Shown: in pieces, positions 1 to 64,000 of the stretch | Numbering within the stretch: position 1 is the first letter of the stretch | How the letters are laid out: every line of letters starts with the position of its first letter | From: Macrostomum lignano | Lineage: Eukaryota | Length of the DNA: 64,000 nucleotides | Reading direction: 5' to 3' | NCBI GenBank assembly: GCA_002269645.1 | Contig: NIVC01002012.1 | Location: 62,001-126,000 of the forward strand | Translations under genes and position numbers: made by a program | Notes under the pieces: generated by a model | What the model saw: the letters and a program-made list of their open reading frames with translations, nothing else | Told to the model about the DNA's origin: nothing | Database searches by the model: none

Positions 1-598
1 AAATTGTCGCTGGCAAACCTAAGCGGCCATTCTTCATCTATTTGAATTTAGCAACAGAAAAATCCTCAATTTAAAGCATTATCTGCAAAGTAAATTAAAA
101 ATCGTCAGAGAGCTCTGCTTGGCTTCCAAGCCTCAGCCCTGCCCTCCCTCCCCTCTCCATCTCTCCCCTCGTGTCTCAGCTGCCGCCCCTTCACCCCTGC
201 CCACTGACAATGCACTTGCTATGCCGAGCACGCAGCCACAGTCAGCTCTCATTGTTTAACTCAGCAGAGCTCGCAGCATCTCACTGCTCCTGCATCTCTC
301 ACCCCGCTGAGCAGAGCAGCTGCCGGACCCCCTGGCACCCAATCAGGCCTCAAACACAGCCGCTGGGTCAGAGAAGAGAATCGGCCTCAGTCCATTTAAA
401 CAAATTTCTCTGCACAGAGAGAGCTCAGAGATTTCAGTCCGTGACAGCGGGACTTTTGCTGCTGCTGCTGAGCTGGCAGGCAAATTCGCTTGAAGAAGAG
501 CAAAGCACTCAGTTTGAAGCCGTGTGGAACAGCTGCGGCAGACAGCAGATCGGCAGAGAAGCGCTGCTAGGAGAAACAGTGTAGCCAGGGCAACAGAG

Positions 599-3500
599 AT
601 GGAGCGGAAGCTGAGAGCGGCGCTGGAGGCTGGAGACAGCGAGGAGCTGCAGCGACTGTGCGGTGAGATCGACAGCAACATCGAGCTGGAGGTGGGCGGG
701 TTCGACACGCAAGACTTTCCCTTTGAAGAACTTCGCAAAATGCCGCTGGTCCATCACGTGGCCTGCAAGCCGGTGAGATTGTCGTGCCTGAAGCTGCTGA
801 TTGACAGATTCGGAACCGGCTGTCTGACACATAGAAATGAAAGTGATGAGACTCCAGTGCACTTGGCAGCCCAGCATCAGGACGAATCTTGGATGAAGCT
901 CGTTAAAGAGAAGGGAGCCAGAGACTGCTTGAGAATTGTCGATATAAAGAGATACACAGTCGCTCACTTTGCCGCTATGAACAGAAAAAGCAATTCTTGT
1001 CTTAAGTGGCTGGTGAAGGTGCTCGGTAGCGACTGTCTTACAGCTCCTGACAGATCAAGTGACATGGCCATCCATTTTGCCGCTCAGCATCAGGGCATCG
1101 AGTCGCTGGAGTGGATCAAGAGACAGATCGGAACTGACTGCTTTCGGCTGAAGGGACGGTGGAATAGAACAGCATTTCATATTGCTGCTGAGAAGTCTGA
1201 CAATTCAAATCTGAAGTGGCTGGTGAAGGAGCTCGGCAGCGACTGTCTCACAGTTCCTGACGAAAACGGTTACACGGCTGTCCATTTGACCGCTAAGCAT
1301 CAGGGTATCGAGTCGCTGGAGTGGATCAAGAGACAGATCGGAACTGACGGCTTTCGGCTGAAGACAAAGAGTGATAAAACAGCATTTCACTTTGCTGCTG
1401 TGAATTTTGACAATTCAAATCTGAAGTGGCTGGTGAATGAGGCCGGCAGCGACTGTCTCACAGTTCCTGACAAATACGGTCACACGGCCGTCCATTTGGC
1501 CGCTGCATCTCAGCCAGTCGACTCTCTTCAGTTCATTTTTGACCAAATCGGAGCCGAAATGTTCAGTTTGAAGAACAAAGAGGGCGAAACACCGGCTGAT
1601 GCTGTTGAGAGGTCCTACAAAGACCAGTCAGCAAAGCAGGCCTGGATTTCCTCCACTCAGCGGCGGCTCGAAGCCTCTCGGCCTCCCGCTGGCAGCTCAG
1701 CGCCGACTGCCGCCTCAGCTGAGTGGGTCATGGATGAGAACTGCTGCCTGACACTAAAAATACGGATATATGTTTGGCGAAAATTCATTGCGCTTTCCTG
1801 ATCGGCACTTTCCTGAAATTCTTAGCAGCGCCGCCGTCAAGCGAGGGGCATCATGAATTTGTCAGGGTAGCTCCCTATGGCGCTCCCAATCTTAATGTGT
1901 ATTTTGGGGTCAGAGCTGCAGGTGTTGATTTGGGAAGACAGGTTTCGTATTGGAAATAGCTTTTCCATCGGGGCTTTTGTGCATGTACATGTATTTTGGG
2001 ACAGTCAGCTCAGCTGCTCTCTTAGGCAGGCAGACGCAGAAGTGCAGTGACGCAGAAGTGCGGTGACGCAGAAGTGCGGTGACGCAGAAGGGTGGTGACG
2101 CAGAAGGGTGGTGACGCAGAAGTGCAATGACGCAGAAGTGCGGTGACGCAGAAGGGTGGTGACGCAGAAGTGCGGTGACGCAGAAGTGCGGTGACGCAGA
2201 AGGGTGGTGACGCAGAAGTGCGGTGACGCAGAAGTGCGGTGACGCAGAAGTGCGGTGACGCAGAAGGGTGGTGACGCAGAAGTGCGGTGACGCAGAAGTG
2301 CGGTGACGCAGAAGGGTGGTGACGCAGAAGGGTGGTGACGCAGAAGTGCGGTGACGCAGAAGTGCGGTGACGCAGAAGGGTGGTGACGCAGAGGGGTGTG
2401 ACGCAGAAGGGTGGTGACGCAGAAGGGTGGTGACGCAGAGGGGTGGTGACACAGAGGGGTGGTGACGCAGAAGGGTGGTGACACAGAGGGGTGGTGACTC
2501 AGAGGGGTGGTGACGCAGAAGGGTGGTGACGCAGAGGGGTGATGCAGAAGGCTGAGTGACTCCAAAGTATTTAGGAAGCCCAAATCAGCTCAAAATTTAT
2601 CAAATTCCTTCACCTCATGTTTCAGCCCCAAGAAGCAGCTGGACCCCAGCTTCACCGACTGGGATTTCATCCTGCAGGGCAACAAGAAGCAGCTCATCGG
2701 CCGTGGCGGATTCGGTGAGGTGTACAAGGCCCTCACAGACCGCAACCAGACGGTGGCTATCAAGGTGCTGCCCCTGAGCCAAGCTGAACAAGACGCAGAG
2801 GAACTGAAGAAAAAACTTCAGATGGAGAATCGTGGAGTTGAGATCCTCAAGCGACTCTCGCATCCCAACATTGTGCAGTTCCTCAAGTGCGAGCAGAGTT
2901 CGGATGGACTGTACATCTTCACCGAACTGGTCTCGGGTCACAGCCTCTTTGAGCTGATGCAGCGTCAGAACAAGCCGTTCAAGGAGTCCGGGGTCAGGGA
3001 CTTCTCCAGACAGGTGCGTCTCTTGATTCTCTGGGTTTGCCTGGCATGGGTGGGATCAGTGTCGGATCAGTAGCTCGTATGAGATCAGGTCAGTGTGGGT
3101 GGGATAAAAATTGGAAAGATCCAATTTTATGACTGCTCAAAACTGCTCCACCTGCAGATCTGCTCAGGTCTGAACTTCCTGCACTGCCAGCCGGAGGGCG
3201 CCATCTTGCACCGTGACATCAAGAGCTCAAACGTGATGCTCACCAACGAGGGCGTCATCAAGCTGATCGACTTCGGTCTGGCCAGGGAGATCTTCAACAC
3301 CTGCAGCCTGAGCGCAGGCAACCAGCCAAAAGGCACCTGGCACTTCATGGCGCCCGAGCTGTTCATGGGCGAGGGCGACTCGATTCCGTACTCAGCCAAG
3401 ACCGACGTGTGGGCCTTCGGCTGCACCGTGTATGAGCTGACGACCATGCAGCCTCCTGATGGCAAAGAGCCGCAGCACCGCATCATTATCCTGAGGTACG

Positions 3501-3643
3501 AAGGGCGGGCGATGCCTCGGATTGCGGACGGGTTCTCAGCCGACCTGAAGGACTTCTACCTCAGGTGCGTAGACTATGACCCGATGAAGCGATCGGACAC
3601 CGCGGAGCTGCTGCGGCACAGCTTCCTGAGTGCCTCATCGTGA
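599..3643 (+). CDS. Ankyrin-repeat + C-terminal Ser/Thr protein kinase (STE/MAP3K-like), 3 exons, ~665 aa
   Basis: join(599..1722,2626..3013,3158..3643) = 1998 nt with GT-AG introns in matching phases (2, 0). The N-terminal half has ankyrin motifs (TPVHLAA, TAFHIAA, TAVHLAA). The kinase half has [33 protein letters not shown] and DVWAFG. Confidence 0.88.
2030..2545. repeat. 16-bp minisatellite in intron 1 of the ankyrin-kinase gene
   Basis: Interleaved variants GACGCAGAAGTGCGGT / GACGCAGAAGGGTGGT, about 32 units. Confidence 0.95.
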
Positions 3644-4134
3644 CTGCGAGAGCGATGCGCTGTGAGGGAGCGGAGCGACTCTTGGTGCAACATAATGCTG
3701 TCTGTATAATTATTGAGTTTTGTGCCTTGCTGACACATAATACTGTTTTGATACAGAATAAGCTAAATTTAGCAACATGCGGACAGAGCGATGTTTGCGC
3801 TAGTAAAAAGTCGGAGATTATTATAAACTGAGGCAATTCAGACAGACTAAAAGTACTAGAAGTAATAAAACTGGATCTCTTCGTGCGCCACGCCTGCTAC
3901 GACACAAAAATAGCTATATACTCGTACAGTGGTCCTTGTCAAAAGTACATGAAAGAAGTAGTAAATTATACGACTATTGTCAGTTTGTATGGTTAAATTT
4001 AACAATTTTGATGCCTTTGCTTACGGAACCCTTTTGTTGATCCGAATTCTCTTTGTGATTATCTAATTATGAATCATTTCTCTAATCAACTGTCATTTTT
4101 CGTTTTATTTGATTGATTAATTGTTTCTTCAAAC

Positions 4135-4368
4135 TGGTGACGTGGTGCTGCCCCGCCAAGCTGCTGCCGCGCTGGCCCATACGCAGATCTTCTGGGTGGC
4201 GCCAGGGACCGAGGGGCTCATCTACACCGAGCCCCAGCCTTACCACAGGGCCGTACCACGCTTCGGGTCGAGACGCTGAACTGCCGCACGCTCAAGGCCG
4301 CCTGGCGGTGAGGGGCTCTGGCAAAGCTAGCGCTCGACCTGAGCTGTAATGTCATCGCACTCCATTGC
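4135..4368 (+). mobile_element. Short 5' fragment of a non-LTR retrotransposon (start of APE endonuclease), degenerate
   Basis: 4261 onward translates LRVETLNCRTLKAAWR*GALAKLALDLSCNVIAL, matching the APE N-terminal pattern (xTxNxRxL ... DxIALQE). It has an in-frame stop and then reverts to AT-rich DNA. Confidence 0.65.
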
Positions 4369-5955
4369 TGGCAATGGGGTGGAGCGTGAGCTAAGAGTAC
4401 TGTGAGCAGAGCTCTCCCTTTGTTATGTACTTGGCACTTTTGAAATTCTACCGGACTGTTTTGACCCGCCTTTTGACTGTACAGTTTGTTTTGCTTAAAT
4501 ATATTGGTGTTGTGAATTAAGGTTAATTGAATTTGCCCTGACGACGTCTTGTGTTTGACGAAACGCATTGGCTAGAAAGAAAATTTTATTTTATGTTTTT
4601 GTTGACTTTTCTTTTCCTACTATTTGTTAGACGAGCTACACTTCAACAAAGCGCTAGCGTTGGCATGTCCCCATATGGCTTCTACTGGGGGGGGGGGCAT
4701 CACATGCCCCAACTGTCCTCCCCGATGGCGATGCCCCTGGCGCCCTTTGACGCTGAAGGCGACGTACATTCTGTTGTTAGTTGTTGTTTTGAAATATTGC
4801 GATTAACAAAATTACGCATACAAAAATGATATCTCATGATAAAAAATGACTCTTTGCATGACTCGCAATATCTCATTATGAAAAGTACCAACAAGTTATG
4901 TAGCTATATTGTTACTTATTTAAAAAAAAGTCGTTTCGTCTGCCCGAATACGAATGACCGCGTGCACTAAATATTAGCTTTAGTATTAAAATTGTGAAAT
5001 TTGAACTAGCTAGTAGAGCCTAAGCCTGTGCTAAAATCTTTGACATTTTCTAAAAATCATAAGATTATAGAATTCCAGGTTTTAAGATTCGGATTAGGCT
5101 AGCTTAGACTTTAGTCCGAAACCTAGGATATTATCAAATTATTTAATGGATACTGCAATTCCTAAATGGCAGGTCTGTGGCACAGCCAGAAATTTATTTT
5201 GGGGGGGGGGGCTGTTCACCCAAAGATACTAGAATAACTATAGAATACTAGTTATTCTCAGTATCTGTATTTCACCCTGGCTGCACTGATCTGAACTGAT
5301 TTATTTGCAGTGAAATCGGCTTATATATAGATAGTAGGGTTCTGGGGAGGTGCGTTTATAACTAAAAAATAATTATCGCAACATTTTGCTTAGTAAAACA
5401 AACTTAAAATTGTTTCTAATGTGGCAGGTGGCTGCCCCTTATTAATTTGGTCTATTAAATTTTACATTAATCATTATTTTAATAAAACTTTAAATCGGTT
5501 TACCTTTACGTGATCGTGTTGTCCCAACCCGGAATTGTTCTCCCACGCCGGGACGTTTTCCGTCACGCTCCCCGTCCCGTAATGGGACTGCTAATCTCCC
5601 TTTTGCGTATAATTGTTTCCAGCAGTTGCTTATTATACTTCGTAACCCACTTAATTCAATACTTTTGCTTTTCCTACCGCGGCTGGTCCCTGTGCATGTT
5701 TAATTTTTCCTTTTTGTGGTCCAGCCGAGGTAGAGTTTGAGGCAATTATATATTGATGTTCGTTTCGGTGTAAACTAGCATCCTTCTCCGCCTCCTCGTC
5801 CTTTTCTTAGTTTTCTGTTTCTAGTTTTGTCATCCGATTTACTTGTGCGCCTATCCAGTTTATTTATTCAATTAGCCGTTAGCACCGCGGCCCGCAGAAA
5901 TAACTCGACGTAACCGAATAATAACATCAATTTAACCTGCTCTCCGTTATATTAA

Positions 5956-8497
5956 CCCTCGAACGTTGGGGAAAACAATTGTCGGTTTATTATATTTGGG
6001 GTCCAATGGACCCCTCTGAGTTGATGCATGTTAACAATGCTTTATTGATTATTTATTGTTCAAAGCAAAAAACTACCAATACAATGGCGAACGTAATACA
6101 TTAGTCGCATATTATCTCAAGAACATAGCAACTGATTCAGGTACTTTCTAAATGAAATTAGGCAATGAAGCTGAGAGTACTGATTAGTATTTGCTAATTA
6201 CTAATTATTGTAACTGCAGTGTAACTACATGTATAATGAATAATGTCTTGCAATTCTACGAATATATTGGAACACGAAGGATAAAGCAGAATTTGTCAGT
6301 AAATAGCACACGAAAAGAAATCTCACTCTGCAGGCTCCCCCATGCATTCGAGGCAGACTGACTGCAGGTGCCCCGAGCAACAGTACCGTTGGCAGGTAGT
6401 GCAGCGTGTGCGAGTTTTGCGATCAGCAGAGCGGCTACACATGTGGCATCTTCCCTTTGGCACTGATGCAACTGGGCGCTGAGGATGATTCTGACGTGCT
6501 CCTCTCTGGCCAGGCTGTTGCTTCAGCAGTGCCATTCCAAGTGCTCTCAGAAACAGCCTTCTTCGATGGGGCACTGCACCGTAGCTGTCTGGGAAGACAG
6601 CCTGGTGGAGGTAATAGGCGTTAAGGCATGCAATGTTTAGCACATTGCAAAACACGGCTACATGCCATCGTCGTGACTTGTACTTCACTGAGTAGCACAT
6701 CGTCATCTGGTCCATCAAGTCCGTGCCTCCTTTAGTCTTATTGTAGTCCAGAATTGCTTGCGGCTTTCTTGTTGCGTTGTTAGACACCGCGGGACTTCTG
6801 TGCTGGCTAGAGAGTAGTAGTACAAGCTTGTTGGGTTTCGCCTTGTAAGCAAGCAGTTGGATCTGATCTTCAGTTGTGTAAACAAACTCAGTTGAGTACA
6901 GCTCACGTCCTTGATAGTTTCGCATCTCCAGCGGCACTTCCCGTCTGTGCAGCCGTATTGAACCTAGCAGCGACATATTCCTTTGCAGTAAATATCTTGC
7001 TAGTGCTAGAGAGCAGAAGAAATTGTCGACGGTCACTCCAATTCCTGATCCTTGTAACCCTTCCGTCAACTTCAAAACGACGTGCTCACCAAGGCTTGCC
7101 TCACGCTCTTCCTCGCGGCCAACATACATATTGATATTCCAGCAGTACCCAGTAGCCGCATCGTTTAGGCACCAGAACTTCAGCCCATACTTGGCAGGCT
7201 TCTTTGGCATGTACTGTATGTAGCTGCATCTTCCTCTATAGGGAAACAGCTGTTCGTCTACAGTAACAGCTTCATTAGGAAAGTAACTCTTCTGTGAGTT
7301 CTGGACAAGTCCGTCAAGCAGCAACCTCACAGCGGCAAGCTTATCTCTTTGCAGTCGCGCATTTCGAGTTTCGCGGTTGTCAAATCGCAGAAATCGGCGA
7401 ATAGTCTTGAAGCGCGTCAAAGACATGGAGTTCTTGAAAACCTTTCTTCCGAATTCCTCACTCCAGAGCTCATCGATGCTCTCCATGCTTCCTTTGAATA
7501 CTCCGCGAAGAATGTTTAGGCCAATGAAGGCATTGATTTCCTCTCTGGTAGTTGGATTCCAAGCATTTCCAAGAACTCTCCTAGCTTCGCGGTTGGTCTC
7601 TATCACAATTGTGTCAACCATGTCATTGTCAAAGATGACGTGGAAAGCCGACTCTTCATCATGAATGCGTGCTGCAGCGTAAGCTGTGATTCCTGGTCTA
7701 TTGCGCAAGATGTTACAGGCTGGCCTCTGTCCAGGACGTGAAGTTTCATGGTGCCATACTTGACCACTAGGACTGCGATAACTTCTTTCAACATCACCAG
7801 CAGCAGCTGCGGCAGCAACAGGTGATGCTGGCCTTGATGAATCACTAGATGCGTCTTCAACATCGGGCAAACAATATCTTGTTCGGCTTCAGCAATATCC
7901 GAAAGAGCCTCGTCTTCGTCCGATACTTCAGCGTCAATATGGGCTTCTGGGTGAGCAACTGGTTGGTTCATAATCACTTCAAGAGCTCTAGACTTAGCAG
8001 CTCTTACGACCATCGGTCTAGAAGAAGCCGTTTTGCAAATTTTCGCAAATACTTGCTGAGTAAATGCTTGGTATAGTAGTTTTCTCTATGAATCAGCTGG
8101 AAAATCTTTTGTTATAGAATAGCTATTTTCACAACATTAGGGCAAGAGGGTGCTCCTTTTATACCCATCAGCTATATATAGAATATTCTAGAAATAGAAA
8201 ATATTAGAAAGTTTAGAAAATATTGAACCGCCCCAACCGACTTTATGTGTTTCAACTATATAGCTAAATATAGAAAATTAGTTACGGGGTCCACTGGACC
8301 CCAAGAACCCCCAATATAATAAGTTCACTTGGTGAACTGGGCTTATATAAAATAAGAACAACGATGCTTATACAGTTGAATACCTTCAAAAATAATAATT
8401 CTCCTAGCATCTGGTTGTTTTAACATAATATTTAGTATGATTTAATTCTAACTAAAGATACCGTTGGGGTCCAATGGACCCCAAAATCTTTCGAGGG
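5956..8497 (-). mobile_element. piggyBac-family DNA transposon, full length (2542 bp)
   Basis: TTAA TSD (5952..5955, 8498..8501) and CCCTCGAA...TTCGAGGG termini. The subterminal palindrome GGGGTCCA[A/C]TGGACCCC occurs at 5998, 8286 and 8466. It encodes a transposase. Confidence 0.96.
6323..8013 (-). CDS. piggyBac transposase (DDD catalytic core + C-terminal Cys-rich domain); one -1 frameshift near 7870 separates the acidic N-terminus from the main ORF
   Basis: Motifs VTVDEQLF, TVDNFF and KGGTDLMDQ, plus KPAKYGLKFW and a C-terminal CHMC...CTTC...CSGH...CLEC. The upstream frame from the ATG at 8013 joins the main ORF if GTTTG is read as GTTTTG. Confidence 0.9.
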
Positions 8498-9932
8498 TTA
8501 ATAAAGATATAATAAATAATTTATCCGTTGAATTTAAGCAATAGCCTATCTTGAGTTATTTGCCCGTGGGGCGTAAAACAACCAATTAAAGTTCTCAGCT
8601 CAAAGAAAGCTCAGAGACTTATCCTCGTTCCGTAATACCTAAATTACGGTGGTGGCAGCTCTACCCTACTGGAAGTAACAAGCTCAGCAAAATCGACACG
8701 CTCAATTTCGGTGTCTGAATCTACGGTGTCTTATCATTTGAACGACCGCGCCGCTACACAACCGAGCTCCGCTACGATTACGACTAACCTCCCCCGGACT
8801 AGAGGACCCCGGCAGTCGGAGTAAAACAGGAGAAAAAATTCCGTTGTAATTCGTCTGCGCTTTATTCGTGCGAACGCAACGTCGACCGGATTCGAAGAAA
8901 CCCCAATCGAAAACCTCAAGTTTAACCAGTTTCCAATTTTATTTTTTCTTTCTCTGCCCCACCTCACTAATTTTTCGGGCAAATTCAACGCGGCTACTAG
9001 TTTACTAATTTGATAGCGCGTGTAAAACATAATTTAGAAATAAATTCTAAATTAAAATTTAGGAAATTAAATTAAATTAAATTTATTAAATTTATTTATA
9101 AATTAAAATTAATTAAATTCATTTTAAAAATTAAATTAAAATTAAATTAAAGAAATAGAAATATTTAGGATACAAAACTATTACGAGCTCGTATACTATT
9201 ATAAAAACAGGCACATAAGAATAGAACATTACATAAGACTATGTTAAAATCATATTTTAATGTGTATCTCTATAGTATGTTATATTTAGAAATTAGAATA
9301 TGCCTTTATTGAAGTTTTGTTGTAGGCCTAATTCATCATGATCTCTTATATTTGTAAAGTGTCTCTAGAGTTAACTCTAAGACAAGGTTAATTACTATAA
9401 AACCTACCTAAATCTAATGTCAATGATAAACTAGGCTTTAGGCCTATTTTAATTAGGCTGGGGCTAGGCCTATTTTTTAAACTCTTTGGATGTCTTTAGA
9501 AATAATGAATAAATTTATTAAATTATATTAACATCTACAATATTTAAGGTTAAGATATTTTCCATTCTTTTATAGGGATTAGGGGCCTACTAAACCTTAC
9601 TAGTTGAGTATTGGTCTAAGCCTAGACTAGACTAAGGTTAAGATAGGCCTATGTTTTAAAACTATAGGCACTAGGCCTAACAAGTAGAAGGCATTAAGTG
9701 GTTCCAGGTCATTTTGTCAAATACCATTTTGTCAAAAGTTTTTTTGTCAAACAGTAAATTTGTCATTTCGTCAAACGGTAGATAAAACAAAGCCCACTGT
9801 AATTAATTTTTAAATAATTTAATTAGTTTTTTAAATAAATAATTTAATGTCAAGATAAATCAATATCAAAAGGACTTCACTACCTTTTGTTTAAGCGAAG
9901 GGTTTTTAAGAATGAAACATGAAAAAGGATAA

Positions 9933-10815
9933 TGAGGTGGGGGTGGAGAAGAAAATAAAATTTTTGAAATTGTAAAAAAACTTAGGGTTTGTCGTCGGCA
10001 CGTAAAGCCGGAAAATCGCACAAAATTGCTGCGCTGATTCTTCTCCTAGGTTACTCCGTCTGCCGGGTCCTCAATTCCGGGGGGAGGGTAGTTGTAATCG
10101 CAGTCGAGCAGTCTAGTAGCAGCCCGAGTCGTTTAGAATGGGTCCTCAGACACCGTAAACTCGTAATTTGTCGAGATTGCTAGTTGTGTTACTCTCAGTA
10201 GTAAAGTAGCGCTGCCACCACTGTAAATGTTGTTTTACGGAACATAGAGGGTCTCAGAGCTTTCTTCGAGATGAGACTGATTGGTTATTTTATGCCCTGC
10301 AGGCAAATGACTCAATAGAAACTAAAGGCTTCGATTCTGAACAACTGAATAAATATTAAATGTTGGTTGCGAACTTATTATTCTTTTGTTATTATTATTG
10401 TGGTTAGTTATTATAGCTACGTGAGATGAGCGAGACAGGAGCAGAACGAAAAGGAGGAGAAGGGAGCAGGAGGAGAAGGAAAGGAATAAAAAATGACTCC
10501 AAAGTTAACACAAATATAACAAATTGGCGTGGAGGATCCTAGGGGTGGGACAGATGATGGGACAAGGGAAGGGACAACGATGGGAAACGAGGAAACCCGG
10601 CCGCTGGAAACATTAAAACAACAGGGGCCAAGGGAGGGAACAGAAAAGGGAACAGACGAGGGAGCAAAGGCGGGAACAACCAGGGGAACAAACCAGGGAA
10701 CAAAATTAAAACATGACGTCAATTCGTCATCCTACGGAATTGGGTGGTACGTCCCGCCATTGTCTGCGCTAGAGGCCTGCCATTGTTCACCCCAGTGGTA
10801 GACCGGCCTACCACA
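9933..10815 (-). repeat. 3' LTR of the Gypsy element
   Basis: Direct repeat of 21697..22580; by manual alignment, 19 substitutions and 1 indel. Confidence 0.96.
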
Positions 10816-11610
10816 GGCGCGGGGGCGCCGGGGCGAACGGCAGCAGACAGACGAACTCCCGGACGTCGGGCGGCGGTCCTGCTTCGCTGGCCGGCCTCGG
10901 CAAGCAGGGGCATTCGGATCGGATGGCGGCGAGCTCGCGACGCGTGCCTGATGGCTCAGCTGGAGCAGCGCGGTGGTCAGGCCTTGCCCCAGGGTGGCCG
11001 CGTGGTCAACATGTAGGCCAACCAATGCGCAGAAGGCGCCGTACGGCAGGCCGCCTGGTGCTTGCTGGTGTTGCTCGCAGAGCACTGCGGCCGCTAAGCT
11101 GATGGCATGGGCGACTGTCAGTTGGCCGAACGTGTTGGCGTAGCCGTGCCAGTGTCGACAGTCACTCATATGGCGGGCGGTTTGATCGCCTTCTAACTCG
11201 TGGAGCAATAGAGCGGCCAGGTGCTGCACCTGGTCGGGCCTTGGTCCTGGCGTGGCTGCTCCCACCGGCGACGGCTGGCTGGAGCCACTGGTCCAGTTTG
11301 AAGGCAGGAGAGGCGGAGTCACCTGCCGGTCTGGCTCCAGTGTGCAGACAGGTTCCAGCTCCGGCGCAAGCTGTTGCACGCCCACAAGGTTCATGAGTCC
11401 GTCCACCCATACATCAGGGCTGTTGGTGGGCATGGCAAGCTCGGGGAGCTCGAAGGTCTCCAAAGCTGCCTGATCAATTTGTGCAGCCCTGCCGTGGGTC
11501 GGTACTTGGCTGTGCTTGTCCAGCTGCTCGAAGGCCAGGCGGATTTCGCGGCTGATCGGCGATTCGACCTCCGGGGAACCGTTGGAGTAATTTGACCAAT
11601 GACTTGCCAT
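10732..11610 (-). CDS. Extra ORF (ORF3, ~292 aa) at the env position of the Gypsy element, unknown function
   Basis: Stop-free GC-rich frame from the ATG at 11610 running into the 3' LTR. A TTTCAG acceptor-like site lies ~30 nt upstream. No recognisable domain. Confidence 0.5.
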   Translation of the reverse strand: MASHWSNYSNGSPEVESPISREIRLAFEQLDKHSQVPTHGRAAQIDQAALETFELPELAMPTNSPDVWVDGLMNLVGVQQLAPELEPVCTLEPDRQVTPPLLPSNWTSGSSQPSPVGAATPGPRPDQVQHLAALLLHELEGDQTARHMSDCRHWHGYANTFGQLTVAHAISLAAAVLCEQHQQAPGGLPYGAFCALVGLHVDHAATLGQGLTTALLQLSHQARVASSPPSDPNAPACRGRPAKQDRRPTSGSSSVCCRSPRRPRACGRPVYHWGEQWQASSADNGGTYHPIP

Positions 11611-11716
11611 AGTCGAAGTGACAGAGCGCAATGTGATAGTCTGAAATTTTCCAGTTGGCAGGTCAGATCAACAGAATTGGAGAAAATAAAAAAAATTGAA
11701 GATGGCTCCTTAAATA

Positions 11717-14284
11717 CCCTAGATGAAGTTCTGTTCACTCATTCTTGGCAGATCTGTTCTTACTTAAATTTCTTAACAGATCTGTGAATTTTGGTTAACA
11801 TTCTTAACAGATCTGTTCTTACTTAAATCTCTTAGCAGATCTGTATCTGCTTTTGTCTTACAAGATCTTACTGCAAATCTTTGCAAGCCATTTTTTATTG
11901 TTTGGTACGTTAAAAACTTTCGTGATTTTTTAGAAAATACTTCTTAGATAAAGAGAAAACAAAATTTCCAACTGTATATCAGAAAAAAGACTTTCATATA
12001 TTTTCACATTTCTCTGCTGGATCTTGTCAGATCAGTTCTTGCAGATCTGTACAGACCAGTTTTGAAAAGTGTCTGAATTGTTTTTTTTCCTCAAAGTATT
12101 TAACTTAATAGTAATTACGTTTGTTTAATGATTTTTATTTATTTTAGTTGTTCTTTTGGCAGCCAACAGTAAATGAATTTGTTTAAATATTATTTCCGCA
12201 GTTCTGAACATAGTGCACCCTTATAGTTTGAATTCTCGCTCTTGCAATTTATCCATCCATCTCAGTTCTTTCTTTTGACTTAGCCGAATACGTAATTTTT
12301 AATTCCTTAAATTGTTTCATAGTGTAGTATCACTATTTTTTAGCCATAATAACTTTGTTGATTGAGTATAGCTATGGCTTTAAATGAAGAGCAGATCGCG
12401 TCATCAATTAAAAAAAAGTTTGACATAATTGACAGACTGACTATGACTATAAAATGTATGCTATATATATATCTATATCTATATATATATATATATCTCG
12501 AGGCTTGTCTCCTACTCCCAGGCCTATAAGTATGAGTAGGCCTAGGCCTATGACTTTGTTCTATGCTTTAATAAAAACAGAATGCATGTCTAGACCTAGC
12601 GATATTGTCCATTAATAATTCATTATTCCATTACCATTAATAATTCAGAAATTCAGTTACATAGATCAGTATTTTTGTAGTCTTTTGCATTTCATTATAT
12701 TATATTTATACATACATACCTAGTTCTAGCCCCTAGGCTAGGGCTAGGCTAGTTCTAGTGACCTAGCTAGTAAGTAAATCTTAATTAAATAGGTCTACTC
12801 TGTTTTTGTTTGTTTTATAAATGCTTATCTAGATTTATAAATAGGTAGACTGACATATCTGTAAAACTTGGTTTTAATCCCTCCTTGATTTTAAACACTT
12901 AGGTTAAGAGTGTAATGTCTACTTTTAGTAAATAGTGTTATAACTAGGCTTATCATTTTTATTTTAAAATAAAATAGGCCCTATTCTACTAAAAATTGTA
13001 ATTGCTATATAGGGTATAGTTTTTATGAATTAGAATTAAACCCGGATGCTTAAATATAGGCTTATGGTTGTTAGAAAGTTATCTTAAGCCTTGACCTACT
13101 ATTTGAAGAATATATATAGGCATATTAAAATCTAAAAGTATTTATGCTAGATAGGCCTAGATGAATAATATGAAAAATATAGAATAGAAGAAAAACATAG
13201 GTCTAAATTTAATTAAGACCATAGAACTTTTACAAAAGTTATTATTCTGACTATTTAAAAACATAACAACAATATTTGTTTTATATTTTAGTTATTTTGA
13301 ATTGAATATTAATGTTTATAATCCCAGAACTTTACTACAATTTTCCCTTTCATTGCAGCTACTTTACATGGTCAATATGGCATAACTACTTATGGGTTCC
13401 AAGCTTGTCTTTATACCAAGTGGCAAAGTGGCAAGCATCCTATGATTGCTAAAAGAAAAAATGAAGCCAGCCTAAAGTAAAAATGCAACATGATAAAGAG
13501 CTCTAAAGTATTACTAAGAGCTCTTATAGACCTACTTTTATTGATAACAAAGTAAGCTTTCTAGCAATATTGACTTTAAAATCTTTCAGTACTGGACTCT
13601 TTCAGTTTCAATTATTTGCAAACCAATTTAATTGTACATTGTAGTAAAAGATGCACCTGGTTTTTTTCAAATGTTTCTGCTTCTATTTTTTAGTTGCTAA
13701 AAGTATTGCTCACCCTAATTTCATTAGTCCATTGTACCATTAGTATTTCTTCTATTGAATGTGTGCTTAACTTTTGTTTTGAAGTTGACTTATTTTTTGC
13801 TTGTGCTATTTCCCTTGTGCATACAAGTTTTATTTCATGAGCATATGTGTATTTGTTTACATTTTCACAAATAAATATGTCTACTTTATTTTGATTGTTC
13901 AATGACATTTGCTTTTGTTCTGGCAGCTTACTAGGCCTAGCACAATACTAAAAGTGCAGAATCAAATAAGAAAGTCCTGTCATAACTCGTGTTCTTTATT
14001 GGAATTAGATTAGTGCATTGGGGTTTTATAAATGGATTACTAAACAGATCTGGGAAGATTTGATAAGACGGACAATGCATTCAATTGGTAAAGCTTAATA
14101 CATCTTACAAGATCTGCCCAGATCTTCTAAGATCTGCTTGTGCAGACCGTGCAAGATCTTCCTGCAGATCTTGTAAGTTCTGCCTATATATTTAAATAGT
14201 GCAGATCTGTTACGTTCTTGCAAGAACGTAGCGAGAAGCTCCAGACAGATCTGCTAAGAAATGGCATGACGATTTCATCTAGGG
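11717..14284. mobile_element. Non-autonomous TIR DNA transposon (CMC/EnSpm-like features) nested in the Gypsy 3' region
   Basis: Termini CCCTAGATGAA...TTCATCTAGGG flanked by TA/TA, with an imperfect TIR of ~40 bp. Many subterminal (C)AGATCT(G) motifs occur at both ends; the interior is AT-rich with no long ORF. Confidence 0.72.
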
Positions 14285-15114
14285 TAGCGTGCAAAATATT
14301 CCAACTGGTGGAATTTCAAACCAACCAGAGGAAATAAAATTCAACCAATGGAATTGAGCCATCACCCCCATGCACTCTAAGGTGGCACACAGAGTTGGGG
14401 TGGGCGCATGAATCAAGGAGTCATAAAATAGATAACCGCGCGGCAGGGGTCCAAAAATCAAAATGAATGAATGGGGCGCCTCACATGGCTCACAAACAGG
14501 CTAGCGGTTAGAGAGAGAGAAGGGGCCGAACAATCGCATAAACAGTAGTTTAGAAAAATAGTAAGAACATAGGTAGTTCCTAAAAATTAGAATAGCAGAT
14601 AGATATAGGCATAGTGACCGATTTAGAATTTGGATCTCCATAAGGAGTTACACAAAACGGCAAAAGGCACTGGGAAGGGGCTGGACAGGTGCTCTTACAA
14701 ATTTTCCCAGGCTCGGCTCGTCAGAACAAAGAAAAATGGGGGCCATTCACCTCAGATGCTCTGCTGAGGACAAGGCCTAGAGCCAGGGTGGCTAGACCTG
14801 ATCGGGGCAAACGACTGGGGCACCGGAGCAACATGGCTTGCAAAAAAATTAAAAGATACCTTCAGCCATAAGCAAGGACTGCAAGGTTTACAACTAAAAT
14901 AAAACTTCGCAAGTTAATGACACGCAATTGAGCAAAATTAATGAATCGCATGCGGATAAATAATTGTCGTGTAGGTGCTGGCTTTTCCATCAAGCCTAAG
15001 GCTAAATATCAGAACACAGGAGTGCGGGTCGCGTTGAATAAATATGACACCAATTGAGCATAAGCACAATGTACAAAGGCTTTTGACCGGAAAGCATAAG
15101 GAGCAGAAATTGTA

Positions 15115-15370
15115 AAAATTAGTTGCTTTTGCCCTCAAGCATAAGGAAAATACAGAAAATTAGTTGCTTTTTCCCTCAAGCATAAGGAAAGTACAGAAAA
15201 TTAGTTGCTTTTGCCCTCAAGCATAAGGAAAGTACATTGAGAAACACTGCTTTTTCCATCAAGCATAAGGAAACGGACAGAAAAATTAGTTGCTTTTATC
15301 CCTCAAGCATAAGGAAAGTACATTGAGAAACACTGCTTTTGCCATCAAGCATAAGGAAAGTACATTGAGC
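15115..15370. repeat. ~40-bp imperfect tandem repeat downstream of pol, inside the Gypsy element
   Basis: About 6 units around the core TGCTTTT(G/T)CC(C/A)TCAAGCATAAGGAAAGTACA. Confidence 0.85.
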
Positions 15371-15522
15371 GGGGAAAATTGAAAATCTGCTTTCAGCACC
15401 AAACAGGTGCAGAGAAAGCTTACAGCAAAATTTAATTCAGAATGCATTCGCAAACTTGACTACTCATAGTAATGCTTTTATTTAGCTATTAGGCACAATA
15501 ATAAATTGCTGGTAAATACCTT

Positions 15523-18500
15523 TTAGAGCTTCATCTCCATGCCAATGTCAGGCAAGTCTGGGTCGCCTTCGGCGAGCACCTCCGGGTGGCGCAAACTAGG
15601 CTCGAACAGCTGACTGCCTCGCAGGTCAGGCTGAACTGTGGCCGGCTGCTCTGGCGCGGGCTGATCGGCTGGGTCGACTTCGCTGTCTTTGCTCAACTCA
15701 TAGGGCAGCATTGGCCGCTCTGTCTGGCGTGGCGGCTCCTGTGGTCCATCTGCCATCATCTGCGGCACCTTGATGATGTTGTTACGATGAACTAGCATTT
15801 CAGCTGGGCGTCTTCGGCGGGCTGTCGCTGGCTTGATCCAATACGCCACTTCTCCGACTTTCCTGATGACCTTGTACATACTCTTGTATGGCTGGTGGAA
15901 CTTGGGCAGCTCTCCCAGTTCGAGCTTCGGGTTGGCCAGGCAGACCAAGTCTCCAGGCTGCAGCTCCACAGGCTTCGGCCGGTTCTCGTAGTACTCCTCT
16001 CGGCGCTGGATCTCGGTCCTCAGCCGCTGTCGCACAATTCGTTCTGTCTCGGCCAGTCTGCGCTGATGTTTGGCAATGTACTCCGGGAGATCAGCTGATA
16101 ACATCTAGTTGGTCTAGGGTGTTATCGATCGGATACCGGTAGGGCACTCCGTAGATGACATAATGCGGCGAAAACCCGGTTGTACGATTGACTGCTGATC
16201 TTAAAGCTGTTAAAGCGGCTGGCAACATCTTGTCCCATTGCTGATGGTCTTCTAGGAGACAGGTGAGCACCTTCTTGATGTTCTTATTGCACGACTCAGC
16301 TTGTCCATTGGCCCATGGCGAATATGGCGGCGTCGTGGTCTGCCGGATGCCGTAAACTTCGCAGAAGTGCCGGAACTTGTGTCCTGTGAACTGTTTCCCT
16401 TGATCGGAGTGAATCCATGCCGGGATTCCGGTGATCGGAAACACTTGTTCCTGCAGGAGCGTTATAATGGTCTTGGCCCGCTGATTCTTCATGGCGAAGG
16501 CGAAGGGGTATTTCGACGTAATGTCGACATAGGTCAGGATGTACTTGTTGCCTCGGTCTGTCGGGTCTCCAGTGGGGCCCAGAATATCAATCGCACATCG
16601 CCCATAGATTTCACAGACCGGAGACGATTGTACATGCAACAGAATTCGTCGCCGTCCTTTGCTCTGAGTGCAGGTCTGGCAGGAAGCAACATAGTCGGAC
16701 ACTGCCTTGGCCAGGGCAGGTCGCCAGAACCTTTCGCGCACCTTCGCGATGGTGAGGTCTCGGCCCATGTGTCCACAGTAGGGTGAACCGTGGAGGTCGG
16801 CGAACACCGTGGCGTCGAGGCTCTTCGGCAGGACGATCCGCGCCGTTTCCTCCTCGCCAATATCGTCAAAATGAATTACCAGTAGTCCATCGTCTCGGAC
16901 TTCAAGCTGCTCATAGAACGCTAGTAGGTTTCGTTCGTCTCGCGTCATATTCAAACGCTGATTCAGCGGCAGCTTCGGCTGTTGGCTTTCCAAAAGATTG
17001 ATCATCATGGCGATGGCAGAGTCAGCACGCTGGTGAGTCTGGAGCTCCTCACGTGTGACTGGCCTCGGGATGTGATCAGTTAGATTCAATGTTGAACGTC
17101 GATTAGTCAAATTAGTCGGCGCGGCTTCGGCTGTGGCGGCATGGTTCGGGGTCTGGAGCTCCCTCCACACAATCGCTACTCTGGCCAGTTGCGGGGTCGT
17201 TGATGTGCCCGAAGGTCGATCCTCGTCGGTAGCTTTGGCGTCACTGTTGTTGGATTCAGATCGGTCAGCAGTTGATGATGAGTCAGCAGAGCTGTCCGCG
17301 TCGCTGCTGAATCTCACCTTCTTCTCAAACTTTGGGCAACGAGTGGGTTGGCAGCTGTCCTCTCTGGCTGCGCTATGGTCGCTGTCCATGTCGTCCCCAG
17401 CTAGTAGTCGGCGGCTTCCCGACGGGCAACATGTCGTGCTATTGAAACTGGTAGGCGACCTCTGCAAGTCATCGTAATGGCTGGCTGATGGCCTCGGCTT
17501 CGTTGCCGGCGGGTGCAGCTCTGTCAGCGGCTTGCTGTCGGCTGTCGGTGTTGCTGGCGGCGTAGCCTCGCCGTTGGACTCCTTCGGCTTAGTCGGCAGT
17601 TTCCATCGCTTACGGCGGGTCGACGGCTTCTTGCTCGGTGGAGGACTAGGGTGGCTGCTGTCGTAGACCTTCAGCACCACTGCGCCAGTTATCGCGGCTG
17701 GCTGCTTACTTTGGTCCCCTTCAGCTGCCTCTCGCTGAGCCTCCTCCAAGCATTTGGCGTCGTCCTCCGGCCGTCTTGAGAGACTGTTGGCGTTTTGATG
17801 CTGACTCGATTTACGATGCTGGATCTCGAACTCAAATTCACTTAGCCGCTATAGCCATCATCCAAAAATGCCTATTTGTTAAGTTCGTCGGAGAATCCAG
17901 GTCAACGCTGCATGGTCGGTTCGACAAATGAACTTCTTGGCCAGCAGGTAGAAGCGGAAATGTCGCATGCCATCTACGACTGCCAAGAGTTCTTGCTTAG
18001 TAATTGGATATCGGGCTTCAGCCGGTTTAAGTCGCCGGGAGAAATAGCCAATTGGGCGCTCGATCCCGTCAGCTTGGCGTTGGCTCAGGCAGGCTCCGAT
18101 TCTGGTCGCAGAAGCATCCGTGTCCAGGATAAACATTACTTCCGGATCCTCGCTGAACTGCGGATACGCGAGCACTGATGTCGAAATCATGGCTGCTTTG
18201 AGCAGATCGAATGCGTCTTGCTAGGCTTTTCCCCATAGACAATTGAAATTTCTAATCTTCTTTTCCTTGATTAAGTCGTGGAGCGGAGCTGCAAGTTCTG
18301 CATAGCCAGGTACAAATTTTGCATAGTAAGCGCACGTGCAGACAAAACTTTTAAGTTGTTGAGCTGTTCTTGGTCTTGGCCAGGTCTGAATAGCCTCGAT
18401 CTTCGCCGGATCGGTCTTGATGCCGTCCTTAGTAACTACATGTCCCAGATAGTTTAGACTTGCCTGAAATAAATGGCACTTCCTGCCTTTGAACTTTAAG

Positions 18501-20340
18501 TTGGCCTCTTGAATTCGCTTAAATACTTCCTCCATATGCTGTAGATGGTCATTAAATTTCTTAGAATAGATGATTATGTCATCCAGGTAGGCTATTGCAC
18601 CTTTGTAGGCGATCCCGTTGAGCACAGCATTTATGAGGCACATGAAGCTGGCTGGCGCCAAACTTAATCCCATAGGCATCACATTGTAGGCAAATTGTCC
18701 GCGGTGCAGCGTGGCAAAGGCCGTCAGATCTTGATCCTCTGGATGCAGTGGAATCTGATAGTAGCCGCTATTGAGGTCGAACGTGCTGAATAGCTAGCTT
18801 CCTTCGAGGCTGGCGAATGCTTCTTGAATATTCGGTATCAGGTACAGAAAGTACTCGCACTTTTGGTTCAGACTCCTGAAGTCTTGTACAATTCTTAGGC
18901 TGCCGTCCTTCGGGATGATCACCAGCGGGGTGTTGTAGCTGGAGAAGCTCGGTCGAATCACGCCTTTGGCAAGCAGATCGTCAAGCAGCTGGTCCACCTT
19001 GGGCAGCAGATGCGGCGGAATCCTTCGGGTCGGCAGATGTACAGGATCCTTGTCCTTCAACACAATGTTGTGGGTGACCAGGTGAGTTTGGCCGAGATCG
19101 TGTGGCCCCTGCGAGAAGATGGTCTTGTACTTCTTCAATAGCTCGATGACTTAGCGCGCTGGTCATTGGACAAGTCCTCGCCAATGTCGATCTCTTTGAT
19201 CCAAGCGTCAGGATCTTCGTCTTGAACTTGATTAACTGAAGCTTCTGGCTTCGGCAGCGGAAAGAATTGTAACTCGGGCAGTCTGATTGGTCTAGCAATC
19301 CCAACTAGGGCATTCGCTTGCACTTTGATGGAAGTAGTGCCTTGATTGATCATCTCAATGGCGCCTTCTCCATTGGCCATAGATATTAAGGCAGGCGTGG
19401 CGTCCAGTTGCTGCACATCTTCTTCACGCCGAGCTGGTTTTAGCGGCTTGATCACAGCAGGTGTGCCCTGGTTTTCTTCTTGTCCTTTTGCTAGTTTAAT
19501 CTTGATTCGGGCTGATGATAACGGCGGCACGGTTGTGCTCTCAGCCATGTAGATTCTGCACGTAGTAGCTTCGGTTCGCGTATAGCGCAGTGGTGCGGCA
19601 GTGCCATCATACATGCGCAACCTTGGGAATCACCCGGCCGTTTCTAATGGCAACACGCACATGTAAGTCGCTATTGGCTGAGAGCAGTCACGTGACTACT
19701 ATTCCGTCCAATAGCGACTTACATGTGTGTGTTGCCAATAGAAACGGCCGGGTGAATCCCTAGGTTGCGCCCAAGCATGAGTGCCATCCTTGAAAAACAG
19801 CATCCCGGCGGCGAGATCCAGTGATGTACTGTACTTCTCCAGGAACTCAAAGCCCAGGATGTTGTCATGAGATCCCTTCGCTAGGAGGAACTTGACTGTA
19901 GGCTCGAAACTTCCAATTTTAACTTTGATTGATAGTTGGCCTGCCATTTGAATAGGCTCTCCATTGTAGGTCACAATGCGTTGCAGGCAGGGCTCGATTT
20001 GGCCACGCAGGGTCGGGTCATTGGTACATAGTCGGTGCCAGGTGCTGAATCCTAGGACTTTGCACTTGGAGCCGGTGTCAAGCAGAAAAGCAAAATAACG
20101 GCCCTGTATCTCACCAGTTAGAAACGGATCCCTTCGGGGTCGCTTGGGTGCAGATTTATGTATAGGTGCAGTGGAGGCAGTCTCAGCAGTGGCCTGCTGA
20201 GCGACTAAAGTCCTCGGCGGGGACCTTAGTGCTGGCTCGGCTGCTGGATGGCGCTGCCCGCGTTGGCGCATCCAGCCGTCCCGTTTCCCGAGCTGCTGTT
20301 GCGCTGGGGCGTGGTGCTGGCCGACCACCGGTGCGGGCAC
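15523..20340 (-). pseudogene. Gypsy pol (protease-RT-RNase H-integrase), interrupted
   Basis: Protease LLDTGS; RT IAYLDDIII; RNase H FILDTDAS and YPITKQELLA; integrase HHCC zinc finger, AIDILGP, HSDQG and NGQAES. Several TAG/TAA/TGA stops and frameshifts (for example ~19140, ~16100). Confidence 0.93.
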
Positions 20341-21629
20341 TCATTGGCGCGGTGCTCGCGATTGCACCTGTAACACATAGCGCTCTGTCGCCACAGCTGA
20401 TAGGGCGGCGGGCGTGAACCCGACTGTTGCTGCCGCTGCGGCTGCTGCTGCTGCTGCTGTCGACATTGACCTCCTGCTGGCGGCATCCTTGGCGGCGGGT
20501 TGCTGCCATCTCGTGGTTGCTGAAGTCGATGGAACTGCTCGTGCTGCACAATCCGTGTGCCGGGTGTCTTGAATTGGGCACTCTCATCGGCGCTGCGGCG
20601 AGGAGTCGAGGGCACCAAACATCTGTTGCGTTGGCCCCAAGAGTCCTGCGGCTGGTGGCGAGCAGATTCCCAATGCTCCTGGGTGTCATTATTGCGCGAT
20701 CCCAGCGAGTGGAACTCTTGCAGCTCATTGCTCAAAGCTTCTAGTAGACGTCGCTGCTCTTGCAGTGTCTCAGTTTGCTGTTCCATCACTTCACGCAACC
20801 AATTCTCCTCGGGCCAAGATGACTTGTCGTGTTGCACTCCAGTTGGTGACTGACCATCGTCATCCTCGAGAACCCGGACATGTCTCGCTGCTGGCGGTGG
20901 TGCTACCCTCTGAGCCAGACTAGCTGCTGTCTCCAGGCGTAGCACAGCCCTTCTCGCTGCAGTCAGATTCTGCAGTTGCGCCAGGATTAGCTGTTCTCTG
21001 GCTGACTGGGCAATTTGCACTCCCACAGTGAACTGGTCCACTAGCTCGGCCTGCTTCTGAACCGGGGTGAAGTGTGGGAACGCTCTATCGGCCAGAGCAA
21101 TTAATCGATCGCCGTAGTCATCCACACTCTCATTCTTGCCTTGCTGGCGGCACCGGAATTGCTCACGGTACTCCAGCGTATCGGCCACGTGCGTGTAGCG
21201 CTCAGACAATCTCTGCTTGAATTCGCCAAATGTCAGATTGTCCGGTAGTTCCATCCTAATGACTGCGGGATAGGTTGTGGCGATGTCCAAATTCACTAGG
21301 ACTTCCGCCTTCTTACATCTGTCGTCCACAATCCCGTTGAGTTTGCAACGCTCCTCGAGAGCCTAGATCCAGACATCAAAGTCCTGGTTCGGGGTGTACC
21401 GCAGAATTTTGACCGGTTTCGGCGCCGGAGCTCGGTCAGGCTGTTGGGGCGGCTGATACACGTGGTGATGGTGCTGCGGCTGTCCCAAGTTGGCCTGCTC
21501 CAGTCACCGTCTCACCTCTTCGGTCACTGCTCGAATCATCTCATTGTAGGTCGGCCTAGTAGTTGAGTTGTCGGGGCCCGCGGCGTCGGCTGTCGAATCC
21601 GCGGCCGTTGAGTTAGTTGTCGAAGCCAT
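20226..21629 (-). pseudogene. Gypsy gag with two premature stops
   Basis: ATG at 21629, in-frame TGA at 21504..21506 and TAG near 21363, then the capsid-like region (YREQFRCRQQGKNESVDDY) and the zinc knuckle CYRCNREHRANEC. Confidence 0.88.
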
Positions 21630-21675
21630 GACGTAAATTTTGAATGACTCGTTGAAAGGATTTTGGCGTTTCGTT

Positions 21676-21695
21676 ATCCCACTTAGCTGACACCA
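21676..21695 (-). promoter_or_regulatory. Primer-binding site (tRNA-Leu-like, with a 2-nt insertion)
   Basis: TGGTGTCAGCTAAGTGGGAT begins 1 nt after the 5' LTR. The canonical tRNA-Leu complement is TGGTGTCAGAAGTGGGAT. Confidence 0.8.
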
Positions 21696-21696
21696 A

Positions 21697-22580
21697 TGAG
21701 GTGGGGGTGGAGAAGAAAATAAAATTTTTGAAATTGTAAAAAAACTTAGGGTTTGTTGTCGGCACGTAAAGCCGGAAAATCGCACAAAATTGCTGCGCTG
21801 ATTCTTCTCCTAGGTTACTCCGTCTGCCGGGTCCTCAATTCCGGGGGGAGGGTAGTTGTAATCGCAGTTGAGCAGTCTAGTAGCAGCCCGAGTCGTTCAG
21901 AATGGGTCCTCAGACACCGTAAACTCGTAATTCGTCGAGATTGCTAGTTGTGTTACTCTCAGTAGTAAAGTAGCGCTGCCACCACTGTAAATGTTGTTTT
22001 ACGGAACATAGAGGGTCTCAGAGCTTTCTTCGAGATGAGACTGATTGGTTATTTTACGCCCCGCGGGCAAATGACTCAATAGAAACTAAAGGCTTCAATT
22101 CTGAACAACTGAATAAATATTAAATGTTGGTTGCGAACTTATTATTCTTTCGTTATTATTATTGTGGTTAGTTATTATAGCTACGTGAGATGAGCGAGAT
22201 AGGAGCAGAACGAAAAGGAGGAGAAGGGAGCAGGAGGAGAAGGAAAGGAATAAAAAAATGACTCCAAAGTTAACACAAATATAACAAATTGGCGTGGAGG
22301 ATCCCAGGGGTGGGACAGACGATGGGACAAGGGAAGGGACAATGATGGGAAACAAGGAAACCCGGCCGCTGGAAACATTAAAACAACAGGGGCCAAGGGA
22401 AGGAACAGAAAAGGGAACAGACGAGGGAGCAAAGGCGGGAACAACCAGGGGAACAAACCAGGGAACAAAATTAAAACATGACATCAATTCGTCATCCTAA
22501 GGAATTGGGTGGTACGTCCCGCCGTTGTCCGCGCTAGAGGCCTGCCATTGTTCACCCCAGTGGTAGACCGGCCTACCACA
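21697..22580 (-). repeat. 5' LTR of the Gypsy element
   Basis: Direct repeat of 9933..10815, followed by the TSD ATAA. Confidence 0.96.
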
Positions 22581-23714
22581 ATAACCCTAACCCTAACTTT
22601 TAATTTTCCTTTTACATCTTGATTCTTAGCTTTGTGATGGACATAGTATTTTACTTAGTGAAATTATGCTCTTATTATGTTATTTCATTAATATTAATAC
22701 CAATAACAGTATGATTGCATGGTTTTGATATTTTACTATGCAATTATGAGTAATCTAACTAGGAGGCTTTTCATATTACTGATTCCAGAATCAAAATTGG
22801 TTCGGATCTTCCAAGAAAAACAGCAGTATAACTATTTAATTCTGTTGAATGTTTGACTGCCTTAACAACCTCAGCACAATTTTTCACTTTCTTCTTGGCA
22901 ATTGTCCTTCAATAATAAAAACTTTATAGCACGTATCTCCCTCTAGTTATGGAGACAAAAAGTTATACTTCACAAATTGGTTCTGGTTCTGGAACTAGAA
23001 CAAGCAATATGAAAAGGCCCTAGCTATTATGATTTGTGCCTTTTCTTAGAAACAGTATTTTAAACAAGCAGTATACTTTTTTTAATGCTGACCTATTGAG
23101 TATACATGCGACTAATCTAGAGTAACTTCAATTTACATTTGAAACTATGCACACACTTTGACGAACTGACCAATTGACTATTTGACGAAAAGGCTTTTGA
23201 TGAAAAGGTTTTTGATGAAATGACCAGTCACCCATTAAGTGGCCTAATAGAAGTCATTGGCTTTCTTTCATTCAAATGAACTTGTCATTTCTTTAGATTG
23301 GGAAACAAATCTTGTTTACATAAAGAACCTTAGGTTTTTAGTCTTGGCTTATATATAGTTTAGTTTATATGTTGAAAAGGGCAAAGGTATAAGCCCCTAT
23401 ATAAATAAGAAGGTTGAGTATATAGATATAGCCATATAGGTATATATAACAATTGTTTTCTGATAGTCCTTATATTTTATAAATATAGACAAGCATCACA
23501 TGTTTTTTTATAGTATCTCTTCTAATTAAGTTATAAAATTCAGACATTATATATAGTCATTTTTAGAAAGAATAAATTGATAAAGAATTATATCAAATTC
23601 AAAATCATTTACTTCATTTGAAGTAAACATATATAATAGCTAAAAGTTGGTCAATTTTAAAACTTATTTAATACCTTTTTTCAACTTAGATCAAAAAGAA
23701 AATAGATATAAGCA

Positions 23715-24320
23715 TAGGTGGCATTGGCAATTGTGCAGTTTCATTCGCGAAATTATTTTTTGTTTAAATTTGAAAGTTCAAAACCAGAAAACAATAACAA
23801 CGATAAAAATTGATGTTTTAAACCATTCTAACAATTGTGGCAGAGACCATGGCAGCCATCAGGTCGCGCGCATTTAGCTCTAGTTGCGGTAGAGCATTTA
23901 CTGGCAGCACTTCATTCGGCGGAATTATCCACAAGGGTCTTGGTGGTTGTCCAGCCATAATACAATATGTTGTCCAAAAGAAAAAGCAGATATTAGCAGC
24001 TTCTCAGCTAAAGGGAAACAGTTCAAGTCCCTCCCCACTTGAGCCCCTTTCAATTTTTTAAACTATTTTTTCCATAGACAAATTGCATTTCAACTTTCAA
24101 GTATCATTAGAGTGTGGCAAGATTTAATGAAAAAAGTATATTAATAGAGCACCCATTTGCTTTAAAGTTCTGTGACCAGTGAGCTCTGGCACAGTCACTA
24201 GAATGGTTTAAAACATTGTTGTTATTGTTTTCTGGTTTCAAACTTTCAAATTTAAACAAGAAATAGTTTTGTGAATGAAACTGCACTATTGCCACATAGG
24301 TTAGATTAGTTGTTGTCTTT
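23715..24320. repeat. Imperfect inverted repeat (~140-bp arms, ~330-bp spacer), probable foldback/TIR remnant
   Basis: GTGCAGTTTCATTC...TTTAAATTTGAAAGTT...AAACCAGAAAACAATAACAAC...GTTTTAAACCATTCTA is present on + at 23740..23830 and on - at 24200..24290. Confidence 0.7.
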
Positions 24321-25594
24321 CTAAAAAACAAACTAACTTTAAAAGTGCATAGTACCATTTAGTATTAACTCTAAGGTTCAAAATTTTATATAAAGTTAAA
24401 GCCATACAAATAAATCAAAGATTGTTTGTTTAAAATTGGAAAAAAAGTTAGTAAGTTAAGCAGTGCTATAGGCCTAGTTGAAGATTTTAGTGAAAAATAT
24501 TACTTTTAACTATTTTTAGCTGTGTGCACTTCTAGTTTTAGGTAAAAACAGTTGAATTTAAGAAATTTTATTTTAAGATGGCTCAAAATTTCAGCTAAAA
24601 TTTTAAAATGCTAAAATTTTAAAATTTTAAAATTTTAAAATTTTGGTACCCAAAATTTTGGGCATTTTCATTGCAAATTTTTGGGTTATAATTTTGATTT
24701 CAAGAATTATACTTTTGGGTATATTGATACCTGAAATTTCAAGCTCATTCTTATATCTAAAGCTAAGTGGATCAATCAATCAAATGGCCAAGTTTAATGT
24801 GTATCTCTTCTTAGACGGCTGCCAACTCAAATGTAAAACTTATATGTATGAATACAGAATTTTCATAACCTTCTTTGGCCAGCCTGCTTCTCCAGTAGAA
24901 AGGTTGTAGCCTATTTGTAATAGCCACCCCAACCTCTACCCACGGGTTGCTGTATATTAGAAGGGTAGGTGCATTCAATGCAAATAAAACCCTTGCATGT
25001 TAGGTGTTCAATTAAATTTAATGATTCCCCTAGAATGGAGGGTTGGGCTTGTGCTTAGTGTATATAGCAATTGTAACAGTGTAAGCAGATAGCTAGGACT
25101 ATGCCAAGATTCAATTGGTTTTATTATTGGCACCTTTCCCTATGTATTAGCTAAGCAGTGAAAGCATCACCCTAACTCTAGAGTCTAGACTAGGCACTGC
25201 TAGGGCATGGACAGCATACCAGACATAACATAGTCATAATTAGCAAATTGATCTATATAAATCAATAATAAGCCTATAAACTTAATATAGAAAACAAGAG
25301 GCAAATCTAAATCTGCCCCCATTTAACTTCTCCCCATTCTCTGTATGTTTGTCACTTTAGCCACCCTTCCTTTCTCTTCCAGTCCCTCAATGTTTGCCAC
25401 TTTAAACCGTCTTTCTCTCTCTCTCCTCAAAATGGAGTTTTATGGGTTTGTTCACCACCTAAACTTGTGGGCTCCACTGATCACCTCCTTTCATTAGGCC
25501 TATTTGACCCCAAACCCCCAAGTTGGCAACCCCCAAACACCAACACCAAAAGCCTAGTCTTTTGCACAGCTTTATATTGACAAATGAAATTGAA

Positions 25595-25728
25595 AAGCTT
25601 GCTAGGCACATTCTTGTTGTGCCTGCCTCCAGTGTATTGTCTTCAGTGCTGAGGGACTCATTGTGACTGAGAAGAAGAATAGGCTTTCAGCTGAAACTTC
25701 ACAATAGCTTTTGTTTATCAAAGCTAGA
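25595..25728 (+). pseudogene. hAT transposase C-terminal dimerization domain remnant
   Basis: KLARHILVVPASSV-(deletion)-VFSAEGLIVTEKKNRLSAETSQ*LLF fits the hAT dimerization consensus LAxxxLxxPASSxxxERxFSxxGxxxxxxRNRL. Confidence 0.7.
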
Positions 25729-26538
25729 TTGCTTTGCCTTTGTTGGCTTTAAAATTTTGGGTCATTTTCAGGTTTCGGGTATATATCAAATTTCAAGTTT
25801 TGGGACATTGGGTGGTAGCAAAAATCACTTTCGGCCATCTCTAATTTTATTAAAGTAAACCTAAGACTTTCTATATTAGTGAGTTTAGTGTAGGTGTAAA
25901 ATTTGTTGTCATTTGGTCATTTTGTCAATTTTGTATTTTAAAACTGTATACAAATATAATTAATAAAAATTGACAAATAATATTTGTTAAATAACTTTTT
26001 CAGATGGCACAAAACAATTATAGCAATAGATCAGAAGTGGATAAGTTGATAGCTGACCCAAATAGGTTTTATTGAAAGCTTCGTAAGATCTTGATTGTTG
26101 TTGATTTTAACAACATTTAATTAAATTTATTGTCTTAATTTTTTGACTTGTAAAACTTTTTTAGACTGAACAAGGTGTTAATAGCACTGGAGATTTTCTA
26201 CAAAACCAGCCTGAGTATGGGGTAATTCTTATTTTAATATATTTTCATTGTGTATTCTGCTTTACTTGATAATAAATAATGAAGCTAAATGCAACAGTTG
26301 CAGATCAATTATAAATTTACATATTGTTTATTTGTATTGCTAATATTCTTGAAAGTAAAAAAAAAATCTCTTTAAAAATGTACTCATTTTATACTCATTT
26401 TTATTCTAAAATTAGTTTGACAAGATGAATTTTTTTCGAATTTAAGTCCTTAATAATTTTTATATCAACATCAGTTTTAAATTAGTCAGACAATTGCAGT
26501 CTTACTAATAGCTCTTTATTTCATTATCCACTTTATAG

Positions 26539-29500
26539 GCCGAACAGCAGCAGCAACCATGGCCAAAGGTGAAAATCACAGTCAGTAACCAACCTGTATC
26601 ATCCTATCGCCATCGATCTGAAGGCGAGATTAATAACTTTATTAGTCAAGGCAGCACCAAGGCAGTTGGAAGTTTGCTGAAAGGTCGGAACGACAATGGT
26701 CAAGGTGATTTTATTAAGATTGAATTGGAATTGACTGATGGATATCAGCGCGAATTCGATGTTGATGGAGAGCTGATTGTGCTGCTGGTTGATACCAATG
26801 GCACTATCTTTGGCGAGCCGCCATTAAAAGTGCATCCTTGGAATTTGAAGGGCGACTACTGCTGCCCAACAGCAGGTGTCTATCGACAGAAAATCAAGCT
26901 GCCAAAAAGTGAAACTAGCATCCCTGTTTTGTAAGTCACGATATGGCCTTGTCTGTGCGTTCATCTTAATGTCTGTCTGTCCGTCTGCTTGCCTGCCTGT
27001 CTTTGTCTGTCCGTCTGCTTGCCTGCCTGTCTTTGTCTGTCCGTCTGCTTGCCTACCTGTCTTTGTCTGTCCGTCTGCTTGCCTACCTGTCTTTGTCTGT
27101 CCGTCTGCTTGCCTGCCTGTCTTTGTCTGTCCGTCTGCTTGCCTGCCTGTCTTTGTCTGTCCGTCTGCTTGCTTACCTGTCTTTGTCTGTCCGTCTGCTT
27201 GCTTACCTGTCTTTGTCTGTCCGTCTGCTTGCTTACCTGTCTTTGTCTGTCCGTCTGCTTGCTTACCTGTCTTTGTCTGTCCGTCTGCTTGCTTACCTGT
27301 CTTTGTCTGTCCGTCTGCTTGCCTGCCTGTCTTTGTCTGTCCGTCTGCTTGCTTGCCTGTCTTTGTCTGCCCGTCTGCTTGCTTACCTGTCTTTGTCTGT
27401 CCGTCTGCTTGCCTACCTGTCTTTGTCTGTCCGTCTGCTTGCTTACTTGTCTTTGTCTGTCCGTCTGCTTGCCTTACCTGTCTGTTTTGTTGTCCATCTG
27501 CTTGTGTCTGTCTGTCTATTTGAGTGTCTGTCTCTAATCTATCTGTACATTTTGTCAAAATCCTTTGTCTATTTCTTCGTCTCATCAACTGTTTAACGGT
27601 CATTCCATTTGTAAAATGTAAAATTTATTAACAGTATACATTTATAACATTATAACGCATGGTTTTAACATTTCAGATTCAATAAAATCGGGATTGTAAA
27701 GTGTAAAAACTGTGACGTTCTAAAAAGTGTCGATCAAAAGGCTAAAATGCTTAACGAACTGTTTAATTCATCTGAAGATTCTCAGTGTAACTCACGTAAT
27801 CTGCGCAGAATGTTTCGTAAGTTTTGCTTACTTTTTGTATAAGCTATACCATAGCAATTACTATTACACAGATACTGCAAATGTACTTTTAAATGTACCT
27901 TTCATCCATAGACAACCCGAATGACGAAAGTTCCGGTCCATTGTCCGTTGATCCTCTTAAAGAAGTCCAGCAAAGCGTGCGACTTCTGTTCGCCTTCGTT
28001 CCGGATGATATTCAAATGGTTCTGAACTCCTATGCCATTTCCGAACCAATTTTGTGTGAGTTTTGAACTAACTTTACTTGTCACATGAATTCTCTAGTTA
28101 ACAATTATTCAGATGGTCAGCCATTCTGTAGAGGGGAATTATTCAGATGGTCAGTGATTCTGCATAGGAATTATTCAGATGGTCAGTGATTCCACAGGAG
28201 AATTATTCAGATGGTCAGCCATTCTGTAAAGGGGAATTATTCAAATGATCAGTGATTCTGCAGAGGAGAATTATTCAGATGGTCAGCGATTGTGTAGAGG
28301 GGAATTATTCAGATGGTCAGTGATTCTGCATAGGAATTATTCAGATGGTCAGTGATTCCACAGGAGAATTATTCAGATGGTCAGCCATTCTGTAAAGGGG
28401 AATTATTCAAATGATCAGTGATTCTGCAGAGGAGAATTATTCAGATGGTCAGCGATTGTGTAGAGGGGAATTATTCAGATGGTTAGCGATTGTATAGAGG
28501 GGAATTATTCAGATGGTCAGCGATTGTGTAGAGGGGAATTATTCAGATAGTCAGCGATTCTGTAGAGGGGAATTATTCAGATGATCAGCGATTCTGCAGA
28601 GGAGAATTATTCAGATGGTCAGTGATTCTGTAGAGGGGAATTATTTAGATGGTCAGCGATTCCACAGGAGAATTATTCAGATGGTCAGCGATTGTATAGA
28701 GGGGAATTATTCAGATGGTCACCGGTTCTGTAGGGGAATTATTCAGATGTTCAGCGATTCCACAGGAGAATTATTCAGATGGTCAGCGATTGTATAGAGG
28801 GGAATTATTCAGATGGTCAGCGATTCTGTAAAGGGGAATTATTCAAATGATCAGTGATTCTGCATAGGAATTATTCAGATGGTCAGCGATTCCACAGGAG
28901 AATTATTCAGATAGTCAGCGATTGTATAGAGGGGAATTATTCAGATGGTCACCGGTTCTGTAGGGGAATTATTCAGATGGTCAGCGATTCTGTAGGGAAT
29001 TATTCAGATGGTCAGCGATTCTGTAGGGAATTATTCAGATGGTCAGCGATTCTGTGGGGGCAATTATTCAGATGCTCAGCGATTCTGTAGGGAATTATTC
29101 AGATGGTCAGTGATTGTCACCAAACCAATGGCATGACAAATGATACATTTACAACCCACAGGCCAATCAGGCAGTGACGGTGGCAAATCGTTTGGTGTCA
29201 AAGCATTCAATCCAGTTTGCGTCTATCTTAAGCGCGACTTGCAATATCCGATGACGTCAGACATCTGGGTGCAGCTCGAAGCTGATATTAGTTAGTTAAC
29301 TGATAAAAAAGGCTTATTTCGCTTAAAATTATTGAAAGTACTATATAATTCATATTTATATTCTACTTATTTCAGAAAAGAAATCGGAGACGATATCTGC
29401 TCAACTACTGGTACCATGCACCAGCGCTGCAACAGCTAATCCATTGTCTGTGGAAGTATCTATTCCAGTGGAAGTACAGCGTGTAAGGCCACCAGTAATC

Positions 29501-29821
29501 TAATCCATGATCGCCTCTATATATGTATCTAATCCCATAGGAATCACCCCCATCTTGCGTATGTAGCCTATTTTGACAGATTTCAGTTTAAACTTCCTCG
29601 CATTATTGTAGAATCTTTTGAAGTTGCAACTAACCAAATTGGAAGTCCAAGACACCATAGCGAATCTCCCCGAGGAGCAGTTCATGGCAAAGCTCTGCTT
29701 GACCAAAGAGAGCAATTCTTCTGGAAGATTAACTTCCAGCGTGGATGTACGGTTTATCTACCTGAATCAGCTAAAAACACCTTCTTTGCACAATCGAGCG
29801 AAAAGGCCTAGACAGGATTAG
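26539..29821 (+). CDS. Divergent Rel-homology-domain (NF-kB/Rel-like) protein, at least 373 aa; 5' exon(s) not resolved
   Basis: join(26539..26930,27677..27816,27912..28055,29162..29290,29376..29482,29612..29821) = 1122 nt, all GT-AG and phase-consistent. Motifs appear in RHD order: KITVSNQP, YRHRSEGE, GSLLKG, HPWNLKGDYC, FNKIGIVKCK, SVRLLF, ISEPIL, then an IPT-like region ending VRFIYL and basic RAKRPR. Confidence 0.82.
26971..27475. repeat. 30-bp minisatellite in a Rel-like gene intron
   Basis: GTCTGTCCGTCTGCTTGCCT(G/A)CCTGTCTTT, about 17 units. Confidence 0.95.
28103..29115. repeat. 31-34-bp minisatellite in a Rel-like gene intron
   Basis: AATTATTCAGATGGTCAGCGATTCTGTAGAGGGG, about 30 units. 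Confidence 0.95.
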
Positions 29822-30426
29822 CCTGCCTCTGTTGACCTGTTAGTCTACATGTATCCCCTACGATCACATCTGTATTAATAGCATCATCAAATTAATGTTA
29901 CTATAAATTAAATATATACTAAGAAATTCTTTCTATTCTTTTTTTTTCATATGTACATCAAAATTGGATTCAGCCTGGATATTTTTTCATATCAAACAAT
30001 ATTTTATTTTTTTACAAAACAATCATGCAGAAAGGCCATAAAAAGTAACACCGAGATTACAATACTTTTAACAAAAGATTAAACAGGAAGGCGGTGTAAT
30101 TGCCCTTCTGAATAATGTTAAAAAAGTATTAAGCAAGATGATTTTAATAAACAAGCAAATTATGATGATACAAATGATACAAATTATACCGAAAAAAAAA
30201 CAGAAAGGCGATGTCATTGCCTCTCTGACATTTTCCCGAACCGAAACTTGGCCGAACAGCTGGCCAGCATCAGATGAAGCTGGCGTCCAGATCAGCCACC
30301 GGTCTGTTGCGCCGGTCCCACAAGCTTGGTGGAGCGACAATCGCCGACGAACTGCCGCTGGTCCAAATTGGATCCATTGGCAGTTGAATAATGATTGTCG
30401 ACTGGATATCTTTCCATTCGACTCCA

Positions 30427-33400
30427 TTACTGTTGCCATGGAGACAGATAGTGACAAAAAAGCGTTCGACGTTTGTAAATTCCTGATGGTTGTCGGTGCA
30501 TTTTGTCAGTTTTAGGCGAAGTCGGTGCTAAAATAGATTTAAAGATAAAGACAACTTTATTTTAGTTTATTTGTCTTTTATTTCCTTCACTTAATTTTGG
30601 GTTAGAAATTAAAAAAAATTACCCCATTGAGTTCGAAATTGACCAGAGATACTTTATCCGAGTTGGTTAGCGTGACGCCAGTGAGATTGTCGTGACCTAA
30701 AACGTTAACAAGTTTTTACGAGCATATTCTTTTTAATAACCAATGAGTGAATGACATTGACATACTGCAATCTGCAAAAAAGTTTTGGCAACGGGGCTTG
30801 TCCATGCCCAGCCAGACGCTCTGTCAACTGTAGAAAGGCCCAAAAGTCATGGGGGCCGGGGCTTCAAGTCAGGACTAGGCCGAAGGCAGGCTTGAGCAAA
30901 GATCATATATACCCAAGATGGCCGCTTATGTGGCCATAGAAGCTAATGTCAAAAATTTGCATCTCGCGACAGCGCGAAAATAAACTACTGAACTCAATTT
31001 CGTCAGTAGTCTCTACAGTGAATTCATGTGAATTCATCATTATTATTGAGGTAAGGTAGCACGCTTTAGCAGGCAGAGAAATACAAAAGTTAAAATCAAC
31101 ATAGATTATAATAAATTCTTTCTTCCGACGCGTTTCGGTCCAACAATGACCATCTTCAGGGTCTGGTGTATTTTTAACTCACACAACAACTTTATAAGTG
31201 AACAAATGTTAACTGTACAGTACAAAGGGCATGTCATGGGCAGAATTTTCCAAAAAATGTTAAGCATAGATTGCAAGTACATTGTTCAGACTAGTGCCTT
31301 TACTTAGAATACCTTCTGTGAGTAGCTTATTATTTAATTCATGAGAAGTTTTATTCAATTCTCAAAAAATAGCGTCTATGTCTTTAAGCTACTGAACTCA
31401 AAATGGAAACAACCCGTCGGCTTTTTTCGCACAAGTGACGAAAAACAGCGGTCGCGCTTTTCCTATTGCCGCAATACAAAGTGGCCTATCTAGGGAATAT
31501 AAGATCTATGGGCTTGAGCTAGTCTACGAAGTGGTTAAAGCCAAGCAAGATGTTTTACCAATTTTTTTAACCATTTGATGGGGCTTGGTCACCGACAATC
31601 TGTGTGCTCCAGTACGAATTTTCACAGAGTTGTGATGGCATAAAATAGGTAAAAAACGCACATTTTCAGAACTGAACTGAGGTACGGAATGCCATAAAAA
31701 TCGCACGTGTTCTCAATGCTTGCCGAATTGGTACGAGCGTACTAGCATGTGCTCCGGCTTATGCTTAAAATAGAATTGGCGTCATAAATTGGTTCCATGT
31801 TGGCTAAGGCAGAGGGAAAGGGATTTAGTGCAGGCTATTTTACTATACTCAACAGCTCAAAACGAACACTCACCAGTAATTATAGGCCGACTAAAATGTA
31901 CCAGTACTTCAACGATATCCCCATTTTTAAGTGTAATATCGTATGGTTGAGCATCCGATACAGTTGGAGGCTTCGGCAGGTCTACAATCGGACACAATTC
32001 GATTCATATTGTCAATAGTAACTCAAAACTTCAGGTTAAGAAACACCTTATAGCTACGATTTACTTTAAACACTTACAGACCAGGGCTTCTGATGACAAC
32101 TCAGCCCAATGCCACTTGTCAGTATTGCCATTGCTGTGTAGCTGGTAACGACACAGCAGTTTCAGTTGTAGGGAGTATGGATTTGAACTTGGCTTTGGCT
32201 TGATTGAACTTTGCAGTCCTGTATTTGTGGATAGAAAAATAGTAAAGCATAGTAAAGCATGATTGTTGAGTAGTGAAGACCAATTGTAAGTACAAATACT
32301 TGGTTGGAAAATACGTTAACAATATTATTGATTACAATATGTCTAATAATATACTCGTAGTCGTACAAGCTATATTTACTGCCCTACTAAAAATAAACTT
32401 TATTTATATAGCTGACTCTGATCGACTCAATTTATAGCTAAGGCACTTTATTAATTTTTGTCTCAACTCTGCACTCCCTCCTTCTCACTGCAGCCAAAAT
32501 TAGGGCCATAGAAACAAATTGCATTATGAACAGTTAACAGTAAGTATAAGATAAACCCCCCCCCCCCAGATTTGTTTCTTTGGCGTATCGCATAGAATGG
32601 CTGAGGATCGCCGAGGCCTAGAAGCAATGGATGAAGGAATAGAAAGGATTGCTCGTCTGAAACAGAGTCTATGGTCAAGGCTTCCTAAAAACTGGGATAT
32701 CCCCCCCATGAATTTTACTGGCTGCTCTAATTTAATAATAGTCCCAGTTCTTACTGGCTGAAGCTTGTATGCGGGAGAAATTCCAAAGTCACGATTAACG
32801 CACATACTATGCTGTAGTATATTAAACACAGACAACCTTTTGTTTTAATGCTAATTTCTTTCCCTTAAGCCGTCGTGGCCCAGAGGAAAAAAACAGTTAT
32901 AGATGTCCGTATAAAGAATTCTATTCCTTCGTCCATTCAACAAATAGTTTTGTTTTTGTTCTGTGTAATTCCTTCATCCATGCTAGAAGCCCAGTCCGAA
33001 GCCATTCTTTACGCCATAGACAGCAAATCTGGGGGGGGGGGTTATTATACTTGAATCTAAGTGTGGCTCAGCCAGGCGCTGTTCTGCCTTCTGCACTAGC
33101 TGATTTCACGGCCCGGCCGTGAAATATATCCTTGGCCCCGCCATTAAATAAAAAGCGTTATACATACCATAGACACTGGACTGAGCTACACTGGGGTTTA
33201 ATTAAGACGAGAACCACGGGCGTGGTGTGAGTTGTGTTACATGAGGGTGAGATCTAAGAAAAGATGACCAACTGGTTTTGGGTGTGAAAACTTTAAGTGA
33301 GTGTATGATTGTGCTGTTTTGCTTGTCTTTGCCTTGATATCTTACAGCCAGAGCAGGAATGACAAGCATGGCCCAGTGTAGGCCTGATTATATGAGTAGA

Positions 33401-36400
33401 TGTAGAAACCAGGCAAAGAAAGAGGCAGTGAAACAGAAAATGCAGACTGCTGTCATGCCACTTACAGAAACTTGACATTAAGAAATGAATTGAACAGTAA
33501 ACTGTTTGCCAACACCTGCTTTTGTGCACTGCAATTCTAAAGATGTTAACTGACAAATCGTCGAGTGTAAGGTGGTTGTAGCTTAGTGGTCAGAGCGTCG
33601 GACTCGTGACTTGAAAGTCGGGGGTTCGAATCCCGAACCCACTCGGAACAATTTGTGCCCTTGAGCAAGACACTTAACTCTGCATTGCTTCAGTTCATCC
33701 CCAAGCCGTAAATGGGTTCCAGCATTAGCTGGGGTAACTGAGGGTGTGTGTGGCGACCCCCAGTCCTTGACTGAACAGCCGTACGCAGCCTTCAGATGCG
33801 CCGCGCAATAGCTGCGGCTGAGCTGTCGGTTGCACATCTGCCCATTGGGGCAGGTGTAATCAATTATTATATTTATTATAATGGCCCACGAGCATGCAAA
33901 AGCACCGTCACTCGTCGTGAAATCTTGATTACCAGAGGGTTGACGCCATGTGACAGCGAGAGTCAGTAGGGTGTTTGCTGTTTCTGATAGTCTATTTAAG
34001 TTTTTATGCCAATTGATGTTTAAGATAAGTAGCAATCTGAAAATTAGAAGACAAAGAAGGCAATAAAATCAATGAAGAACAAGTTATACAGACAGATTCA
34101 TTTGAAAGATTTTTTAATGGAATTCTGAAAACTTGTGCCCCAATAGGCAGATGTGCAACCGACAGCTCAGTCGCAGCTATTGTGCGGGCGCATCTGAAGG
34201 CTGCGTACGGCTGTTTAGTCCAAGGATTGGGGGTCGCCACACATACCCTCAATTACCCCAGCTAGCACCCATTTTACAGCTGGGAGAACTGAAGCAATGT
34301 GGAGCTGTGTCTTGCTCAAGGACACAATTATTCAAAGTGGGTCAGGAATCAAAGAGATGTAACCTAGTCACTGGCGAAGAAAGTTAATATTTCTATCATT
34401 TTACTTTAGTATGGATGTATTTTGTTCTTTTTTCAAGGTCTATAGCAATAATTTTTGTTTTGTGAAAATTTTAAGCTTATAAAATATAAGTATTACTGGT
34501 GCTTCAGCTTCAAAAAGCTATATGCTGGTCAGGAAGAATTAAGTGGGTCCTATTATTAATAAAGTTTTAAATGACATATGATACAAAATAAACTTACCAG
34601 GATAGCCAAGCTGGGTTATAAACTCTTGATATTTCAAGTGGCTTGTCTCATCTCGTTCTCCAATAGTTACAAGAAAGATTTCATTAATTTCATTACTAAA
34701 ATATTAAAAAAAAATAATTAAACTTCAATTGAAAAAATCTAACAACATAGTTTAAATAGTCCAAAAATTATCTTACCATTTCATATCAGTTGGAGTATAG
34801 TCAAAGACAATCATGCCAACATGATTGTGGTATAGCTTACTATCAAGATAGCATTCAGAAATTCCAGAATTAGTTTTATCAAACTGATGAATAATTAGAA
34901 AGCATTCAACTTTTTTAACAGTTCCAGTAAATCTAATACAGATATGTATTTTCAGTTTTTCAGATGGGTCTTGTGAATCATAGATATTCTTGGATGTCTT
35001 GATTGTGCCCTAAAATAAAAGTTAAAGCAAATAAATAATAAAACAAGTCTTAGAAATATTTGTCAATGAAAAATAAATGGTTGAAACTAATGGACTTACA
35101 AGAATAGAAGGGCTTTGATTAGCTCTTTGTATTTCTTGGAGCATTTCCATTTTAGCAGACACTAGCTGTTTACCTGAAAAACAAAAAGGGTTATTAATAT
35201 TAGGATAGAAAAATGTATTTACAATAGAAAGTATAACATACATATTAATAGTACCACAATTATTCTTGGACTAAATATTATATGGACTATAATGGCTCAA
35301 GTTACAAGGGTTCTAATTATTTGGGTGAACTGAAAGTTTAGTCTATTGTAAACAAAAGATTGGTTGTCAATTTAGGTTTAGTAGCTCAACTTGTTAGTCT
35401 TTGGCAATTGGGTTGGGACCCTAAATGTTTCAATCAAAAGTAATTCTTAAACAATGAATGAGGTAGCCAGGAGCTAAGAGAGGCAATGGCAAGAATGGTA
35501 AGGAGGCAAGCTTTTTGCTTGGTTTAAGATATAAGGTAGAGATTGAGAAATTGTGCTTCTATCAAAAGTACCATTAATTTGCCTACCAGAATGGCACTTA
35601 GGTCATAAGAATGGTAGAACATAGAAATAATAAAACTACCATGCTACCAGTGCTTGTTGCTAACTTACTAAACCATTACTAAGCCAAGACACTGCTTTAT
35701 ATTATTGAGCAATATCAATAGTTCAGATCATGCTAGGTGCATGCCTAAATGAAAATTGAACAATTACAAATGCACGCCTATGCATCCAAAAGTTTTGAGT
35801 GCACACTAGGGATTTTGACCCCAGGGAATGCTTCCTGGGGCCCTAGGGAGCTTGTTGGAGAATAATCCCTAGGGAATTGGACCAGGGACCCCATCCCCAG
35901 GGAGAAAAATATAAAAAAATTTTGTTTGTAACCTAATTTTTGTCATTTAAATAAGAAAATGATTCATAGAAAGCTGATTGAAACTCTATCTATGCTCTTT
36001 TATTGCAAAATTGCTTATTTCAATGTATTATTTCAAGCATAACACATAAACACAATAGTATCATATATATATTTCCAAGAGTTTCTATAGCACAAAAAGT
36101 TTTTATACCCTTACTTGTAACATTTCTAATGTTAGTACCTATATCAAAAGTGATTGCCTGGCCTACCTAGCATTAATTATAAGTTTTGCATAATCAATTT
36201 TTTATATTGTAACAATTAAACATTTGAACATTATTTTGATGTCTGCCATTGGCATTATCTATGTTCTAATAGTTTTATTAAATAGGTTTTTCTAGTTTGT
36301 TTGTATGAAATTGAGCTAACTGAATAAAACTATATTTATACCCTAAAAAGCTTAATGATTTAGATTAGGGAGTCTAGTGGGATTTTAATTTTTTTTAATT

Positions 36401-38878
36401 TGTCCTCTGTTTTAATACCATGTGATAGATATTTGTTGTATAAGTAAAATGACACATTACTTTTGAATTTTGGTTGAGTAATAAAAAAGTTATAACACTT
36501 TTAGTGTCATTTTTTGACATTTTTGTAATGCAATTTTCCCATAAGGCACTGTGATCATTTTTGCTCAAAAGGTCTGATTTTCCGAGTTATAGATAATATA
36601 ACTTTTGAATGATTCAACAAATTTTCATTCCTAATATGTCATTTTTTAGCATTTTTATTCTCAAAAAATAATGTGCCATATATAGAATTTTAATCATTAA
36701 ACCATAATTATGCCACTTTTGTCCTTATATAGATCATCCAGATAAACACCAAGTTGATCTAGCTGGCTGGCAAGGGGCCCAGCCAAGGTAAACTGCAAAA
36801 ATGCTTATTCAGAAAACTCTAATAGTACTAATTAGATGATGAGGCATTTAGCCCTTAAAATACAATTATAGTTACTCCTGCCATTTATCCAAACATTACA
36901 TTAACTTTGATTATGCTTCTTTTATACTTAAGTTGCTTTTTTGATCAAAAAGTAATTCATACAGCCAGTGTATTCATGTATATGCATGCTTATATGCACA
37001 TATAATGTCCAATGCAATGAAACTTAATAGTAAAATTAAAATCAAATTGACTAATAAGATGATGAGTCACTTTATTATGAAACAGTGGTAATAGTTACTC
37101 CTGCCATTTACCCAAAAATTAGTGCCATTACTAGAGTTGCAGTAAGAGCTAGTAATGAGATCATTGTTTTGTCCTGTTTGTATGCCATTTGTATGTAAAT
37201 GCGGGAATACATATGAACAAGCAGTTTTCTACATTGGAAACAATGTGGCTAGTATAATAGAAAGCATCATTCAAATTCAAAAGTTCCATCAATGGTTTTT
37301 TAAAGGACAAAAACTCAAAGCAAAAATTGCTGGCTTACTATAAGGGTATATTTTTCAGTTTTTTGTAGTCAAATATATTTATATTTCATTGTGTTTACTA
37401 ACTTTTGTTACATTTGATCTAGTGTGCATTGTTTTATAATATAGAATGCCTTCCAGTATAGATATGAACTAATCAACTATATTTACAAAACTTTTTCTCA
37501 GAAAATATGGTATTTAAATTTATGCTAAAAAGAAATTAGTATAATTTTTGTTTAAATGTTGTGAAAGCAAATAACAGTTTACAAAATAAAATTTGTTTTA
37601 AATATATTGTGCAAGCAATATAAATTATAAATAGAAGGCCAATGAGGGGCTAAGAAGAGCAACTTAAGCTTAGATGATTCTGTCTGTTGCCTCTTTTTCC
37701 ACAAGTCTTGTGAGTACAATCATATTCCCTTAATTTTAAAATGGTTTTCAATCTTTTAGAAGCATATCTTTTTCCTATTTTTGGGCTTTAGCATTTATCA
37801 ACTTTTTAGTTTATATTGTAGCTTCTTTATATTGTTTACTGTTTTTATTTTAGGGACCTAATCACTTCTAAAGTTGATACCTTTTTTACATTTTTTCAAT
37901 TTTTTCCACCTTGTATATAGCTCATGGGACTCGCTATTTAGATAAATTAAGCCTAAATTTAGATAAAGCCTCTTAATCTCAATCAAGCTTTCATTGGGAA
38001 TTTGATAATAGGCTAATACTAATAGCCTAAACTATGTCATCTTATTCTTTTTCACAAAAAGACAAGTTTAAAGATCATAGGCCCTTGTTTAAAACTAGAA
38101 ATTAACAATACAATAGCCATGGCATAGCGATAGCTATACTGCCCATATATAGGTCTAAAGCCATGCCCATACCCCCATAGGCTTTAGTATTTTTACAATT
38201 GAAGTAGACCTAAAATGGTAATAAGTTCTTCTAGCATAAAAAAGTCAGTATAAAATGCAAAGCCAATAAAAAACTTTTTTATTCTTAACTATTCTTTGTT
38301 TTACTAATACTAATAGGGGCCTATAGATATTATAGCTTGAAAAAATTCTCAGTTCTTACTTTTCAAAAGATTAGCTTTGTTGACCCCAGTCAGGAAAATT
38401 TTTTTAATATGCTGAATTACATGTACTAAAGGCCAGGGGGAAAATAAATTTAAGGCTCTGGCGATGAACGTATGTTTATAGGCCTATAGTTCGAGATTAG
38501 TTCAAAGGCGCCTGTCTTGGTGGGTTTCCTTTAAAAAGATGTAAAGATTATGATGAAACTCTTTTAACGCTGCATACTGCATAGCTATTCAAAAAAGAAA
38601 ATGAATATCCTTAAACATTTTAATCGCGTAAGTTGCAGTTTACAGTCGGCTTGCGTACACATCTTTTAAAGATATTTGTTTTATTCTGTAATTCTACTTA
38701 GACACCGGATTTTGTTATTGGAAGTGTGGGTAGAGAAGTTAAAATGTGGCTCAAATATGGATAAAACATCTTCGACGAGAGTTGATACAAAAGGCCTGCT
38801 CACTCCGATTAAAACTAGACGATCTAGCAAACTTAGCGATAATAGTTCGCATCTATGCATTTTTTTGCCCATAGACAT
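30427..38878 (-). CDS. Uncharacterised spliced gene (~249 aa), possibly a degenerate small-GTPase-like fold
   Basis: Four phase-consistent GT-AG exons: 38878..38698, 35173..35100, 35009..34777, 34695..34598. The 3' exons 33528..33466 and 30527..30427 are tentative. Segments YHNHVGMIVFDYT and IFLVTIGERD weakly echo Rab-type strands; no P-loop. Confidence 0.5.
31090..31390 (-). mobile_element. Penelope-like element 3' fragment (pLTR-type remnant)
   Basis: Minus-strand KLLTEGILSKGTSLNN resembles the GIY-YIG C-terminal pattern (xLxxEsxxIxxxxPsLN). It is followed ~100 nt later by a hammerhead core. Confidence 0.5.
31125..31161 (-). ncRNA. Candidate minimal type-I hammerhead ribozyme
   Basis: The minus strand reads CC-CTGAAGA-T-GGTC-attgttg-GACC-GAA-ACGCGT-C-GG. 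This gives an intact CUGANGA/GAAA core, a 4-bp helix II, a palindromic helix III and a GUC cleavage triplet; helix I is only 2 bp. Confidence 0.62.
32542..33052. mobile_element. MITE-like element with ~60-bp imperfect TIRs containing a poly-C/poly-G tract
   Basis: AAGTATAAGATAAAC(C)nAGATTTGTTTCTTTGGCGT versus ACGCCATAGACAGCAAATCT(G)nTTATTATACTT. No TSD found. Confidence 0.6.
33571..33881 (+). mobile_element. tRNA-derived SINE, full-length copy
   Basis: A box TAGCTTAGTGG and B box GGTTCGAATCC, then the CORE/V-like GTGCCCTTGAGCAAGACACTTAAC and an ATT-rich tail. Homologous to 49861..50115 and 34137..34350. Confidence 0.85.
34137..34350 (-). mobile_element. 5'-truncated copy of the same SINE, inverted
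   Basis: The reverse complement matches 33650..33850 (CCTTGAGCAAGACAC...CAGCCGTACGCAGCCTTCAGATGCG...GAGCTGTCGGTTGCACATCTGCC). Confidence 0.85.
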
Positions 38879-39876
38879 GGAGTTTTGAGCGAGCACTTTC
38901 GAAAATGTAAAGTGTAGCAAAAGCTTCATGAAACAGAAATGACTACAATTTGTCACTTTTCACTTGTCGTACTAGTCAAATTGTCACTTGTTACTTGGTA
39001 CATGTAGTTGTAGTTTTCTCATAAAATCCACCCCAGACATAACATTTCACAAAAAGTTAATGTTAGTTTTTTAAAGAGATTAAAAACTGCAAGTATGGTG
39101 TTCTAATTTTTTCATATTTCTTCATAATCCATGTTTCAACTGTCAAGCACTTTAGTTATTATAACTAACGGTTCTGTCTATGGATTTGAGGGTTCGCAGA
39201 CCTCTGATTTCGCTGTTCCTGCCCGAAAATCTATAGGCAGAGCTGTGCTGTCTCATCATTTCGAAGGCGCCACTAAGCATTAACCAATAACCATAGACAA
39301 AACTAGCGCGCGTGCACGGAATGAACTCTTGTCCGCGTTTCAAAACCGCGGGAACACATTGACGATTCCATGTGCCATGGGGCCCGCTAAATCATTGGAC
39401 AAAACTAGGCAATCGCCCACCATGCGGGGTCAACCATGGATCTTAATACTATGGGGTTAACATAAGAAAACCCCGGTCAGTGTAATCTCAGTCAGCGTTC
39501 CACTCAAAGTCGGAGTTAAATAGTTTAATTTGCTATGAAGTTTGAAATGGAACAACGCGAAGGCCATAGATTATCCATTTGAACGAGCCTCGTACTTTCT
39601 TTATCATCGTGATTTGCGAGTTTCCCTGTCTTGAGTGATAAGACGTCATTGTGTTGTCCTTTAAAACCCTACGCTGTATTGTTATTCTCATTTAAATAAA
39701 AAATAAATCAGGTCAAATGCTACGCTTACCAAACATTTATTATAATTCGGTGCCTTTTGAACCGCAGCTTGTTACGCTAGTTTATTTACATAACACATCT
39801 GGACTAAAATAGTCTCATCAATAGTAGCTCCTAGTAGTTCGTCTATTAACAGTCACCGAATGTGCATCAATGTAAT

Positions 39877-40554
39877 TTACAAAGCCAAAGTATCTTTCAG
39901 AATCTTCTTAACGGCGCCGCCCATGGTAGCTTGCACTGGATCGTCGTTACAAGTGGAGTAGTGTACCCGGAAATGATGCGGCGTCAACAGTGGACATTGC
40001 ATGTCCAAGATCTGATCGAAATCGCCAGTTCTAGCCAGTTTAGGCTTATAGGTGTCCGGATTCACCATAGTGTCGTTAATATAAAATATCGCATCTGTGA
40101 CGGCTTGAGTGAGCTTGTCGCGATGAGCAGATCTGGCAGTTTCGGTGTCAAACGAGGTCAAATTAACGTGAACAATCCAGATCTCCCAGGGCACCGGATC
40201 GCTAGCGAAGACGCCCCATTTGGCTCGCTTCTGCTCGTGAAATTCCAGCGCAACACTGCCGGTGCCTCGCTCGGAACTCTGACCAGACCGGAGCTGCTTG
40301 ACAAACGCCTGAATTGGTTGATTGACTTTGTTAACAACTTCATCGCAGGATACTCGAGTGTAAGTGACTTCGATTGATTCGCAGTCCTCGTCAGTCAGTC
40401 CAGCGGCTCCCACAGTCCAGGTGTTGCCGCCCTCTTTAACAGAGATTTTAGCGTAGCAACGATGCAGCAGAACTGTGTGGAATACCGAACGGACCACTTC
40501 TTCAACTTCCATGCCCTCCAAGTCGAAGGAGAACGTGTGCTTTTGAACGTTCAT
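39877..40554 (-). CDS. ATG101: Autophagy-related protein 101 (HORMA domain), single coding exon, 225 aa
   Basis: Motifs FHTVLLHR, EVTYTRV, LEFHEQKRAKW, PWEIW and the C-terminal KDTLAL match ATG101. Confidence 0.96.
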   Translation of the reverse strand: MNVQKHTFSFDLEGMEVEEVVRSVFHTVLLHRCYAKISVKEGGNTWTVGAAGLTDEDCESIEVTYTRVSCDEVVNKVNQPIQAFVKQLRSGQSSERGTGSVALEFHEQKRAKWGVFASDPVPWEIWIVHVNLTSFDTETARSAHRDKLTQAVTDAIFYINDTMVNPDTYKPKLARTGDFDQILDMQCPLLTPHHFRVHYSTCNDDPVQATMGGAVKKILKDTLAL

Positions 40555-40696
40555 GTTTTTTCTTCAATAACTGCAATGAGGAGTTTGCGTCCATTAACCG
40601 ATTGGAATATTTGGAGGAATTTAATTGTTTTAACTGTTTAATTTAATTTAATCAAAGGGAACTATGGGAACAATTAATCCCGTGGAAATATTTCCG

Positions 40697-42200
40697 AATG
40701 AGAACAGATTCTCAATCTCCCGATGAGAACAGATCCTCGATCTCCCCATGAGAACAGATCCTCAATCTCCCGATGAGAACAGATCCTCAATCTCCCCAAG
40801 AGAACAGATCCTCAACTCTCCCATGAGAACAGATCCTCAACTCTCCCATGAGAACAGATCCTCAATTCTCCCATGAAAACAGATCAACAATCTCCCTATG
40901 AGAACAGATCCTCAACTCTCCCATGAGAACAGATCCTCAAACTCCCCATAAAAACAGATTCTCAATTCTCCCATGAGAACAGATCCTCAACTCTCCCCAA
41001 GAGAACAGATCCTCAACTCTCCCATGAGAACAGATCCTCAACTCTCCCATGAGAACAGATCCTCAATCTCCCCAAGAGAACAGATCCTCAATCTCCCCAA
41101 GAGAACAGATCCTCAATCTCCCCATGAGAACAGATCCTCAATCTCCCCAAGAGAACAGATCCTCAATCTCCCCATGACAACAGATCCTCAATCTCCCCAT
41201 GAGAACAGATCCTCAATCTCCCCAAGAGAACAGATCCTCAATCTCCCCATGAGAACAGATCCTCAATCTCCCCAAGAGAACAGATCCTCAACTCTCCCAT
41301 GAGAACAGATCCTCAATTCACCCATCAGAACAGATCCTCAATCTCCCCATGAGAACAGATCCTCAATTCACCCATGAGAACAGATCCTCAATCTCTCCAT
41401 CAGAACAGATCCTCAATCTCCCCATGAGAACAGATCCTCAATCTCTCCATCAGAACAGATTCTCAATTCTTCCATGAGAACAGATCCTCAATCTCCCCAT
41501 GAGAACAGATCCTCAATCTCCCCATGAGAACAGATTCTCAATCCCTCCATGAGAACAGATCCTCAATTTACCTATGAGAACAAATCCTCAATTCACCTAT
41601 GAGAACAGATCCTCAATTCACCCATGAGAACAGATCCTCAATTCACCCATGAGAACAGATCCTCAATTCACCCATGAGAACAAATCCTCAATTCACCTAT
41701 GAGAACAAATCCTCAATTCACCTATGAGAACAGATCCTTAATTCCATCGTGAGAACACATCCTTAATTCCCTCATGAGAACAGATCCTCAATTCACCTAT
41801 GAGAACAGATCCTTAATTCCATCGTGAGAACACATCCTTAATTCCCTCATGAGAACAAATCCTCAATTCACCTATGAGAACAAATCCTCAATTCACCTAT
41901 GAGAACAAATCCTCAATTCACCTATGAGAACAAATCCTCAATTCACCCATGAGAACAGATCCTCAATTCACCCATCAGAACAGATCCTCAATTCACCCAT
42001 CAGAACAGATCCTGAATTCACCCATGAGAACAGATCCTCAATTCACCCATCAGAACAGATCCTCAATTCACCCATCAGAACAGATCCTCAATTCACCCAT
42101 GAGAACAGATCCTCAACTCTCCCATGAGAACAGATCCTCAATTCACCTATGAGAACAGATCCTTAATTCCATCGTGAGAACACATCCTTAATTCCCTCAT
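40697..42200. repeat. 25-bp minisatellite between NAT10 and ATG101
   Basis: ATGAGAACAGATCCTCAATCTCCCC, about 60 units; the variant changes gradually to ...ATTCACC(C/T). Confidence 0.95.
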
Positions 42201-42513
42201 GAGAACAGATCCTTAGTTTCTCCCAAGATGCCAAAAACTTTTCTGAGAAATACATATTCAAGCTGCAATAGAACTAAAACACCGGAACTAAACCACAGAC
42301 CCTAAAATGCTAAATTTCAGTTTAAAACAAAAGCAAAACAGCATTGGTTTTTTATCCACAAACAACAAAAAAGTAGCCGAGAGAAATGCTGCAGACAGAT
42401 GATGAAGCAATCAAACAAAGCATAAAATGCCATATATTTACTAGCTGGCTACTTTCAGTAAAGTTGTCAATGTACTTTTTAATTTCTAATCAATTTGATG
42501 AAAACAATTTTAT

Positions 42514-45500
42514 TCATTTAAACTTCGGCTTTTTTTTCTTTCCGCCTCCGCCGTGACCGCTGCCGCGTTTGTTGCCGCCAGGCTGCTGCTGCTGCTTGCT
42601 CTTGGCGCTGTTCAGCCGATTCAAAGTCGGCAGCGCCGATCCCGGCGCAGCATCGGCCGGTATGGCGAACTCCTCAGCGCCGCCGTCGGCTAGTAGGAGT
42701 TCCTGAAGTCGGCGACGATGCTCGGCTTCGACTTCGGCGGCTCCGGTGTTGAGCTCATCGGCTAGGCTTGGCTGCTGCTGACCCGACCCGACCAAGGGCG
42801 CTTCGGACGGTCGAAGGTCGGGCAGCAGGCGCTCGGCAACGCCGGCCTCTTGAAGTTCGCGCAGAGTTCGTTCGGCTTTACGAATTATTCGATTAAACAG
42901 GCCGAGGACCTGATTCGTTGAAAGGCAGGTGTTTTCAATGTCATTTAAAAAAGCAATTTCGATACATATCGGCTTTTAAAAAACTAGGGATTTCGATATA
43001 TATCGACTTTTTAAAAACTATCGATTTCGATACATATCAGCTTTTTAAGAACTAGAGATTTCGATACATATCAGCTTTTTAAGAACTAGAGATTTCGATA
43101 CACGTCGGCTTTTAAAAAACTAAGGACTTCGATACATATCGGCTCCCAATAAAATAGAGGTTTCGATACATATCGGCTTTTTAAAAACTATCGATTTCGA
43201 TAGATATCGGCTTTTAAAAAACTAAGGACTTCGATACATATCGGCTCCCAATAAAATAGAGATTTCGATACATATCGGCTCATAAATAAAAACAGGGATT
43301 TGATACAATTCAACTTTTAATAAACTATAAGTTTCGATACATATCGGCTCTTAAAAACCTAAGCTTGGAATGAAATATACTTTATTGTAAAGAAAGTCAA
43401 TGCAAACTGACTTTTGAACTTTTGAACAATACAAACTAAATAAACACTTATCAAACAGTTATTCGATAACTAACTTCTAGCTGAATATTTACCTGAGAAA
43501 CCGGCATTGACAGGTCGGCGGCCACAGAATCGGCGGATTTCATTTGCAGTCCGCAGCCCAGCAGAATGGCCTGCTGAGTGACGGTTAGGCCGCCCATCTC
43601 GCCTAAGTCGCCAGCGAAATACAATCGAGCCAGTGGGCAGAGCAAGTCCGTGATTAGATAATGATCGGCCTGAATAGAATGCGTCGGTTTTCTTATAGTT
43701 GGCTAATTGTTAATTTCGATACATATCGGCAACTTGACTTAAGTTAGTTCGCAAAAAAAACAGTGCGATCTAAATAGGTACAATTAAAACTAGAATAAAA
43801 AACTAGAATACCCAACTTTTAGATACGTATCCGATGCCAGTGCTTTTTTCGATACATATCGGCTACTTTATTCTGAAAGACCGAAATATATAATTTTCGA
43901 TACACATCGGCTACTTTATATTAAAAGACCGAAAGTATAGTTTTCGATACATATCGGCTACTGTATCTTAAATGTGGTTTTCCATACATATCGGCTACTT
44001 TATCTTAAATATTGTTTTCGATACATATCGGCTACACTGTGTCTTAAATATGGTTTTCGATACATATCGGCTACTTTATTCTGAAAGACCGAAATATATA
44101 ATTTTCGATACACATCGGCTACTTTATATTAAAAGACCGAAAGTATAGTTTTCGATACATATCGGCTACTGTATCTTAAATGTGGTTTTCCATACATATC
44201 GGCTACTTTATCTTAAATATTGTTTTCGATACATATCGGCTACACTGTGTCTTAAATATGGTTTTCGATACATATCGGCTACTGTATCTTAAAGATGGTT
44301 TTCGATACATATCGGCTACTTTATCTTAAATGTGGTTTTCAATACATATCGGCTACTTAATCTTAAATATTGTTTTCGATACATATCGGCTACTGTATCT
44401 TAAATATGGTTTTCGATATATATCGGCTACACTGTATCTTAAATATGGTTTTCGATACAAATAAGCTACTTTATCTTAAATATTGTTTTCGATACATATC
44501 GGCTACTGTATCTTAAAGATGGTTTTCGATACATATCGGCTACTGTATCTTAACAGACCGAAAATATAGTTTTCGATACATATCGGCTACTGTATCTTAA
44601 CAGACCGAAAATATAGTTTTCGATACATATCGGCTTTCTAACCTGAGCAGCGGCATAGTCGCTCAGCCGACGCAGATCGTAGGCGCTGAACGATTGCTCA
44701 ACTCTGGCCGAATTCAACACCGGCGGTCGACGCGCCTGCAGCTGACGGTGCCGAACCAATTCGAGAGCGAAGGCGACTGGCAAGCGTCGAAGCGAATCCC
44801 CGGCTAGCAGGTAAATCAATCGACGCCTAAAATCGACAAAATAGTCCAATAGCCAGTCGGGATGCGGAGCGTCGTTAGTTGCTAGGTGACGCAATAGTAC
44901 AGCCGAATGCTCGCCAGTGATGGCGTTGGGAGTCTGGCGCAGGTACAGCGGAGCGAAGCCGGCCCGCTTCCAGAAACGGGTGAGGTCGTGCGTCAGGCCG
45001 AAGCTGACGGCCAGGTAGTGCAGCGGCTCCGGACGGCGCTCCGTCAGAGCGGACAGCAGGGGAGGCAGCTGGGATCTAGCGGCGGATTAAGGCCAAAGGA
45101 AGTGTCAATGACGCTTTTGGATAAATGCGAGTGGAAAGTTGACAAACACATGGGATTTTAGATACAGATCGGGATCAGAAAGGTGGGATGGCAAGGGGAT
45201 TCATTTGGAATTAAATCAGGATGGGGATTTGAGCAAGGATTCTGTAGCGAGCAACTCTAGCTGGTTGTTGCGAGTGTTCGTTAGCCACTCAAAAGGTTAA
45301 GAAATAGAATGTGGCTGTGCCTGTATATTTATTGTCTGGTAGAACACAGATTTCCGGTTCATTGAGTGCGCGTTGGGATGTGCTCGAGCAGAGGGAAGGA
45401 TAGGCTGGGTGGGGGTCACGGAGTGCAAACTAGGTACCCGAACTGCCTGCCTGCGCATGCTACATCCCTCGTCTGGTGGATTGGAACCCGGGGTGGGGTT

Positions 45501-48500
45501 GGGTACAACGTTGGGTTCATGTTACGCGCGATCGAGCAATCAGTATCAGTCATTAGAGTCAATGATCAGTCCTTGCTGCTGTTCCGCCAGCTGTCAGATG
45601 TCCAGAGCCTTTCGCCGGTCGCCCTCTTCGTAGCGTTTCGGCGTCTCCTTGGCCTGTCGGGGGTGCGGCCTGTTGGCGAGAGGGACGTCCTGGTTGCCGG
45701 TTGGCTCGGGCGGGCCGGTTGGTTCATCCGGCCGGCTGTCCTGTCCGCTGTCGCGTTCTCCGGGGTCACCCGGCCACTCGTCGGCTGCCTGGGAGACTCG
45801 CTTGACGTGGCTGGCGTGCCTGGAGCACCTCTGGCCGGCCCGTTGGAGCTGCAGGGTGTTGCCGCGGATTTCTGTCACGGTCCATGGCGAGGCCTCGAAG
45901 AAGGGGTCGGTCTTGCTGCGGTTGGTGAGCCGGCGGAGTACGAGGTCGCCTACGGTGATCTGGTGGTCGGTGGCGCCCCTCTTGCTGTCGGCGAAGGCCT
46001 TCATCCGCTCCTTCGCCCTGGAGTCGTGGCCGCGGACGGTCTGTCGCCTGGCGTCAACCGGCCGGGAGTGGCGCAAGCTGGGGATCGTGTCGTTGAGCTG
46101 TCGGCCGAATAGCAGGTCGGCTGGGCCATGCCGGTTGCTGCGTGCGGTGTTCGCCGGTATGCAGCCAGGTAGTCGTCCAGTGCCGCCTGCCAGTCGCTGC
46201 CTTCCAGAATCGCCGCTCTGATTGCCTTATTGAGGCCTCGGTTGCATCGCTCTACGAGTCCGTTGGCTTGGGGATGCAGCGGCGTAGTCCGATGGTGGTG
46301 GACGCCCTGGCTGCGCAGGAAGGCGTTGAATTCTGCGGACGAGAATGGCGGGCCGTTGTCGGTGGTGATCTTGACTGGCTGGCCGAACGTGCTGAATTAC
46401 TGGCGGAGGGTTCGGATGACCGGAGCTGCCGCTGTCGACCCCGACATCGTCTGTACCAGTGGGAAACGTGAAAAATAGTCGGTGCACACCAGCAGCATGT
46501 GGCCTCTGATCGGTCCCAGGAAGTCTAGGCCCAGCTCTAGCCACAGCCCCTGCGGCAGCTCAGTCGGCTGAAGTGGGGCTGCCTTCAATTCGGCTGTGTT
46601 CGTGCAGGCCTTGCAGCTGAGGCAGGAGTTTACGAAGTTCTCGACGGAGGCCCGCATTGAGGGCCACCAGACCTTTGTCTGGAGGCGTGCCAATGTTTTC
46701 TGGACACCCAGGTGGCCTTGGTGCGCCAGCTGCAGGCAGCGGTAGCGCAGAATGGCAGGAACGACGATTTGGTGCCCTTTGAGCAGGAGTCCGTCGTGTT
46801 GTGAGAGCTCGTGCCGCAGGCCGTGCAGGCTGCGCGTGTCGTGGCTATCGAGTTGCCACCGACGGGACCGGAGCCCGGATACGGCGGCTTGGATCGCCTT
46901 GTCGCCTGCGGCGGCAACCTTGATCGTTTCGAGGCTGATGCTGTTCGGTGCTGCTGCCTGTGCTGTCATTGCGATGTAAGCCGTGTCGAGATCCTCACCC
47001 TGGTTGTTCGGCGGTGTTGGACGTGGCTGATGGCTCAGGACATCTGCCGGGTTGTCTGCGCCCGGCTGGTAGGTGACTTCGAAGTGGAGATCCTGCAGCC
47101 GAAGTGCCATGCGCTCGATCCGTGGCGGGGGCCGCGAGCCGGGGCTGAGCAGGCTGACCAGCGGCTTGTGGTCGGTGATGACCTTGAACTTTGGGCAGCC
47201 GCTAAGGTAGTGGTGGAACTTGAGGCACCCGAATTTGACGGCCAGCGCCTCCCTCTCTGTTTGCGAGTAGCGCTGCTCGGTGTCACTGAGGCTGCGGCTG
47301 GCGTAGGCGATTGGCCTGGTGAGGCCGCCAGGTTGCACCTGGGCGAGGATCGCCCCGAGGCCGGTCGGGCTGGCGTCGACGATCAGCCTGGTCTCGCAGT
47401 TCTTGTTGAAGAAGGCAAGCGTGGTGCTGTGAGCGATCGACTGCTTGATTGTCTGAAAGGCTGAGGCTTGCTGTGGACCCCACGACCATTTCACGTTCTT
47501 CTTGGTCAGCTCTCGAAGTGGCCTCGCTTTGTCGGCGAGGTTTGGGATGAAGCGGGCTACGAATGTGACGAGTCCGAGAAAGGACCGCACCTCCGTTGCA
47601 TTTTCTGGTCGCTTGAAGTTGGCCACAGCTTCCAGCCTTTCCTCGGTCGGTTGGATTCCGGCCGCCGAGAGGCGCATGGCCAGGAAGTCGGCCTGCTGGG
47701 TTGCAATGCGGCATTTGCGGGGGTTCAGAGTCACGTTGTGTTGACGCAGCCTGACAAGGCAGTTGCGCAGCCTCTCGTTGTGCTCCTTTATGGTGCTGGC
47801 GAAGATAATGATATCGTCATGGACCCACCGCACGCCTCTCAAACCGCTCAGGATAGATGTCATGACGCGCTGTAGGATTTCAGATGCTGAGGTAAATCCC
47901 ATGCAAAGGCGCTTGAGGCGGAGCAGGCCCAGAGGCGTTGAGAAAGTGAGCAGCTGCCGGGACTCCTCGCTGACCTCGATCTGGTGGAAGGCCTTGGCAA
48001 CGTCTAGTTCGGAGAAATAGGTGGAGCCGGCCATCTCGTCGGTGACTTCTTCGAATGTCGGTATTGGCTGCTTTTCTGGAATGACGTACTTATTGACGTC
48101 CCTCAGGTCCTGCGTGATGCGGATTTCGCCTGGCGAGGCCTTTGGAACGACCACCATGCGTGAACTCCAAGCGCTGGGCCCCGTCACTCGCTCCAGGATG
48201 CCGGCTGCTAGCTGGCCCTTCAGCTCCTTTTCCACGGCGGTTCGAAGATGCACTGGAACTCGAGACGGAGGGTGGCAGACTGGCACCGCTTCTTCTTTCA
48301 GCTGGATGCTGACTGAGACGCCCTTGATGCAGCCGATTCCTTGAAACCTGTCGCTGAACTCCTTCATGATCGATGACAGTCGCAAGTCTTGCGGAAGGTG
48401 CAGGTCGTTAACCGTTGGTGTCAGTCCGGCGGTGAGAGCTGTCTCGGCCTGCGGTCCGACCCTCAGCATCCCCATCTGCGTGCTTGTCTCGCGGCCTAGG

Positions 48501-51500
48501 ATGGTGATGCAGTCTTCTCTGATGACGATGAAGCGCACTCTCTCCGAGTTGCCGTTGATCTTCGTGTGCAGAGTGATCTGGCCAGCGGGTGTCAGGGGCC
48601 TCGCTGCTCCGAGAGGATAGACCCTCGTGTGCGTGGGCTGAAGCGCCCGCTCGGGTGCTCCCGTTAGACGAAGGGTCCGCTGGCTGAGCACGTTGCAGCT
48701 CGCACCGCTGTCGATCAGGACGGGTACGTTCGCGCCGTTGATGACCGCTTTGAAGGTGGTGCTTGTGCGGCTGGGGTCGAGGCTGGAGAATACCGCCTCC
48801 GCCAGGTGCGCCACTGCTGGTTCCTCTGGCTCGGGCTCTGCCATGTTGATGCGTGCGCGGCCGCTTAGGCAGGCCTTCGCCAGGTGGTGCAGCTTGCCGC
48901 AGTTGCTGCAGCGCTTGCCTTGGGCCCGGTTGCAAGTGCGATGGCCGGGCTCTCCGCACCGCAGGCATTTGTCGGCCGGGCTGGCTGGCGGGCGCCTGGT
49001 GGGGCGCTTGTCGCGTGCCGCATGCACTTCTTCAGCTTGTCCGGCTGCCGAGCGCTCCATGATTGCCGCTTGCTGGCTGGCTGCTTCGTTTGTTCTCGCC
49101 AGCTGGAGGGCATCGGGGAGGCTGATGTTGGGCACGTTGAGCAGCCGCTTTCGGAGGGATTCACTGCGGCAGCAGGCGACGATCTGGTCGCGGATGAGGG
49201 ACTGGCGCAGCTCTCCGAACTGGCAGGCCTCAGCCGCGTTGCACAGTCGGTTGTGCCAGCTGTCGATGCCTTCGCCGTCTAGCTGCGTGCACTGGCGGAA
49301 TTGGTACCGGGTGAACACCACATTGTCGCGTCCTTGAAAGTGCTGAGTTAGCGCCGCTATGAGTGAGTCAAGCGTTTGCTGCTCCGGCTGGTCAGTGGCG
49401 GGACGCGTCTGTGAGATCTCTTTAAAGATGTCTGCAACCTCTTTTCCCGCGGTATACAGGAGGATTTCCTGCTTCTGGGCGTCGTCCGAGATTCCTGATG
49501 CTGCCAAGAATCGCTTTAGTGTGGTGGCCCACTCTGTCCAGCGCTTGCTGACGGTGTGGGGGTCCGCGCTAATGCTGAATGCGGATGGCGGCTGTAGCTG
49601 TAGTAGGCTGTGCCTGTATATTTATTGTCTGGTAGAACACAGATTTCCGGTTCATTGAGTGCGCGTTGGGATGTGCTCGAGCAGAGGGAAGGATAGGCTG
49701 GGTGGGGGTCACGGAGTGCAAACTAGGTACCCGAACTGCCTGCCTGCGCATGCTACAGATTCGAGATCATGTCAGGATGGGGTAGTAGGGAGGGATCTGG
49801 GATCAAATCAGGATAGGGATTTAGGGAAAGATTTGAAATCAAATCAAGATGGGGATTTGGGGCTTGCAGCCTAGTGGTTAGAGCGTCGGACTCACGACTC
49901 AAAGGTCGGGGGTTCGATTCCCGGTCCCACTGGAACAATTTGTGTCCTTGAGCAAGACACATAACTCTGCATTGTTTAAGTCCACCCAGCTGTAAAATGG
50001 GTGCCAGCATTACGCTCGTAGCTGGGGTAATTGAGTGTGAGCTGTCGGTTGTAAATCTGCCAATTAAGGCAGGTGTAATCAATTGTTATCAATATTATTA
50101 TTATTATTATTACTACGGTAGCAACCAACAGATGGGCTAATATTTACCTAGACTTGGGCACCAAAGTCTCCGAGCTCAAGAAGCCGCCTTCATCTTGATC
50201 TCCGTCATCGCGTCGGTCAGCAGTAACCGCCCTGGCTGCTGACACCGCTTCCTCCTTCTCCGCCGCTGACTCCTCAGCCAGGAAGGGAAATTTTCCTTCA
50301 TAATAATCAGCCAGCAACTGCAGCGCCCTGGACCCGTAGCCCATTCGCTGATAATCCGGATGGGTGGCAACTCGAACCACCCGAGCACCGGATAGGGAAG
50401 GGAAATCCGCGTCCGAGAACTGCTGCGACACCGTCCATGGCACCAGGTCTCCGGCTGGTCGGCGGCCTTGAGCTAGGGCGCGGTGCACCGAGTCGCGATT
50501 GATGGCACCTTCTAGGCACACCTGCGATAATGGAGTTTTAGGTTTGCTGTCTTCATCATTAACCCTTAACCCTCTCAGATTGCGATCTCTATCGTTAATC
50601 CTTAATCCACTCAGATTGAAATCCCTATCACTAAACCTTAATCTTCTCAAATTGAGATCTCTATCGTTAATTCTTAATCCTCTAAGATTGAAATCTCTAT
50701 TAATAATCCTTAATCCTCTCATATTAAGATCTCTATCGTTAATCCTTAATCCTCTCAGATTGCGATTTCTATCGTTAATCCTTAATCCTCCCAGATTGAA
50801 ATCTCTATCAATAATCCTTAATCCTCCCAGATTAAAATCTCTATCAATAATCCTTAATCCTCTCAGTTTGAGATCTCTATCGTTAATCCTTAATCCTCTC
50901 AGATTGCGATTTCTATCGTTAATCCTTAATCCTCTAAAATTGAGATCTCTATTGTTAATCCTTAATCCTCCCAGATTGAAATCTCTATCAATAATCCTTA
51001 ATCCTCCCAGATTAAAATCTCTATCAATAATCCTTAATCCTCTCAGATTGAGATCTCTATCGTTAATCCTTAATCCTCTCAGATTGCGATCTCTATCGTT
51101 AATCCTTAATCCTCTCAGATTGCGATTTCTATCGTTAATCCTTAATCCTCTCAGATTGAGATCTCTATCGTTAATCCTTAATTATCTCAGATTGAGATCT
51201 TTATAGTTAATCCTTAATCCTCTCGAATTGAGATCTTTATCGTTAATGCTTAATCCTCTTGAATAATAAATGATCCATATAAAGACTCCCTAATTATGCC
51301 ATATTTTGTATCACCTGCAGCACGCTGAGAATCTCAGGCAGCTGATTCGGTCCTGCCTGTTTATCAAACGGGCCCAATAGCACAAAAATGTGATGCGCAG
51401 GTGCGTCCGACAGCATCTGCAAATCGTTAGGCGAATTCCGATAGTGACTGGACACGTACAGAGACATCAGCCGGTGTAGAAAGTTCTCAGTGAACTTGTG

Positions 51501-54500
51501 ATAAGCAAACAAAGTGTCCCGATTGACGTAGTAGAGCTGGCACTGTGATGGGCTGGGGCAGCCGGAGTGCAGCATCGGCACTGATGAGCAGTCTAAGCAG
51601 AGCAGGTCGTTCAGCCAGGACTCGATTGGATCGCCCGGGCCGTAGCTGAGGGAGACAGTCGTTTGGGTATATTAAATACACTAATAGTCAAGTATATAAA
51701 ATCCTAATATGTAATCCCTTATTCTCCTACTAGCGTACTAAGCCTTCCATGGGGGGCATTCAAATTCATGATATTTGACCCCTAGTATGGGCTATATTTC
51801 CCTAGTTTTATATTTTTCGATACATATCGGCTTTATTTCTATAGTTTCAAGTTTTGACTGGATCTTACTAATCCATCTAGCCTAACAATGACTAAATCTT
51901 GCTAATCCATCTAGCCTAACAATGACTAAATCTTGCTAATCCATCTAGCCTAATCCTGACTGAATCTTGCTAATCCTCCCAGCCTAATCCTGACTGGATC
52001 TTGCTAATCCATCTAGCCTAATCCCGACTGGATCTTGCTAATCCATCTAGCCTAATCCCGACTGGATCTTGCTAATCCATCTAGCCCGACTGGATCTTGC
52101 TAATCCATCTAGCCTAATCCTGACTGGATCTTGCTAATCCATCTAGCCTAATCCCGACTGGATCTTGCTAATCCATCTAGCCCGACTGGATCTTGCTAAT
52201 CCATCTAGCCTAATCCTGACTGGATCTTGCTAATCCATCTAGCCTAATCCCGACTGGATCTTGCTAATCCATCTAGCCTAATCCCGACTGGATCTTGCTA
52301 ATCCATCTAGCCTAATCCTGACTGGATCTTGCTAATCCATCTAGCCTAATCCCGACTGGATCTTGCTAATCCATCTAGCCTAATCCCGACTGGATCTTGC
52401 TAATCCATCTAGCCTAATCCTGACTGGATCTTGCTAATCCATCTAGCCTAATCCTGACTGGATCTTGCTAATCCATCTAGCCTAATCCCGACTGGATCTT
52501 GCTAATCCATCTAGCCCGACTGGATCTTGCTAATCCATCTAGCCTAATCCTGACTGGATCTTGTAATCCATCTAGCCTAATCCCGACTAGATCTTGCTAA
52601 TCCATCTAGCCCGACTGGATCTTGCTAATCCATCTAGCCTAATCCTGAATGAATCTTGCTAATCCCTCTAGCTTAACAATGACTAGTTCTTGCTAATCCA
52701 TCTAGCCTAAGGTTCAACCCCAGTATCCAGCTTACCGAATAGACTCATCCAAGGTGATCTCCTTCAGCTGACTAGACGCATCCTGCCTGAGCTGCGAGAT
52801 CAGCTTCAACGATAGCGACCTACCAGTGCCTTCGTAGCCGTTGACAGTAGAGGACAGAAAGCACAGATTCGAGCCCATCATGGCTCGAACGGTAGCCAAG
52901 GGGATGGCGGCTGCTTCATCAATGCACAACAGTTCGGCAGAGTCTGGCTTTGAATTAGCCGAAGGCGCCAAGTAGGCGATGGTGTACCGATGCTGCTGAA
53001 CCCGAAGACAGATTTTAACGATACATTTCGCACTGTCGGGATCTGAGCTTTCAACTATGGTAAAGTCAGTGTGCTGCTCCCAGCCCATCGCCTGCAGGCC
53101 TTTGACAGCGAACTGCATCAGAGTGGCGATATTTTCAGGACCAGGCGAGGTCACGCACACGTTGGCGACACCTTTGCCGACCGCGGCAGCGATTGCCAGG
53201 CCGAGGGCGGCTGATTTACCTCGACCGCGTGACGCTGTCAGAGCGGCCACTCGCATCTGCTGCTGTTGTTGGGCTGTTGCTATGGGGAAAGGGGGAGAGC
53301 ACAGGTTATTTACAGTACTTGATATGAGCACAGGGGAATGTGCACTGTGATGTGAACACGGGTGTGAACATAGGGGTGAGAGAACACGGGTGTGAACATA
53401 GGGGTGAGAGAACACGGTTCAGGTTGTGTGAGAACACGGTTCAGGTTGTGTGAGAACACGGTTCAGGTTGTGTGAGAACACGGTTCAGGTTGTGAGAGAA
53501 CACGGTTCAGGTTGTGTGAGAACACGGTTCAGGTTGTGAGAACACGGTTCAGGTTGTGTGAGCACACGGTTCAGGTTGTGTGAGCACACGGTTCAGGTTG
53601 TGTGAGCACACGGTTCGGGTTGTGAGAGAACACGGTTCGGGTTGAGAGAACACGGTTCAGGTTGTGAGAGAACACGGTTCAGGTTGTGAGAGAACACGCT
53701 TCAGGTTGTGAGAGAACACGGTTCAGGTTGTGTGAGAACACGGTTCAGGTTGTGTGAGAACACGGTTCAGGTTGTGAGAGAACACGGTTCAGGTTGTGTG
53801 AGAACACGGTTCAGGTTGTGAGAGAACACGGTTCAGGTTGTGTGAGAACACGGTTTAGGTTGTGTGAGAACACGGTTCAGGTTGTGTGAGAACACGGTTC
53901 AGGTTGTGTGAGCACACGGTTCAGGTTGTGTGAGCACACGGTTCAGGTTGTGAGAGAACACGGTTCAGGTTGAGAGAACATGGTTCAGGTTGTGTGAGAA
54001 CACGGTTCAGGTTGTGAGAACACGGTTTAGGTTGTGTGAGCACACGGTTCAGGTTGTGTGAGAACACGGTTCAGGTTGTGAGAACTCGGTTCAGGTTGTG
54101 AGAGAACACGGTTCAGGTTGTGAGAGAACACGGTTCAGGTTGTGAGAGAACACGGTTCAGGTTGTGAGAGAACACGGTTCAGGTTGTGTGAGCACACGGT
54201 TCAGGTTGTGTGAGAACACGGTTCAGGTTGTGATCATTCTTACCATTAGACTTATTATAGTCGCTAAGCAGGTCCAGAAAAGCTAGCAGTGCCCTAGCCT
54301 GATCTAGAGTCCTGCAGAGGCCAACCAGTCTAGCGAATCGTTGATCACTCTCAGGGTCAGTCAGCATTGACTCCTGCAGCTCTTTAAGCTGGCGACCACT
54401 GGCCGACAGGCCATCTAGATTAGCCACTGTGCTAGTGGGTTTAATAGTAGCTAAAGTAGACTCAGACAATGGCAGTACGTTAAATTTATCGTCCAATACA

Positions 54501-56818
54501 AGGCAGCGACGGCAGTTAGCCAGTGAGAGCAGGAAGCGCTCGTTAAAACGGCCAACCACATCCTGGTGGGATTCTGTGCGATACCTGCGGATAGGAAAGT
54601 AGGATGTAAGGCTTTAGAAGCGGGAGAGGGTGAGAGGGAAGGAGAGAAGCATGGGAGGGTAAGACAAAAAGGGGGAGAAGCGGGAGAGGGTGAGGGAATG
54701 AAGAGAAGCGGGAGAGGGTGAGGGAATGGAGAGAAGCGGGAGAGGGTGAGGGAGAGAAGCGGGAGAGGGTGAGGGAATGAAGAGAAGCGGGAGAGGGTGA
54801 GGGAATGGAGAGAAGCGGGAGAGGGTGAGGGAATGGAGAGAAGCGGGAGAGGGTGAGGGAATGGAGAGAAGCGGGAGAGGGTGAGGGAATGGAGAGAAGC
54901 GGGAGAGGGTGAGGGAGAGAAGCGGGAGAGGGTGAGGGAATGGAGAGAAGCGGGAGAGGGTGAGGGAATGGAGAGAAGCGGGAGAGGGTGAGAGATAAAG
55001 GGGAGAAGAGGGAGAGGGTGAGATAAAGGGGAGAAGAGGGAGAGGGTGAGATAAAGGGGAGAAGAGGGAGATGGAGAGATAAAGGGGAGAAGAGGGAGAG
55101 GGTGAGATAAAAAGGAGAAGAGGGAGAGGGTGAGGGAGAGAAGCAGGAGAGGGAAAGAGAGAAGGATAAAACCCAGTGTGGCATCAAGGACGACTTAAAT
55201 AAGCGCCAGGCCAGTAAACTTTATTTCTTAGAAAAAACATTTGAAGGCGGGTTTGTCGCTAAAAAAGGAAATCAATGCAGAAAATCGAGTAAGACAACAG
55301 TACTGAGTATTTAGAGTATCACAGAAGTAGATAAGCATTCAATACAAGTATTTTATGATTTACTAGTGCGAGCTACTAAGGACCAGCAAAATCAGAGCTA
55401 TTTCTAAGAAAAGAAAGTTCCTAAGAAACTGAGACATACCTGGCATGCACATCCATAGACATGGTGGCAAGCTGCCTAAGCGAGTCCATGCTATGAAGCA
55501 GCAGTACAACCAGACCGCCGCCCTCCACAGTCTCAATAGTCCTAGCCAGAGTGTTGGGCGTCAGGGCTTCAAAGTCTTGCAGTACGCAGGCGCCAAAGGT
55601 GTTGCCGAGGATCTTGTGCGTCTCGCTATAATAGCACCAGCGAATCTCCGTGGCGCAGACAAACAATTCGAACGGATTGTCTTCGTTAACGTCGAGTTTT
55701 CCTGATTTCTGCTTTTTTCTGCGAGGAAAATAATATAGTACTGATATTGATGCGTTAAGTACTAACAGTAGTATTAAATTGCCTATCATTAAAGTCACGC
55801 GATTGAAAAAAGTAATTATAATTTGAACTAGAAAAAACTAAATCACGTGATCTAAAGTAATTATGACTTTAACTACTGATAAAAAGTCACGTGATTTAAA
55901 ACTAATTATAATTTAAACCAAAATTCAACAGATCGCATGATATAAATGTAATTTAATTATACTTTATAAATACTATTCAACAAGGTCACTTGATCTAAAG
56001 TAATTACAATTAAACCCACTAATCAACAAAATCCCATGACTTTAAAGCAATTATAATTTATAATATTAACAAACAAAGTCACGTGATCTTAAAGTAACTA
56101 TTATTTAACCTACCAATCAACCGGATCACGTGATCTAAAGTAACTATTATTTAACCTACAAATCAACCAGATCACGTGATCTAAAGTAACTATTATTTAA
56201 CCTACCAATCAACCGGATCACGTGATCTAAAGTAACTATTATTTAACCTACAAATCAACCAGATCACGTGATCTAAAGTAACTATTGTTAAACCTACAAA
56301 TCAACCAGATCACGTGATCTAAAGTAACTATTATTTAACCTACAAATCAACCAGATCACGTGATCTTAAAGTAACTATTATTTAACCTACCTATCAACCA
56401 GATCACGTGATCTAAAGTAACTACTATTTAACCTACAATTCAACCAGATCATGTGATCTGAAGTAATTATTATTCAACTACAATTAACCAGGTCATGCGA
56501 CTTAAGGTCAAGTGTATGATAATAAAAATACGTTACACTACTACTATCAACACGATCACGTGACTCGCACACTTACTGCAGCTGCCTCATCAGTTTCTTT
56601 CGATGAGTTGAGAAGCCTAATTCTTTCTTGTAGCACCACAGCACCGAAGGCCGGGCCTTAACAACCGCTTTCGACAAAAGATGATGCAAGATTGGCACCT
56701 GATCTCGACCTTTATCGCCCACAATGACAAACATGCTGCGATGATGGTCGCGGATGCCATTTTCAATTATTGCTTTGAGTCTGGGGTCCAGCTTCTTCCA
56801 TTTGGTCTTCTTGTCCAT
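42514..56818 (-). CDS. NAT10: RNA cytidine acetyltransferase NAT10/Kre33, 9 exons, 1038 aa
   Basis: Exons 56818..56577, 55718..55440, 54584..54244, 53279..52736, 51645..51315, 50521..50148, 45075..44643, 43669..43493, 42909..42514 = 3117 nt, all GT-AG and in phase. Motifs: LQDFEALTPNTLARTIETVEGGG, Walker A TASRGRGKS, IDEAAAIP, RVATHPDYQRMGYGSRAL, and a basic C-terminus. Confidence 0.97.
42955..43350. repeat. ~37-bp minisatellite, NAT10 intron 8
   Basis: Core TTTCGATACATATCGGCT followed by an A-rich variable part. Confidence 0.9.
43845..44635. repeat. ~37-bp minisatellite, NAT10 intron 7
   Basis: The same core TTTCGATACATATCGGCT followed by ACT(G/T)TATCTTAAA variants. Confidence 0.9.
45243..45464 (-). 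repeat. 3' LTR (222 bp) of the Mag-like element
   Basis: 45313..45464 is identical to 49606..49757. Confidence 0.92.
45594..49605 (-). pseudogene. Mag-like gag-pol: open through gag, PR, RT, RH and the IN zinc finger; integrase core has a stop (46397..46399) and a frameshift (~46126); start codon deleted
   Basis: Two CCHC knuckles, LIDSGAS, WVHDDII, LIVDASP and the HHCC finger. The frame continues after TAA with ITTDNG and PQANGLVER. Confidence 0.9.
49606..49757 (-). repeat. Truncated 5' LTR (152 bp) of the Mag-like element
   Basis: Lacks the ~70 bp present at 45243..45312 and is fused directly to gag; no PBS. Confidence 0.88.
49861..50115 (+). mobile_element. tRNA-derived SINE copy with internal deletion and (ATT)n tail, NAT10 intron 6
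   Basis: A box CAGCCTAGTGG, B box GGTTCGATTCC, GTGTCCTTGAGCAAGACAC and an (ATT)5 tail. Confidence 0.85.
50565..51260. repeat. 36-bp minisatellite, NAT10 intron 5
   Basis: CTTAATCCTCTCAGATTGAGATCTCTATCGTTAATC, about 19 units. Confidence 0.95.
51855..52710. repeat. 34-bp minisatellite, NAT10 intron 4
   Basis: GACTGGATCTTGCTAATCCATCTAGCCTAATCC(C/T), about 25 units. Confidence 0.95.
53360..54232. repeat. 20-22-bp minisatellite, NAT10 intron 3
   Basis: GAGAACACGGTTCAGGTTGTG(T/A), about 40 units. Confidence 0.95.
54615..55165. repeat. 28-bp polypurine minisatellite, NAT10 intron 2
   Basis: GGAGAGAAGCGGGAGAGGGTGAGGGAAT and variants. Confidence 0.93.
55840..56480. repeat. ~46-bp minisatellite carrying TCACGTGA, NAT10 intron 1
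   Basis: CACGTGATCTAAAGTAACTATTATTTAACCTACAAATCAACCAGAT. Confidence 0.9.
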
Positions 56819-56892
56819 TGTTGCAGAGCACAGCTGCTGGAAACTGAAAATGGAAAGCCTTTGATTAAAATAGGGCAAACTGTCTGTGGACT

Positions 56893-58133
56893 AGTATTGA
56901 ATATTGAGTCAGCTAATGACCCAGTATTGAATATTGAGTCAGCTAACCCTGACCCAGTATTGAATATTGAGTCAGCTACCTCTGACCCAGTATTGAATAT
57001 TGAGTCAGCTAATGACCCAGCATTAAGAATTGAGTCAGCTAACCCTGACCCAGTATTGAATATTGAGTCAGCTAATGACCCAGTATTAAGAATTGAGTCA
57101 GCTAACCCTGACCCAGTATTGAATATTGAGTCAGCTACCTCTGACCCAGTATTGAATATTGAGTCAGCTACCTCTGACCCAGTATTGAATATTGAGTTAG
57201 CTACCTCTGACCCAGTATTGAATATTGAGTCAGCTACCTCTGACCCAGTATTGAATATTGAGTCAGCTAATGACCCAGCATTAAGAATTGAGTCAGCTAC
57301 CCCTGACCCAGTATTAAATATTGAGTCAGCTACCCCTGACACAGTATTGAATATTGAGTCAGCTACCTCTGACCCAGTATTGAGCATTGAGTCAGCTACC
57401 CCTGACCCAGTATTAAATATTGAGTCAGTTACCCCTGACCCAGTATTGAATATTGAGTCATCTACCCCTGACTCAGTATTGAATATTGAGTCATCTACCC
57501 CTGACCCAGTATTGAATATTGAGTCAGCTACCCCTGACCCAGTATTGAATATTGAGTCAGCTAACCCTGACCCAGTATTAAGAATTGAGTCAGCTACCCC
57601 TGACCCAGTATTGAGTATTGAGTCAGCTACCCCTGACCCAGTATTGAATATTGAGTCAGCTACCCCTGACCCATTGTTGAGTATGGAGTCAGCTACCCCT
57701 GACCCAGTATTAAATATTGAGTCAGCTACCCCTGACCCAGTATTGAATATTGAGTCAGCTAACCCTGACCCAGTATTAAGAATTGAGTCAGCTACCCCTG
57801 ACCCAGTATTGAATATTGAGTCAGCTAACCCTGACCCAGTATTAAGAATTGAGTCAGCTACCCCTGACCCAGTATTGAGTATTGAGTCAGCTACCCCTGA
57901 CCCAGTATTGAATATTGAGTCAGCTACCCCTGACCCATTGTTGAGTATTGAGTCAGCTACCCCTGACCCAGTATTAAATATTGAGTCAGCTACCCCTGAC
58001 CCATTATTGAGTATTGAGTCAGCTACCCCTGACCCATTGTTGAGTATTGAGTCAGCTACCCCTGACCCAGTATTAAATATTGAGTCAGCTACCCCTGACC
58101 CATTATTGAGTATTGAGTCAGCTACCCCTGACC
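56893..58133. repeat. 33-bp (30/33) minisatellite immediately upstream of the NAT10 start codon
   Basis: ATTGAATATTGAGTCAGCTACCCCTGACCCAGT, about 38 units. Confidence 0.95.
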
Positions 58134-59144
58134 TACTAATGAGTAAGCTCTTACTGAGCTAGCTTAAAAGTGCATTAAAAAAAATATTTTGTAATAAAGA
58201 ATGGCTAACAAGAAAACACAATATTATTCAATAGAGATGCATTAATTTCATAGTTTTAATCGTGCAAAATTATATCATTTGAAAAAGAATATTTTAACAG
58301 AAGTCCAAATAATTACGCTCATATGAAATAGATTAAGCAATAAATCTAGAACTAACAAAATTATCGATGGATTTCAATAATTAATTAATGAGCTAATTTT
58401 GATACCTGGGCATTGAGTGTTTGACAGGTCAGTGTTTAGCAAATTAAATGAAACAAATAAACGCAAAATAGCAATCGATTTTAAAAACAAATTTACTAAT
58501 AATAACAATTATAAGCATTAAGTAGCGATTAGCGATAAAGCCAGAAGCACAGCCAATGTACTAATAAAAAATAAATATTGTTTCCTTATAAATAAATTCA
58601 ACTGACCAGTCCAAACATAGCTGAATAATAAAATCCAGACTACACTACTGCTCAAATCTGAAATCAGTAGTAGGCAACGACAAATATTGTAGTGATTTAT
58701 TTGGAAAATTGGCGCAGAAACTAACAGAAAATGAAACAAAGACTAACGCACATTCTGCATAAAGACTTTGATTTTAAAGTGGGCATAGGGAGGGGCGCGA
58801 AAGGCAGTACTTGCGGTGGAAGCAATAGAAATAGAATTAGAAATTAATTATTAGTTTACTAAAGTTGATTTGAGGCACTGGATTAAAATTGCAAACATTA
58901 GAACACTGGAATTTGTGTCTGTAATCAACACACAGACTTGCAGCAATAACGCGCACTTTGAAAATTACATTGCTGAATAGATAATCTTATTAAAATGGGA
59001 CTCCTCAGGACTTCTCAGAAACTCAAATGGAATTAAATAGTAAAAATAACTGGACTCCTAAGTAATAATTGGGGAATAATACCAAATATTTGGGACCCGC
59101 TGGTAAAGACCCCGACTCCTCAGGACTTCGTATAGGAAAGAATC

Positions 59145-59790
59145 TCCTCCTCATTGAAAAATCGGGACTCCTCAATGAAGAATCTCCTTCTCAATGAAAA
59201 ACCAGGACCCCTCAATGAAGAATCTCCTTCTCAATGAAGAACCAGGACCCCTCAATGAAGAATCTCCTTCTCAATGAAGAACCAGGACCCCTCAATGAAG
59301 AATCTTCTCCTCAATGAAAAATCGGGACTCCTCAATGAAGAATCTCCTTCTCAATGAAGAACCAGGACCCCTTAATGAAGAATCGGGGCTCCTCAATGAA
59401 GAATTGGGACTCCTCAATGAAGAATCGGGACTCCTCAATGAAGAATCGGGACTTCTCAATGAAGAATCGGGGCTCCTCAATGAAAAATCGGGACTCCTCA
59501 ATGAAGAATCGGAACTCCTCAATGAAGAATTGGGACCCCTCAATGAAGAATTGGGACCCCTCAATGAAGAATCGGGACTGTTCAGTAAAGAATCGGGACT
59601 GTTCAGTAAAGAATCGGGACTGTTCAGTAAAGAATCGGGACTTCCCAGTAAAGAATCAGGACTACTCAAAAAGAATTGGGACCCCTCAATGAAGAATTGG
59701 GACCCCTCAATGAAGAATTGGGACCCCTCAATGAAGAATCGGGGCTCATCAATGAAGAATCGGGACTCCTCAGTAGAAAATCGGGACTCT
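59145..59790. repeat. 21-bp minisatellite (with 42-bp dimers) downstream of EXOC6
   Basis: AATGAAGAATCGGGACTCCTC and variants. Confidence 0.93.
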
Positions 59791-59949
59791 TCAAACGAGA
59801 ATTGAAACGGGAAAGTTAATAATAAGCAGTAACCGGCACACTTTAACAGTCAGAACTTTATAAGAACATTCAGCCGTCAGAAAATTGCAGGTTATAAAAA
59901 TCCGATTTGACCAGTGCTTAAGCCGCTAATTAACTACCGATAACAGAAG

Positions 59950-62900
59950 TCAGTGAGCAGTGCCACCAGGTACCAGAGTGCGCAACTGCTTGAGCACAAC
60001 CTCAGTCTCCTTGCGCTGCTTGCTACGGAAATTAGCCAAAAAGCTGCCCTTGCGCCGGTCAAATTCTCGAACTTTCTCCAACAGTTGAACAGCCTTGGAG
60101 ACGGTCACTCGATCGTAGCGGCTCCTCGGACCAGTCTGGCACTCGCGCAAAAACACTTGCCAATCGTTGCTGACAACCAGGCGCAACAATTGACTCAATT
60201 CTTCGAATGCCATGCACAGGGTCTCGGGTTCGAGTCCGGGCACCGGTGAATTAGTAGCGAACGCTTTACAACAGGCGATATCAGATGAGAGCTGCAGTAG
60301 TACAGCTGGGCCTATCGACCGGACCTGAGGATCCATCACCAGGCCTAGCAGCTCCTCATGTACGTGCTTGCACGAGATTAGGCAGGCTGTTTGAGCCACC
60401 TGAAATTCAACATTAAAAATTAGGTTATGTACTACGTATAGTAAGCAGTAAATACAGCTGGATACTGTCAAAATATTTAACATAGCATGCTGATCTACAC
60501 TGAGCAGTCCCTTAGTCTAAACTGAGCAGTCCCTTAGTCTAGATTGAGCAGTCCGATTAGTCTAGATTGAGCAGTCGCATTAGTCTAGATTGAGCAGTCC
60601 CATTAGTCTAGATTGAGCAGTCCCATTAGTCTAGATTGATCAGTCCCATTAGTCTAGATTGAGCAGTCCCTTTAGTCTAGATTGAGCAGTCCCTTTAGTC
60701 TAGATTGAGCAGTCCCTTTAGTCTAGATTGAGCAGTCCCTTAGTCTAGATTGAGCAGTCCCTTTAGTCTACATAGAGCAGTCCCTTAGTCTAGATTGAGC
60801 AGTCCCTTTAGTCTAGATTGAGCAGTCCCTTAGTCTAGATTGAGCAGTCCCTTTAGTCTACATAGAGCAGTCCCTTTAGTCTAGATTGAGCAGTCCCTTA
60901 GTCTAGATTGAGCAGTCCCTTAGTCTAGATTGAGCAGTCCCTTTAGTCTAGATTGAGCAGTCCCTTAGTCTAGATTGAGCAGTCCCTTTAGTCTAGATTG
61001 AGCAGTCCCTTTAGTCTAGATTGAGCAGTCCCTTAGTCTAGATTGAGCAGACCCTTTAGTCTAGATTGAGCAGTCCCTTAGTCTAGATTGAGCAGACCCT
61101 TTAGTCTAGATTGAGCAGTCCCTTAGTCTAGATTGAGCAGTCCCTTAGTCTAGATTAAGCAGACCCTTTAGTCTACATGGAGCAGTCCCTTTAGTCTAGA
61201 TTGAGCAGTCCCTTAGTCTAGATTGAGCAGTCCCTTTAGTCTAGATTGAGCAGTCCCTTTAGTCTAGATTGAGCAGTCCCTTAGTCTAGATTGAGCAGAC
61301 CCTTTAGTCTAGATTGAGCAGTCCCTTAGTCTAGATTGAGCAGTCCCTTAGTCTAGATTGAGCAGTCCCTTTAGTCTACATAGAGCAGTCCCTTTAGTCT
61401 AGATTGAGCAGTCCCTTAGTCTAGATTGAGCAGTCCCTTTAGTCTAGATTGAGCAGTCCCTTTAGTCTAGATTGAGCAGTCCCTTAGTCTAGATTGAGCA
61501 GACCCTTTAGTCTAGATTGAGCAGTCCCTTAGTCTAGATTGAGCAGACCCTTTAGTCTAGATTGAGCAGTCCCTTAGTCTAGATTGAGCAGTCCCTTAGT
61601 CTAGATTGAGCAGACCCTTTAGTCTACATAGAGCAGTCCCTTTAGTCTAGATTGAGCAGTCCCTTAGTCTAGATTGAGCAGTCCCTTAGTCTAGATTGAG
61701 CAATCCCTTTAGTCTAGATTGAGCAGTCCCTTAGTCTAGATTGAGCAGTCCCATTAGTCTAGATTGAGCAGTCCCTTTAGTCTAGACTCTAGATTGAGCA
61801 GTCCCTTAGTCTAGATTGAGCAGACCCTTTAGTCTAGATTGAGCAGTCCCTTAGTCTAGATTGAGCAGACCCTTTAGTCTAGATTGAGCAGTCCCTTAGT
61901 CTAGATTGAGCAGTCCCTTAGTCTAGATTGAGCAGACCCTTTAGTCTACATAGAGCAGTCCCTTAGTCTAGATTGAGCAGTCCCTTTAGTCTAGATTGAG
62001 CAGTCCCTTAGTCAAGATTGAGCAGACCCTTTAGTCTAGATTGAGCAGCCCCTTAGTCTAGATTGAGCAGTCCCTTTTGTCTAGATTGAGCAGTCCCTTA
62101 GTCTAGATTGAGCAGACCCTTTAGTCTAGATTGAGCAGTCCCTTTAGTCTAGATTGAGCAGCCCGATTAGTCTAGATTGAGCAGCCCGATTAGTCTAGAT
62201 TGAGCAGTCCCTTTAGTCTAGATTGAGCAGTCCCTTTTGTCTAGATTGAGCAGTCCCTTAGTCTAGATTGAGCAGTCCCTTTAGTCTAGATTGAGCAGTC
62301 CCTTTTGTCTAGATTGAGCATTCCATTAGTCTAGATTGAACAGTCCCTTAGTCTACACTGAGCAGTCCCTTAGTCTACACTGAGCAGTCCCTTAGTCTAC
62401 ACTCTACACTGAGCAGTCCCTTAGTCTCTACACTGAGCAGTCCCTTAGTCTACACTCTACACTGAGCAGTTCCTTAGTCTCTACACTGAGCAGTCCCTTA
62501 GTCTACACTCTACACTGAGCAGTCCCTTAGTCTACACTCTACACTGAGCAGTCCCTTAGTCTCTACACTGAGCAGTCCCTAAGAGGCAGCACTCACCTTA
62601 GGTGGCAGATTAGTGAAGGCGGTAAAGGTGGAGTGCAGATAGGCCATCAGATCCGACACCCAAGCTGATGGCGGCGGCAACTGCTGCTGCAGATTCTGAG
62701 CACTCTGAGCCTGCTGTTGGCCATGATTGCCACTAGAAGTATGCCCAGCTTCGATGGGATCGTAATCCCAATCGTATTCGGCTAGGGAGATCATCTTGTT
62801 CACCTGAGATTGGTTTTTTATCGAGGAGTAATAAAGTAAGTCCCTTCGGGATTCTCGTGCGAGATTTTTAAAAAAGGTGATTCTTAAGAGGTAAGCACTA

Positions 62901-63936
62901 GATCACAGGGTGAGATTCTCTAGGTAAAGGTGGGTACTAAATCTCAGGGTGAGATTCTCTAGGTAAAGGTGGGTACTAAATCTCAGGGTGAGATCTCTAG
63001 GTAGAGGTAGGTACTAAATCTCAGGTGAGATTCTCTACGCAGAGGTGGGTACTGGATCTCAGGGTGAGATTCTCTAGGTAGAGGTAGGTACTAAATCTTA
63101 GGTGAGATTCTCTAGGTAGAGGTAGGTACTAAATCTCAGGTGAGATTCTCTAGGTAAAGGTGGGCACTAAATCTCAGGGTGAGATTCTCTAGGTAGAGGT
63201 GGGTATTAAATCTCAGGATGAAATTCTCTAGAGATAGATATTAGATCTTAGGGTGAGACTCTAAAGGTATGGGTTTTAGATCTCAGGATGAGATAATCTA
63301 AGGTTGGATACTAGATCTTAAGGTGAGATTTTCTAGAAATGGACATTGGATTTCAAGGTGAGACTCTATAGGGATGGATACAAGATCTCAGAGTGAGATT
63401 CTCTAGTCGATCCTTAACTTTCAAAGAGAAGATTCTATAAAATTTTCGTATGGGGTTTCAGGTGTCTAGGATCCATCAACGCGCACCTGTTCCTTCATCT
63501 TCTCGTAGGCAAATGATTCGCATTCTGCCTGGCAGTCTTTAAACACAGCCTTGCCGTGCAGCTTGACTCCGCCGCTATCCAATCGCTGCATAGTGTACGC
63601 TTCTAAGCGATCGCAGACTTCCTCTAACGCTTCAACGTTGACAATCATTTGAATCAGCTCCGGTAGATGCAGCTCTCTTAACCGTTCTTTGAAACAGTCG
63701 CGAACTGTATAGGCTAGCAGGTCGTTAATTGCCTTGCTCAGGCTGTCCTCCAGTTCGGCGTTCGAGGTGCCCCCGGCGTCGGCCGATGCCCCGTCGTGAA
63801 AGCAAAGGCATTCGTCGACAAATTGAGCACAGGTTGAGTACACTAGGGGCACCATCTGGCTGAAGCTGGTTCTCTTTGGATAGGGCAGAGAGTCGAACTC
63901 AGCCGAGCTGAACGGGTACAGATCGAGTACTTGAGC
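59950..63936 (-). CDS. EXOC6: Exocyst complex component 6 / Sec15, last three exons (5'-partial)
   Basis: Exons 63936..63487, 62803..62597, 60399..59950, all phase 0. Motifs LPELIQMIVN, LAEYDW, FTNLPPKVAQTAC, SPVPG, QLLEK and VLKQLRTL match the Sec15 C-terminus. Confidence 0.92.
60495..62582. repeat. 23/24-bp minisatellite filling the last EXOC6 intron
   Basis: TTAGTCTAGATTGAGCAGTCCC(T), about 88 units over 2.1 kb. Confidence 0.96.
62900..63410. repeat. 38-39-bp minisatellite, EXOC6 intron
   Basis: GTGAGATTCTCTAGGTAGAGGTGGGTACTAAATCTCAGG, decaying rightward. Confidence 0.9.
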
Positions 63937-64000
63937 CTGGAGCGTTGAGCAGATGGGGTAGGTGAGGGTTCTGAGTTTGAGTAAATACTAATGCTAATAA

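Follow-up and report, generated by a model that had tools for sequence, protein, structure and literature searches.

A young gene family of the flatworm Macrostomum lignano with a putative Rel-derived core and a member frameshifted as assembled

Introduction

Seven divergent RHD genes of unknown role, e.g. SMEST009320002.1, were recently reported from the planarian Schmidtea mediterranea; they have long branches and low similarity to immune NF-kB, and the same paper describes NFAT5 as well conserved in planarians (PMC13563047, 2026). NF-kB has been stated to be lost in parasitic flatworms (PMC4484250), and a 2024 survey records no p50/p105 in Platyhelminthes, which are also missing from its list of c-Rel-bearing phyla (PMC11432056). 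A first-pass annotation of the window (the whole stretch of DNA analysed here, 64 kb of contig NIVC01002012.1) had proposed a hidden, highly divergent NF-kB/Rel-like gene; it had supposed a flatworm host, which Macrostomum lignano is, and had noted that Rel/NF-kB is generally reported missing from planarians and parasitic flatworms; the view that NF-kB is absent from flatworms is in print in the latter two papers.

Among described proteins, the best pairwise and profile similarity to the encoded M. lignano protein is found in Class II Rel (Dorsal/Dif, RelA/c-Rel). Both share, in the same order, HPxxLxG, FxxxGIxxxKxxDV, SVRLxF and SEPI, both are without ankyrin repeats, and a basic cluster at the end of the M. 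lignano region takes the position of the Rel nuclear localisation signal. In contrast to Class II Rel, with which identity is only about 20% over the alignable part, the M. lignano loop is not conserved and is followed by an 11-residue insertion, further insertions are present, and the protein has no detectable dimerisation domain and no C-terminal transactivation region. With Class I NF-kB (p105/p100/Relish) there is a local resemblance of SVRLLFAFVPD to p50 SVVRLMFTAFLPD, but the M. lignano protein has neither ankyrin repeats nor a glycine-rich region, and in a Smith-Waterman comparison with p50 its overall score does not exceed that of shuffles. NFAT/NFAT5 (TonEBP) is a branch of the RHD superfamily and has the same superfamily fold type that the M. 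lignano protein putatively adopts; in a comparison with NFAT, also suggested in the first-pass annotation, the M. lignano protein did not significantly resemble the RHD of NFAT5 (Smith-Waterman z 1.4), and the alignment was not collinear. The Schmidtea RHD genes belong to the same phylum and are likened to this locus by description only; if their proteins are inside the collections that we searched, they have no detectable similarity to the M. lignano protein.

Gene structure and splice junctions

In silico splicing of the six exons proposed in the window gave a join of 1122 nt with 373 codons, a terminal TAG and no internal stop, and all introns are GT..AG with pyrimidine-rich acceptors (sequence read at 26539-29821). 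The earlier observation that the ORF track displays only two pieces of this frame holds at the default 60-aa cutoff, at which only 26569-26934 (121 aa) and 29618-29821 (67 aa) are in the right frames. The join is no product of chance: exactly the same five junctions (SIPVL/FNKIG, RRMF/HNPND, EPILC/QSGS, EADI/KKKS and EVQR/NLLK, the slash marking the junction) occur in two proteins publicly available for M. lignano, P0001 (432 aa, 96% identity to the window protein) and P0005 (409 aa, 97% identity to P0001). The models of these two sister copies originate from a genome-guided RNA-seq transcriptome (PMC5730564), so that the junctions also agree with transcript-based models. The six-exon gene of M. 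lignano is thus confirmed as real.

Two further 5′ coding exons, suspected earlier near the same positions, were recovered by tblastn with P0001 (26004-26082 and 26165-26221). The features of the locus, in window coordinates, are as follows.

26004..26082, plus strand: coding exon 1 (tblastn of P0001 residues 1-22, 100% identical; frame analysis; comparison with sister loci L001 and L003)
26165..26221, plus strand: coding exon 2 (TEQGVNSTGDFLQNQPEYG), phase 0 at both ends
26539..26930, plus strand: coding exon 3 (exon 1 of the first-pass annotation), in which the RHD-like region has its N-terminal part; P0001 and P0005 share its junction exactly
26563-26595, 26605-26625 and 26833-26853, plus strand: exon 3 motifs PKVKITVSNQP, YRHRSEG and HPWNLKG, respectively
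26815..27797, plus strand: RHD DNA-binding-like stretch, aa 93-171 of the 373-aa model, with intron 26931-27676 inside
26974..27504, no strand: intronic minisatellite, 30-bp unit in 17.6 copies
27677..27816, plus strand: coding exon 4, with FNKIGIVKCKNCDV at 27678-27719 and a predicted helical stretch
27912..28055, plus strand: coding exon 5, with SVRLLFAF at 27974-27997 and ISEPIL at 28037-28054
28103..29115, no strand: intronic minisatellite, 34-bp unit in about 31 copies
29162..29290, plus strand: coding exon 6, start of the C-terminal half
29376..29482, plus strand: coding exon 7
29612..29821, plus strand: coding exon 8, with VRFIYL at 29747-29764, the basic cluster KRPR at 29801-29812 and the stop TAG at 29819-29821

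The ATG of exon 1 lies immediately downstream of tttttcag, which may serve as a spliced-leader acceptor; trans-splicing is found in 38.8% of M. lignano genes (PMC5730564). Inside exon 3, a candidate internal donor near 26875 would, if used, remove 65 aa. Because of the 30-bp minisatellite, spurious long ORFs arise on both strands, and the intron with the 34-bp minisatellite is 1106 nt long in the window copy versus 450 nt in a sister locus. A candidate poly(A) signal, ATTAAA, is located at 29907, downstream of the TAG.

Copies of the gene and the frameshift in exon 1

As assembled, exon 1 of the window copy is frameshifted: it reads TTTT at 26067-26070, where sister loci L001 and L003 read TTT. 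Because of this extra T, the ATG frame ends at TGA 26073-26075, and frame analysis found no alternative in-frame ATG upstream of 27747 in exon 4, the start used by the public model, which is only 219 aa long because of the same one-base shift. As assembled, the window copy cannot encode the full protein from its ATG. The extra T may be a homopolymer error of the assembly, in which case the gene would be intact with 418 aa, or else a genuine mutation that has disabled one of several redundant copies.

Counting of paralogues gave at least three loci in M. lignano, which differ by 1-3% over the compared sequence, and tblastn with P0001 found no second copy inside the window. A defect or oddity at the 5′ end is present in three of three copies, and exon 2 of the sister copy L001 is longer by an in-frame insertion of 45 nt. 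Between two compared copies, 13 codon differences are non-synonymous and 2 synonymous, and no sign of purifying selection was seen, at low statistical power. Because these copies are only ~1.3-1.5% diverged, and in introns as much as in exons, dN/dS carries no weight. Non-synonymous changes make up most of the differences between copies; these fall within the N-terminal 228 residues, and no difference is seen in the last 145. These findings are best explained by a small multi-copy family of very recent origin, whose protein product has about 418-432 aa.

The window copy itself could be a decaying duplicate (a pseudogene or 5′-truncated gene) that yields a 219-aa C-terminal fragment or nothing, with the function residing in the other copies. 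Such decay would fit the frameshift with no start before 27747, the 219-aa product of the public model, the 13:2 ratio at equal exon and intron divergence and the high redundancy of the assembly, in which duplicate blocks at ≥95% identity amount to 180 Mb (PMC5730564). However, the 373-codon frame is otherwise intact, dN/dS carries no weight between copies this young, and the lesion amounts to one base within a homopolymer of T in a PacBio/Canu-based assembly for which REAPR gave only 64% error-free bases (PMC5730564); we regard decay of this copy as a serious but somewhat doubtful possibility.

Similarity to the Rel DNA-binding domain

Pfam PF00554 (RHD_DNA_bind) was the top and sole notable library match, over ~80 residues (HPWNLKG...FNKIGIVKCKNCDV). 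The window protein scored 20.4 bits (E 5.5e-4, profile positions 60-137 of 169) and the sister P0001 25.6 bits (E 1.4e-5), both under the curated gathering score of 27 bits, and the matching fragment alone reached E 2.4e-4. With an in-house RHD HMM built from p65, Dorsal, p50 and NFAT5, scores were 19.6-23.6 bits (19.6 for the window copy) compared to a maximum of 6.2 in 2000 shuffles. The hhalign comparison of P0001 153-298 with the RHD gave E 2.6e-5, and its core stretches gave P 2e-5 to 5e-5, with none of 60 shuffles as good. Smith-Waterman z values were 6.9 for Dorsal, 4.6 for RelA, 1.4 for NFAT5 and 0.2 for p50.

All eight motif strings quoted in the first-pass annotation are present in the order given there, but they differ in their standing as counterparts of RelA motifs. 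HPWNLKG and FNKIGIVKCK are located in the significant stretch, SVRLLF was aligned by hhalign and also by Smith-Waterman against p50, and AISEPIL falls at the collinear position of VvSePIyD with modest support (equalled by 13 of 3000 shuffles). The N-domain motif order HPWNLKG, FNKIGIVKCKNCDV, SVRLLFAF, ISEPIL is that of RHD proteins (expected HPHxLVGK, FxNLGIxCVKK, VRLCF, SxPI(Y/F)D). The N-terminal VSNQP, YRHRSEGE and VGSLLKG and the terminal FIYL...AKRPR, by contrast, gave no signal above shuffles; MAFFT independently aligned PKVKIT..NQP with PYVKIT.EQP. By these sequence comparisons, the middle of the protein is distantly but significantly related to the NF-kB/Rel DNA-binding domain, with significant signal in only ~80 of ~420 residues, and this core is closer to Dorsal/RelA than to NFAT5.

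Remaining parts of the protein

The proposed NF-kB/Rel likeness thus stands for the RHD_DNA_bind core and not for the N-terminal loop, the dimerisation domain or the tail. The head (P0001 aa 61-152) was no better than shuffles against RHD sub-profiles. Aligned with R-x-R-Y-x-C-E-G, the recognition loop (S)YRHRSEG retains only the second Arg, the Glu and the Gly; Tyr is replaced by His and Cys by Ser, and in P0001 and P0005 Glu is replaced by Asp. Either SQGST or VGSLLKG may be the counterpart of SAGSIPG, and KNCD is found where KKRD/KKKD otherwise follows the GIQCV motif.

The loop retains only one of two arginines, together with the glutamate, and a classical kappaB target is unlikely if DNA is bound. 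The protein could also be RHD-derived and no longer a kappaB-type DNA binder, acting instead as a dominant-negative partner or a cytoplasmic adaptor or with a new DNA specificity. The loop YRHRSEG in place of RFRYxCEG with its Asp in two copies, the KNCD replacement, the absent activation tail and the accumulation of mostly non-synonymous differences in the N-terminal 228 residues, next to 145 identical ones, would point in this direction; however, NFAT proteins likewise have a different loop, RAHYETEG, and bind DNA nonetheless. We consider such a loss of kappaB-type binding unlikely.

For PF16179 (RHD_dimer/IPT-TIG), no Pfam match was obtained even at E up to 10, so that the profile match anticipated earlier came out for RHD_DNA_bind, below its cutoff, but at no threshold for the dimerisation domain. 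In hhalign, this domain gave a local P of 0.26 and global runs no better than shuffles, and no alignment was obtained with a dimer-core sub-HMM. To the eye, the C-terminal half has alternating hydrophobic patterns, with no detectable family match. The tail sub-HMM found nothing above shuffles in FIYL...AKRPR; RAKRPRQD stands at the protein end, 12 residues after FIYL, and the RelA spacing from FQYL to KRKR is 11 residues. Pfam detected neither ankyrin repeats nor other domains, and the protein stops just past the basic cluster. Because the C-terminal half equals shuffles, a dimerisation module and an import signal are suggested only by position, size and composition.

Structure prediction, relatives and annotation

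The sister protein P0001 (96% identical) served as query for structure prediction and for searches of representative sequences. AlphaFold2 did not fold the protein, either from the single sequence (mean pLDDT 30.0) or with a 22-row alignment of P0001, P0005 and 20 p65/Dorsal sequences (mean pLDDT 36.4). The Foldseek top match, NF-kB p52, was rejected as evidence (E 0.8-1.0, TM 0.18-0.24), and the Rel sequences in the alignment make it circular. A phmmer search of PDB sequences with the 373-aa model returned no match at E up to 10, an exhaustive phmmer search of 1.84 billion representatives with P0001 returned M. lignano fragments only, and a word-seeded search at E up to 10 added no relatives. 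Because no relative was found outside M. lignano, conservation could not be used as evidence.

The gene had been called hidden. This is true of the window copy, whose public entry is a hypothetical protein truncated to 219 aa, but not of the 96%-identical sister copy, to which UniRef has already assigned the automatic name "RHD domain-containing protein". Earlier models of this gene bear the automatic names Integrin_alpha2 and Cadherin domain-containing, and a literature search found no papers on the gene's locus tags. Elsewhere in the window, an ankyrin-repeat ORF (524-1801) was considered as a possible IkB and rejected, the best PDB matches being NompC, ankyrins and TRPA1, none of them IkB-specific.

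An orphan, lineage-specific protein that resembles the RHD by chance or convergence would be consistent with scores under the Pfam gathering score, with the lack of detectable relatives, with the low-confidence AlphaFold models (pLDDT 30 and 36) and with the Integrin_alpha2/Cadherin names, which show the weakness such signals can have, but is very improbable in view of library-wide E-values of 1e-5 to 5e-4, an hhalign P of 2e-5, none of 2000 shuffles within 13 bits of the observed score, and a match on the two most conserved RHD N-domain motifs at the right spacing with a third motif collinear.

Discussion

The reading that we favour, and hold to be fairly probable, is that of a young M. lignano family with a Rel-derived core that would act as a Rel-type DNA-binding factor, of which the window copy is frameshifted as assembled. 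The protein would be a nuclear, dimeric, sequence-specific DNA-binding factor. Its N-terminal ~60 residues would be unstructured and followed by an RHD-like module with lineage-specific insertions, in which a predicted helical stretch occupies the site of the Rel helical insert. The C-terminal half, ~150 residues with alternating hydrophobic patterns, may form an immunoglobulin-like dimerisation module, and the terminal KRPR cluster is a putative nuclear import signal. Because ankyrin repeats and a tail past the basic cluster are both absent, such a factor would need a partner for activation, or would have a repressor or competitor role.

The novelty is modest, given that a sister copy already bears an RHD label and that divergent planarian RHD genes were reported in 2026 (PMC13563047). 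The present analysis shows that the public model is truncated and that one extra T in exon 1 is the cause, and within the NF-kB-like reading it sets a supported ~80-residue core apart from what lacks support.

More broadly, Rel/NF-kB may not have been lost at the base of the flatworms but may have diverged, with the Macrostomum family orthologous to (some of) the planarian RHD genes and still a signal-regulated nuclear factor, e.g. in stress, wound or microbe responses, with new DNA specificity and regulators; this proposal is tentative and somewhat improbable. If the diverged-Rel reading is true, the factor would exist in a phylum reported to have neither Toll-like receptors nor several of the upstream components of the NF-kB pathway. 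Transgenic lines can be made in M. lignano, which branched off early among flatworms, and with a Rel-type gene in this species one could test directly whether any signalling of the Rel kind persists in the phylum and to what it is connected.

Gene structure and transcript support

Direct reading of 25800-30200 bore out the first-pass annotation of six GT-AG exons joining in phase: spliced, they yield 1122 nt (373 codons plus TAG) with 0 internal stops, and all introns are canonical GT..AG. As also claimed, the ORF list at a 60-aa cutoff holds just two disconnected pieces in the correct frame, the first and last exons, and two proposed 5′ exons were recovered by tblastn with P0001, a public M. 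lignano protein.

Coding exons of the window copy
26004-26082, 5′ exon (tblastn)
26165-26221, 5′ exon (tblastn)
26539-26930, six-exon model (splicing)
27677-27816, six-exon model (splicing)
27912-28055, six-exon model (splicing)
29162-29290, six-exon model (splicing)
29376-29482, six-exon model (splicing)
29612-29821, six-exon model (splicing)

All five junctions joining the six exons recur exactly in P0001 and P0005. They thereby have transcript support, since the public M. lignano gene models derive from a genome-guided RNA-seq transcriptome (PMC5730564); this support is at the family level, as near-identical copies make read mapping ambiguous. In the older models P0002, P0004 and P0006, an internal donor near 26875 (GCAG/GTGTCT) is joined to 27912, which drops 65 aa including the FNKIGIVKCK motif; this is either an alternative isoform that keeps the frame or an artefact of gene prediction. 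Minisatellites fill two large introns, and the 26974-27504 array yields spurious long ORFs on both strands.

Intronic minisatellites
26974-27504, 30-bp unit, 17.6 copies
28103-29115, 34-bp unit, about 31 copies

A public protein search with the gene returned matches exclusively from Macrostomum lignano. The window lies within contig NIVC01002012.1 of assembly GCA_002269645.1, so that the presumed flatworm host is correct, and the gene model publicly annotated at this locus is P0003.

Public proteins matching the gene
P0001, PAA81993.1, BOX15_Mlig027372g2, 432 aa, 96% identity with the window model
P0003, PAA61631.1, BOX15_Mlig017427g1, 219 aa, 100% identity with the C-terminal 59% of the window model
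P0005, PAA93313.1, Mlig017427g4, 409 aa, partial, 97% identity with P0001

The 5′ end and the sister copies

The start ATG at 26004 directly follows tttttcag, a probable spliced-leader acceptor judging from its sequence; trans-splicing affects 38.8% of the genes in M. lignano (PMC5730564). Alone among the three copies, the window copy has a one-base T insertion in its first coding exon, with TTTT at 26067-26070 versus TTT in the sister loci L001 (10064-10066) and L003 (3037-3039). As assembled, the ATG frame runs for 23 codons to a TGA at 26073-26075, and the reading frame that leads into the downstream exons lacks an ATG here and is closed by stops at 26047-26052. Because the extra T truncates the ATG frame and the first in-frame ATG is at 27747, the public model PAA61631.1 comprises just 219 aa. 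With one T removed, the predicted product has 418 aa and reads NRFIESF at this point, as P0005 does. The extra T is either a mutation or a homopolymer error in the assembly, for which REAPR rated 64% of bases error-free (PMC5730564). The truncated frame leaves room for the window copy being a disabled duplicate, a reading that the possible assembly error weakens; we consider it possible though doubtful, and it is compatible with the main reading, a Rel-type factor derived from the Rel homology domain (RHD).

The gene had been called hidden; this holds for the window locus, whose annotation is wrong owing to the frameshift in exon 1, but not for the sister protein P0001 (A0A267G7I1), which UniRef already calls 'RHD domain-containing protein'. 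P0002, P0004 and P0006 carry the unrelated automatic labels 'Integrin_alpha2' or 'Cadherin' domain-containing.

The 5′ peculiarity differs in each of the three copies. In L001, an in-frame insertion lengthens exon 2 by 45 nt, and the second intron (10263-13657) spans 3395 nt versus 317 nt in the window (26222-26538). In L003, on contig NIVC01000031.1, ATG replaces the CAG acceptor right before the start codon (2969-2973, versus window 25999-26003), which may be the reason for the 'partial' status of its public model. The L001 intron 15141-15590 measures 450 nt versus 1106 nt in the window (28056-29161), where the 34-bp minisatellite is expanded.

Exons of the window copy and L001 diverge by 1.3% and short introns by about 1.5%. 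Codon differences comprise 13 non-synonymous and 2 synonymous changes; all non-synonymous ones fall within residues 1-228, and the remaining 145 residues are identical. This pattern is no departure from neutrality, the copies being too young for selection to show, and their youth is in keeping with the assembly, in which blocks duplicated at ≥95% identity add up to 180 Mb (PMC5730564).

Two publicly annotated genes lie directly downstream, an arrangement conserved beside the sister copies; neither has a Pfam match.

Neighbouring genes
30240-30515, plus strand, 91 aa
30270-35156, minus strand, 322 aa

Similarity to the Rel homology domain

The best Pfam match of the window protein is RHD_DNA_bind (PF00554; E 5.5e-4, 20.4 bits), aligning residues 93-171 to profile positions 60-137 of 169; P0001 (E 1.4e-5, 25.6 bits) and the central fragment alone (E 2.4e-4) also match, and all three remain under the curated cutoff of 27 bits. 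With an independent RHD profile, made from the p65 and Dorsal proteins that a bait alignment had retrieved, together with the p50 and NFAT5 baits, three M. lignano proteins scored 19.6-23.6 bits against a shuffle maximum of 6.2 (n=2000), and PPLKVHPWNLKG..AGVY....FNKIGIVKCKNCDVLKSVDQKAKMLNELF was aligned to kpyrPHPHeLVGK..GVc....FanLGIqCVkKkDveealkareeirvdpF. Hhalign gave E 2.6e-5 over P0001 153-298, pairing SVRLLF with sVRLcF, and split tests located the signal in P0001 153-285 (hhalign P 2e-5; shuffles 0/60). The next conserved motif, AISEPIL versus VvSePIyD, is collinear with modest support (equalled by 13/3000 shuffles). Because Smith-Waterman z scores favour Dorsal (6.9) and RelA (4.6) over NFAT5 (1.4; p50, 0.2), the affinity is Rel/Dorsal-like rather than NFAT-like. 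The core is thus very probably homologous to the N-terminal module of the RHD.

VSNQP, YRHRSEGE and VGSLLKG had been read as RelA counterparts, a reading that was not confirmed: the head region alone gives no signal above shuffles. MAFFT and Smith-Waterman alignments place PKVKIT..NQP on Dorsal PYVKIT.EQP and the recognition loop RFRYxCEG on (S)YRHRSEG, which retains one Arg, Glu (Asp in two copies) and Gly and has His for Tyr and Ser for Cys. Loss of DNA binding in an RHD derivative would suit the altered residues but seems unlikely to us.

In the C-terminal half, Pfam matched neither RHD_dimer nor TIG at thresholds up to E 10, hhalign found no signal locally or globally, and neither the dimer core nor the FxYxP...RKRxK tail gave anything when run as a sub-profile, so that FIYL...AKRPR is not upheld as the FQYLP...KRKR counterpart. 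The protein ends RAKRPRQD, 12 residues past FIYL (11 from FQYL to KRKR in RelA), and alternating hydrophobic patterns and size suit, by eye, an immunoglobulin-like sandwich; both are resemblance, not evidence. AlphaFold2 gave no usable fold from the single sequence (pLDDT 30.0) or from an alignment including 20 Rel proteins (pLDDT 36.4); the top Foldseek match of the latter model, NF-kB p52 (E 0.8-1.0, TM 0.18-0.24), is insignificant and circular. Relatives outside M. lignano were found neither by exhaustive phmmer against 1.84 billion cluster representatives nor by a word-seeded search with an E limit of 10. A chance resemblance to the RHD could account for sub-cutoff Pfam scores, hardly for the shuffle results, and is very improbable.

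Other features of the window

Features by position
524-1801, plus strand, ankyrin-repeat ORF, 425 aa uninterrupted, Ank_2 E 2e-23
6323-7870, minus strand, piggyBac-type transposase ORF, 515 aa, intact-looking, DDE_Tnp_1_7 E 1e-77
15523-21329, minus strand, LTR-retrotransposon coding region, integrase and aspartic protease ORFs
39877-40554, minus strand, ATG101 autophagy protein homologue, single-exon ORF, E 2e-31
46397-49507, minus strand, LTR-retrotransposon coding region, 1036-aa protease, reverse transcriptase, RNase H and integrase ORF
40698-42213, 50555-54232, 56893-58133, 60494-62399 and others, long minisatellites

The ankyrin ORF lies upstream of the RHD-like gene, at a distance of 25 kb, and contains a 210-bp tandem repeat; in the PDB it matches NompC, ankyrins and TRPA1 best, none IkB-specific, and we rejected it as an IkB. 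Both LTR-retrotransposon regions fall on the window's G+C-rich blocks. Minisatellites are unusually dense (21-46-bp units, up to 84 copies), in agreement with the 15% of the M. lignano genome reported as simple and tandem repeats.

Function and novelty

The gene is transcribed and multi-copy, and its central part very probably derives from the DNA-binding module of the RHD. The proposed NF-kB/Rel-like identity therefore stands for the core, but not, by sequence, for the recognition loop and dimerisation domain, and for that reason we do not place the gene in the Rel/NF-kB family proper. Its product would be a nuclear dimer of the Rel type that binds DNA and has neither ankyrin repeats nor an activation tail; because the DNA-reading loop is changed, a non-kappaB specificity or a partner/competitor role is probable.

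The absence of Rel/NF-kB from flatworms, mentioned in the first-pass annotation, is indeed in print: NF-kB loss in helminths has been stated (PMC4484250), and a 2024 survey did not find p50/p105 in Platyhelminthes and omits the phylum from its c-Rel list (PMC11432056). In Schmidtea mediterranea, a 2026 study described a conserved NFAT5 alongside seven RHD genes on long branches; knocking down the RHD gene most similar to Relish was lethal, yet had no relation to the transgene-silencing phenotype (PMC13563047). Our literature search found no paper on M. lignano RHD-like genes. The M. lignano gene is a further, very divergent RHD member, partly labelled in databases already; a complete RHD in a deep alignment or structure, together with planarian orthology and a signal-dependent role, would make it considerably more interesting.
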